From Octopus sinensis (Eukaryota), in the NCBI RefSeq assembly GCF_006345805.1, contig NC_043014.1:7192001-7256000 (forward strand): 64,000 nt of DNA, written 5' to 3'. The position numbers and the translations under genes were made by a program. Below are positions 1 through 64,000 of the stretch, piece by piece. The notes beneath the pieces are model-generated. The model saw nothing but the letters and a program-made list of their open reading frames with translations. It searched no databases and was not told the DNA's origin. Within the stretch, counting starts at the first letter, position 1. Each line of letters opens with the position of its first letter.

Positions 1-790
1 GGATGGATGAGGAGAGATGTGTGAAGAAGTGCTACTCTCAAACAGTTGAAGGAATCAGGGGGAGAGGTAGACCCAGGAAGACATGGGATGAGATAGTCAA
101 GCATGACCTCAGAGCGTTGGGCCTCACTGAGGCGAAGGACCGAGACCTCTGGAGATGTGCTGTGACTACTAAGACCCGGGATGCTTCCGGCACCAGTTCC
201 GCATACCCCCTGCCCATTCAAAGTACCTTGGATCTCGGAACATCTCGCTGTGCTTGAGGAGACCTGTTGAGTCAAGTGCATGTACATGAACATCGAACCA
301 AATATCAATGGAAACAGTAGTTGTGATACCTGTGCCGGTGACACATAAAAAGCACCATCCGAACGTGGCCGTTGCCAGTGCAGCCTCGACTGGCTTCTGT
401 GCCGGTGGCACATAAAAAGCACCATCCGAACGTGACCGATGCCAACCCCACCTCGAATGGCTTCTGTGCCAGTGGCACATCAAAAGCACCATCCGAACGT
501 GGCCGATGCCAGCACCACCTCGACTGGCTTCTGTGCCGGTGGCACATAAAAAGCACCAACCGATCGTGGCCGATGCCAGACCCCTCTGGCACTTGTGCAG
601 GTGGCACGTAAAAAGCACCCACTACACTCGCGGAGTGGTTGGCGTTAGGAAGGGCATCCAGCTGTAGAAACACTGCCAGATCAGACTGGAGCCTGGAGCA
701 GCCCCTGGCTCCCCAGACCCCGGTCGAACTGTCCAACCCGTGCTAGCGCGGAAAACGGACGTTAAACGATGATGATGATGATGATGATGA
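1..790 (+). mobile_element. RTE-clade LINE 3' end: ORF2 C-terminal remnant (1-~190) running into a 3'UTR with ~57-60 bp cassettes and a (GAT)n tail
   Basis: Translation RCVKKCYSQTVEGIRGRGRPRKTWDEIVKHDLRALGL...DRDLWR matches the RTE C-terminal GRPRKTW motif. It is followed by repeated 'cataaaaagcaccatccgaacgtggcc' cassettes and a 'gacgttaaacgatgatgatg' tail. Confidence 0.85.
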
Positions 791-1330
791 GAACACAAAT
801 TCACAAAAGTTTCCTGAAAATTCTAAAATATAAAAAGAGTTATGAGGGGTTCTAGGAATGGCTTAAACAGAAATTAATTTTCCGTTGCCTTTTTGTTTTG
901 TCACGAAGTATAGCGCTCCTAATCCGAAACACCACATAAAAAAAAACTGAATTATCTAGACCAGTGGCTTTCAACCAGGGTTCTGCGGAACCTTAGGGTT
1001 AGCCAGTACAGTCCAGGGGTTCTGCAAGAAGTTACAAAACTGCTAAAATCGGCAGTAATTTTTAATTCTCCTCTGCAGATATGTGTGCATAAGACTATTA
1101 AATTATTGCACAGGGATTCCTCGAGCCAGTGGAATGTTTCCTTGGGGTTCCACTCCAGCAAAAAGTTTGAAAAGTACTGATCTAGACATTCGAAAAAAAA
1201 AAGGATTTTTTCCGTTTGAACGGCAGATCGAGAAATTTATTTTTTGTAACTAAACACTTTCAAACTTCAGACACTAGTAGAATGGGTATTATAAAACATC
1301 TTTTACTCTTCAAAGTTATTTCGTCTTAAA

Positions 1331-1750
1331 GTAGGCGCAGGAGTGGCTGTGTGGTAAGTAGCTTGCTTAGCAACCACATGGTCCCGGGTTCAGTCCCACT
1401 GCGTGGCACCTTGGGCAAGTGTCTTCTACTATAGCCGCGGGCCGACCAAAGCCTTGTGAGTGGATTTGGTAGACGGAAACTGAAAGAAGCCCGTTGTATA
1501 TATATATATATATATGTTTATATATGTGTTTGTGTGTGTGTTTGTGTGTCTGTGTTTGTCCCCCTAACATTGCTTGACAACCGATGCTGGTGTGTTTACG
1601 TCGCCCTCACTTAGCGGGTCGGCAAAAGAGACCGATAGAATAAGTACTGGGCTTACAAAAGAATAAGTCCCGGGGTCGATTTGTTCGACTCCATGCGGCG
1701 CTCCAGCATGGCCACAGTCAAATGACTGAAACAAGTAAAAGAGTAAAGAG
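1331..1750 (+). mobile_element. tRNA-derived SINE, family C (internal (TA)n/(TG)n microsatellite, (AAAGAGT)n tail). Other copies ~14262-14895, 16708-17115, 26295-26835, 28600-28905, 34465-35080, 35265-35655, 38695-39075, 40065-40260, 43935-44305, 49730-50330, 56495-56915, 57580-58180, 61768-62365
   Basis: Head 'gcgcaggagtggctgtgtggtaag...gggttcagtccc' has A/B-box-like motifs, followed by a 'ccttgggcaagtg' core; near-identical copies are dispersed in both orientations. Confidence 0.85.
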
Positions 1751-2127
1751 TATATCGGTAATTTTAACCAATCAATGACGTGTTCAGCTGAATAAAATTA
1801 CTGTTGTTGTTTATCAACAAAAGCTATTGTCAGTTTATATTTCTCTTATTTTTGACATCGTTCGTGTGTTTGTACTGGTTCTGGGGTTAGGGTTGGGGTT
1901 TTAGGGTTATGGTTGGGGTTTTAGGGTTAGAGTTATGGAAAAAAAAATGAAAAATGAAGAAATTGGAGAAGTGAGGGTAGGGGGCAAAAAAGTCTTACCG
2001 AAAATAGTAGCTGAAAAACAGGAAAAAAAAACCTAAAAGCAGTAGAAATGCACAAACAATTATGGTGGTGCCATGAACTAAACGTGCTTCAGATACACTC
2101 ATTTATTCATAAGAACGTAAATGAGAT

Positions 2128-2600
2128 ATCATCATCATCGTTTAGCATCCGCTTTCCGTGCTAGCATGGGTTGGACGGTTCAACTGGGGTCTTGGAAGCC
2201 AGGAGGCTGCGCCAGGCCCAGTCTGATCTGGAAATGTTTCTACGGCTGGATGCCCTTCCTAACGCCAACCACTCCGTGAGTGTAGTGGGTGCATTTTACG
2301 TGCCACCGGCACAGGTGCCAGGGGAGGCTGGCAAACGGCCACGATCGGATGGAGCTTTTTATGTGCCACCGGCACGGGGGCCAGACGAGGCTGGCAAACG
2401 GCCACGATCGGATGGTGCTTTTTACGTGCCACCGGCACGGGGGCCAGGCGAGGCTGGCAAACGGCCACGATCGGATGGTGCTTTTTTTGTGCCCTCGTCA
2501 CGGGGGCCAGGCGAGGCTGGCAATGGCCACGAACGGATGGTGGTTTCTTACGTGCCACCGGCACGAGGCCAGTCAGGGCGGCGCTGGCAACGGCCACATG
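2128..2600 (-). mobile_element. RTE 3'-tail element (family A). Other copies ~11796-12360, 13020-13870, 17515-17705, 20837-21098, 25255-25700, 31585-31890, 32340-32780, 35958-36345, 36690-36990, 39590-39755, 47083-47515, 49348-49515, 51512-51915, 62797-63058, 63150-63592
   Basis: Same sequence as the 3'UTR of the RTE at 190-790, in either orientation, with a variable number of cassettes. Confidence 0.85.
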
Positions 2601-2819
2601 TCATAAATAACAGTGACAAACGAAATATGCACCACCGGAAGTTGTTGCTCACAAACAACAGCAGTAATTTTATTCAGCTGAATACAGGTCATTGATTGGT
2701 TGAAATTACCAAAATACGACAACTTTAACACGAAATAACTTCGTAAACATAAACTTTTCTCAAAAACAGTAAGACTAAAAGATGTTTTATGTGACACATT
2801 CTACAAGTATACGAAGTTT

Positions 2820-3544
2820 GGGCGATCTTACGCTATAAGTACCGGATACATTAAAAAAAAGTGGGGTTTTTTCTATATATAGGGGGTTTGTGTTAGGGTT
2901 GGGTTAGGGGTCGGAGAAAAGGGTTTTGGCGATGTTTCGCTTGTCGTAGCACACGTTTCCGTCGATTTCCTCCGTCGATTTCCGTAAAAAATGTAAACAC
3001 TGAATCGGCCATACATACATACATACATACATACATACATACACACATACATACACACACACATACATACACACACATATACATAGATACATACACACAC
3101 ACATACATGCAGACATACATATACACATACACCGAGTAAAAAATTTCAGTTATCTCTCTTTCATACACACTAACAGAAGCACTTCACTTACACAACATAC
3201 TGTCTGTCTCCCACACCCCATCAAACACACACACGGGGACTTCAAAGAGAAATTTCCTCGTCATAAAATCGCTTCCTCTTAGTCTCTTTCGCTCTCATTA
3301 CTTATGTAAAAAAATAAAAGTTTTTTACGGAAATCGACGGAAACTTGTCCTACGACAAGCGAAACTTCGCCAGGGTTTTTGTTATATTCAGAAATGTAAA
3401 CAAAGTCACGTGTGTACATATACCGAAGGATCGCCACATACCCTAATCCTACCCCACCCCCACCCATATATAAAAAAAAATACTTTTTTGAAATGTATCC
3501 GGTGCTTCCGGAAGTACACCGGTACTTATACCGTAAGATCGCCA
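2820..3544. mobile_element. MITE-like element with ~25-bp TIRs and an internal (TACA)n tract; partial second copy at ~9190-9650
   Basis: Left end 'gggcgatcttacgctataagtaccgg' (2820) versus right end 'ccggtacttataccgtaagatcgcca' (3519-3544). The internal 'aatgtaaacactgaatcggcc...accgagtaaaaaatttcagttatctctc' segment recurs at ~9195-9390. Confidence 0.65.
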
Positions 3545-4039
3545 AAAAAAAATATGCACAACAAAAAACAAAGTTACGAAAATAAAAAAAAAAAAGGCAT
3601 TCCTTCGATAGAACTCGACAAAATCAAAACATTTTACTTCGGGTATTTCCGTGGGTTGTGGAGTATAGATATAACGAAATTATGCCAGCAATGTCTTATT
3701 TTAAAACTTGCAGATAAAAAAGAAAAAAGCCTTGCATGTTTGTTCTTAACTGTTTCATGTGTGGGATCTTTTCTAAATGATGGTCCCATGTGTGTATGTA
3801 AAATCCGCAAATTTCCAAGCAGAAAACAGAATCGAAGTCATTTTGCTTCCACGGAAATACCCGAAGTGAAACGTTTTGATTTTGTCGAGTTATATCGAAA
3901 GAATGCCAAAAAAAAAAAAAAAAGTTAGCGGCATGGTGAGGCACGAATGCCGACTTTTTTTTTTCGAGAAAAATAGTCTTCTAATTAAAATATGGTAGAG
4001 GTAAAGAATACGTACACCACCGGGTGTACAACGCTAAAT

Positions 4040-6153
4040 GGATACTACTAGCGAACAGTGGTCCCGGTGCGCGCACTCGCGCTAGCTAGTCGTAAGTAGT
4101 CGATCCTACAACGACTTGCGCGTATATTTAATATTATATTATATAATTTAGTCATTTATATCGGGTTTTTTTAAGAGTAGGAAGGTTATGATGGGAATTT
4201 GGCTGCTATTCTAGCACGTCAACACCGAAGCTGAGATGAAATTCGTCCCAGTTATATTGTGGTTGGGTACTACTAGCGAACAGTGGTCCCGGTGCGCGCA
4301 CTCGCGCTAGCTAGTCGTAAGTAGTCGATCCTACAACGACTTGCGCGTATATTTAATATTATATTATATAATTTAGTCATTTATATCGGGTTTTTTTAAG
4401 AGTAGGAAGGTTATGATGGGAATTTGGCTGCTATTTCTGGCACGTCAAGCCCCCAAGCTGAGATGAAATTCGTCCCAGTTATTATTGTTGGTTGGGTACT
4501 ACTAGCGAACAGTGGTCCCGGTGCGCGCACTCGCGCTAGCTAGTCGTAAGTAGTCGATCCTACAACGACTTGCGCGTATATTTAATATTATATTATATAA
4601 TTTAGTCATTTATATCGGGTTTTTTTAAGAGTAGGAAGGTTATGATGGGAATTTGGCTGCTATTTCTGGCACGTCAAGCACCCAAGCTGAGATGAAATTC
4701 GTCCCAGTTATATTGTTGGTGGGTACTACTAGCGAACAGTGGTCCCGGTGCGCGCACTCGCGCTAGCTAGTCGTAAGTAGTCGATCCTACAACGACTTGC
4801 GCGTATTTTAATATTATTTATATAATTTAGTCATTTATATCGGGTTTTTTTAAAGTAGGAAGTTATGATGGGAATTTGGCTGCTTTTCTGGCACGTCAAG
4901 CACCAAGCTGAGATGAAATTCGTTCCAGTTATATTGTTGGTTGGGTACTACTAGCGAACAGTGGTCCCGGTGCGCGCACTCGCGCTAGCTAGTCGTAAGT
5001 AGTCGATCCTACAACGACTTGCGCGTATATTTAATATTATATTATATAATTTAGTCATTTATATCGGGTTTTTTTAAGAGTAGGAAGGTTATGATGGGAA
5101 TTTGGCTGCTATTTCTGGCACGTCAAGCACCCAAGCTGAGATGAAATTCGTCCCAGTTATATTGTTGGTTGGGTACTACTAGCGAACAGTGGTCCCGGTG
5201 CGCGCACTCGCGCTAGCTAGTCGTAAGTAGTCGATCCTACAACGACTTGCGCGTATATTTAATATTATATTATATAATTTAGTCATTTATATCGGGTTTT
5301 TTTAAGAGTAGGAAGGTTATGATGGGAATTTGGCTGCTATTTCTGGCACGTCAAGCACCCAAGCTGAGATGAATTCGTCCCAGTTATATTGTGGTTGGGT
5401 ACTACTAGCGAACAGTGGTCCCGGTGCGCGCACACTCGCGCTAGCTAGTCGTAAGTAGTCGATCCTACAACGACTTGCGCGTATATTTAATATTATATTA
5501 TATAATTTAGTCATTTATATGGTTTTTTTAAGAGTAGGAAGGTTATGATGGGAATTTGGCTGCTATTTCTGGCACGTCAAGCACCCAAGCTGAGATGAAA
5601 TTCGTCCCAGTTATATGTTGTGGTTGGGTACTACTAGCGAACAGTGGTCCCGGTGCGCGCACTCGCGCTAGCTAGTCGTAAGTAGTCGATCCTACAACGA
5701 CTTGCGCGTATATTTAATATTATATTATATAATTAGTCATTTATATCGGGTTTTTTAAGAGTAGGAAGGTTATGATGGGAATTTGGCTGCTATTTCTGGC
5801 ACGTCAAGCACCCAAGCTGAGATGAAATTCGTCCCAGTTATATTGTTGGTTGGGTATTACTAGCGAACAGTGGTCCCGGTGCGTGCACTCGCACTAGCTA
5901 GTCGTAAGTAGTCGATCCTACAACGACTTGCGCGTATTTTTGTATTTCAAGGCTGAATACATATCAAAGGAAATTAAATAATATTTTTCAAACAAAGTAA
6001 ATAATTTTTTAAACTAATTAAATAAATTATTTTTATAAACAAACTAAGGTCAGGGTTAGGGTAAAAAAGTCGTTGTAGGATCGACTACTTACGACTAGCT
6101 AGCGCGGATGCGCAAGTGCGCGCACCGGGACCACTGTTCGCTAGTAGTTACCC
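4040..6153. repeat. Tandem array of ~227-bp units (9 direct copies of an ~85-bp motif) closed by one inverted copy
   Basis: 'ta(c/t)tactagcgaacagtggtcccggtgcgcgcac' starts at ~4043, 4268, 4497, 4724, 4946, 5174, 5400, 5629 and 5855; its reverse complement is at ~6068-6153. Confidence 0.95.
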
Positions 6154-6390
6154 GCTAAACGTATCTACACATCCACACACACATATATATAAATATGTAC
6201 CTATCTCTTTACTACCCGCAAGGGGCTAAACATAGAGGGCACAAACAAGGACAGACATAGGTATCAAGTCGATTACATCGACCCCAGTGCGTAACTGGTA
6301 CTTAATTTATCGAGCCCGAAAGGATGAAAGGCAAAGTCGACCTCGGCTGAATATATAAATACATACAAACGCATACAAATGTCAACTTAC

Positions 6391-6448
6391 CTAAAAGTTT
6401 GCAATCAGAAACCTGACATTGCTGTCCCAGACGAGGAAGTTCAGCCAT
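6391..6448 (-). CDS. ZFAND1: AN1-type zinc finger protein, first coding exon (MAELPRLGQQCQVSDCKLL-D); downstream exons not found in the window
   Basis: ATG at 6448-6446 in 'aaaaATGG' context and a phase-1 donor TAG|gtaagt at 6391/6390. The peptide resembles the N-terminus of ZFAND1 (MAEL.IGQHCQV..C...DFLP); the ZFAND2/AIRAP paralogue is not excluded. An acceptor 'ttacttttag|' 9 nt upstream of the ATG (exon start 6457) implies an upstream non-coding exon. Confidence 0.65.
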
Positions 6449-6742
6449 TTTTAAAAGCTAAAAGTAAAATAAACGGATTAAATTAAATAACTTTTTAGGT
6501 TTCTTGTTGCAAAACATCGCATATATAGACATATATATATAGAGAGAAACTATGTACACCTACATATGTACCTGTAACAGCGTGGACAATTAAATAGCAA
6601 ATGATTTAAAACGTTCATACACGCACACAATTTTTTTTTTTCGCGCGAATAGTTTCGAACCACAAGGGAAGAAACTGTATAATTCCTGCTTAGTTCTGTC
6701 TAGTTTGGAAAATAATAATTATGAGAGTAAATTATAATTATA

Positions 6743-7516
6743 TATTTCTTTACTGCCCACAAGGGCTAAAAATAGAGGGGACAAACAAGGACAGACAAAG
6801 GGATTAAGTCCATTACATCGACCCCAGTGCGTAACTGGTACTTAACTTATCGACCCCGAAAGGATGAAAGGCAAAGTCAACCTCGACGGAATTTGAGCTC
6901 AGACGAAATACCTATTTCTTTATTGCCCACAAGGGGCTAAACATAGAGGGGACAAACAAGGACAGACAAAGGGATTAAGTCGATTACATCGATCCCAGTG
7001 CGTAACTGGTACTTAATTTATCGACCACGAAAGGATGAAAGGCAAAGTCGACCTCGGCAGAATTTGAGCTCAGAACGTAACGACAGACGAAATACCTATT
7101 TCTTTACTACCCACAAGGGGCTAAACATAGAGGGGACAAACAAGGACAGACAAACGTATTTAGTCGATTACATCGACCCCAGTGCGAAACTGGTACTTTA
7201 TTTATCGACGCCGACAGGATGAAAGGCAAAGTCGACCTCGGCGGAATCTGAACTCAGAACATAGCGGCAGACGAAATACCTATTTCTTTATTGCTCACAA
7301 GGGGCTAAACATAGAGGGGACAAACAAGGACAGACACATGGATCAAGTCGATTACATCGACCCCAGTGCGTAACTGGTACTTAATTTACCGACCCCGAAA
7401 GGATGAAAGGTAAAGTCGACCTCGGCGGAATTTGAACTCAGAACGCAACGGCGGACGAAATACTGCTAAGCATTTCGCCCGGCCTGCTAACGTTTCTACC
7501 AGCTCGCCACCTTAAC
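6743..7516 (-). mobile_element. tRNA-derived SINE family B, one head plus 4 tandem bodies. Other copies ~6205-6350, 9957-10348, 10701-11105, 14445-14645, 34643-34858, 45810-46875, 50627-51234, 52215-52447, 53201-55638, 57150-57560
   Basis: On the - strand the head is 'ggcgagctggYagaa.cgttagca' and each ~184-bp body contains 'gagttcaaattc' (B-box-like). A perfect 20-bp TSD gagagtaaattataattata lies at 6723-6742 and 7517-7536. Confidence 0.9.
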
Positions 7517-7792
7517 GAGAGTAAATTATAATTATAATGATAATTATTATTATCACTTAATTACTAAGGCGGCGAGCTGGATAAAATGCATAGCGGAATT
7601 TTGTCTAATTTCACGTTTTAAGTTCAAATTTTGCTTGGGTCGGCTTTGCCCTTCATCCTTTCCAAATTCTTGATGAAGCGAGTACCAGTTAAAAACTGCC
7701 GTTCAAACCAAAAAGATCCAAAGAATACGTACACCCGGTGGTTAGAGTTAGGGTATTTGTTACGCCGAAAACCGGTGGTGTACGCATTCTTT

Positions 7793-8200
7793 GGATCTTT
7801 TCGGTTTGGACGGCAGTTTTTAACATAATTTCTAGGTAACTAAAAAAATATTAAACTTCGTATACTGGTAGAATGTGTTTTTAAAACATCTTTTTCTTTT
7901 GGCTTTATTGAGAAAATTCTATAGTTTGTAAGATATTTGTTGTTGTTTTTTCTTCACTTTCTGCAATTTCAACCAATCACTGACGTCTATTGAAGTAAAA
8001 AAAACATTCTGTGCAGTATGAATATGTCCCTCGTTTAAGAAACAAATTGGGTTTATTTACATTTGTGAAGAAAAAAGATACCCTGACCCTAACCCTAAAA
8101 GAGATTGAAATGCAATAGATCGATACTAGGGTCATAATTACGGGTGACAATTTTAATATGACACCGCTAGAAAAAACTGCCGTTCAAACCGAAAAGATCC
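7793..8200. mobile_element. MITE-like element with ~28-bp TIRs (GGATC...GATCC); an adjacent extra TIR copy forms a hairpin at 7688-7824
   Basis: 'ggatcttttcggtttggacggcagttttt' (7793) versus 'aaaaactgccgttcaaaccgaaaagatcc' (to 8200); related fragments lie at ~1200-1330. Confidence 0.7.
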
Positions 8201-8340
8201 TTCTCCTTTTCTCTTTCTTTTCATTCTGTCCGTGTCACTCTTTCTTTTTTTCTATTTTATTTTCATATTTTTTTCCCTCTTCCTTTTCTTCTCTTTTTCT
8301 TTGCATCACTTTTCTGTTATCCATTTCCTCTTTCTCTCCT

Positions 8341-8685
8341 TTCTCTCTGTCTTACCTTCCCTCTCTTTCCCTTCCTTCTCTCTGTCTTACCTTCCCTCTC
8401 TTTCCCTTCCTTCTCTCTGTCTTACCTTCGCTCTCTTTCCCTTCCTTCTCTCTGTCTTACCTTCCCTCTCTTTCCCTTCCTTCTCTCTGTCTTACCTTCC
8501 CTCTCTTTCCCTTCCTTCTCTCTGTCTTACCTTCCCTCTCTTTCCCTTCCTTCTCTCTGTCTTACCTTCCCTCTCTTTCTCTTCCTTCTCTCTGTCTTAC
8601 CTTCGCTCTCTTTCCCTTCCTTCTCTCTGTCTTACCTTCCCTCTCTTTCCCTTCCTTCTCTCTGTCTTACCTTCCCTCTCTTTCC
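8341..8685. repeat. 35-bp polypyrimidine/polypurine minisatellite, 10 copies
   Basis: Unit ttctctctgtcttaccttccctctctttcccttcc; 'cttacc' occurs at 8351, 8386, 8421, 8456, 8491, 8526, 8561, 8596, 8631 and 8666. Confidence 0.95.
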
Positions 8686-8800
8686 CGCGTTATTTACTGC
8701 CGAGCACTTCATTTAACCGGAAGCAAGGAGTCTTAGAGGACCATATGGCTGATGCAATATAAAATCCTCTCATTCGCTCTTTCACTAAATATTACTCGAT
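8686..8800. promoter_or_regulatory. Putative bidirectional promoter between the ZFAND-like gene (-) and EIF2S2 (+)
   Basis: A short unique segment between divergent genes, with an ETS-type motif ACCGGAAG at 8716-8723 and a TCT-initiator-like CTCTTTCA at 8777-8784. TSS positions are inferred, not observed. Confidence 0.45.
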
Positions 8801-8895
8801 CTGCGCTGGTCAAGACACAAAACAACAAAGTAGACATCAAATATAAACACACACACATACATACTTCATAAATTTAAGAAGAAATATCCTAAACA

Positions 8896-8913
8896 ATGGC
8901 TGATGACGAAGTG
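8896..8913 (+). CDS. EIF2S2: eIF2-beta coding exon 1 (MADDEV)
   Basis: aaacaATGG start context; donor GTG|gtaagt, phase 0, joins exon 2. Confidence 0.8.
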
Positions 8914-11900
8914 GTAAGTGATTTGAAATTAGAAGCTTATTAAGAACTGGGAGGGAGTCTTTTGAAGTTCATCGTGTTGCATGTTATTCGAGCGTACCTT
9001 TGAGATTTTTAAATGGTATAATATGATTCGTTGCTGAATTCTATATATAATAGATTTGATTGTTCTTATATTAAAATGTTTTCTCTAAAAATATGCTCTG
9101 TATGGTTATATTAACGTCTGATTTATCGTTTAGAAGACTAAAGTAGAATATTTTTAATTAAATAATTGGTAATCTTTCGTTTTAACTCGAAATAATGTAA
9201 ACACTGAATCGGCCAAACATACATACATACACACACACACATACATACACACACACACATACATAGATACATACACACACACATACATAGATACATACAC
9301 ATACATACACACACATACATAGATAAATACACACACACACATACATACATATACACATACACCGAGTAAAAAATTTCAGTTATCTCTCTCTTTCACACAT
9401 TACTCTGTCTCTTCACACACACTAATAGAAGCACTTCACTTACACAACATACTGTCTGTCTCCCACACACATGTACATCAATGCTTCCCATGCACGGTAA
9501 CTTCAAAAGAACTTCCCTCGTCATACAATCGCTTTCTCTTAGTCTCTTTCGCTCTCATTACTTCAAAAGTTCCCGCAAGCCCATATGTAAAAAAGAAACA
9601 AGAAGTTTTTTACGGAAATCGACGGAAATGTCTACTAGAGACGAAAGATTGCCCACGTTCTTTTGTTCATCCACAACGCTGTTAGCATTTAAACATGCTC
9701 TCATGGATAAAAAAAAAAATAAGGCAGTTACAAGTCATCTCTTTCATAATCACAGGTTACTGTATTAAAAAGCGAAAATTAAATGATAGCATTGATTAAA
9801 TACACCTCAATATAAGTTTTAAAAAGACCGGGTTGTCACGATGCGATTGCCTCTAAGCGGATCTCGACTCGTTCAGGACAACTGACCTAGGGCTAAACAA
9901 TAGGGAAATGATGAGGCATGCTCACTAAGGAGCGACGAAGTGGTTACTTCCCGTGCTGGCAGAAACGTTAGCACGCCGGGCGAAATGCTTTGTGGTATTT
10001 CGTCCGCCGCTGCGTTCTGAGTTCAAATTCCGCCGAGGTCGACTTTGCCTTTCATCCTTTCGGGGTCGATTAAATAAGTACCAGTTACGCACTGGGGTCG
10101 ATGTAATCGACTTAATACCTATGTCTGTCCCCTCTATGTTTAGCCCCTTGTAGGTAATAAAGAAATAGGTATTTCGTCTGCGTTACGTTGTGAGTTCAAA
10201 TTCCGCCGAGGTCGACTTTGCCTTTCATCCTTTCGGGGTCGATAAATTAAGTACCAGTTACGCACTGGGGTCGATGTAATCCACTTAATACCTATGTCTG
10301 TCCTTGTCTGTCCCCTCTGTGTTTAGCCTTGTGGATAATAAAGAAATAGGTTACTTCCCGTGCGAGAAATAGCAGTCAGATCTTTTTTTGTAGTCGTCCT
10401 GCTGCTTGGACGAGTGACTGGGACAGAATGAGTAATTTCTATTTTATCGTTATTTTCTCCCTGTTTGAAAGTATTGTGTCATTATCAGAAATAAAAGGCG
10501 ATCTTATGCCAAGTAAAATTTGGTCAGTATATTTGTTGTCGGTAATAAAATCGAGTGGCAGGTACTTTTCAAGAAATTTTCGAGGCTAACGCAAATGCGG
10601 ATTCTTGGGTTTTTACATATCGGAGATTACGATTGTGAACTTGTCACTAGGGGGTCGTTCTTCCATTGACCTAGGAGTAAAGGTATCTGTTTCGTTAGAA
10701 TGGCCGCGAGCTGGCAGAAACGTTAGCACGCCGGGCGAAATGCGTGGCCGTATTTCGCCTGCCGCTACGTTCTGAGTTCAAATTCCGCCGAGGTCGACTT
10801 TGCCTTTCATCCTTTCGGGGTCGATAAATTAAGTACCAGTTACGCACTGGGGTCGATGTAATCGACTTAATACCTATGTCTGTCCTCTGTGTTTAGCCCC
10901 TTGTGGGTAGTAAAGAAATAGTTATTTCGTCTGTCTTTACGTTCTGAGTTCAAATTCCGCCGAGGTCGACTTTGCCTTTCATCCTTTCGGGGTATATAAA
11001 TTAAGTACGAGTTAAACACTGGAGGTCCATGTAATCGACTTAATCCGTTTTGTCTGTCCTTGTTTGTCCCCTCTGTGTTTAGCCCCTTGTGGGTAGTAAA
11101 GAAATAGGTATCTGTTTTGTTAGAAACAAAGAGAGAGTGCGTAATTTTACCTACCCCCCCCCCCCCCAAATTTAAATGTATATAAGAGTGGAAATTTCAT
11201 TAAAGCAGGTCTGTAACATGGAAAAATGTGGGTATTTTAACGTTGTCGAAACATCAATGTCTACAGTTTTAACCAAATGAACTGCGTGGCACATTGGGCG
11301 TCTTCTACTGTAGCCTTGGGCCGACCAAAGCCGTGTGAGTGGATTTGGTAGATGGAAACTGAAAGAAGCCCATCGTATATATGTATATATATATATATAT
11401 ATATATGTATGTTTGTGTGTCTGTGTTTGTCCCCCTAGCATTGCTTGACAACCGATGCTGGTGTGTTTACATCCCCGTAACTTAGCGGTTCGGCAAAAAG
11501 ATTTTGATAGAATAAGTACTGGGCTTACAAAGAATAAATCCCGGGGTCGAGTTGCTCGACTAAAGGCGGTGCTCCAGCATGGCCGCAGTCAAATGACTGA
11601 AACAAGTAAAAGAGAGAGTATAGAACATGCACTTTACATACCTGTTTCCACTATCAATTTTCAAAAAATGTCCAAGCTGAAGCAAAATGAGTAATGATTA
11701 ATTAAAATACTTCCTTCACTAATTGCATGGTGCACACATATATTCCGAAGAGAGCCACTCCAATGGATTGTGAAGAAACTATGTTTTAGATTTAAACATC
11801 ATCATCATTTAGCATCCGCTTTCCATACTAGCATGGGTTGGACGGTTCAACTGGGGTCTGGGAGGCCAGTAGGCTGCACCAGGCCCAGTCTGATCTGGCA

Positions 11901-14039
11901 ATGTTTCTACGGCTGGATGCCCTTCCTAACGCCAACCACTCCATGAGTGTAGTGGTTGCTTTTTACGGCCCACCGTCACAGGTGCCAGATGGGGCTGGCA
12001 AACGGCCACGGTCGGATGGTGCTTTTTACGTGCCACCGGCATGGGGACCAGGCGAGGCTGCCAAACAGCCACTGTCGGACGGTGCTCTTTATGTGCCACC
12101 GGCACGGGGTCCAGGCGAGGCTGGCAAACGGCCACGGTCGGATGGTGCTTTTTATGTGCCACTGGCACGGGGGCCATGATTGGATGGTGCTTTTTACGTG
12201 CCACCGGTACGGGGGCCAGGCGAGGCTGGCAATGGCCACGATCGGATGGTGCTTTTTATGTGCCACCGGCATGAGGACCAGGCGAGGCTGGCAACGGCCA
12301 CGTTCGGATGGTTCACTTACGTGTCACCAGCACTGGTATCACAGCTACAATTTCCATTGATGTTGAGTTTCGTTAATTCCCAATTGTGTACCATTATTCC
12401 CTTGACCCAGATATTTTAATTTTTGTTTCATTTCTAAACTTTCTGATGTCTAAGGATAAATATTGAGCATTCCTACTAATGTGTATACCCCCCTCCCCGC
12501 TCCCGACTTTGTTGCCTCATAACTTCCAAAAAAAGTGGATAATTTTTAACGAAATTTTCAACAAATGCCAGCTAGATATTATACAAGGATTTGTTTGAAA
12601 GAATTTCTCCGAGGATTTCGGAAAATTCGCACGATCCGACTTTCTTTCCTTGTAACTTTCGGGAAAATGGGTGTTTTTTTTTTTTTTTTTTTTGATGAAA
12701 TTTTTTACAAATATCCTTCAAACAACATAGGTTGTAATTTTGGATAAATGGAGTTTCGGATCAGGAATCCCACATAATTTGGAATTTCTCTGTTTTGACT
12801 GGGATTTTTCCAATTTAATCTGCAGTATCTGAGCAGTATTTTTGAAAATTTCATTAAAAAGTATCCGTTTTTATGGAAGTTATGAAACAAAACAGTCGAG
12901 AGGGGTTAGGGTTAGGGTTGTTCCATTGAGTTTAAAAAATAATGAATCTGAATGCCTTGATGAAGCAGGCGTTCCAACTGAGACCATTCCTTGTCATTTC
13001 AAGAGAACAACATTACCCAATCATCATTGTTTAACGTCCGTTTTCCGTGCTAGCATGGGTTGGACGGTTCGACTGGGGTCTGGGAAGCAAGGAGGCTGCA
13101 CCAGGCTCCAGTCTGATCTGGCAGTGTTTCTACAGCTGGATGCCCTCCGTGAGGGTGGTGCGTGCTTTTTACATGCCACCGGCACAGGTGCCAGACGAGT
13201 CTGGCAAATGGCCACGATCGGTTGGTGCTTTTTACGTGCCACCAGCACAGAAACCTGCCAAGGCGGCGCTGGCATCGGCCACCTTCGGATGGTGCTTTTT
13301 ACATGCCACCTGGAACAGAAGCCAGTCAAGGCGGCGCTGGCATCAACCACGTTCGGATGGTGCTTTTTACGTGTCACTGGCACAGAGGAACAAATTGTCA
13401 AAATTGTAGCAGAAAAGATAATTCCTCTCTGGCAAAAGGCATCTATCTCTTGAGTCAGTTAAACCGAAAATCTTAAAACTTTTATCTAGACTACTAAGCA
13501 TTACTAAATCTGTGGAAAAAATGTGCCAGTGTTAAAGACAAAAAAAAAAGGGAATGCTTTTTATATGCCTCCAGCACAGGTGCCAGGGGTGGCTGACAAC
13601 GGCCACGATCGGTTGGTGCTTTTTACGTGCCACCAGCACAGAAGCCAGTCAAGGCAGTGTTGGCATTGGCCACGTTCGGATGGTCCTTTTTATGTGCCAC
13701 CGGCACAGAAGCCAGTCAAGGCAGCGCTGGCATCGGCCACGTTCGGTCCTTTTTACGTGCCTCCGGCACAGAAACCAGTCAAGATGGCGCGGGCATTGGC
13801 CTCGTTCAGATGGTCCTTTTTACATGGCACCGACATAGGTATCACAACTACAATTTCCATTTGATATTTATTTTGATGTTGATGTACTTGACTCAATAGG
13901 GCTCCTCAAGCACAGCAGGTCAAGGGCCACCAGCACATGTATTCTCCATTTCTTCAGATGGTTGAATGTGAGTATTCTTTCCATCACCTACTTATTTATC
14001 CATCATTTCTAGGGTCTTTTTCTCTCTTCTTCGTTTCAG

Positions 14040-14217
14040 CTGCCCTTTGACCCTTCATTGAAGAAAAAGAAGAAGAAAAAGAAAACTCCTTTTATGGAGA
14101 GTTCTGAAATGGATGGCACCAGGATGGATACCCCGGCTGCTGATGGCACTCCGAGCGAGTCTACACATGATCAGACCGAGGGAGACATAGATCTTCTCTG
14201 TGACAAGTTAGACCAAG
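14040..14217 (+). CDS. EIF2S2: eIF2-beta coding exon 2 (LPFDPSLKKKKKKKKTPF...CDKLDQ)
   Basis: Acceptor tttcag|; FDP + K8 + PF motif (K-box 1); donor CAAG|gttcgt, phase 1. Confidence 0.9.
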
Positions 14218-14695
14218 GTTCGTTGACTCTAAACTATATTTTGGCCTAACTCTTCGTTGTTTTTACTCTTTTACTTGTTTCAGTCATTTGCCTGCGGCCA
14301 TGCTGGAGCACCGCCTTTAGTCGAGCAAGTCGACCCCGGGACTTATTCTTTGTAAACCCCCAGTACTTATTCTATCGGTTTCTTTTGCCAAACCGCTAAG
14401 TGACGGGGACGTAAACACACCAGCATTGGTTGTCAAGGCAGCGAGCTGGCAGAATCGTTGGCACGCTGGGCGAAATGCTTAGCGGTATTTCGTCTGCCGT
14501 TACGTTCTGAGTTCAAATTCCGCCGAGGTCGACTTTGCCTTTCATCCTTTCGGGGTCAATAAATTAAGTACCAGTTACGCACTGGGGTCGATGTAATCGA
14601 CCTAATCCCTTTGTCCTTGTTTGTCCCTTCTGTGTTTAGCCCCTTCATCATCATCATCGTTAAGCAATGCTAGAGGGACAAACACAAACACACAC

Positions 14696-14726
<31 letters not shown>

Positions 14727-15284
14727 CATATATACGACAGGCTTCTTTCAGTTTCCGTCTACCAAATCCACTCACAAGGCATTGGTCAGCCCGGGGCTAT
14801 AGCAGAAGACACTTGCCCAAGATGCCACGCAGTGGGACTGAACCCGGAACCATGTGGTTGGTTAGCAAGCTACTTACCACGCAGCCACTCCTGCTTGGTT
14901 TTCCATGCCTGCACAGTTCAAGAATTTGTTGTGTCCAATTTTCTACCACCGAACATCCTTCCTGTTGCTAACCCTCTTCTGTTTCAAAAGTAGGCAATAT
15001 TTTCTCATGGCTATATATGTATTCTTAAGAAGACTAAAATCAGATCTCATTGCTGTATGCCAGGACAGGGAGACACACACACACACTCTTTGCTAAAAAC
15101 TCCATCCGTTATTCTTTTGTTAGAAAGAGCATTGTTTGGTTGTTTGAGAATAATAAAAAGAGTGCATTCTTTAGATAACATTACTGCTTCATTCATTTAA
15201 CATCATTTGTTAATTACCCATCACAAACTGGCAAGTATTCACACCATCAGAAAGATATAGAAAATGAGTTTGATTTACGCTTAA

Positions 15285-15504
15285 CCCTTTCCTTACTGTA
15301 TTTATTTTGAGATGTTCTGTGTTTCTTTCAATTACTTTAAATATAACAAAGAATTGAGTAAAATAACTTCATTATCATTCAGCTAGTGTTAAGAACATAA
15401 ACTGTGACTAAGGTTTGGGGGAAGATTTTAATTCAAAACTTTTGAAAACAAGACATTTGTACTCGGAGCCAAAGGTAGTTTCAGCCAGGTTGGTAACGAA
15501 AGGG
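15285..15504. mobile_element. piggyBac-type MITE (220 bp, TTAA-flanked); second copy at 15952-16171
   Basis: ttaa|cccttt...aaaggg|ttaa at both copies; the internal sequences are near-identical. Confidence 0.85.
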
Positions 15505-16916
15505 TTAAGTTAGTTTGGGGAGTGTTTAGTCAATAACATCTACCCCTGTATTTAAGCGGTTACTTTATTTTCAATGCCTCTGAAAGGGTTTGTGACAGTC
15601 TTTCCTTTCAAATCCGTGTCTGGTTAGGGTAAATGTTACCTAACTTGGAAATAAGTGGGGATGGGCATCAGATGGGCATCAGGCTGTAGAAAATCTACCT
15701 CAACAAATTTCATTTGACCTATGCAGACATGGAAAAGTGGATGATCATAGGTATACTCTGCCACCTGTGCATATGTGCAGGACCTTATGCACATTTTAGA
15801 ATTCCTAGAGCAGTGTTTCTTAACATAAAGAAACCTTTATTTCTGCAAAACATGATGGATTGTATAAAATTAAAATTTTTTTTAATCATTTGCTGGGTCT
15901 GGAGGGCTGATGAGATTGATGCCAAAGTTCCTTTTGAGCCTTTGTAATTAACCCTTTCGTTACCGTATTTATTTTGAGATGTTCTGTGTTTCTTTCAATT
16001 ACTTTAAATATAACAAAGAATTTAGTAAAATAACTTCATTATCATTCAGCTAGTGTTAAGAACATAAATTGTGACTAAGGTTTGGTGGAAGATTTTAATT
16101 CAAAACTTTTGAAAACAAGACATTTGTACTCGGAGCCAAAGGTAGTTTCAGCCAGGTTGGTAATGAAAGGGTTAATGCCTGTAGGACGGAAGGATTGGGC
16201 ATGTAGAGTTTTGAAGGTGAGGAATGCCTTGACAAGGTGGTTTGAACACAAGCAGCTCTGAGGAGTAGAGGCCTGTGTGGTAGCAGAGAGAAAAAAAACC
16301 GTGCTGGAGGGACAGAAACTTGAACATGTGCAGCAGTGGGCCTCACCTGAGCTTTGTAGATCATCAGTAATTATTAAGGACTGAAGTATGCTCTGGCCCA
16401 GTTATTGAGATGCAGTCACAACTATGTTGAGGATGTGCTTTTCTTGGGATAAATTCTCAATGATTACCCATGCATCTATGGAAGATGGATGCTGAACATT
16501 GATGATAATGATGAATGAATCTCAACAATTTTCAGGGCTCTAGATGAATGTTGTTTGTGGTTTGTATATGAAGGTTGCTTTGATGTTTTCTCGATGTGAG
16601 TAGTGTATGTGTTTTATTACTGTTGGAAGCGACAAGATGGGTATGTCCCCATTGGAGTATACTTTCAAGGTCTGTTTGTTGTGGAATGAGTGTGGGTTTG
16701 AAATGTATTTTACTCTTTTACTTGTTTCAGTCATTTGACTGCGGCCATGCTGGAGCACCGCCTTTAGTCGAGCAAATCGACCCCGGGACTTATTCTTTGT
16801 AAGCCCCCAGTACTTATTCTATCGGTCTCTTTTTGCCGAACCGTTAAGTGACGGAGACGTAAACACACCAGCATCGGTTGTCAAGCAATGCTAGGGGGAC
16901 AAACACAGACACACAA

Positions 16917-16951
<35 letters not shown>

Positions 16952-18003
16952 CAACAGGCTTCTTTCGGTTTCCATCTACCAAATCCACTCACAAGGCATT
17001 GGTCGACCCGGGGCTATAGCAGAAGACACTTGCCCAAGATGCCACGCAGTGGGACTGAACCTGGAACCATGTGGTTGGTTAGCAAGCTACTTACCACACA
17101 GCCACTCCTGCGCCTATTTGTATATGAAGGTTGCTTTGATGTTTTCCTCAATGTGAGTAGTGTATGTGTCTTGTTAGTGTTGGAAGCGACAAGATGGGTA
17201 TGTCCCCATTGGAGTATATTTTCAAGGTCTGTTTGCGGAATGAGTGAGGGTTTGATATGTATATTGTGTGTAGATAGTGCATGGCTGGGGGAATGTTAGG
17301 AAGCAAAGGGTCCTGCTATCTGTATAAGACTGGGTGTTGTTGGGTGTGGGTGAATGTGATTGCTGTATTGATGGAACAAAGTGGGAAACAAAACGAAACC
17401 CTGGAACACACCAAAGTTGATAAATGAGAGATAGAAACAGTTCCATTAACAAATGCAACAGGGGTGGGATCTGATCCGAGAGATGAGACAGGTAGAGCCC
17501 TAAAGATGGCCAGTTCATCATCATCATCATCGTTTAGCGTCCGCTTTCCATGCTAGCATGGGTTGGACGCTTCAACTGGGGTCTGGGAAGCCAGAAGGCT
17601 GCACCAGGCCCAGTCTGATCTGGCAATGTTTCTATGGCTGGATGCCCTTCCTAACGCCAACCACTCCGTGAGTGTAGTGGGTGCTTTTTACGTGCCACCG
17701 GCATTTTTATATATATATATATATATGTGTGTATATTTGAAGACCATGACCACTAGGTGGACAGCCGTATGCTAGAAGTAGATCACTTACGATCAAACTA
17801 CAAAGAACGGAATGTTCTCTAGAGGAAAATTCAGCAGACAAGACAGATGAAAATTTGCCATACTGTTGTCAAAAGCATGGTTGGTGTCAAGGACAACGAC
17901 ATTGTTTTCACCAAACTTGATTTTCGTCTTTCGTAGCAACTCGTATTTCCTATTTGCTTACCCTCTGTAGTTCTCTAATGACATTGTTTCTCTGTAATTC
18001 TAG

Positions 18004-18083
18004 ACTTCTCTCTGGAACTCACAAAGAAGAAGAAGAAGAAGAAGAAGCCTACAGATTTGGATGAGCAACCAGACAGTGCCCCG
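18004..18083 (+). CDS. EIF2S2: eIF2-beta coding exon 3 (D-FSLELTKKKKKKKKPTDLDEQPDSAP)
   Basis: Acceptor ttctag|; K-box 2; donor CCG|gtaagt, phase 0. Confidence 0.9.
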
Positions 18084-18244
18084 GTAAGTATTGCTTGAGT
18101 TTCGTGCTCAGTGGTGGTCGTGCAGGGCCACTGGTTGTAATGTTTACAAGGAATGTAAACATTGTGTCATTGTTTACACCTGTCGTCCAATGTCAACACA
18201 AGACGTGCACACACACACACACACACACTTTTATATATGTAGCT

Positions 18245-18628
18245 GTGGAGGCGCAACGGCCCAGTTGTTAGGGCAGCGGACTCGCGGTCATAGGATTGCG
18301 GTTTCAATTCCCAGACTGGGCGTTGTGAGTGTTTATTGAGCGAAAACACCTAAAAGCTCCACGAGGCTCCGGCAGGGGATGGTGGTGATCCCTGCTGTAC
18401 TCTTTCACCACAACTTTCTCTCACTCTTACTTCCTGTTTCTGTTGTACCTGTATTTCAAAGGGCCGGCCTTGTCACTCTCTGTGTCACGCTGAATATCCC
18501 CGAGAACTACATTAAGGGTGCATGTGTCTGTGGAGTACTCAGCCACTTACACGTTAATTTCACGAGCAGGCTGTTCTGTTGATCGGATGAACCGGGACCC
18601 TCGTCATCGTAACCGACCGAGTGCTTCC
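18245..18628 (+). mobile_element. tRNA(Arg)-like SINE family D; other copies ~37530-37895 and 58405-58680 (variant)
   Basis: Head 'ggaggcgcaa.ggcccagt.gttagggcagcggactcgcgg...ggtttc.attccc' followed by a conserved ~300-bp body. Confidence 0.8.
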
Positions 18629-18954
18629 GTATATATGTAGCTCAAACGCTTTAGTATTTAAACCAGTGATGGCTTGAAGGATATTGAGTTTAATTTCATA
18701 ACCAGCTGATCTAGCAAGCGGGGTCTCATATCAGTGAGGGGGGGGGTGCATTGATGCCGTCGAGAAGTAGGCCCCGAAACGGCGCGCATTCTCTCCTGAT
18801 GACCCCATACACTTGCTGGCTTCCGGTATGTGGAGTTTTTGACTGGTAGCACTTGCATGTGCAAGTTGTTTGCAAGACATCCAAATATTCTACCTGTTTT
18901 ATGTCGAAACTCGCCGGATCCAACCTCTCAAACCTACCCTGCAATGTCAGTCGT

Positions 18955-20480
18955 CATCATCGTTGTCATCATTTAACATCTGCTTTCCTTGCTGACATTG
19001 GTTTGGTTGGTTTGACTGGGGGCTGGCAAGCCAGATGGCTGCACCAGGCTCCAATCTGATCTGGCAATATTTCTACAGTTGGATGCCCTTCCTAATGCCA
19101 ACCACTCCGAGAGTATAGTGGGTGCTTTTTACATGCCACTGGTATGAGGGCCAGTCAGGCAGCACTGGGGAATGACCATGCTTGAATGGATGGTGCTTTT
19201 TACGTAGCACTGGCAACGACCACTCTCAAATGATGCTTTTTACGTGCCGCTTGCATGGGTGCCAATCAGGCAGTACTGCATCGGCCATGACATAGACATC
19301 ACTTGGCTCAACAGGTCTTCACAAGCACAGTTTATTGCCCAATGATTGAAGGGTACTCTTAAATGGGCTGGTTATGGTGCACTGGGATAGGCCACGGTTA
19401 CGGTCTCACTTGGTTTGCCGGGTCTTCTCAAGCACAGCATATCTTTAAAGGTCATGCTTTGCCACCTCACCCAGGTCTTCCTGGGTCTACCTTTTCCACA
19501 GGTTCCCTTTACTGCTAGGGTGTGGCACTTTTTCACACAGCTGTCCTCATCCGCATGCAACACATGGCCATACCAGTGCAGTCGTCTCTCTTGCACACCA
19601 CATCTGATGTTTCTTATGTCCATCTTTTATCTCAGGATGCTTGACATTACACATCAAGTGGAGCATACTAGCTTCATTTTTGGTAAGCTTGTGCATGTCC
19701 TCAGCAGTCACGACCCATGTATCAACGACTAGTTTTTCCCCCCTGGCATGTGGCAGAAGCTGTTTATTGCCCATGAGCATCTGCCACACACAAAAACTTT
19801 CTTCCCAGTTAGCCTTCCTTTGATATTGCTGCGCCTCTTATGTGTCCAAAGCTTACGCCAGATACATCTTATGGAGTTTCTACTTATGCCTTTTCTACAG
19901 ATCAAGTAGTGCCATCTACCTGAAGGGATTTGTGATTTGTCAGCCTTCCTACTTATTAAGTCTTTGGTTTTTGCTAGATTGACTCTAAGGCCCTTCAATT
20001 CTTGACCTTGCTTCCTCACCTGAAACTCCTTCTCTAGTTCTGATAGTGACTCGGCTATTAGAGCAAGGTCATCAGCATAGAGGAGCTACAAGGGGCAGCC
20101 TATCTTGAATTCCTCTGTTATTACCTGGAGGACTATCACGAATAAGAGGGGCTGAGGACTGATCCTTGGTAGATCCCTATCTATTCTTCACTATACTCGT
20201 TGCCAACCCTCACCTTACTGACAGCGACCCTGTACATGACTTGTACACCTCTCACTAACTACTCATCTATCCCTACAATTTCCACATTGACCACCAGATA
20301 AGGGATCAGGGGACCCTGTCAAAGGCTTTCTCCATGTCAACAAAAGCTGGGTACAGATGTTTATCTTTGGCTAGGTATTTCTCCTGCAGCTGTCTAACCA
20401 GAAATATAGCATCGGTGGTGCTTTTCCCTGGCACAAACCCAAACTGCATCTTATCTAAACTGACTCTCTCCCTAATTAGC
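18955..20480 (-). mobile_element. 5'-truncated, decayed RTE LINE (RT domain to 3' tail)
   Basis: Minus-strand translation gives QFGFVPGKSTTDAIF...FVDMEKAFDRVP (~20330-20450), LLYADDLAL (~20065-20090) and GRPRKTW (~19480), with stops and frameshifts. It continues into the family-A tail. Confidence 0.9.
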
Positions 20481-21158
20481 TAAAGCCATTTAAGGTGGTG
20501 CCTTGACATGGCCATAGTCAAATGACAGGAACAAGTAAAAGGTAAAACAACAGTGGAAGGGATTAGAATTTTCTCCCCACAGTAGAGAGTTCCTTCTTTT
20601 CTTTCAAAAATGATTGTAGCCTAGTTTAGTATGATTTATGTGGTGTTGTGTAGTTTCTGGACTGGCCATACAGGAGCACTGTGCCATACAGGAATTAGAT
20701 AATTAATCTGTGTAGCCCAACCTAGCTGTTGTCACATTTCTTGACTAAGGACTTTATGGTCTGAAATATTGAAATACACACACATAAATATATATATATG
20801 ACGGGCTTCTTTCAGTTTCTGTCTATTCGCCTTACTGGCACCTGTGCCGGTGGCATGTGTAAGTAAAAAGATTCGAGCGAGGTCGTTGCCAGTACCGCCT
20901 GACTGGCCCTCGTGCCGGTGGCACGTAAAAAGCACCCACTACACTCTCGCAGTGGTTGGCGTTAGGAAGGGCATCCAGCTGTAGAAACTCTGCCAGATCA
21001 AGATTGGAGCCTGGTGCAGCCATCTGGTTCGCCAGTCCTCACTCAAAATCGTCCAACCCATGCTAGCATGGAAGGCGGACGTTAAATGATGATGATGATA
21101 GCTCGGGACTAAATTACTATTAGTATTATTATTATGTGGTTTATATTCTTGCTTTCAG

Positions 21159-21315
21159 GAAACAGCAAAAGACAGCAATGAGTTTGATGTTGGAGACCCC
21201 GTTCAGAATGATGACGATGACCTAAACTTGTCATTGCCACGGAGGAAAAAGAAGAAGAAGAGGAAGGTGATTAACTTGGATGATCAAGCTGAGGAGGAAG
21301 AAATGGCAGATGATG
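21159..21315 (+). CDS. EIF2S2: eIF2-beta coding exon 4 (ETAKDSNEF...LPRRKKKKKRKVINLDD...MADD)
   Basis: Acceptor tttcag|; K-box 3; the only phase-compatible donor found is non-canonical, GATG|gcaagt. Confidence 0.85.
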
Positions 21316-22119
21316 GCAAGTGGCCCCTTTTTTTTTGTGTGTGTGTGTCTCCCTTGCATAATTGGCACAGGTATGGCTTTATAAGAGTGGAAAGATCCCT
21401 CTGCGAGACATGGGCTCAGGGAGGTTCTAGGTGATTGATATGCCAACAAGGAGAGGTCAAGTACCCGAGGTAGTGTTATCGACACCTTCACTTCCAAATT
21501 GGCCTCATATCTGTCTAAGATATCAGCTTTTCTTCCATCCGGGAGTGGATAAAACACAAAACTGGTGTTGATTTAATCCACTCGTGCCCTTCTCCAAAAT
21601 TTCAAAGCTTGTGCCTCATTTAGAACCTGTTATGTTCTGAGTTCAAATCTTACTGAAGTTAACTTTACCTTTCGTCCGTCCAGGGTCAATAAAATACGGT
21701 ACCAATGAAGTACTGGAGACAATGGTATCAGCTAGCTCCCTACCCTTAAAATTTTTGGCTTTGTGTTTTGATCAGAAACCATTAAGTCCCTTTTGCTGAA
21801 TCACAAAGTTGTTGAACAGTGGTAGGGGATCAAATACACACAGATATATATGCAATAAACTTTTTTCAGTTCCCATCTACCAAATCCATTCACAAGGCAA
21901 AGGTGAGAACCTGGCAAGTCTGTTGGAACATTGGAGGAATACCTTGTGGTGTTTCTTCCATTTCTTTTCCTAGCTAAAATTCCACCAAAGTCAATTATAT
22001 CTTTTGCGCTTTTGGGATCAATAAAGTTCCAGTTGAACACTGGGGTTGATAAAATTGTCTTACCCCTTCCATCAAAATCAGAAAGGATTATTATTATTAT
22101 TGTGTGAGAGAGCAGTCCA

Positions 22120-23045
22120 TGCCATCAAAGTGACACTGGGGTACAATATACGAAGCCCAGTATACCCATCATGACTACCCGTCTGATAAGGGTACACCAG
22201 GCACATGCATCACAACCATATGTGCGCGACATGGTGATCTCATAACAAGATAAACAGCACATGACCTTGCGGGTGGGGCCCAGTTAGAATTTTGTTCTGG
22301 TTGGGTGACACTGGGCTAATATATACAAAGCCCAGTATACCCATCATGACTACCCGTCTGATAGGGGTACACCAGGCACATGCATCACAACCATATGTGC
22401 GCGACATGGTGATCTCATAACAAGATAAACAGCACATGACCTTGCGGGTGGGGCCCAGTTAGAATTTTCTTCTGGTTGGGTAACTCATCCCACTCAAAAG
22501 GTCCCTAATTTAGGGTTGTTTAAGGATGTTGAATGAAACACCCATGTTTCCAGAGGTGAATCATTCAAACCCTAAAGAATTCCTCTCAAAAGACGGCTAT
22601 GGTACTCCCCCACTACTTCTGCTCATGATCAGAGATGCACATATCGTCAGCCACTAAGGGACATGCTCAACTGGTTACGGTCAAACAACTGACAAGCAAA
22701 TCTGTGGTATTGAGCAGAATATTTGCCGTAACCCATCTTTTATACCAAGACAAAACAATGTACATGATAACATTTCCAGTCAGTTAAGATCAGAAGCCAC
22801 GAGAACCACTGCCTGGTACTGCATCAGGGCATTATTATTATTATTATTATTATTATTATCATCATCATTATTATCATTATCATCATCATTATTATTATTA
22901 TCATCATTATTATTATCATTATTATTATTATCATCATTATTATTATCAATATTATTATTATTATTATTATTATCATAATCATTATCATTATTATCATCAT
23001 CATCATTATTATTATCATCATTATTATTATTATTATTATTATTAT
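22120..23045. mobile_element. Repeat element with an internal ~176-bp tandem duplication (22131-22480), ending in an (ATT/ATC)n tract (22830-23045)
   Basis: 'gtgacactggg...cccatcatgactacccgtctgata...ggggcccagttagaattt' is present twice. The family identity (probable non-LTR 3'UTR) is not confirmed. Confidence 0.55.
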
Positions 23046-23253
23046 TGGCAAGCTGGCAGAATCATTAGCATACTGGCCAAAGTGCTTTGTAGTATCTTGT
23101 CTCCCACTACGTTCCAAGTTCAAATTCTGCCAAGGTCAACTTTGCCTTTCGTCCTTGGGTCAATGTAATCAACTCATCCCCTCCCCCAAAATTGCTGCCC
23201 TTCTACCAAATTTTGAAACCATTATTGTTATTATTATTATTTCTTGTTTTTAG

Positions 23254-23321
23254 ATGATGATGAAGAAATTGGTCGTAGCAAGGCTTGGTATGGTTCTGAT
23301 CGTGATTATACATATGAAGAG
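23254..23321 (+). CDS. EIF2S2: eIF2-beta coding exon 5 (D-DDEEIGRSKAWYGSDRDYTYEE)
   Basis: Acceptor ttttag|; conserved W.GS.RDYTYEE motif; donor GAG|gtattt. Confidence 0.93.
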
Positions 23322-23435
23322 GTATTTTGAAATTTACCCATTTCTTGAAAAATCTTGTTTGTCGTTGCTAATAGTGGTGGGGTTAACAGGGCTTATGAGC
23401 CTTACTAAAAGGGACACCTCACAAAATGATTTTAA

Positions 23436-24505
23436 CCCTTTCGTTACCAAACCGCCCAAAGCCGCCCGAAAAAAATTTTGGTTAATGTGACCAAACCGCC
23501 CGAATTTACCTATTCATATTTAAATGAGAATATCAGAGTAAATCTCTTTAGTACATTCATGAAAACACGTATTATACTTCGTAAACAGTTCAACTACAGT
23601 TTTGTACAAAAATCGAAGTGTAATTTTAATTCCGTGAATTTTGAGAGATTTTTTTCTGAAATTTGTTCCTATTGTGTTTTCAAAATTTGTAATTCTGACA
23701 AAAAATGGATACGAATTTCATTATATCAAGCAGCGAGTCAGAATTCGAAGGATTTTCTACTGAAGACCTTCATAAATCTAACTCTATGACTGAAAAAAAA
23801 AAGCACATGGTATTTGATAATGAATCTGATGTTTCATTTTCCGAAAGTGAAAACAGTGAATTCGAGAGCTCCGACAGCAATAAAGAAAACGAATTGGCAC
23901 CTGAATGGAGTGAAAATTTAAAAACTGTTTCGGTGATTTTTCTGAAGAAACTGGACCAAGCCACAGACTTTCCCAGAGGAGTAAAGCCTTAGACTATTTC
24001 TTTTTACTTTTTCGAATGAGCCTATTTGATATCATTACGGCGAAAACAAACCGTTACGCTAAACGTAAACAAAGCGAAAGAAACGATAGTTTGTGGTTTC
24101 CCCATAACCTTAAATGAAATTAAGACTATTTTGCCGTAAATATTATTATGGGTATCAGAAAGTTACCCAGAATAACAAATTCTATCGTAAAATTTTGTTG
24201 TATACCCAATTGAATATTAGCTAATAACCCATTTTCTATAGCGATGTTTGAACAAAATTTTAATTTTATATTTTGTTGAATTTACCTGTATCTACCTGCA
24301 ATTAGAGTCACTTTGTGACAAAAATTATAGTATAGAATTGGTTGAGAATATTTCATTAAATTATCTTCCAAAAATCAGATTAATATATTGATAAATAAAA
24401 AAGTTATAGTTGTTTAATGAAACCAGACTAAATTTATGATTACGTTAGAAATTAATTGAAACACATAAGGGGTGTATTTTGGTCAGAAATATAGTAACGA
24501 AAGGG
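23436..24505 (+). mobile_element. piggyBac internal-deletion derivative with transposase N-terminal remnants
   Basis: TTAA at 23432-23435 and 24506-24509; TIR ccctttcgttac/gtaacgaaaggg. Decayed frames read SSSESEFEGF... and LDYFF...ITAKTNRYAK...EIK..FAVNIIMGIRKLPRI, typical of piggyBac (DDE_Tnp_1_7) transposases. Confidence 0.85.
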
Positions 24506-24688
24506 TTAAACAGGTCCAGTGGTTTGGTTAAGAAATTTGCTTTCCAACCACTTAGTTTCAGGTTCTGTCCTACTGCACAGCAGCACTTTGAGCAAGGGTT
24601 TGAGGATTTTGTGAATGAATTTTGTAGACTGAAACCATAAGGTCCCCATTGTGTGTGTGTGTGTGTGGGCAGACCTGGGTGTATTTTT

Positions 24689-25134
24689 TTTGTGGCCGCG
24701 CACCAGGGCGTCTACGTTCGGTGACCGCAGTCACCTCCCCAGGACCTAGTCCCACGCCCAGCAACCTAACTCAGAGGCGAAGGGGAACCCGGGGTGCCGG
24801 TGTATTAAGGTGGGCGGCTGCCACCCGTCGAGGAGTAGGGCTCCACCGAAGCGAACTGAGAGCATGTCCGCCGCGAGGGGGGGGGGCATCTGGCCCAAGA
24901 TGCCGGTGTATTATAGTTGTCGGTGCCACTCACCCCAGGACTACACCTCCCGGGATGTTCCGGTTATTAAGGTGGGCAGCGCCACTGCCGATTGTCTGCA
25001 TGTCCCCGAGCGAACCAGCAGGGAATCGTGGGGCCCCGACTTTAGTGGACTAAGCCACACGACCAGGGGGGTGAATCCATCCGCCGGGACTGGCTGCACA
25101 TCCCCTCGATGCACGGATCATAACCTTACCTGAA
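24689..25134 (-). mobile_element. Unclassified GC-rich insert with a short poly(A) end, inside a (GT)n tract
   Basis: Abrupt GC-rich block flanked by (GT)n on both sides. On the - strand it ends '...gcgcggccac aaaaaaa'. Confidence 0.45.
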
Positions 25135-25253
25135 CGTGTGTGTGTGTGTGCGCGCAGAGAGACCATGCCAAAACAGCTGTTGGAACCTGACACAGTATTG
25201 CTGCTCATCGGATCCAGTCTAAATGTGTGGCCCATGCCAGCATGGGAGATGAC

Positions 25254-25284
<31 letters not shown>

Positions 25285-26389
25285 TTAACGTCCGCTTTCC
25301 ATGCTAGCATGGGTTGGACGATTTGACTGAGGTCTGGTGAACCAGACTCCAATCTGATCTGGCAGTGTTTCTACAGCTGGATGCCCTTCCTAACGCCAAC
25401 CACTCCGAGAGTGTTGTGGGTGCTTTTACGTGCCACCGGCACAAGGGCCGGTTTGGTGGTACTGGCAACAGCCACACCCAAATGGTGCTTTTTATGTGCC
25501 ACTTGCACAGGAGCCAGTCCAGCGGCACTGGTGACGACCTCGCTCGAATGTTTCACGTGCCACCAGCACAAGTGCTAGTAAGGCGACGTGGTAACGATCA
25601 CGCTTGAATGGTGTGCTTAACGTGCCATTGGCACGAAGGCCAGCTTGTTGCTCTGGCAACGATCTCACTCGTTTGGTACTCTTAGCGCTGCACCAGCAAC
25701 GGATGCCAGTCACTGACTTTGTTCAATGACGATAACAATTATGATGTGTGTGTTTGTATGTTTACATGTAAATGTTGATATCTCATGACTTCCTTTGAAC
25801 TAAATGTTGGATATAGTTTACTTTAACCCTTTAGCACTTAAAACCCTAACCCTAACATATTTATGTTCAAACAAGCCATATCTGGCCTTTCCCACTTACT
25901 CTACTGTGTCATTCTAAAAATAAATTAACCACATGGGCAAAATCTTGAAGCTATGAGATAATGCATGATTAATTCAATGCAACGGGAATAAATTAGGAAT
26001 ACATTTACCAGAATAATCTAAACACTAATGGTTTAAATTCCTTGTTGGCATTCTGACCACTTGCTCTGCACTATCAAAGACCAGTGGAGACATTATAAAG
26101 TTCTTTAGTTCACAAGACAGGTATAACAGGCAAGCATCCAGGCATAAGGCATTGCTTCAAATATATCACCCTCACAACTCCTGTTAGATTTTGAGAAGAG
26201 GTGCTGGTGGCACGTAAAAAGCACCATCCGATCGTGGCCGTTTGCCAGCTTCGTCTGGTCTCCGTGCCGGTGGCACGTAAAAAGCTCCATCCGATTTGTG
26301 ACACCAGCATCAGTTGTCAAGCAATGCTAGGGGGACAAACAAAGACACACAAACACACACACGCATATACATATATATATATATATGTA

Positions 26390-26680
26390 GAAAAATACAA
26401 ACTGGGACAAGAACGTAAAACATTTAGAAGACGATACAAAAAACACTGACGGGACATTCGAAGCCTTCAATCTTCAGTCAAGAACCGGATCATCCTAGCA
26501 ATTTCGGCTGATTAATCCTGATATCGCTCCGATCCGGCCAGCCCCAAGGAAAAACTAAGCTACGAGCATTAAATTTCTTGGAAAAAGGATCGAATGTATA
26601 CGAAACAGGGACAGAAAAACGGACGATGCCACACGAATATAAAATACAAAAAACAATAATGGTAAAAACAGGACAAAACC
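26390..26680. mobile_element. Foreign insert (possibly Penelope-like fragment) within the microsatellite of a family-C SINE
   Basis: It interrupts the SINE between its (TA)n tract and 'cgacgggcttctttcag'. The class assignment is weak. Confidence 0.35.
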
Positions 26681-26904
26681 GACGGGCTTCTTTCAGTTTC
26701 CGTCTACCAAATCCACTCACAAGGCTTTGATCGGCCTGAGGCTATAGCAGAAGACACTTGCCGAAGGTGCCACACAGTGGGACTGAACCCGGAACCATGT
26801 GGTTGGTAAGCAAGCTACTTACCACACAGCCACTCCTGCGCTTTGCATTTAATTCCTTTTATTGCATTCATCCTTTTAGTTTGTCCTTTGTTTTGCTGTT
26901 TCAG

Positions 26905-27053
26905 TTACTTACAAGAGTATTTGACATCATAAGGGAGAAGAACCCAGACATGGTTGCCGGGGAGAAGAAACGGTTTGTCATGAAACTGCCTCAAGTATTG
27001 AGAGTCGGCACAAAGAAGACGTCTTTTGCTAACTTCTCTGAAATATGCAGATT
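26905..27053 (+). CDS. EIF2S2: eIF2-beta coding exon 6 ([27 protein letters not shown]...FSEICR)
   Basis: Acceptor tttcag|; highly conserved peptide; donor TT|gtaagt, phase 2. Confidence 0.97.
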
Positions 27054-27848
27054 GTAAGTCATTTGTTATTTGTCTTTATTTCTTCTCTGGGGGACAAAAG
27101 AGTGGCTGATTTCTTAAGAATGAGTTGGGAGTGTATGTATGTGTCTGTGTTTGCTTCTGGCACCAACAAGTATGTTCTCCAAAATGGTTCCGTTATACAT
27201 GTCCTACAAGCAGCTAAGCACGGTTTCACCCGGTCTGTTTGGATGAGGTGGCTGTAATCGTTTTCGGTTAGGCATAATCTATAACAGCATTTCTCAACCA
27301 TATCATTTCGGGTCCCCTGTTTCGATTGGAGCCTCCGGCTATATGAAAATTTCTTGACCGCACCCCGTCAGAAAACAGCTTCTAAGCAACTGGTTGCTTT
27401 AATGGCAGAAGAAAGTGGGAAATTCTATTGGAAAAGTTTTAATCGATTTTCTCGGTAAGTATGGTGGCTAGAAAAAAAATACAGACTGCATTCCAATCTA
27501 TACACCCATCTCCACATGTGTGCCATTTTTCACACAAATCCACCCAGCCGTTTGACTGTGAACCTCAAGACATCACTCCGTGGCTGAAGAAAGAGGGAAA
27601 TTCTATTGGAAAAGTTTTAATCGATTTTCTCAGTACGTATGGGAGCTAGAAAAAAAATACAAATTGCATTCCAATCTATACACCCATCTCCATATGTGTG
27701 CCATTTTTCACGCAAATCCACCCAGCCGTTTGGCTGTGAACCTCAAGACAAGAAAGAATATAACGATTGCCCATGTCCAATTTATATTATAGATTATCTA
27801 TCCCTCTCACTCTGCATATCTATGTAACATTATTACTTTTTGTTTCAG

Positions 27849-27905
27849 GCTACATAGGGAACCAAAGCATGTGTTAGCTTTTCTGTTAGCTGAATTGGGT
27901 ACAAG
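27849..27905 (+). CDS. EIF2S2: eIF2-beta coding exon 7 (L-LHREPKHVLAFLLAELGT)
   Basis: Acceptor tttcag|; donor AG|gtgagt, phase 2. Confidence 0.97.
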
Positions 27906-28932
27906 GTGAGTAGACACTGTTTTGATTCTAAAATCTGTCAGCATTTGTAAGGTGGTTTTTTTTTTTGTTTTTTTTTTTCATATTTTGTTTCTCCTCTTTT
28001 CCCTACCATAATTATAGTTCTTTCTATTATAGGCACAAAGCCTGAAATATTTTAATGGGGTTGGGGCAAGTTAATTACAACGACCCCACTTCTCAAATGG
28101 TACTTAATTTATCGACCCCCGAGACGATGATGGGCAAAGTCGACCTTGGCGGAATTTGAACTCAGAACATAAAGACTGACGAAATGCTGTAAGCATTTTG
28201 CCCGGCTTGCTAATGATTCTGCCAGCTTGCTGCCACCACCATCATCATCATAATAATAACAACAACAATAAGGATAATGATGGTTTTTTAAATAGTTCCT
28301 CTTAATTTTTTCCATTTTGTGGAATTACATGGGTCTTGCTAGTAATAATGGCCGATGACAGTACTGACTGATTGGCACCTGTGCCAATGGATCATTAAAA
28401 GCACCATTCGAGCGTGATCGTTGCCAGGGCCACAGACTGGCTCCCATGCCGGTGGCACGTAAAAAGCACCATTCAAGCATGATCATTGCCAGCGTCACCT
28501 CACTGGCTCCTGTGCTGGTGGCACGTAAAAACAAAAAGCAATACATTTGTAATCATTTGTCAAAGAGTGAGTACATCTTTTTGAGACACTATATATACAC
28601 CAGGCTTCTTTCAGATTCCATCTACTAAATCCACTCACAAGGCTTTGGTCAGCCCTAGGCTATAGTAGAAGACACTTGCCCAAGGTGCCCTGCAGTGGGA
28701 CTGAACCCAGAACCATGTGGTTGGGAAGCAAGCTTCATATATACAGCAGGCTTCCTTCAGTTTCCGTCTACCAAATCCACTCACAAGGCTTTGGTCAGCC
28801 CAAGGCTATAGTAGAAGACACTTACCTAAGATTCCATGCAGTAGGACTGAACCCTGAACCATGTGGTTGGTTGGCAAGCTACTTACCACACAGCCACTCC
28901 TGCACTTCAATGATTTTTTTTTTCTTTTCCAG

Positions 28933-29018
28933 TGGTTCAATCGATGGTAACAACCAATTAATCATCAAGGGACGTTTCCAACAGAAACAGATAGAAACAG
29001 TTGTCAGGAAATATATTA
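28933..29018 (+). CDS. EIF2S2: eIF2-beta coding exon 8 ([29 protein letters not shown])
   Basis: Acceptor ttccag|; donor A|gtaagt, phase 1. Confidence 0.97.
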
Positions 29019-29149
29019 GTAAGTTACAGTAACTACCATTTTTGGTCCTTCTTTTCTCTAACCACTTTTCACCTTGCACACTAACGAGCTTATTTATTTC
29101 GTTCACAAGAAAGGTAGGAGAGTCCAGTTTGCTGGACATTGTGGATCTT

Positions 29150-29683
29150 CTAGTTAACTAAACACTTTTAAACTTCGTATACTAGTAGAATGTGTTTATA
29201 AAACATCTTTTTCTCCTGGTTTTATTGAGAAAATTCTATAGTTTGTAAGATATTTCGTCTGAAAATCCAAGCATTTCGGCAATTTTAACCAGTCGATTAC
29301 CTCCATTCAACTAAAATCATTTGCTGCGTCTAAAACTGAGACAACATCCTGTAACTAGCCCTAAACCTCCCCCTGATCTAATCTAACCCTAAATTTTTTT
29401 TTCTTAATCGTTAAATTAATTTAATTCTATTGCTTTAGTTTTTTTTGCACGCTTAACAATTAAGAAGAAAAAAAATTTAGGGTTAGTTACAGGATGTCGT
29501 CTCAGTTTTAGATGCAGCAAATGATTTTAGCTCAAAAGAGGGCATAGGATTGGTTAAAATTCGAAAAATTGAACTACATTAAACTTACAAATTACAATTT
29601 TCTCAAGAAAGCCAAGAGAAAAAAATGTTTTATTTTGACACATTCTACCAGTATACCAAGTTTTAAAGTGTTTAGTTAACTAG
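29150..29683. mobile_element. Foldback MITE with long imperfect inverted arms
   Basis: 'ctagttaactaaacactttt.aaactt.gtatact.gtagaatgtg' occurs at both ends in inverted orientation. Inner arms (ttagacgcagca/aggatgt, aaccctaaatttttt/aaaaaatttagggtt) also pair. Confidence 0.8.
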
Positions 29684-29714
29684 AAATTTTCTGCCATTCA
29701 AGAGGAAAAGATCC

Positions 29715-29938
29715 GACATTGTTGTAGAACTGAAAACGAGGTAATTTCTACTCTTCTCCTCTGGAAGCCATCTACTCACGATACCAGAGGGCGCACACTC
29801 TCCTACCCTGATGTAATTTCCAGGGATACAGGCATCCAGCAACAGGACCTCCGTAATGCTAAGATGGACCGTGAAGTCTGGCGTAGCATGGTAAATTCCA
29901 TTGTCCCGACCACGGTCGAACAATGTTGATGATGATTT
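29715..29938 (+). mobile_element. RTE/RTEX LINE 3' end fragment
   Basis: Translation CCRTENEVISTLLLWKP...RGRTLSYPDVISRDTG...DREVWRSMV, then a (GAT)n tail. Confidence 0.7.
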
Positions 29939-30065
29939 ATGTCTTTGCAGCCCTTGCTGATCACTCTCCCTTTCTATTTTAAATCTGAGTAACCATATAT
30001 GGGGAGGTACTGAGAAGCTCCCGCCTTTGGGTAAAAAAATAAATAAATACAGAAGGATCAGTTAT

Positions 30066-30720
30066 GTAAAGTATACTAGCCATCTCATTCTGGCTAACCA
30101 CAAAGGGTGGGTGTTACTGTAGCTTTTAACCCCAGGAGAACATCGTCTCCAGCTGGCTTTAGGCACACTTTCTGTGCACTTATGGTATTTTCAAAGGGAG
30201 GTCATCCCTCTCTCGTAAACCTAAGTGATACGCACGGACTACAGTTTCGAAGTATTTGCCTCTTGTCAACGTACGGTAATCACCGGTTTTCGATGAAGGG
30301 GGACCTGTTTGCAAATATCTATTTAATGTTTTTCCCAGTAACCACTGTCACTGATTTCGAAAAACTATCTGCAAGCAATAATAAATCTCTGAACGAGATG
30401 TAAACAGTAACCGCTCGACAACTAACCACAAAGGGTGGGTGTTACTGTAGCTTTTAGCCCCAGGAGATCATCGTCTCCAGCTGTACGTTGACAAGAGGAA
30501 AATACCTAGAAACTGCAGTCCGTGCGTATCACTTAGGTTGACGAGAGAGGGGATGACCTCCCTTTGCAATACCATAAGGGCACAGAAAGTGTGCCTAAAG
30601 CCAGCTGGAGACGATGATCTCCTGGGGCTAAAAGCTACAGTAACACCCACCCTTTGTGGTTAGCCAGATTGAGATGGCTAGTATACTTTACGTTGTCGAG
30701 CGGTTACTGTTTACATCTCG
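30066..30720. repeat. Nested inverted duplication (palindromic rearrangement)
   Basis: Segment A at 30066-30274 with its reverse complement at 30483-30691; segment B at 30394-30422 with its reverse complement at 30692-30720; a partial direct copy of A at 30423-30482. Confidence 0.9.
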
Positions 30721-31383
30721 ATCAGTTATGATTTTATTCAAAACGTTCCCCTCTCAGAATCACACACTTATTGTAGTGGTCCTTCCATTTTCCTAGGTCC
30801 TGTAAAAGAAGTCAGAAAGTTGAGCCTCCAACTGGGCCTTTCGTGATACCCTTAAAGCCTGGAGCTTTTCAGTACCTTCTTGGAGTATGTGTATACATGG
30901 AGGGGTACTGAAAGTTTCTGGCGTTGGGTAACAGAAAGTGCAGGAGAATCAGTTTATGATTTAATAAGCTCTGTAAATGAACTCAGAAAGTTGAGCCTCC
31001 AGCATGGCCTTTCGCAATACTCTTAAAGCTAGGAACTTCTACAACAAGGTCCTGCTCTGCCCACTTCTCATACTCTAACCCCTTCTATCTCCTGGCATAA
31101 ACCCGCCACACCACTGTCTGCCTCTGGTTTTGATGTCTTGCGAGCCGTGTGGCAACATCACGAATACTGACGGAGCTAAATGCAGGATTTTTACACGCTG
31201 TAAAGTGGTTGGCATTAGGGAAGGCACCCAACCGTGGGAACTACCTGAGCAGCCACTGGTGCATGACGCAGTCTTTGGACCTACCAGATTCTATCAAGCT
31301 GTCCAGGCTAACATGGGACAGAGTCTCTACGTCAAGTCCTGTTTTGTCGTACTGTGACACCACATTATCTCCCTTCATTATGT

Positions 31384-31443
<60 letters not shown>

Positions 31444-32049
31444 ATCACAGCATTGTCCTCAATATTTCTCTTTCTCTCTCTTGTGCCTACACATTCAATA
31501 TTTCTTCACACATTCTATTCTTCTCCTTAATTGACAACGTTTTAGAATCCTGTAATTTTTTTTACTCCCACTATCAAAGCGTTTTCAAACACCATCTGAG
31601 CGTGGCCGTTCACCAGGCTCATCTGACCCCCGTGCTGGTGGCACGTAAAAAACACCATCCGAGCGTGGCTGTTCGCCAGCCTTGTCTGGCACCGGTGTCG
31701 GTGGCATGTAAAAAGCACCCACTACACTCACGGAGTGGTTGGCGTTAGGAAGGGCATCCAGCCGTAGGAACACTGCCAGATCAGACTGGAGCCTAGTGCA
31801 GCCTTCTGGCTTCCCAGACCCCAGTTGAACCGTCCAACCCATGCTAGCATGGAAAGCAGACGTTAAACGATAATAATGATGATGATGATGATTTCTCTCT
31901 CTTTTGTTTGTTTGTTTGTGTTTCCTTGTCTTGGAATTGCAGGGGGATTTGGAACGTAACACCTGCAATAGTCAAGGGATTACTGTGTATTAAGTAATCT
32001 GGATGTGAAACAGTTAATTCAGTTTGCTTTTTTAACTTTTGACGGATAT

Positions 32050-32183
32050 TTGTCCTCATCTTGTTTGTTGCTATCACAACGTTTCGGCTGATATACCCTC
32101 CAGCCTTCACGGGCATATGGCATAGTGGTTAAGAGCGCAAGCTACTAACCCCAAGATTCTGAGTTTGATTCCAGGCAGTGACC

Positions 32184-32216
<33 letters not shown>

Positions 32217-32340
32217 TAATAATAATAATATCGAAAAATACCTTAGGAATGAGAACCCAGATTGGAAATTTCCCCAAGGCACCTGATGAAGGCTTAGAGG
32301 GTATATCAGCCGAAACATTGTGTTAACAACAAACAAGATC
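32050..32340. mobile_element. Two inverted Penelope-type termini flanking a tRNA-like SINE head and (AAT)n
   Basis: 'atcttgtttgttg...caacgtttcggctgatataccctccagccttca' (~32058-32109) versus 'tgaaggcttagagggtatatcagccgaaacattgtgttaacaacaaacaagat' (~32287-32339). Confidence 0.65.
32278..32324 (+). ncRNA. Minimal type-I hammerhead ribozyme motif (probably inactivated copy)
   Basis: GGCAC-CUGAUGA-A-GGCU[13 nt]AGCC-GAAAC-AUU-GUGUU. Stems I and II pair; the expected GAAACGUU reads GAAACAUU. Confidence 0.6.
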
Positions 32341-33135
32341 ATCATCATCATCATCATCGTTTAATGTCTGCTTTCCATGCTAGCATGGGTTGGACGGTTT
32401 AACTGGGGTCTGGGAAGCCAGAAGGCTGCACCAGGCCCAGTCAGATCTGGCAGTGTTTCTACAGCTGGATGCCCTTCCTAGTGCCAGACGAGGCTGGCAA
32501 ATGGCCACACTCGGATGGTGCTTTTTACGTGCCACCGGCATGGAGTCCAGGCGAGGCTGGTAACGGCCACGATCGGATGGTGTTTGTTACGTGCCACCGG
32601 CACGGAGGCCAGGCAAGGCTGGCAACGGCCACGATCGGATGGTGTTTGTTACGTGCCACCGGCACGGAGGCCAGGCGATGCGGTGCTGGCAACGGCCACG
32701 TTCGGATGGTTCTCTTAAGTGCCACCGGCACTGGTATCACAACTACAAATTCCATTGACGTTGATCGATTTCGATTTTGATGAGGACAAATATGCATCAA
32801 ATGTAAATAATGTACCCTAATCTTTGTTTAGACATCTTTCTCGGAGAAGGAAGTTTTGAAGATATCACCTGCCTAATTGCAAAGCTGGAGATCTTGTTCT
32901 CCCTTGTTTTCTAGATTACCTGGCTTTGTTGGGGAGAGTGCCAGCAATGTTGAGCAAATTGTCATTGACTTTGAATATTTGCATTGGCATTGCTGACAGC
33001 CGTTGTCTCTAACGTCTCCGATAAGATCATTTCTCAATGGTCCTGTTTTTCTATTATGTCTGTCAAATGTAAATAATGTACATAATTCCTCACCTCTTAA
33101 GTATAGAATCAATTTGCTTTGTTTGTCTTTTACAG

Positions 33136-33311
33136 AGGAATACGTCACATGCCATACCTGCCGGTCTCCGGAGACCTTGCTGCAGAAAGACACGAGGCTG
33201 TTCTTCTTACAGTGTGAGACCTGCGGTTCCCGCTGTTCTGTCACAAGCATCAAGTCAGGCTTCCAGGCTGTCACTGGCAAGAGAGCTGCTATCCGAGCCA
33301 AAAATGCTTAA
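33136..33311 (+). CDS. EIF2S2: eIF2-beta coding exon 9 ([14 protein letters not shown]...CETCGSRC...AKNA*)
   Basis: Acceptor ttacag|; C2-C2 zinc ribbon; TAA stop ending at 33311. Confidence 0.97.
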
Positions 33312-33540
33312 GATTTCATCTCATATTCTTGCTCAACTTTGAAAGCCAGTTATTGTACATGCATGTGTGTGTGTGCGTATGCATGCATGTGTAGATGATA
33401 CACACACCTTTACAAATATATATATATATATATATATAGTATGTGTATGTGTGTTGATATTTATATACATATATGTGCATACATACATTTATACATACAT
33501 ACATATACATTTGTATAATTGTTTGAAAGGTGGGGAAAAA

Positions 33541-33680
33541 AATAAAGGGAAAAATATTTAATAAAAAAGTGTTTTTTAAAATAAAAAAAGAGAGAGATGA
33601 GGAACAGTTAGAAGGTACAAAATGGGTCTTTTGTTGCCAAACATATAAGGAACTAATTGAAATCAAAACAAATAAAGGAT
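33541..33680 (+). terminator. Candidate polyadenylation signals of EIF2S2
   Basis: Several AATAAA hexamers (first at 33541) lie 230-370 nt after the stop; which one is used cannot be determined here. Confidence 0.35.
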
Positions 33681-35460
33681 GTCAAAATTGTTGTGATCAG
33701 TTCTTCGTCTAAGATTCATCTCAGCTTCTCACATTATGAAGGGCTTTGATGATCTCTCTTTTTAATCTTATACTTGTTTCAGTCTTTAGATTTTGGCCAC
33801 GCTTGGGCCCTGCCTTGACCTTTTAGTCAACCTCCTCCTCCTCCCCTTATAAAATCAGTACCCCCATGATATTTCAGGGAGGTGTGGCTGCTATTCCTAG
33901 CAAATCAGCTAAACCATGGTCAGACTTTCTGGTCAAGATGGTAAGCCATCTGATAGAATTTAACTCAGGTAACTTATAAAATCAGAAATATTCTTTTCTG
34001 CTCAAGGCCCAAAAGTTTCGGGGAGGGGCCCAGTCAATTAGATCAACCCCAATACGCAACTGGTACTTAATTTATCGGCCCCGAATGGATGAAAAGTAAA
34101 GTTGACCTCCGTGGAATTTGAACTTGGAATGTCCAGAGAAAATGAAGGTTAAATGGTTATATTTATGTATATATACATATACATATATACTGATCTTAAC
34201 TGACGGTTTAGTCCCAGTTTGTCCTTGATATACGGAACCATGACCATCAAGCCTCGTACAATATGTGATTCCATTTTTTAATGATGGTAGTGTTAGGGAC
34301 ACGTGGCTGCTAGACAAATTTCATTCAACAACAAAAACATCATTTAAATGATTATTCTGGAGCGTATTCACCATCTACCTCAATTACTGCTTCCCATTTG
34401 CTTGTCAGACTGTCATGTAAAGATGTTTTTGTTAAAAAACGGCCACAATAATTATGCACCAACCCAGTGTGGTAAGTAGCTTGCTTACCAACCATGTGGT
34501 TCCGGGTTCAGTCCCACTGCATGGCACCTTGGGCAAGTGTCTTCCACTATAGCCTCGGGCTGACCAAAGCCCTGTGAGTGGATTTCGTAGACGGAAACTG
34601 AAAGAAGCCTGTCGTATATATGTATGTATATATATATATATATTTCTTTATTGCCTACAAGGGGCTAAACAACGACAGACAAAGGGATTAAGTCGATTAC
34701 TTCGACCCCAGTGAGAAACTGGTACTTTATTTATCGACCCTGAAAGGATGAAAGGCAAAGTCAACCTCGGCGGAATTTGAACTCAGAACGTAGCGACAGA
34801 TGAAATACCGCTAAGCATTTCGCCCGGCGTGCTAACGATTCTGCCAGTTCGCTGCCTTATGTATATACATATATATGTGTGTGTGTGTTTGTCCCCCTAG
34901 CATTGCTTGACAACCGGTGCTGGTGTGTTTATGTCCCCGTTACTTAGCGGTTCGGCAAAAGAGACCGATAGAATAAGTACTGGGCTTACAAAAGAAATAA
35001 GTCCCGGGGTCGAATTGCTCGATTAAAGGCAGTGCTCCAGCATGGCCGCAGTCAAATGACTGAAACAAGTAAAAGAGTATATGTATGTGCACTAGGGTGG
35101 AGCAAAGGATGCAACTTTCGAAATTGGTATCCAAGAATCGATATTTTGTTGCAAATCAGAGCTAAAAGAAATGTGCATGGTTAAATATTTTTTCAGGCTC
35201 TGCAACACAACTGAGAATTTTTTTAAATCCCTATTTTTGATCAAACTTTGGATTTTAAGAGGTTACTCTTTTACTTGTTTCAGTCGTTTGACTACGGCCA
35301 TGCTGGAACACCGCCTTTAATCGAGCACCTCGACCCCGGGACTTATTCTTTTGTAAGCCCAGTACTTATTCTATCGGTCTCTTTTTGCCGAACCTCTAAG
35401 TAACGGGGACATAAACACACCAGCATCGGTTGTCAAGCAATGCTAGGGGGACAAACACAG

Positions 35461-35493
<33 letters not shown>

Positions 35494-37908
35494 CGACGGG
35501 CTTCTTTCAGTTTCCGTCTACCAAATCCACTCACAAGGCTTTGATCGGCCCGAGGCTGTAGCAGAAGACACTTGCCCAAGGTGCCACGCAGTGGGACTGA
35601 ACCCGGAACCATGTGGTTGGTAAACAAGCTACTTACCACATAGCCACTCCTGCACCTATGTGTATGGTTAAATATTTTTTCAGGCTCTGCAACACAACAG
35701 AATTTTTTTAAATCCCTATTTTTGGTCAAATTTTGGATTTTAAGAGGTTGCATACAAATTGTCAAATATCTTGAGATTAATGATCATATTAAGCTTAGGG
35801 ATGGCTCACAAGCCAATAACCGGTCATGATATTGAATGCCAATATTTGGTACTCCATGTGATCTTGGTGAGTTTTTTTTCCAACGTACAAGAACATATTA
35901 AGATGTGTTTCATTTGAGTGAGAAAAAGAAAACGTAGTTAAGCTCCTTCAGTTAAACATCATCATCGTTTAACGTCCATTCTCCATGCTAGCATGGGTTG
36001 GACGGTTTGACCGGGGATCTGGGAAGCCAGAAGGTTGCACCAGGCTCCAGTCTGATCTGGCAGTGTTTCTACAGCTGGATGCCCTTCCTAACGCCAACCA
36101 CTCCGTGAGTGTAGTGGGTGCTTTTTACGTGCCACCGGCACAGAAGTCAGTAATGGCGGCGCTGGCATCAGCCACGTTCGGATGGTGCTTTTTACGTGCC
36201 ACCGGCACAGAAGCTAGTCAAGGCGGCGCTGGCATCAGCCACGTTCGGATGGTGCTTTTTACGTGCCACCTGGAACAGAAGCCAGTCGAGGCAGCACTGG
36301 CATCGGCCACGTTTGGATGGTGCTTTTTACGTGCCACCAGCACAGAGGAACAAATTGTCAAAATCGTAGCAGAAAAGATAATTCCTCTCTGGCAAAAGGC
36401 ATCCATCTCTTGTGTTGCAACTGAGTCAGTTAAACCGAAAATCTTAAAACTTTTAACCAAAGTACTAAGCATTACTAAATCTGTGGAAAAAATGTGCCAG
36501 TGTTAAAGACAAAAAAAAGGGGATTTCAAATTGAAAGGTAAAACAGCGATAATGAATTACAATTGTTTTGAACATAACAAACAATTAGCATTATGTCAGT
36601 TTAGGAATTTCTAAAACAACAAATCTTTGACTGTTTCGTTATTTATTTGAGAGTATGCTAATTACTCGTCTATGAAAAAAATTAATTGGCTTTGCCGGCC
36701 TCGCCTGGCCCCCGTTGCTGGTGGCACGTAAAGAGCACCATCCAATTGTGGCCGTTTGCCAGCCTTGTCTGGCAGCTGTGCCAGTGGCACGTAAAAAGAA
36801 CCATCCGACCGTGGCCGTTTGCCAGCCTCCCCTGGCACGTAAAAAGCACCCACTACACTCACGGAGTGGTTGGACATTAGGAAGGGCATCCAGCTGTAGA
36901 AACATTGCCAGATCAGACTGGAGCCTGGTGCAGCCTTCTGGCTCCCCAGACCCCAGTTGAACCGTCCAACCCATGCTAGCATGGAAAGTGGGCCCTAAAC
37001 GATGAACGATTACTGGAACGAAAAGGAATGCGCTGCAACGATTCGTATTATTTAGTCGCATGGAATTTACTAGGGGCCAATTTGTTCAACTGGACTCCTT
37101 TGTGCCAGTGATCCAGCATGGCCACAGTCTAATCACTGAAATGAGTAAAGATAATAAACAACACAGTTTGTTTTTGTTTAGTCTTTATTGTTGTTCAAGA
37201 CGCATTTGAGGGGAGGGGGTAAAACAACAGCTGTAGATATGAGGGTCATTGGGATCAGGGCTTTTTTTTTTGTATGTGAGGATTTCACATTGGTTACCTT
37301 ATTGGAAAATCAACAAAAGTGCCAGAGAAGTTATGGAAAGGGTGGAGACCTTCAGTCAACTGCCCTTCATAACAACAAGAAAACAGCTGGTATTTACTTA
37401 CTAAAAATGTTTAGTCTCAGTTAGTCTTGACTAAGAACTATGATCAAAGACATTCCAATCATGACCACCAAGCATAATTTTTATCTGAGGTGTATTTCCT
37501 CTTTTTAAAGATGGTATAAGCGGGGTAGAGTGGAGGCGCAATGGCCCAGTGGTTAGGGCAGCGGACTCGCGGTTTCGATTCCCAGACCGGGCGTTGTGAG
37601 TTTATTGAGCGTAAACACCTAAAGCTCCACGAGGCTCCAGCAGGGGATGGTGGTGATCCCTGCTGTACTCTTTCACCACAACTTTCTCTCACTCTTACTT
37701 CCTGTTTCTGTTGTACCTGCATTTCAAAGGGCCGGCCTTGTCACTCTCTGTGTCACGCTGAATATCCCCGAGAACTACGTTAAGGGTACACGTGTCTGTG
37801 GAGTGCTCAGCCACTTACACATTAATTTCACGAGCAGGCTGTTCCGTTGATTCGGATCAACCGGAACCTTCATCGGCGTAACCGACGGAGTGCTTCCTTC
37901 TTCCTAAG

Positions 37909-38095
37909 CGGGGTACTGAAAAGTTTCTACCTTTAGGTAAAAATACAAGATCATATATGGTTTTTCAACATATTCCCCTCTCGGGTTCACACATTTCATG
38001 CAGTGTTTCTAAGCCCTGTAAATGAACTCAGAAGGTTGAGCCTCCAGCTAGGCCTTTCGTAATACCCTCAAAGCTAGGGACTTTTTCAGTAACCC
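37909..38095. mobile_element. Small TIR element (mariner-like MITE); related pieces at ~30000-30040 and 30740-31050
   Basis: 'gggtactgaaaagt' versus 'actttttcagtaaccc'. Confidence 0.5.
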
Positions 38096-39849
38096 CATGT
38101 TATTTCAGGGAGGTGTGGCTGCTATTCCTAGCAAATCAGCTAAACCATGGTAAGCCATCTGATAGAACTTAACTCGGGTAACTTATAAAATCAGAAATAT
38201 TCTTTTCTGCTCAAGACCCAAAAGTTTTGGGGAGGGGCCCAGTCAATTAGGTCGACCCCAGTACGCAACTGGTACTTAATTTATCGGCCCCGAATGGATG
38301 AAAGGTAAAGTTGACCTCAGTGAAATTTGAACTTGGAATGTCCAGAGAAAATGAAGGTTAAATGGTTATATTTATCTATATATACATATACATACATACT
38401 GATCTTAACTGACTAAAACCTAGATGTGGTTTAGTCCCAGTTTGTCCTTGATATACGGAACCATGACCATCAAGCCTGATAGAACTTAACTCAGGTAACT
38501 TAGAAAGACTTTCTAAACTTAAAACAAACACAAAGTGAAGATACGGGGCATGGCATGACATACTGTCCCTTTTTCCCTGTCCTGTCTGCTCCTTTCAGAT
38601 GTTGCACACACAAGAACATGCAGTCGGGAATAAAATGGGACGGTCTTAACATTGTGCAATTTCTGCACACCCACATATAATGCATCTCTCTTTCTCTTTA
38701 CTCTTTTACTTGTTTCAGTCATTTGACTGCGGCCATGCTGGAGCACCGCCTTTAGTCGAGCAAATCGACCCCCGGGACTTATTCTTTGGAAGCCCAGTAC
38801 TTATTCTATCGGTCTCTTTTGCCGAACCGCTAAGTGACCGGGGACGTAAACACACCAGCATCAGTTGTCAAGCAATGCTAGGGAGACAAACACACACATA
38901 TATATATATATGACAGGCTTCTTTCAGTTTCCGTCTACCAAATCCACTCACAAGGCATTGGTCGGCCCGGGGCTATAGCAGAAGACACTTGCCCAAGATG
39001 TCACGCAGTGGGACTGAACCCGGAACCATGTGGTTGGTTAGCAAGCTACTTACCACACAGCCACTCCTGTGCCTATCTGTCTTGACATTGCACTATTTCT
39101 GCACTATTGCAAGTAACTGCACACATGCAGAGAGGATTCTGATAGGGTAAATTGGGACAGTCTTGACAGCATTATCTTCAGGTAATTACATTATGTAGTA
39201 ATGAACCAAATTAGGTGATATGCATTTGTCATCATATTTTCTTTGTTTCTGTACAATCGCAGGTAACTGCACATTCTGCAGCCACATGAAATCAAATAGT
39301 GTAAAATGGGACAGTCTGGACAATGTAGAATTTCTGTATCAAGAATTACTGCACAATTTCAGCACACCTGCAGATAACTTCACTCTGCAGCAGCAAATAC
39401 CAACTGGGGTATAACTGCACAATTTGTCCATCTGCAGGTATTGCATACTCATGCAGTGAAAAATGGGACGCTATACAAGCTAGATATTGCACATTTTCTG
39501 TACTTGCAGGTTCTGTCCACTGATCTGCACTTAAGACTTCAAATGATGCAGAATGGTTACCTTTCTAGTATATCTTTATTCCCGCAAAAAAAAAGCACCC
39601 ACTACACTCATGGAGTGGTTGCCGTTAGGAAGGGCATCCAGCTGTAGAAACACTGCCAGATCAGACTAGAGCCTGGTGCAGCCTCCATGGCTTACCAGAG
39701 CCCGGTCGAACTGTCGAACCCATGCTAGCATGGAAAACGGACGTTAAATGATGATTTCCAAATCAGTAGGGTATAGTTTGAGGAAAATTTGGCTGCTACT
39801 TGCAGCTGATAAAACAACCAGGTAGAGACGCATAGAATCTGCGACGATT

Positions 39850-39990
39850 TCATCTCAATCGAAGGAGAGGGGCTTTCTCCGTCCGGGTTGCGGATCCATG
39901 AAATAGGCTGCCGGACGAGATAGTGAAGATGCCGACGACCGCTCGGTTCAAAGTCTCCCTTGACCACAAGTGGCCTGAACTCTTTACATG
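39850..39990 (+). mobile_element. CR1-type LINE ORF2 C-terminal fragment
   Basis: HLNRRRGAFSVRVADP*NRLPDEIVKMPTTARFKVSLDHKW matches the CR1 R..FFS.RV...WN.LP..V...S...FK..L motif. Confidence 0.7.
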
Positions 39991-40544
39991 AACACCACCC
40001 TGTACATAACTCCATGTCCCCCTACATGGCCATGCTTTTTGCTTTTTGACCCAGAAAATAAACGCGCAGGAGTGGCTGTGTGGTAAGTAGCTTGCTAACC
40101 AACCACAGGGTTCTGGGTTCAGTCCCACTGCGTGGCATCTTGGGCAAGTGTCTTCTGCTATAGCCCCGGGCCGACCAAAACCATGTGAGTGGATTTGGTA
40201 GATGGAAACTGAAAGAAGCCTGTCATGTATATGTATGTGTGTGTGTTTGTCCCCCTATGGCAAGTGACTTCTACAACCCCAGGTCAGCCAAGGCCTTGTG
40301 AGTGGATTTCATAGATGGAAACTATACAAAGACATCAATCATGTGTACTCTTGCCTTCTGTCATATTTTGACCCTTTGATTCTTCGTACAAACTCCCTGA
40401 CCATCCAGTTTATTTTTCAGTTTTGCTAACACCATGGTAACCTCCTGAGTGCCAGTGCTACAAGATAAAGTACTCGGTGCATGCTGTTTTGTGGTCGGCA
40501 TTAGAAAGGTCATCCAGTCATAGAAACTATACCGAAGCTGACTT

Positions 40545-42555
40545 GGCAGACACCCATAAAATTATCAACCATCTTACAAACAATAACTCTGAGCACCTTT
40601 TCAAACTCCACCCGTCTAACACCCGTAGACATATTTACAAAGTCAGAAAACAGCACAGCTCCCATGACTTTAGGAAACATTTTTTCACGCTAAGAGTTGC
40701 TGAAGCATGGAACAAACTGCCGGCATCAGTTGTTAGTTGTCGGAGCACTGCATCCTTCAAAACTTCCATGCTTCCTGGGATTCGCCAACACTACACCTGA
40801 TTTTCTCCCCTCTATACACACGCTGATGCATGGAACAAACTGCCGGCATCGGTTGTTAGTTGTCAGAGCACTGCATCCTTCAAAACTTCCATGCTTTCTG
40901 AGATTCGCCAACACTACACCTGATTTTCTCCCCTCTATACACACGCTGAAGCATGGAACAAACTGCCGGCATCGGTTGTTAGTTGTCGGAGCACTGCATC
41001 CTTCAAAACTTCCATGCTTCCTGGGATTCGCCAACACTACACCTGATTTTCTCCCCTCTATACACACGCTGAAGCATGGAACAAACTGCCGGCATCGGTT
41101 GTTAGTTGTCGGAGCACTGCATCCTTCAAAACTTCCATGCTTCCTGGGATTCGCCAACACTACACCTGATTTTCTCCCCTCTATACACACGCTGAGGCAT
41201 GGAACAAACTGCCGGCATCGGTTGTTAGTTGTCGGAGCACTGCATCCTTCAAAACTTCCATGCTTCCTGGATTCGCCCACACTACACCTGATTTTCTCCC
41301 CTCTATACACACGCTGAGCATGGAACAAACTGCCGGCATCTGTTGTTAGTTGTCGGAGCACTGCATCCTTCAAAACTTCCATTCTTCCTGGGATTCGCCA
41401 ACACTACACCTGATTTTCTCCCCTCTATACACACGCTGAAGCCTGGAACAAACTGCCGGCATCGGTTGTTAGTTGTGGGAGCACTGCATCCTTCAAAACT
41501 TCCATGCTTCCTGGGATTCGCCAACACTACACCTGATTTTCTCCCCTCTATACACATGCTGAAAAATGGAACAAACTGCCGGCATCGGTTGTTAGTTGTG
41601 GGAGCACTGCATCCTTCAAAACTTCCATGCTTCCTGGGATTCGCCAACACTACACCTGATTTTCTCCCCTCTATACACATGCTGAAAAATGGAACAAACT
41701 GCCGGCATCGGTTGTTAGTTGTCGGAGCACTGCATCCTTCAAAACTTCCATGCTTCCTGGGATTCGCCAACACTACACCTGATTTTCTCCCCTCTATACA
41801 CACGCTGAAGCATGGAACAAACTGCCGGCATCGGTTGTTAGTTGTGGGAGCACTGCATCCTTCAAAACTTCCATGCTTCCTGGGATTTGCCAACACTACA
41901 CCTGATTTTCTCCCCTCTATACACACGCTGAAGCATGGAACAAACTGCCGGCATCGGTTGTTAGTTGTCGGAGCACTGCATCCTTCAAAACTTCCATTCT
42001 TCCTGGGATTCACCAACACTACACCTGATTTTCTCCCCTCTATACACACGCTGAAGCATGGAACAAACTGCCGGCATCGGTTGTTAGTTATCGGAGCACT
42101 GCATCCTTCAAAACTTCCATGCTTCCTGGGATTCGCCAACACTACACCTGATTTTCTCCCCTCTATACACACGCTGAAGCATGGAACAAACTGCCGGCAT
42201 CGGTTGTTAGTTGTCGGAGCACTGCATCCTTCAAAACTTCCATGCTTCCTGGGATTCGCCAACACTACACCTGATTTTCTCCCCTCTATACACACGCTGA
42301 AGCATGGACAAACTGCCGGCATCAGTTGTTAGTTGTCGGAGCACTGCATCCTTCAAAACTTCCATGCTTCCTGGGATTCGCCAACACTACACCTGATTTT
42401 CTCCCCTCTATACACACACAAGCATGTATCTGACTCATACATTGTTCGCTTTCCAGACATTTTTACATTACTGCATATACTCTATACGCACTTTCTGACA
42501 AGTTGTGGTGCACCTGAGCACTGTATACAATAATTTCATTACTATTACTGTAGCA
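40545..42555 (+). mobile_element. CR1-type LINE 3' end carrying an internal tandem array
   Basis: ORF remnant ...FRKHFFTLRVAEAWNKLPASVVSCRSTASFKTSML...HYT*; the 3'UTR resumes after the array and ends 'aataatttcattactattac'. Confidence 0.85.
40701..42420 (+). repeat. 123-bp tandem array, 14 copies
   Basis: Unit 'tgaagcatggaacaaactgccggcatcggttgttag...ccctctatacacacgc' starts at 40701, 40824, 40947, 41070, 41193 ... 42175, 42298. Confidence 0.97.
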
Positions 42556-44384
42556 TGATGCAGTCCTTGGGTCCTTTAGATTTTGTCGAAAACATATTTG
42601 GAATGGTCATGGTGATGATGATGATGATTAACTTCAGATACCAGTTCTGACCCAACGCATTCCAGAGCAATGACCAGTATGTCCCCTTCTTATTCTCTTT
42701 CTTTTTTTTTTCCCTTATATTTGAAACATAGTGTACCTAGCATTGCAATCCTGCTGTTTATAAGATAGCAGAGGGTAGATTTGGCTACCGTTTCTAGCAT
42801 GGACGCAGCCCATATGGAAATTTCCTTTCCCTAATTGGACCACTTGCTATGATGATGATGTTGGTGGATCTGTCATCACCCTTACAGCAAAGATAAAGAT
42901 AATAATAATAATAATAATCCTTTCTACTGGAAGCACAAGTCCTGAAATTTTGTGGGAGGTGAATAAGTTGATTACATTGACCCCAGTACACAACTGGTAC
43001 TTACTAACCCCAGCTGAATTTGAACCCAAAATGCCAGTGAGCATTTTACCTGGTGTGCTAAAGATCCTGCCACCTTAATAATAATAATAAGAAGAAGAAG
43101 AAGAATATTATTAATAATAATAATAATAATCTTTTCTACTATACACACAAGGCCTGAAATTGAGGGGTTGGGGATTAGTCGATTACATCAACCCCAGCGC
43201 ATAACTGGTACTTATTTTATCGACCCTGAATGGCAAAGTTGACCCCAGCAGAATTTGAACTCAGAACATAAAGATGGACAAAATGCTACAAATGATTCTG
43301 CAAGCTCACCACCTTCCTAATAATAATAATAATCCTTTTTAATATAGGCACAAGGCTTGAAATTTTGGGGGAGGGGAGCAGTTGATTATATTAATCCCCA
43401 GTGTTTCACAGGTACTTAATTTACCAACTCTGAGAGGATAAAGGGCAAAGCTGACTTCAGTGGAATTTGAACTCAGAACGTAAAGACAGGCGAAATACAG
43501 CCAAGTATTTCATCCAGCATGCTAACAACTCCGCCAGATCACCGCCTTCTGAATAATGCCAGAAAATAAATTTGATACGAATCCATTTAAGCGTGTGTAC
43601 GGCCCAGTGGTTAGGTAAGTTGTACTCAGGATTGTGAGATCGTGGTTTCAATTCCTAGACTGGTTGTGCATGGTGACCTTAAGCAAGGTACTTCATTTCA
43701 TGTTGCTGAAGTTCACTCAGCTGCAAACGGTCCACCCTGCAACGGACTAGCTTTCTAAACAGAGAGAATGTTGGCCCAGTGCACCAAGCCGGCAGAGAGG
43801 CATCGTTCAAAAGCTGAGACAATGCAAAGTGCATTGTGACCAGTGATGTCTAACAACAGCTGATTGTCTGGTCAATCACTTTTACAGATTTATACATTCA
43901 CACATGCAAACACATACTCTTTTTTTTTCTCTTTTTTACTTGTTTTCAGTCATTTGACTGCGGCCATGCTGGAGCACCGGCTTTAGTCGAGCAAATCGAC
44001 CCCGGGACTTATTCTTTGTAAGCCCAGTACTTATTCTATCGGTCTCTTTTGCCGAACCGCTAGGTGATGGGGACATAAACACACCAGCATCAGTTGTCAA
44101 GCAATGCTAGGGGGACAAACACAGACACACAAAAACAAATATATATATATACGACGGGCTTCTTTCAGTTTCCGTCTACCAAATCCACTCACAAGGCATT
44201 GGTCGGCCTGAGGCTATAGTAGAAGACACTTGCCCAAGATGCCACGCAGTGGGACTGAACCCGGAACCATGTGGTTGGTAAGCAAGCTACTTACCACACA
44301 GCCACATATTTCTCAGAAATGAAAAAATATCTACACACACACACACATATAATAAAATTCTGGCATATGCACCGTGTCTTAGCA

Positions 44385-45060
<676 letters not shown>

Positions 45061-45606
45061 CGTGTGTGTGCAGGAATGATTGACAAACAGTTTCAGGTGG
45101 TTAAACGCTTAACGAATGGACAGTGGCATTAATCCATTAATCCCAGCACCGATTAAATGTTTAATCCTTCAGCACTCGGATTATTCTGTCAAATGTGACG
45201 CCTGATTCATCGAGATTGATTGGAATTAGTCAGGCGTTACACCTTGCAGCTTTGAGACTTCCGTGACATAAGACTCTTTATTTGCAGAATAACATTGTCG
45301 GAAATGTGCGAGAGGTCAGATCCGGCCAGTCTGAAGATAAAACAGGGCTGAATATTTCGGCCGGTTTAAATATGAAATGTTTAATTAACAACCTATCTCG
45401 TTAATCACAGCAGTGATTAAGTCGGTCTAATGGTGTGGCTCACCAAGACACTGGTCTATTGTTGCTCCATCAAGAGCAATGGTTAAATGGTAAGAAATAT
45501 CACAGAAGTTGTAAAGAACCAGACACAGGTGGACAGTGGAGGGCACAATGGGTGTCGGCTGAAACTCAATGACAGGCAGTTGGGTTTAGTCCCAGCTTGC
45601 AATGTG

Positions 45607-45746
45607 TCAGTATTTTACGTCGTAAATGTTGAAGCGATCGTAATCGTCGATTCTATCAATGTCCAGGCTGCTTTCCGAATCGGAATTCTCGTAATCTGGT
45701 AGAATGGTCTGCGAAATTTCAGGAATGTTTGATACTTGTACTTTCA
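45607..45746 (-). CDS. Terminal coding exon (V-KVQVSNIPEISQTILPDYENSDSESSLDIDRIDDYDRFNIYDVKY*)
   Basis: Acceptor ttttttgtag|, phase 1; TGA at 45609-45607; candidate AATAAA on the - strand near 45280. Confidence 0.85.
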
Positions 45747-47546
45747 CTACAAAAAAAAAAAGACAAAAAAAATACATAAATAAAAAACAACAACAACAAC
45801 AATAATCCTTTCTACTTTCCCCAGAGCGTAACTGGTACTTATTTAATCGACTCTGAAAGGATGAAAGACAAAGTCGACCTCAGCAGAATTTGAACTCAGA
45901 ACATAGAGGCAGACAAAATACCTATTTCTTTACTACCCACAAGGGGCTAAACATAGAGAGGACAAACAAGGACAGACACACGGATTAAATTGATTATATC
46001 AACCCCAGTGCGTAACTGGTACTTATTTAATTGACCCCCCGAAAGGATGAAAGGCAAAGTCGACCTTGGCAGAATTTGAACTCAGAACGTAGAGGCAGAC
46101 GAAATACCTATTTCTTTACTACCCACAAGGGGCTAAACACAGAGAGGACAAACAAGGACAGACACACGGATTAAGTTGATTATATCAACCCCATTGCGTA
46201 ACTGGTACTTAATTTATCGACCCCAAAAGGATGAAAGGCAAAGTCGACCTCGGCGGAATTTGAACTCAGAACATAGAGGCAGACGAAATACCTGTTTCTT
46301 TACTACCCACAAGGGGCTAAACACAGAGAGGACAAACAAGGACAGACACACGGATTAAGTTGATTATATCAACCCCAGTGCGTAACTGGTACTTATTTAA
46401 TTGACTCCCGAAAGGATGAAAGGCAAAGTCGACCTCGGCGGAATTTGAACTCAGAATGTAGAGGCAGACGAAATACCTATTTCTTTACTACCCACAAGGG
46501 GCTAAACACAGAAGAGACAAACAAGGACAAACAGATTAAGTCCATTACATTGACCCCAGTGTGTAACTGGTACTTATTTAATTGACCCCCGAAAGGATGA
46601 AAGGCAAAGTCAACCTCGGCAGAATTTGAACTCAGAATGTAACGGCAGAGACGAAATACCTATTTCTTTACAACCCACAAGGGGCTAAACACAGAAGGGA
46701 CAACCAAGGACAGACAAATAGATTAAGTCCATTACATTGACTCCAGTGTGTAACTGGTACTTAATTTATCGACCCCGAAAGGATGAAAGGCAAAGTCGAC
46801 CTCAGAACGTAGTGGCAGATGAAATACCGCTAAGCATTTCGCCCGGCGTGCTAACGATTCTGCCAGCTCGCCGCCTTCTGTACAAACACATACCATCATC
46901 ATCAACATTGTTGATGGCTGTTATTAAAGGTAAAGTCGACCTCGACGGAATTTGAACTCAGAACCTAACAGCAGACGAAATACCACTCAGCCAAATTATG
47001 GTCAGTTTAAACACCAAAGGGTTAAATCAGTCGAAGCAAAGAGATGTATTTTGGTAGAAAGATGGTAACGAAGCTGTCCTACATCATCATCATCGTTTAA
47101 CGTCCGCTTTCCATGCTAGCATGGGTTGGACGGTTCAACTGGGGTCAGTGAAGCTGGAAGGCTTCATCAGGCCCAGTCAGATCTGGCAGTGTTTCTACAG
47201 CTGGATGCCCTTCCTAACGCCAACCACTCCGTGTGTGTAGTGGGTGCTTTTTATGTTCCACCCGCACAGGTGCCAGACAGAGCTGGCAAACGGCCACGAA
47301 CGGATGGTGCTTTTACGTGCCACCAACACGGGGGCCAGACAGAGCTGGCAAACGGCCACGAAACGGATGGTGCTTTTACGTGCCACCAACACGGGGGCCA
47401 GACAGAGCTGGCAAACGGCCACGAACGGATGGTGCTTTTACATGCCACCAACACGGGGGCCAGACAGAGCTGGCAAACGGCCACGAAACGGATGGTGCTT
47501 TTACGTGTCACCGGCAATAATGAGAGAAGGGAGAGAAAATATCTAC

Positions 47547-47673
47547 CTTTCAGTGTGAAAGGGTTATCGTCATCAGGAACGACTTCTTCCTCTTCGAAAG
47601 CCTTGTTGTCATCATCATCGTCATCATCAAAGTCCATTTCAAACCTTCCAAAGTCTTTGTGAATATTTGGAAA
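47547..47673 (-). CDS. Coding exon (FPNIHKDFGRFEMDFDDDDDDDNKAFEEEEVVPDDDNPFTLK)
   Basis: Acceptor ttttccag|, phase 0; donor AAG|gtagat, phase 1. It matches the p23-like ..DF..W/FE.D acidic tail. Confidence 0.88.
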
Positions 47674-48987
47674 CTGGAAAAGAAAAAGACACAACAGAAA
47701 CGTGTGAATGAAGGGTTTCTACATTTTTGCACAAATCCACAAATTTAGGGAGAACTGAAGATCTTGTAGTTAACTGAATCAACCCCAGTACATAACTGGT
47801 ACATCATCATCATCATCGTTCATCGTTTAGCGTCCGCTTTCCATGCTAGCATGGGTTGGACGGTTCAACTGGGGTCTGGGAAGCCAGGAGGCTGCACCAG
47901 GCCCAGTCTGATCTGGCAATGTTTCTACGACCCTGAATGGCAAAGTTGACCCCAGCGGAATTTGAACTCAGAACATAAAGATGGACAAAATACTACAAAT
48001 GATTCTGCAAGCTCACCACCTTCCTAATAATAATAATAATAATAATCCTTTCTACTATAGGCATAAGGCTTGAAATTTTGGGGGAGGGGAGCAGTTGATT
48101 ATATTAAACCCCAGTGTTTCACTGGTACTTAATTTACCAACTCTGAGAGGATAAAGGGCAAAGCCGACCTCAGTGGAATTTGAACTCAGAACTCCGTGAG
48201 TGTAGTGGGTGCTTTTTATGTACATATTTCATTATTAACCCCTATTACAACAGGGATGGAAAATGAAATGCAAAAGGGAATACTGATCTTTGGAGGTTCT
48301 GAAGTGGGTTTTTTTTCCAAACCACGACGTCTCATGTTCAATCACAGTCACGCTACACAGCATCTGGGGCACGGGTCTTCTTCTAAAGCACCAACCAAGC
48401 TGAATAAGGGCTGGTGAATGGATTTGAGAGAGAGAAACCAAAAGAAGCACATCGCACATGTGTATATGTATATGTGTATATATACATATGTGTGTGTGTG
48501 TGTGCATATATATATACATATTTGCATATTCATTATGTATGTGTGTGTGCATATTATATATTTGCATATTCATTATGTATGTGTGTGTGCATATACTTAT
48601 ATATTTGCATATTCATTATGTGTGTGTGTGCATATATTTATATATTTGCATATTCATAATGTATGTGTGTCTGTGCGTGTGTGTGTGTGCATATGTTTGT
48701 ATATTTGCATATTCATTATGAATGTGTGTCTGTGTGTGTTCACCAATTTGTGCTTGCCTACCTGCCTGCCACTGTTTGACAACCAGTGATGGTTTGTTTA
48801 TGTCCCTGAAACTTAGGGGGCTCGTCAGAAAGCAATGACAGAACAGGTTGCAGACTTTATCATCAAAATCGAGCACTGGGGTTGATCAGTTTTTAACTCG
48901 ACACTTCGGGGCAGTGCCCCAGCATGGCCACAGCTGTAAAAGATAAACGACAACACTAAAAGATCACACAGCAAAGACGTCTTCTAC

Positions 48988-49147
48988 CTTTTCTGTTGTC
49001 TCCAAGAGACGAGGCCAATAAGCAGGGTCTGATTTTGCCAGCGACATCTGTATGTTGTTTGGTTTGTGACGTACAAAACACTTGGAGATGACCACTTTGT
49101 CATAAAGTTCATAGGTTGCTAAAACCGGTTCTGTGCTGACCACTGGC
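48988..49147 (-). CDS. Coding exon, CS domain second half (R-PVVSTEPVLATYELYDKV...SLAKSDPAYWPRLLETTEK)
   Basis: Acceptor cttttcag|, phase 2; donor AAG|gtagaa, phase 0; L.K....WPRL motif of CS/p23 domains. Confidence 0.9.
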
Positions 49148-51929
49148 CTGAAAAGGAGAAAACAAAATGTACAAAGACCGACCCTCTTGACCACATCTGA
49201 ATGAGAACAAAATCTTAGGATATAAACAGGTATTGGTTTCAAATTTTGACACAGGGCAACAAGTTAGGAGGAGGGGGTTGAGGTGATTACACTGACCCCC
49301 CCCCCCAATATTCAACTGGTACTTATTTTATCAACTCTGAAAATAACCACTCGCGGAGTGGTTGGCCTTAGGAAGGGCATCCAGCTGTAGAAACACTGCC
49401 AGATCAGACTGGAGCCTTGTGCAGCCTCCTGGCTTCCCAGACCCCGGTCGAACCATCCAACCCATGCTAGCGCGGAAAACGGATGTTAAACGACGATGAC
49501 GATGATGATGGTGATAAAAGGAGAAGGGCAAATTTGACCTCAGCAGAATTTGAACTCAGAATGTAAAGACAGACGAAATGTTACGAAGTATTTTGCCCAA
49601 TGTGCTAATGATTGCGCCCCCAAAATCTCTTAGATATTGGTGGGAGTGGATGGTAGACGAAACCATGGAAGTATGGATGTGTGATGGTAGCTAGAGCAGG
49701 GGCAAGTGATGCTGGTATAGACATGTGACGTAGGCGCAGGAGTGGCTGTGTGGTAAGTAGCTTGCTTACCAACCACATGGTTTCGGGTTCAGTCCCACTG
49801 CGTGGCACCTTGGGCAACTGTCTTCTACTATAGCCTCGGGCCGACCAAAGCCTTGTGAGTGGATTTGGTAGACGGACACTGAAAGAAGCCCGTTGTATAC
49901 ATATATATATATATATATAAAATTAGAAAAAAAACACCTTTTATCAATTCAAAATGATTACAAATTGTGTGAAATTTGATTTAGTATTTCTAAATTGAAT
50001 TTTTTCCTTGTAAGTTTGGATTTTATTCCCTCAATTAATAATTATTATATGTATATATATATGTATATATATATATATATGTGTGTGAGTGTGTGTGTGT
50101 GTGTGTATGCTTGTGTGTCTGTGTTTGTCCCCCTCCCCCACCAACATCGCTTGACAACCGATGCTGGTTTGTTTACATCCCCGTAACTTAGCGGTTCGGC
50201 AAGAGAGGCCTATAGAATAAATACAAGGCTTACAAAAAATAAGCCCTGGGGTCGATTTGCTCGACTAAAGGCGCTGCTCCAGCATGGTCACAGTCAAATG
50301 ACTGAAACAAGTAAAAGAGTAAAGAGTATGTGATGGTAGTGGATGGCAGATAGGGTAGAGAAGGTAGGTGATGCTGGTATGACCATGAGGTGGAAGGTCA
50401 ATGCCTATGACCTTAATGGGACCCTCAAGACTGTAGGTAAATTCCATCTGACAAGCTTCCGCAGTTTTTGTCTGCCTAATTTCTCTCATAGAGTTTGGAT
50501 AAACCTGTCGCTATTGTAAAAGACCCTTGTCCAAGGTGCCACAGAAATGGGACCAAGCCCTTGATCCATGAGTCTTCAAGGCAACATCCTTGATCATCAG
50601 ATTATGCCGGTACTTTAGACTAAGATACGGCTGCGAGCTGGCAGAAACGTGAGCAGGCCGGGCGAAATGTGTAGCCGTATTTTGTCTGCCGCTACGTTCA
50701 GAGTTCAAATTCCACCGAAGTCGACTTTGCCTTTCATCCTTTCGGGGTCGATAAATTAAGTACCAGTTACGCACTGGGGTTGATGTAATTGACTTAATCC
50801 ATTCGTCTGTCCTTGTTTGTCCTCTCTGTGTTTAGCCCCTTGTGGGTAGTAAAGAAATAGGTATTTTGTCTGCCGCTACGTTCTGAGTTCAAATTCCGCC
50901 GAGGTCAACTTTGCCTTTCATCCTTTCGGGGTCGATTAAATAAGTACCAGTTACGCACTGGGGTCGATGTAATCGACTTAATCCGTTCGTCTGTCCTTGT
51001 TTGTCCCCTCTGTGTTTAGCTCTTTGTGGGTAGTAAAGAAATAGGTATTTTGTCTGCCGCTACGTTCTGAGTTCAAATTCCGCCGAGGTCAACTTTGCCT
51101 TTCATACTTTCGGGGTCGATTAAATAAGTACCAGTTACGCACTGGGGTCGATGTAATCGACTTAATCCGTTCGTCTGTCCTTGTTTGTCCCCTCTGTGTT
51201 TAGCCCCTTGCGGGTAGTAAAGTACCTAAAGATAGGTACTTTAGATTAAGATTTTGACAAAATGGACTCAGAATAAGGATGAAAAGACGGCCATGTGGTT
51301 ATACAAACTCAAACAAGGTAGACAAAAAGAGAGATGTATAAAGAAATAAAATGAAATGAGGAATTAGATAGGAGGAAGGGTGACCAATCAAGGGTGGAAA
51401 CATCAGAAATTATGAAGATCTGCATAGGAACAAGAAGGATACTGAAGATTTGGTAGTAGTAGGTTTCATAGAAGTTTCGTGGGAATATTGAATTCACAAG
51501 TGGTCCCTGACATCATCATCATCATCATCGTTTAACGTCCGTTTTCCATGCTAGCATGGGTTGGACGGTTCAACTGGGGTCTGGGAAGTCAGAAGGCTGC
51601 ACCAGGCCCAGTCTGATCTGGCAATGTTTCTACTGCTGGATGCCCTTCCTAACGCCAACCACTCTGTGAGTGTAGTGGGTGCTTTTTACATGCCACCTGC
51701 ACAGGTGCCTGGGGGGTCCGGCATTGGCCACGATCGGTTAGTGCTTTTTATGTGCCACCAGCACGGAAGCCAGCCAAGGCGGCGCTGGAATTGACCACGT
51801 TCGGATGGTGCTTTTTACGTGCTACCTGCACAGGTGCCAGACGAGGCTGGCAAACGGCCACAATCGGATGGTGCTTTTTACGTGCCACCAGCACGGTTTT
51901 ACGTGCCACCGCATGCATATCCCGAGTGA

Positions 51930-52600
51930 TGGGACGCCCTGTTTGCTGCGGAGTCTCTACAGACGCAGGGACAGAACGACCTTGAAGCCGCCAGTTGCCG
52001 ATCCTCTTGGTGCTTCTACAAAGGCACTTAAGGTGGTTTGGTCATGCGGCCCGGTGTCCAGAGGGTGAGCTGATTCGCGATGCCCTCCTCCCACCTCCAC
52101 TTCCCAGCTGGCGCAAACGCACGGGCGGGCAGCTGAAGACCTGGGCAACGATGATAAAGGAGGACCTCTCCGAATTCTCAGGTCCGCAGGTGGTCGGTCT
52201 GCGCAGATGGAACCTATTTCTTTATTACCCACAAGGGGCTAAACACAGAGGGGACAAACAAGGACAGACATAGGTATTAAGTCGATTACATCGACCCCAG
52301 TGCGTAACTGGTACTTAATTTATCGACCCTGAAAGGATGAAAGGCAAAGTCGACCGCGGTGGAATTTGAACTCACAACGTAACGCAGACGAAATACCGCT
52401 AAGCATTTCGCCTGGCGTGCTAACGTTTCTGCCAGCTCGCCACCTTCGTCTGCGCAGATGGAACCGCGAATGGCTTGCTATCTCCAGTGACCTCGCACAG
52501 GACCGTGGAGCATGAGCCACCATGGTTCATGATGCTGTTGGGACCAGAGGAGAAGCCGGCTCAACCCGCCCTAGGTGAACGTCGTCACACATACAAGTAA
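51930..52600 (+). mobile_element. RTE (BovB-like) 3' fragment interrupted by a family-B SINE monomer (52215-52447)
   Basis: HLRWFGHAAR...GGQLKTW..MIKEDL peptide; perfect 18-bp TSD gtctgcgcagatggaacc at 52197-52214 and 52448-52465. Confidence 0.85.
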
Positions 52601-52661
52601 GAACATGAAGGAGTTACAAATTTTAGAGAGGAGAGAAAAACTATCATTCGAATCAACTTAC

Positions 52662-52772
52662 CGAATGCGGATTGCAGTCTCATCAAAGCCTGCAGTGAAA
52701 TCTTCAGCACGGTCCATCTCGGCTGTCACCAGTAACCGGAATTTGTTCTGGCACCAGTAAATTGCAGGGGAG
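52662..52772 (-). CDS. Coding exon, CS domain first half (S-SPAIYWCQNKFRLLVTAEMDRAEDFTAGFDETAIRI)
   Basis: Acceptor ttcttgcag|, phase 2; donor CG|gtaagt, phase 2; P...W.Q motif. Confidence 0.9.
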
Positions 52773-53200
52773 CTGCAAGAAAAAAACCAGAAAGTGGAAT
52801 GATTAAGTAAATGTTAGAAGAAGACCAACATTTTTGAGGTTGATCAGTTATAAGCAAATCATCATCATCATCGTTTAACGTCCGCTTTCCATGCTGGCAT
52901 GGGTTGGAAGAGTATATATAATGTAATAGAAACCGGTTCAACCCCTTGACAACGGTTGATGCAAATATGCGATCACACTTTTGCTTGCCTACCCGTGGTT
53001 AACGTAAATATACGATGTAGAGCTGCCCTACATCTATCAGAAACTTTTTAGTGGCTGATGTATGTTTACGTTCACTATCATGTACTTTATATCTTCAGAT
53101 GCACGCGCTCGCCGTCCCGTGCATTATCTTAGCCATTTTAGGATACGTCATGAGACTAGCAGGAGACCAGTGGCATGCGAATACTTTACATGTATAATAC

Positions 53201-55638
53201 CTATTTCTTTACTACCCACAAGGGGCTAAACACAGAGAGGACAAACAAGGACTGACAAACAGATTAAGTCGATTACATCGTGACCCCGAAAGGATGAAAG
53301 GCAAAGTCGACCTCGGCGGAATTTGAACTCAGAACGTAACGGCAGACGAAATACCTATTTCTTTACTACCCACAAGGGGCTAAACACAGAGGGGACAAAC
53401 AAGGACAGACACACGGATTAAGTCGATTACATCGTGACCCCGAAAGGATGAAAGGCAAAGTCAACCTCGGCGGAATTTGAACTCAGAACGTAACGGCAGA
53501 CGAAATACCTATTTCTTTACTACCCACAAGGGGCTAAACACAGAGAGGACAAACAAGGACAGACAACGGATTAAGTCGATCACATCGACCCCAGTGCGTA
53601 ACTGGTACTTATTTTATCGACCCCGAAGGATGAAAGGCAAAGTCGACCTCGGCGGAATTTGAACTCAGAACGTAACAGCAGACGAAATACATATTTCTTT
53701 ACTACCCACAAGGGGCTAAACACAGAGAGGACAAAGAAGGACAGACAAATGGATTAAGTCGATTACATCGACCCCAGTGCGTAACTGGTACTTATTTTAT
53801 CGACCCCAAAAGGATGAAAGGCAAAGTCGACCTCGGCGGAATTGAACTCAGAACGTAACGGCAGACGAATACCTATTTCTTTACTACCCACAAGGGGCTA
53901 ACACAGAGAGGACAAACAAGGACAGACAAACGGATTAAGTCGATTACATCGTGACCCCGAAAGGATGAAAGGCAAAGTCAACCTCGGCGGAATTTGAACT
54001 CAGAACGTAACGGCAGACGAAATACCTATTTCTTTACTACCCACAAGGGGCTAAACACAGAGAGGACAACAAGGACTGACAAACAGATTAAGTCGATTAC
54101 ATCGTGACCCCGAAAGGATGAAAGGCAAAGTCGACCTCGGCGGAATTGAACTCAGAACGTAACGGCAGACGAAATACCTATTTCTTTACTACCCACAAGG
54201 GGCTAAACACAGAGGGGACAAACAAGGACAGACACACGGATTAAGTCGATTACATCGTGACCCCGAAAGGATGAAAGGCAAAGTCAACCTCGGCGGAATT
54301 TGAACTCAGAACGTAACGACAGACGAAATACCTATTTCTTTACTACCCACAAGGGGCTAAACACAGAGAGGACAAACAAGGACAGACAAACGGATTAAGT
54401 CGATCACATCGACCCCAGTGCGTAACTGGTACTTATTTTATCGACCCCGAAAGGATGAAAGGCAAAGTCGACCTCGGCGGAATTTGAACTCAGAACGTAA
54501 CGGCAGACGAAATACATATTTCTTTACTACCCACAAGGGGCTAAACACAGAGAGGACAAAGAAGGACAGACAAATGGATTAAGTCGATTACATCGACCCC
54601 AGTGCGTAACTGGTACTTATTTTATCGACCCCGAAAGGATGAAAGGCAAAGTCGACCTCGGCGGAATTTGAACTCAGAACGTAACGGCAGACGAAATACC
54701 TATTTCTTTACTACCCACAAGGGGCTAAACACAGAGAGGACAAACAAGGACAGACAAACGGATTAAGTCGATTACATCGTGACCCCGAAAGGATGAAAGG
54801 CAAAGTCAACCTCGGCGGAATTTGAACTCAGAACGTAACGGCAGACGAAATACCTATTTCTTTACTACCCACAAGGGGCTAAACACAGAGGGGACAAAGA
54901 AGGACAGACAAAGGGATTAAGTCGATTACATCGACCCCAGTGCGTAACTGGTACTTATTTTATCGACCCCGAAAGGATGAAAGGCAAAGTCGACCTCGGC
55001 GGAATTTGAACCCAGAACGTAACGGCAGACGAAATACCTATTTCTTTACTACCTACAAGGGGCTAAACACAGAGAGGACAAACAAGGACAGACAAACGGA
55101 TTAAGTCGATTACATCGACCCCAGTGCGTAACTGGTACTTATTTTATCGACCCCGAAAGGATGAAAGGCAAAGTCGACCTCGGCGGAATTTGAACTCAGA
55201 ACGTAACGGCAGACGAAATACCTATTTCTTTACTACCCACAAGGGGCTAAACGCAGAGAGGACAAACAAGGACAGACAAACGGATTAAGTCGATTACATT
55301 GACCCCAGTGCGTAACTGGTACTTATTTTATCGACCCCGAAAGGATGAAAGGCAAAGTTGACCTCGGCGGAATTTGAACTCAGAACGTAACGGCAGACGA
55401 AATACCTATTTCTTTACTACCCACAAGGGGCTAAACGCAGAGAGGACAAACAAGGACAGACAAACGGATTAAGTCGATTACATCGACCCCAGTGCGTAAC
55501 TGGTACTTATTTTATCGACTCCGAAAGGATGAAAGGCAAAGTTGACCTCGGCGGAATTTGAACTCAGAACGTAACGGCAGACGAAATACGGCTACGCATT
55601 TCGCCCGGCGTGCTAACTCTTCTGCCAGCTCACCGCCT
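53201..55638 (-). repeat. Family-B SINE array: 14 bodies (~154-bp and ~184-bp variants) with one head
   Basis: Unit starts at 53201, 53355, 53509, 53691, 53873, 54026, 54178, 54332, 54516, 54700, 54854, 55038, 55222 and 55406; a single head at ~55590-55638. Confidence 0.95.
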
Positions 55639-55754
55639 TCTTCTACTACTACTACTACTATCGTCACACCACAACAATTGATACAACACTATTCATCACC
55701 AACACCACCATCATCACACAACCCATACACTCCAATGGGTAGATTAACACTTAC

Positions 55755-56029
55755 CTGTTGTTGGTGCCACTGGTCGTCGGGGGGAGGCCATCGGAAGAAG
55801 GCCGCTGCTGCACATCGAGGCACGGCATGACTCTCACAGTCAGGTTCTCTAGTAACTCTTCACAGATCCGCAAAGAGTCTGCATCATAAAAGCTGCCGCC
55901 ACCGGCACCACCACCACCACCACCACCACCACCACCACCACCATCATCATCATCATTGGTAACATCATTATAATGATCACCTTCAGCATCATCACCATCA
56001 TCATCATCATCAACATGATCGTCATTCTT

Positions 56030-56090
<61 letters not shown>

Positions 56091-56456
56091 CCATCATCTT
56101 TGTCAAGTTTAACAGCATCATTATCACTAACAGCATGATCGCTGCTCTGAGCACCATTTTTCTCGTCACCGTCACCATCATCATCATCGTCGTCGTCGTT
56201 ATCAACATGACCGTTACCAACACTGTGATCACCCACATCTTGTCCATCATCAGCATCATCATCACCAACAACAGTGTGATCGCCGTTCTGAGCACCAGTT
56301 TTCTCATCACCATCATTATCATCATCACCACCATTCTTATCGTCATCATCATCGTCATCATCATTACTATGACGACTACCATTATCACAATTATCGGCAG
56401 CAGCAGTAGAATCAGAACTCCCAACAGAAGCAACACTGGCTAAAGCTTCCTTAAAA
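55755..56456 (-). CDS. 702-nt coding exon, mostly Asp/Gly-rich low complexity
   Basis: Acceptor aatttcag|, phase 2; donor AG|gtaagt, phase 2; the frame stays open through the (GAT)n/(GGT)n runs. Confidence 0.8.
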
Positions 56457-56645
56457 CTGAAATTAAAAACATAAAGAATATATATATCTATACATAGCAG
56501 GAGTGGCTGTGTGGTAAGTAGCTTGCTTACCAATCACATGATTCTGGGTTCAGTCCCACTTGGGCAAGTGTCTTCTACTATAGCCTCGGGCCGACCAAAG
56601 CCTTGTGAGTGGATTTGGTAGACAGAAATTGAAAGAAGCCCGTCG

Positions 56646-56701
<56 letters not shown>

Positions 56702-56984
56702 AGTTTGTGTGTCTGTGTTTGTCCCTCCAACATCGCTTGACAACCAATGGCGGTGTGTTTACATCCCCGTAACTTAGCGGTTCGGCAAAAGAGACCGATA
56801 CAATAAGTACTGGGCTTACAAAGAATAAGTCCCGGGGTCGAGTTGCTCCATTAAAGGCGGTGCTCCAGCATGGCCGCAGTCAAATGACTGAAACAAGTAA
56901 AAGAGTAAAAAGAGTAAAGGAGAGTAAATCCACAGAAATAATGGAACAAGGGCCTAAGTTTTGGTATTCTCCAAGGACACTTAC

Positions 56985-57085
56985 CTCATTAGAATTGGAA
57001 CGATGTTTAATTCCAGGAGCAACGTTTTGCTTTTCCGGCTTTGTTCCGAAAGGTGCTTGCAGACTTGAAGACAAATATGAACACA
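56985..57085 (-). CDS. Coding exon (CVHICLQVCKHLSEQSRKSKTLLLELNIVPILM)
   Basis: Acceptor gattgcag|, phase 0; donor AG|gtaagt, phase 2. Confidence 0.82.
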
Positions 57086-57870
57086 CTGCAATCAGAAGGA
57101 GAACAGTGAGAAATGGTTATGGCATGGAATAGCAGGGTAATATACATATATTTCTTTATTGCCCACAAGGGGCTAAACACAGAGGGGACAAACAAGGACA
57201 GACAAAGGGATTAAGTCGATTACATCGACCCCAGTGCGTAACTGGTACTTATTTAATCGACCCCGAAAGGATGAAAGGCAAAGTCGACCTCCGCGGAATT
57301 TGAACTCAGAACGTAAAGACAGACGAAATAACTATTTCTTTACTACCCATAAGGGGCTAAACACAGAGGGGACAAACAAGACAGACCAAGGGATTAAGTC
57401 GATTACATCGACCCCAGTGCGTAACTGGTACTTAATTTATCGACCCCGAAAGGATGAAAGGCAAAGTTGGCCTCGGCAGAATTTGAACTCACAACGTAAC
57501 GACAGACGAAATATGGCTACGCATTTCGCCCGGCGTGCTAACGTTTCTGCCAGCTCGCCGACTATATTGTACATAGTCGCAGGTGTGGCTGTGTGGGCTA
57601 AGAAGCTTGCTTCTCAACCACATGGTTCCAGGTTCAGTCCCACTGCGTGGCACCTTGGGCAAGTGGCTTCTCCTACAGCCTCAGGCTGACCAAACCCTAG
57701 AGCGGATTTGGTAGATGGAAATTGAAAGAAGCCCATCATACACACACATACACACACATATATATATATAAAGTTAATCCAAACATGAAAGCACAAAAAA
57801 ACACAACAACGCGAGGACGTGGAACAAATATAGTATTATTGGACGCTCAGGAAAGAAGGAAAGAAGGAGG

Positions 57871-57905
57871 GTTTAATGTTTCGAGCGGAGCTCTTCATCA
57901 GAAAC
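57871..57905 (-). ncRNA. Minimal type-I hammerhead ribozyme motif in a Penelope-type fragment (~57780-57950) nested in a SINE
   Basis: On the - strand: GUUU-CUGAUGA-A-GAGC-UCC-GCUC-GAAAC-AUU-AAAC. Stems I and II pair; position 16.2 is A instead of G. Confidence 0.6.
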
Positions 57906-58872
57906 ATAGGAGAAGGGAAGACAGAGGAGAAAAAATCGCCAATTGTACACATGCGGTCACATATATATATATATATGTTTGTGTGTCTGTGTTTTTCCCC
58001 CCTCACCATCGCTTGACAACCGATGCTGGTTTGTTTACATCCCCGTAACTTAGCGGTTCAGCAAAAGAGACCGATAGAATAAGTACAAGGCTTACAAAGA
58101 ATAAGTCCTGGGGTTGATTTGCTCGACTAAAGGCGGTGCTCCAGCATGGCCACAGTCAGATGACTGAAACGAGTAAGAGAATAAAAGAAAACAAGAATTA
58201 TCCAACTTACAAAATTTGCCAAATGCTGCCAAGGACCACCACAACTACAGCCTGGAACCACAACTGTCTTCACCACCGCTGCCACTACCACCACCACCAT
58301 TACCACATCAACTACAATCTCTGCCACTCCTATCATAATTGCCATCATTGGTACTGCAACCACTACTTTTTCTACCACCACCCACTACAACATCAACAAC
58401 CAGCAGACTCGCGGTCGGAGGATCGCGGTTTCGATTCCCAGTCCGGGCGTTGTGTATGTTTATTGAGCGAAAACACCTAAAGCTCCACGAGGCTCCAGCA
58501 GGGGGTGGTGGCGACCCCTGATGTACTCTTTCGCCCCCAACTTTCTCTCACTCTTTCTTCCTGTTTCTTGTCCTCCCCGACTTCCTACGCAACCGCTGAG
58601 CCTGGATGCGCATTCATCCATCCGTCGATGCTCTCGGTGTCGGGGGGTTGACCTGCTCTCTCTTCTGCGGGTCTTATGAATAGCAAAGGACCACGTTTCG
58701 GACTTCTCCCACTCTGGGAAGAAGACCGCTTCGCTCAACAAACAAACAAACAAACAAACAAACAAACATCAATAACAACAACAGCAACAGTGAAATACCA
58801 TTGACAAGAATCTGAAATTCAGGACGAAAAATGAAGAAAACTGCAGAAAAACGGAAAACATGGCTGACTGAC

Positions 58873-58948
58873 CTTGCTGCACTTTCTGTCTTTGATGATC
58901 TGCAGAATGGAATGGATTGGCTTTTCACGCTTCAGTTCATCGAGGCCA
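58873..58948 (-). CDS. Coding exon (S-GLDELKREKPIHSILQIIKDRKCSK)
   Basis: Acceptor ctccacag|, phase 2; donor AAG|gtcagt, phase 0. Confidence 0.8.
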
Positions 58949-58989
58949 CTGTGGAGGGAGAAGAAGAAGAATAAGATGACAACTAGTGT

Positions 58990-59440
58990 CAGCATTATCA
59001 TAATCACCATCGCCATCATAATCATAATCACCATCGCCATCATCATCACCATCGCCATCATCATCATCATCATCATCATCACTATTTATCATCACCATCA
59101 TCATAATCATCACCATCATCATCATCACCATCATAACCATCGCTATCCCCATCACCATTCATCACCATTACCATCACCATCACCATCATAACCATCGCTA
59201 TCACCATCATCATCATCACCATCACCATCATCATCATTATCATCATCACCATCACCATCATCATCATCACCATCATAACCATCGCTATCACCATCATCAT
59301 CATCACCATCACCATCATCATCATCACCATCATAACCATCGCTATCACCATCATCATCATCATCATTATCATCATCACAATTTATCATCACCACCATCAT
59401 CATCACCACCACCATCACCATCCTCATCATCACCATCAAC
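58990..59440. repeat. (CAT/CAC)n compound trinucleotide tract, intronic
   Basis: Directly visible; lies upstream of the 58948 acceptor. Confidence 0.9.
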
Positions 59441-59784
59441 CACCACTACCGTCTCCCCCGCCCCCTTCTCTCCGTCACCATCCTCATCACTTCACTAACC
59501 TTCTTGATGCTATCATTGTAACCACCACCGCCACCACCACCACCACCACCACCATCCTCAGCACAAAAAGGAAGAGAGGAGGCGGAATAAAAGGAACCAG
59601 GGGAGGAAGAGGAGAATGGGGAGGAGATGAAGGATAGAGAGGAGGCAGAGGTGGAAGGCACAACCACCACCACCACCACCACTAATAACAACAACAACAG
59701 CCATCATCTCTGTTACAATTGCCATATCATAACTTTCATCACAACTTTGGTCTCAGTGGTTTTTTTTCCCTTCCTCTTCTTTAA

Positions 59785-60504
59785 CCCTTTCATTGCCAAA
59801 CCGGCTGAAACTGGCTCTGAGTACAAATGTCTTGTTTTCAAAAGTTTTGCATTAAAATCTTCCGCAAAACCTTAGTCACAATTTATGTTCCTAACACTAG
59901 TTTAATGATAACTAAGTTATTTTACTAAATTCTTTGTTATATTTAAATTTAATTTAAAGAAACACAGAGAATCTCAACAGATATATGGTAACAAAAGGGT
60001 TAAAATATATAATAGAGAAACAATTCTTAATCCTTTTGATACCAACCTGGTTGAAACCGCTTCTGGCTCTGAGTACAAATGTCTTGTTTTCATAAGTTCT
60101 GAATTAAAATCTTCCACCAAACCTTAGTCTCAGTTTATGTTCCTAACACTATCTTAATGATAACTAAGTTAATTTACTAAATTCTTTGTTATATTTAAAA
60201 TTAATTGAAAGAAACACGGAGCATCTCAACAGAAATATGGTAACAAAAGGGTTAAAATATATATAATAGAGAAACAATTCTTAACCCTTTTGATACCAAC
60301 CTGGCTGAAACCAGCTCTGGCTCTGAGTACAAATGTCCTGTTTTCATAAGTTCTGAATTAAAATCTTCCACCAAACCTTAGTCACAATTTATGTTCCTAA
60401 CACTAGCTGAATGATAACTAAGTTATTTTACTAAATTCTTTGTTACTTTTAAAATAATTAAAAGACACACAGAGCACCTCAAAATAAATACAGTAACGAA
60501 AGGG
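59785..60504. mobile_element. Three tandem copies of the 220-bp piggyBac-type MITE (59785-59999, 60031-60251, 60285-60504)
   Basis: Each is bounded by TTAA; same family as 15285-15504, in the opposite orientation. Confidence 0.85.
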
Positions 60505-60588
60505 TTAACATGCACAAAACAAAAAGTGGAAGAAAGAGAAATAAATAAAAATTACTATAAATATTAAAAAAAAATATTACCACAATAC

Positions 60589-60714
60589 CTTTCCAATTTT
60601 ATAAGAATACAGAACAATGACAAGTATGATTCCAAGAGATCGTGGTCATCAGCATTGACAAATTCTGCTAACAAGTGGGGACACATATGAGACTGGAGAA
60701 GCAGCAAACTCACC
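60589..60714 (-). CDS. Coding exon (T-VSLLLLQSHMCPHLLAEFVNADDHDLLESYLSLFCILIKLE)
   Basis: Acceptor attccag|, phase 2; donor AG|gtattg, phase 2. Confidence 0.8.
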
Positions 60715-60824
60715 CTGGAATTGAAACAATGGTTTGGAATCACTGGTTAGAGTTAAGGAGATCGGTTTTTTTAAACATGAAAAATAAATTATTTAAGACT
60801 AACCCAGGGGTTTTGAAACCAAAC

Positions 60825-61235
60825 TTAAATTTTTGACATCAAAGTATTTGACATTAAACCTTTGTTTTTGACATCAAATCTGAAGTTTTGACACCAAACC
60901 AAAGTATCTGATATCAAACCTTAAGTCTTGATATCAAACCTGAAGTTTTGACATCAAGCCAAGGTATTTGATACCAGACAAAAGTATTTGACATGAAACC
61001 AAAGTATTTGACATCAATCCTGAAGTTTTGATACCAAACCAAAGTATTTGATACTAAACTTGAAGTTTTTGACACCAAACTGACGTATTTGACATGAAAT
61101 CTGGTCAAATACTTCAGTATTTGACCAGATTGACACCAAACCTGATGTTTTGACACAAAACCAAAATAATTGACATTAAACTTATGCACTTGACACCAAA
61201 CCTGAGGTTTTGAAATCAAACTGAAGTTTTTGACA
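60825..61235. repeat. Degenerate ~22/44-bp minisatellite
   Basis: Alternating 'ttgacatcaaacctgaagttt' and 'ttgacaccaaaccaaagtatt' units. Confidence 0.8.
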
Positions 61236-62637
61236 GCAAAACAACTTTCAACAAATCTCAGTTGCCTTTTTTTTCAAAAGCCCAAACTGAAGCTACTTTT
61301 ACTAAAGAGCTTTAATTTCCTCAAACCAATGTTCTTTGGATATTAGATCAAAGGTTTCGTAATGGACTGAGGTACTTAACACAAAGCCTACATTTAATTT
61401 TACACCAAACTTCAGTTTATGTGTATTTTTTTGTGTCTGCTCGTGTCTTGACATCATTGTAGAAGTGACATTTGTCTCCAGTCTTCCATACAAAAATATG
61501 TCTGGCTATGGAGAAAGATAACTTTATTTGGAGCAGGGTGAGGGTTGGCAACAGGAAGAGCATCTGGCTGTAGAAAATTTGCTGCAATAAATTCCATTTG
61601 ACCCATGTAGGGCATGGAAAAGGGGATGTTAGACCTTTCACGTTTAAGCTGGCCTGGATTTGTTCAACCCAGCCAGGTCTGGCTTCTCACACTCGACCTA
61701 CAATGCCATTTTAAAATTAAACAATCACATCAATGAAATCTCGAAACTTTGAGATAATACATGGATAGGCGCAGGAGTGGCTGCGTGGTAAGTAGCTTGC
61801 TAACCAACCACATGGTTCCGGGTTCCGTCCCACTGCATGGCATCTTGGGCAAGTGTCTTCTGCTATAGCCCCGGGTCGACCAATGCCTTGTGAGTGGATT
61901 TGGTAGACGGAAACTGAAAGAAGGTTGTCGTATATATGTATATATATATATATATTTATAGGCGCAGGAGTGGCTGTGTGGTAAGTAGCTTGCTAACCAA
62001 CCACATGGTTCCGGGTTCAGTCCCACTGCGTGGCATCTTGGGCAAGTGTCTTCTGCTATAGCCCCGGGCCGACCAATGACTTGTGAGTGGATTTGGTAGA
62101 CGGAAACTGAAAGAAGCCTGTCGTATATATGTATATGTATGTGTGTGTGTGTATGTGTTTGTGTGTCTGTGTTTGTCTCCCTAGCATTGCTTGACAACCA
62201 ATGCTGGTGTGTTTACGTCCCCGTCACTTAGCGGTTCGGCAAAAAGAGACCGATAGAATAAGTACTGGGCTTACAAAAAGAATAAGTCCCGGGGTCGAGT
62301 TGCTCGACTAAAGGCGGTGCTCCAGCATGGCCGCAGTCAAATGACTGAAACAAGTAAAAGAGTAAATTGAAAACAATGTGAATGAATAAGGATTACATTT
62401 GATAGAGAAATCTGAATGCTAAAGGGGTAAATGGGAATTCTGCGAGAGGTCTCAATGTAATAAAATTCAAACTCGGCATCAACAGGTTCAATCTCACCAA
62501 CCTGAAATGTGACTTAAGGACATGCGTTGTTCTTTATCTTCAGATTAATATATTTACACACACACACACACACACACATGCGCGTGCGGGCATGTGTGGC
62601 AAAGAGCAAAATGTTGAAGGATCATGAGAAGTCTTAC

Positions 62638-62690
62638 GTGATATCATCCTGGCAGAGTGAGTACAACATCTGGCAAACTGATATCTTCAT
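62638..62690 (-). CDS. Coding exon (MKISVCQMLYSLCQDDI)
   Basis: Acceptor atttccag|, phase 0; donor AC|gtaaga, phase 2. Confidence 0.72.
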
Positions 62691-63620
62691 CTGGAAATGG
62701 ACAGAAAAATTAAAGGTATGAGCAAAACAGATCAAGAAATAATGTTAGGTTTTGTTAAGCTGGTAGCTGTTATGGATTTTATTAAGGTGATAGTTTGCCA
62801 GCCCCGACTGGCACCTGTGCCGATGGCACATAGAAAGCACCATCCAATCGTGGCCGTTTGCCAGATCATCTGGCACCTGTGCCGGTGGCACGTAGAAAGC
62901 ACCCACTAGACTCATGGAGTGGTTGGCGTTAGGAAGGGCATCCAGCCGTTGAAACATTGCCAGATCAGACTGGGCCTGGTGCAGCCTTCTGGCTTCCCAG
63001 ACCCCAGTTGAACCGTCCAACCCATGCCAGCATGGAAAGTGGACGCTAAATGATGATGTAGCTTTTATAGAGAGCTTTACAAAATTACATTAATATTATT
63101 ATACATCGCTACTTGCACACTACAAACCAGATCTATAGCGATGGCTTGCATCATCATCATCACTTAACGTCCGCTTTCCATGCTAGCATGGGTGGGACGG
63201 TTTGACTGTGGGCTGGCGAACCAGACTCCAATCTGATCTGGCAGAGTTTCTACAGCTGGATGCCCTTCCTAACGCCAACCACTCTGAGAGTGTAGTGGGT
63301 GCTTTTACGTACCACTGGCACAAGGGCCACTTTGGTGGTACTGGCTCCTGTGCAGGTGGCACATAAAAGGCACCATTTGGGCATGGCCGTTGCCAGTACC
63401 ACCAAAGTGGCACACAAAAGCACCCACTACACTCTCGGAGTGGTTGGCGTTAGGAAGGGCATCCAGCTGTAGAAACTCTGCCAGATCAAGACTGGAGCCT
63501 GGTGCAGCCTCTGGCTCACCAGTTCTCAGTCAAACCATCCAACCCATGCTAGCATGGAAAGCGGACGTTAAACGATGATGATGATGATGATGTTGCACAT
63601 AGGTAAGCTTATAATTTTAC

Positions 63621-63822
63621 CTGCAGGAATGCTGGTAAAACAACCTTTGACATTTATTGTGGAAATGCTGCCAATTCTATCAATTCCAAGTAGAATTTCC
63701 AGGAAATCCTTTACATGACTAAAATTGGAAACAAAGTCATTCCCAAATGTAACGGACCAAAAGAAAATTCTGGCCAAAAGGTAAAGAACTCTCCAAAATG
63801 ATGCTCCCAGAATTGCTACAGT
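63621..63822 (-). CDS. Probable further upstream coding exon, boundaries unresolved (TVAILGASFWRVLYLLARIFF...VKDFLEILLGIDRIG...)
   Basis: Polypyrimidine tract with several AGs at 63816-63831, an open frame and a strong donor CAG|gtaaaa at 63621. Its phase (1) does not match the next exon (0). Confidence 0.4.
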
Positions 63823-64000
63823 CTAAATACTAAAACCGAGAAAAGACTAAAAGAATACAAAAATTGAGAAAAATAATAATAAAAAATGTTAAGGATTTCA
63901 ATTTTTACAAAAGTTCTTACTTTGGGTGAAAAAGCACTGTTCAGTAATTTAGAAATTGTTAAAAATAAGGAACAAGCAGCACTGGAACTTTTTTGTTTGT

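What the first reader, a model, noticed from the sequence alone, without database searches (positions are those of the whole stretch)
8341..8685. Ten tandem consensus 5' splice donors next to the inferred bidirectional promoter
Seen: read on the - strand, each 35-bp unit is agagagggAAG|GTAAGAcagagagaaggaagggaa, a near-consensus U1 site. It is repeated 10 times (intron starts at 8670, 8635 ... 8355), contains no AUG, and begins ~15 nt inside the unique promoter segment. The ZFAND-like exon at 6457 needs an upstream donor. Inference: the first exon-intron junction of the ZFAND-like gene has itself been tandemly amplified, offering up to ten 5'UTR isoforms in 35-nt steps, or a U1-loading array that could favour transcription in that direction. 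The tract is also an almost uninterrupted purine/pyrimidine strand asymmetry with possible triplex potential beside the EIF2S2 TSS, and a likely VNTR.
Basis: partly seen in the sequence, partly recalled or inferred. Interest (0 to 1): 0.75.

Follow-up and report, generated by a model that had tools for sequence, protein, structure and literature searches.

The report
Minisatellite that repeats a splice donor
A 35-base purine-rich unit holding a strong splice-donor motif is repeated ten times between two head-to-head animal genes; it is a real array of an already known kind, and nothing available here shows that any of the donors is used.

Summary
A 35-bp unit is repeated 10.3 times at 8329-8686 with 97% identity. 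On the - strand every unit reads AAG|GTAAGA, with the G of GT at 8670, 8635 ... 8355. The array has no ATG and is 94% purine. These donors score in the top 0.3% of GT sites in the window. They are the only GT sites of 6 bits or more on the - strand between the EIF2S2 start region and the ZFAND1-like ATG exon. That exon is preceded by a respectable acceptor at 6458/6457.

The ten donors are one motif copied by array growth, not ten independent events. The last growth step was a 5-unit block duplication. A shuffled unit carries a donor this strong in 2% of trials.

The best reading (about 0.5) is a minisatellite that reiterates the exon-1 donor of the ZFAND1-like gene. This kind is known from human F7, IFI6, CBS, LMNB2 and PDGFA, where only the first one to three donors are used. 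Ten isoforms or a selected U1-loading array are therefore unlikely. The triplex potential is weak.

No transcript, orthologue or population data could be reached, so donor usage, TSS positions and VNTR status remain untested. Interest is modest.

The parts
8329..8686 (-). 35-bp minisatellite: ten full units (8329-8678) plus an 8-nt partial unit (8679-8686). The - strand unit is GAGGGAAG|GTAAGACAGAGAGAAGGAAGGGAAAGA.
   Evidence: TRF gives period 35, 10.3 copies, 97% matches. With up to 3 mismatches there are 10 matches against 0 expected.
8350..8673 (-). Ten donor-consensus motifs AAG|GTAAGA. The G of GT is at 8670, 8635, 8600, 8565, 8530, 8495, 8460, 8425, 8390 and 8355.
   Evidence: These are the only AAGGTAAGA 9-mers in the window. 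Each scores 10.42 bits on a generic donor PWM, placing them among the 24 best of 7800 GT sites. They are the only - strand GT sites of 6 bits or more between 8800 and 6460.
8190..8328 (-). Non-periodic polypurine tract (polypyrimidine on the + strand) in which the array is embedded. It abuts a transposon-end fragment at 8172-8200.
   Evidence: The + strand is 86-92% pyrimidine in 50-nt windows. Identity to the unit is only 14-16 of 35. The 29-bp terminal repeat is shared with 7691-7719 and 7793-7821.
8687..8895 (.). Unique segment between the array and the EIF2S2 ATG; the presumed core promoter region. It holds CCGGAAG (ETS-like) at 8717-8723, TATAAAA at 8758-8764 and the pyrimidine-rich CTCTTTC at 8777-8783. 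On the - strand there are ATGs at 8773, 8744 and 8712.
   Evidence: The segment is unique within the window. The promoter role is inference only.
8896..8913 (+). EIF2S2 first coding exon (MADDEV), with donor GTG|GTAAGT (G at 8914). It joins exon 2 at 14040 (LPFDPSLKKKKKKKKTPF...).
   Evidence: The exon sequences, their translations and the flanking intron ends are. Downstream exons match human EIF2S2 in tblastn (E down to 2e-28). The donor scores 9.5 bits.
6391..6457 (-). ZFAND1-like first coding exon. The acceptor is ttttag| (AG at 6459-6458) and the ATG is at 6448-6446. It encodes MAELPRLGQQCQVSDCKLL and ends in donor TAG|GTAAGT (G at 6390).
   Evidence: tblastn against human ZFAND1 gives E 0.039. 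The two best PDB hits are ZFAND1 N-termini, 1wys and 7yab, with E 0.22 and 0.77. The acceptor ranks 97th of 7368 AGs. The donor scores 10.48 bits.
6458..8670 (-). Putative intron 1 of the ZFAND1-like gene if the first array donor is used. It consists mostly of repeat copies and carries poly(A) hexamers on the - strand at 8261, 8157, 8057, 7909, 7292, 7202 and 6924.
   Evidence: Repeat coverage is 6733-7719 (up to 47 copies in the window) and 7793-8004.

Best explanation
The tract is a young polypurine/polypyrimidine minisatellite. It grew by slippage or unequal exchange in a purine tract about 95 bp upstream of the likely EIF2S2 core promoter. Its monomer contains a 5' splice site on the strand of the neighbouring, divergently oriented ZFAND1-like gene.

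Most likely mechanism: the monomer contains the real exon-1/intron-1 junction of that gene, so the junction has been reiterated. This is what is seen in the human F7 IVS7, IFI6, CBS IVS13, LMNB2 and PDGFA minisatellites. Under this reading, - strand transcripts start in the unique segment (roughly 8690-8780). U1 snRNP binds them at the cap-proximal donor (8670, perhaps also 8635 and 8600). They are then spliced across a transposon-filled intron of about 2.2 kb to the acceptor at 6458/6457, nine bases before the ZFAND1-like ATG. The other copies are silent intronic pseudo-donors. The amplification is a neutral by-product of tract instability, not an adaptation.

Shown here: the array, the strength of the motif, its uniqueness in the interval, the quality of the acceptor and the orientation of the genes.

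Inferred: the TSS positions, the use of any donor, the preference for the first donor (from mammalian precedent) and neutrality.
For: - Array and donor coordinates are confirmed.
- The donors score 10.42 bits. Only 14 other GT sites of 7800 in the window, on both strands, score as high. Those include the real-looking ZFAND1-like exon donor at 6390 and the EIF2S2 donor at 27906.
- On the - strand between 8800 and 6460, no other GT site reaches 6 bits.
- The AG at 6458 ranks in the top 1.3% of AGs and lies within the range of the EIF2S2 acceptors. It sits 9 nt before an ATG in a good context (AAAAATGG), with an in-frame TAG just upstream.
- The genes are head to head.
- The variant 'gagCgaag' recurs exactly 175 bp apart, in the units with GT at 8600 and 8425. 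This indicates a recent 5-unit block duplication. The edge unit is the most diverged, as is usual in minisatellites.
- The array RNA is unstructured, so all donors are accessible.
- Precedent for this kind of array, and for use of only the first donors, is in PMC1557585.
Against: - There is no transcript evidence of any kind.
- The ZFAND1 identity rests on 19 residues (E 0.039 and 0.22). The rest of the gene lies outside the window.
- A shuffled unit of the same composition carries an equally strong donor in 2% of trials. Other arrays in this window also repeat donor-like motifs, though weaker ones. Chance is therefore not excluded in a repeat-rich genome.
- The ZFAND1-like transcript could start in the unique 270 bp just upstream of its ATG exon, which holds TA-rich TATA-like runs.
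- A TSS upstream of 8712 would place an AUG in frame with the ORF through donor 8670. That would add 17 residues which conserved ZFAND1 N-termini lack.
- The head-to-head pairing is absent in a distant relative's contig.
- The first-donor rule comes from mammalian internal exons, not from first exons of this animal.
Confidence: 0.5

Rival explanations
1. Incidental intergenic minisatellite. A purine-rich unit that happens to contain GGTAAG expanded in the upstream region of EIF2S2. The ZFAND1-like gene starts elsewhere, for instance in the unique 6460-6730 segment, and the donors are never part of a stable mRNA.
For: 2% of shuffled units (0.7% of random 35-mers) carry a donor this strong, and tandem arrays are very numerous here: one search gives 80 TRF rows in 64 kb. 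Several other arrays repeat donor-like motifs. Poly(A) hexamers start 94 nt after the last donor. TATA-like TA runs lie 60-90 nt upstream of the ZFAND1-like ATG. No conserved EIF2S2/ZFAND1 pairing is seen in L001.
Against: The array sits where a divergent TSS partner would be expected. It points at a gene whose ATG exon carries a top-1.3% acceptor 9 nt upstream of the ATG. It provides the only strong donors in the interval. Three such coincidences together are less likely than a real exon 1.
Confidence: 0.3
2. Selected U1-loading array. The multiplicity of strong 5' splice sites just downstream of the antisense TSS recruits U1 snRNP. This blocks early termination (the U1-PAS axis, Restrictor) and makes the shared promoter productive towards the ZFAND1-like gene. 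Copy number would tune expression.
For: There are ten accessible strong U1 sites in 350 nt. Poly(A) hexamers lie just downstream that would need suppression. In mammals a strong 5' splice site in the initially transcribed region relieves Restrictor independently of splicing (PMC12211998), and U1 sites distinguish sense from antisense transcripts (Almada 2013, as cited in PMC11230626).
Against: In those studies one promoter-proximal 5' splice site suffices. Near-identity of the units (97%) and the block duplication point to recent mechanical expansion, not a conserved design. There is no comparative or population evidence. The mechanism has not been shown in this animal group.
Confidence: 0.07
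3. DNA-level promoter element for EIF2S2 and/or its neighbour. The tract would act as a cluster of GAGAG and GGAA motifs or as a non-B-DNA (H-DNA or R-loop prone) tract. It would keep the region nucleosome-poor or bind GAGA- or ETS-type factors. The donor motif would be irrelevant.
For: The array has 21 GAGAG and 26 GGAA motifs. It lies about 95 bp upstream of the putative TATA/CTCTTTC core and next to a canonical CCGGAAG. This is the largest purine/pyrimidine tract in the window, about 500 bp. It has 29-nt perfect purine runs.
Against: Perfect mirror symmetry is limited to 8-nt arms with a 5-nt spacer in each unit. Non-mirror pyrimidine repeats give little H-DNA signal (PMC9171763). No such tract lies upstream of EIF2S2 in two distant relatives. 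Factor binding cannot be tested here.
Confidence: 0.08
4. The copy number is an assembly artefact (collapse or expansion of a short repeat), so the 'ten' is not biological.
For: Near-identical 35-bp units are hard to assemble from short reads.
Against: The units carry ordered variants (two C variants 175 bp apart, one A variant, a diverged edge unit), as expected for a real resolved array. At 358 bp the array is spanned by any long read.
Confidence: 0.05

Closest known systems
Human F7 intron 7 minisatellite (37 bp x 5-9), whose first monomer spans the exon 7/intron 7 boundary (Borensztajn et al. 2006, PMC1557585)
   Same: It is a tandem array of about 35-bp monomers. Each carries an identical 5' splice site in the orientation of the gene. 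The unit size and copy number are similar, and the F7 array is polymorphic.
   Different: The F7 donors are weak (UGG|gugggu) and follow an internal coding exon. Their use was shown experimentally: only the first is used. Here the donors are near-consensus and would follow a non-coding or barely coding first exon at a promoter. Usage is unknown.
IFI6 (6-16) intron 2, CBS IVS13 31-bp VNTR, LMNB2 100-bp and PDGFA 81-bp minisatellites that reiterate an exon/intron junction (listed in PMC1557585; Turri 1995, PMC306954)
   Same: A minisatellite supplies many identical donors. In IFI6 and CBS the authentic donor and the next two are used.
   Different: All of these lie inside gene bodies of vertebrates. 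None lies at a divergent promoter or is a polypurine tract.
Promoter-proximal 5' splice site / U1 snRNP control of early termination (U1-PAS axis, telescripting, Restrictor; PMC12211998, PMC11230626, Almada 2013 PMC3720719)
   Same: Strong U1 sites lie within a few hundred bases of a presumed antisense start, followed by poly(A) hexamers.
   Different: The known effect needs only one site. No natural amplified array has been described as an adaptation. The mechanism has been tested only in mammals.
Promoter-upstream VNTRs and purine-rich (GA)n or GGAA repeats acting at the DNA level (for example the insulin and MAOA promoter VNTRs, and GAGA elements; from my own knowledge, not checked here)
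   Same: A repeat array lies within a few hundred bases of a TSS, is purine/pyrimidine asymmetric and is probably variable in length.
   Different: Those act through factor binding or DNA structure, not splice signals. No binding or expression data exist here.

Membership tests
Minisatellite reiterating an exon-intron junction (F7 IVS7 / IFI6 / CBS type) | Head-to-tail array of monomers of roughly 10-100 bp | tested here: met
   Period 35, 10.3 copies, 97% matches; 10 in-register units.
Minisatellite reiterating an exon-intron junction (F7 IVS7 / IFI6 / CBS type) | Every monomer carries the same 5' splice-site sequence, in the orientation of the gene | tested here: met
   AAG|GTAAGA occurs 10 times on the - strand, at 10.42 bits each, in the same orientation as the ZFAND1-like exon.
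Minisatellite reiterating an exon-intron junction (F7 IVS7 / IFI6 / CBS type) | The first monomer spans a junction that is really used in mRNA | not testable with these tools
   No transcripts of this species were reachable. The protein database holds no same-species sequence and the metagenome scans were empty.
Minisatellite reiterating an exon-intron junction (F7 IVS7 / IFI6 / CBS type) | A downstream acceptor of the same gene to which the donor is joined | tested here: inconclusive
   The AG at 6458 ranks 97th of 7368 (top 1.3%), comparable with the EIF2S2 acceptors. Its use has not been observed.
Minisatellite reiterating an exon-intron junction (F7 IVS7 / IFI6 / CBS type) | Copy-number polymorphism (VNTR) | not testable with these tools
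   Only one haplotype is available. The block duplication and 97% identity suggest recent turnover.
Bidirectional (divergent) promoter gene pair | Two genes head to head on opposite strands | tested here: met
   The EIF2S2 ATG is at 8896 on the + strand. The ZFAND1-like ATG is at 6448 on the - strand. The ZFAND1 identity is weak (E 0.04-0.2).
Bidirectional (divergent) promoter gene pair | Transcription start sites less than about 1 kb apart | not testable with these tools
   The ATG-to-ATG distance is 2.45 kb. TSS positions are unknown. Only motif-level hints exist (TATAAAA 8758, CTCTTTC 8777, CCGGAAG 8717).
H-DNA (intramolecular triplex) motif | Homopurine/homopyrimidine tract | tested here: met
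   The tract is 94% purine on the - strand, with seven perfect 29-nt purine runs.
H-DNA (intramolecular triplex) motif | Mirror symmetry with long uninterrupted arms and a short spacer | tested here: not met
   The best perfect mirror is GGAAGGGA-n5-AGGGAAGG, with 8-nt arms, once per unit. Non-mirror pyrimidine repeats give little H-DNA signal (PMC9171763).
Sense-like transcript under the U1-PAS axis | Strong 5' splice site in the initially transcribed region | tested here: inconclusive
   Strong sites are present, but the - strand TSS is unknown.
Sense-like transcript under the U1-PAS axis | Depletion of poly(A) signals downstream of the start | tested here: not met
   AATAAA or ATTAAA lies at 8261, 8157, 8057 and 7909 on the - strand, within 100-450 nt of the last donor.
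Protein-coding tandem repeat | Unit length a multiple of three, one frame maintained, recognisable family | tested here: not met
   35 is not a multiple of 3. The - strand has TAA in all three frames. The 192-aa + strand ORF (8158-8736) comes from the absence of stop codons in a pyrimidine tract and has no Pfam match.

The most novel reading that the evidence does not exclude
The junction was amplified under selection. A tenfold array of near-consensus U1 sites placed just after the antisense start of a housekeeping promoter would act as an anti-termination platform. It would turn divergent transcription into a productive mRNA for the neighbouring ZFAND1-like gene. Repeat number would act as a heritable dial for the balance between the two genes.
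Probability: 0.07. Interest if true: 0.6.

Novelty: new member of a known kind. Interest (0 to 1): 0.3.

Why it matters
If the first donor is used, this is a non-vertebrate, promoter-side example of a minisatellite that reiterates a splice junction. It has much stronger donors than the classic F7 case. That would make it a natural test of how a spliceosome chooses among identical, fully accessible donors next to a cap. It could also test whether extra U1 sites change early termination at a divergent promoter. If the donors are not used, it is an ordinary purine-rich minisatellite. It is then a reminder that amplification multiplies any chance motif, so the copy number of a motif inside a repeat is not evidence of function.

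Tried and rejected
1. Transcripts or orthologues through the protein database. An EIF2S2 exon query returned only exon-sized ORFs of 84% identity or less, so the species is not in the collection.

2. Synteny in two distant relatives (L001, L002). EIF2S2 is found, but there is no ZFAND1 and no purine tract upstream. L001 has a glutathione-synthetase fragment upstream on the same strand. This is uninformative for this locus.

3. Exact-match scans of metagenome contigs for the unit, and for any DNA encoding the ZFAND1-like exon peptide, gave 0 hits.

4. Rfam and ARAGORN found no RNA family or tRNA in the window.

5. Coding repeat: rejected.

6. The array as the polypyrimidine tract of a + strand acceptor: rejected. 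The + strand of the array has no AG, and the first AG after it (8703) scores -4.4.

7. The array as part of a dispersed transposon: rejected. 8212-8837 is unique in the window apart from a weak 43-bp match.

8. The flanking purine tract as old decayed repeat copies: rejected. Identity to the unit is about 45%, and no GT is in register.

9. CpG-island style promoter evidence: none.

10. A literature search for the assembly accession of the closest relative, to name the taxon, gave no hit.

Full report
**What is there**

Tandem Repeats Finder reports one array at 8328-8686 with period 35, 10.3 copies, 97% matches and no indels. Read on the - strand in donor register, it is ten full units (8678 down to 8329). 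The unit consensus is GAGGGAAG|GTAAGACAGAGAGAAGGAAGGGAAAGA. An 8-nt partial unit (8686-8679) precedes them and abuts unique sequence.

The 9-mer AAGGTAAGA occurs ten times in the 64-kb window. All ten are on the - strand inside the array, with the G of GT at 8670, 8635 ... 8355. The whole unit with up to three mismatches matches ten times against none expected. Neither strand of the array has an ATG, and the - strand is 94% purine.

Two refinements apply. First, the purine tract extends to about 8190, but that part is not periodic: it shares 14-16 of 35 positions with the unit and has no GT in register. Second, the array region 8212-8837 is unique in the window, so it is not part of a dispersed element.

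**How the array grew**

Seven units are identical to the consensus.
- The variant gagCgaag occurs in the units with GT at 8600 and 8425. These lie exactly five units (175 bp) apart.
- The unit at 8600 carries one further change.
- The distal edge unit carries three changes.

This is the signature of a recent five-unit block duplication in an array with an older edge. It points to growth by slippage or unequal exchange. The ten donors are therefore one motif copied by the array. Their number is not independent evidence of function.

**Surroundings**

EIF2S2 lies on the + strand.
- Exon 1 is ATGGCTGATGACGAAGTG (8896-8913), with donor GTG|GTAAGT.
- It joins exon 2 at 14040. This gives MADDEV-LPFDPSLKKKKKKKKTPF, which parallels the human N-terminus.
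- Later exons match human EIF2S2 with E down to 2e-28.

On the - strand, an exon at 6457-6391 encodes MAELPRLGQQCQVSDCKLL.
- It resembles the ZFAND1 N-terminus (tblastn E 0.039).
- The two best hits in the whole PDB are the mouse and human ZFAND1 N-termini, with E 0.22 and 0.77.
- This identity is probable but weak. No further ZFAND1 exon lies in the window.

The two ATGs are 2.45 kb apart. The interval between them is mostly repeat copies: 6733-7719 with up to 47 copies in the window, 7793-8004, and a transposon-end fragment at 8172-8200.

The unique 8687-8895 segment holds CCGGAAG (8717), TATAAAA (8758) and CTCTTTC (8777). I read these as a likely EIF2S2 core promoter with a start near 8780-8790. 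This is inference from motifs only, and there is no CpG island.

**Are the donors good, and is anything else available?**

I used a generic metazoan donor matrix whose frequencies I recalled from textbook compilations, so the scores are approximate.
- The array donors score 10.42 bits, against a maximum of 12.5.
- Only 14 other GT sites of 7800 on both strands of the window score as high. Among them are the ZFAND1-like exon's own donor (6390) and an EIF2S2 donor (27906).
- On the - strand between 8800 and 6460, no other GT site reaches 6 bits. The best alternatives are 5.8 bits.
- The AG at 6458, nine bases before the ZFAND1-like ATG, ranks 97th of 7368 AGs. That is within the range of the EIF2S2 acceptors. 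A TTAAT branch-point candidate lies about 22 nt upstream, and an in-frame TAG precedes the ATG.
- The - strand RNA of the array is essentially unstructured (z = 0.04), so every donor would be accessible.

**Chance**

A mononucleotide shuffle of the unit carries a donor at least this strong, on either strand, in 2.0% of trials. A random 35-mer does so in 0.7%. Of 29 distinct arrays in the window, three others repeat a donor-like motif of at least 7 bits in every unit (9 x 7.2 bits in the 228-bp array, 2 x 8.2 bits in the 175-bp array, 2 x 9.5 bits in the 193-bp array). None is as strong or as dense.

In a genome this rich in tandem repeats, some arrays with strong donors must arise by chance. 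What argues against pure chance here is a conjunction of three things. The array sits where the divergent partner of the EIF2S2 start would lie. It points at a gene whose ATG exon looks like an internal exon. It supplies the only strong donors in between.

**Most likely mechanism**

I consider it most likely (about 0.5) that the monomer contains the real exon-1 donor of the ZFAND1-like gene, and that the junction has been reiterated. Transcripts would start on the - strand in the unique segment. They would then be spliced from the cap-proximal donor(s) to 6457.

This kind of array is already known. Borensztajn et al. (PMC1557585) describe the human F7 intron 7 minisatellite (37 bp x 5-9), whose first monomer spans the exon/intron boundary. 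They list IFI6, CBS, LMNB2 and PDGFA as further cases.
- In F7, LMNB2 and PDGFA only the authentic, most upstream donor is used.
- In IFI6 and CBS the authentic donor and the next two are used.

By that precedent, ten 5'UTR isoforms in 35-nt steps are not expected.

One further detail bears on this. A - strand ATG at 8712 is in frame with the ZFAND1-like ORF only through donor 8670, which would add MKCSAVNNAGKRGKLLK. Through any other donor it opens a short upstream ORF that stops at a TAA of the array or in exon 2. The isoforms would therefore differ in consequence if the start lies upstream of 8712. The same ATG is also a mild argument against a start that far upstream, because conserved ZFAND1 proteins begin at MAEL.

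**Rivals**

1. Incidental intergenic minisatellite, with the ZFAND1-like start near its ATG exon (about 0.3). Supporting points are the chance rate above, TA-rich TATA-like runs 60-90 nt upstream of the ATG, and poly(A) hexamers starting 94 nt after the last donor.
2. Selected U1-loading array (about 0.07). In mammals a strong 5' splice site in the initially transcribed region relieves early termination independently of splicing (PMC12211998). U1 sites distinguish sense from antisense transcripts (Almada 2013, cited in PMC11230626). However, one site suffices in those studies, and the near-identity of the units indicates recent mechanical growth.
3. DNA-level element (about 0.08). The array has 21 GAGAG and 26 GGAA motifs and is the largest purine/pyrimidine tract in the window. 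Perfect mirror symmetry is limited to 8-nt arms, though, and non-mirror pyrimidine repeats give little H-DNA signal (PMC9171763).
4. Assembly artefact in copy number (about 0.05). The ordered unit variants argue against it.

**What could not be done**

The protein collection contains no sequence of this species. The best EIF2S2 exon hit is 84% identical, and all hits are exon-sized ORFs. Two distant relatives' contigs show EIF2S2 but neither ZFAND1 nor a purine tract upstream. Two metagenome scans were empty. Donor usage, TSS positions, conservation and polymorphism all remain untested. The source organism was not identified.

**Verdict**

This is a real, well-described 35-bp minisatellite that multiplies a strong splice-donor motif beside a probable divergent promoter. 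It is best filed as a new member of the known class of junction-reiterating minisatellites, with membership unproven on the decisive criterion of donor usage. The more ambitious functional readings are not excluded but have no support. Interest is modest (0.3).

Noticed in passing
window 8745-8754 and 8896-8905: The 10-mer ATGGCTGATG occurs only twice in the window. One copy is the EIF2S2 start codon. The other lies 151 bp upstream, just before the TATAAAA, where it would read ATG GCT GAT GCA ATA TAA. This may be a small duplication of the start region, or an upstream ORF if transcription starts further upstream.
   Followed up: partly
window 8712 (- strand): This ATG is in frame with the ZFAND1-like ORF through the first array donor only, giving a 17-residue extension MKCSAVNNAGKRGKLLK. 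Through all other donors it gives a short upstream ORF that ends at a TAA of the array or in exon 2.
   Followed up: yes
window 7691-7821 and 8172-8200: A palindromic MITE-like element has 29-bp terminal inverted repeats (aaaactgccgttcaaacc.aaaagatcc) around a telomere-like core. A third copy of the terminal repeat directly abuts the start of the pyrimidine tract. Telomere-like CCCTAA/TTAGGG fragments also lie at 8087-8098, 6052-6061, 12906-12917 and 25844-25855.
   Followed up: partly
window 4039-5941: A 228-bp unit is repeated 8.4 times at 97% identity, in the region that would be the intron after the ZFAND1-like ATG exon. Each unit carries CCG|GTGCGC (7.2 bits) on the + strand.
   Followed up: no
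window 40699-42417: A 123-bp unit is repeated 14 times at 97% identity. Its nature is unknown.
   Followed up: no
window 6743-7463, 45819-46803, 50677-51222, 53196-55589, 57149-57513: A 184-bp SINE-like unit, with a 154-bp variant, forms tandem arrays at several places and has up to 47 matches in the window. ARAGORN and Rfam do not recognise it as a tRNA or any other family.
   Followed up: partly
window 330-619, 2288-2572, 11957-12333, 13210-13832, 28397-28531, 31587-31719, 32483-32731, 36117-36838, 47243-47512, 51678-51894: A second abundant repeat of 62-68 bp (GGTGCTTTTTACGTGCCACCGGCACG...) occurs in short tandem arrays on both strands throughout the window.
   Followed up: no
window 8158-8736 (+ strand): A 192-aa ATG-initiated ORF runs through the whole pyrimidine tract. 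It exists only because a pyrimidine strand cannot form stop codons. It has no Pfam match and should not be annotated as a gene.
   Followed up: yes
L001 968-1144: In a distant relative's contig, the ORF called upstream of EIF2S2 on the same strand matches glutathione synthetase. The EIF2S2/ZFAND1-like head-to-head pairing is therefore not universal.
   Followed up: partly
window 44587-45012, 22831-23046, 59003-59438: Long simple repeats are present: (AT)n of about 430 bp, (ATT)72, and an (ATCACC)n/(ATCACCATCATCACC)n tract of about 435 bp.
   Followed up: no
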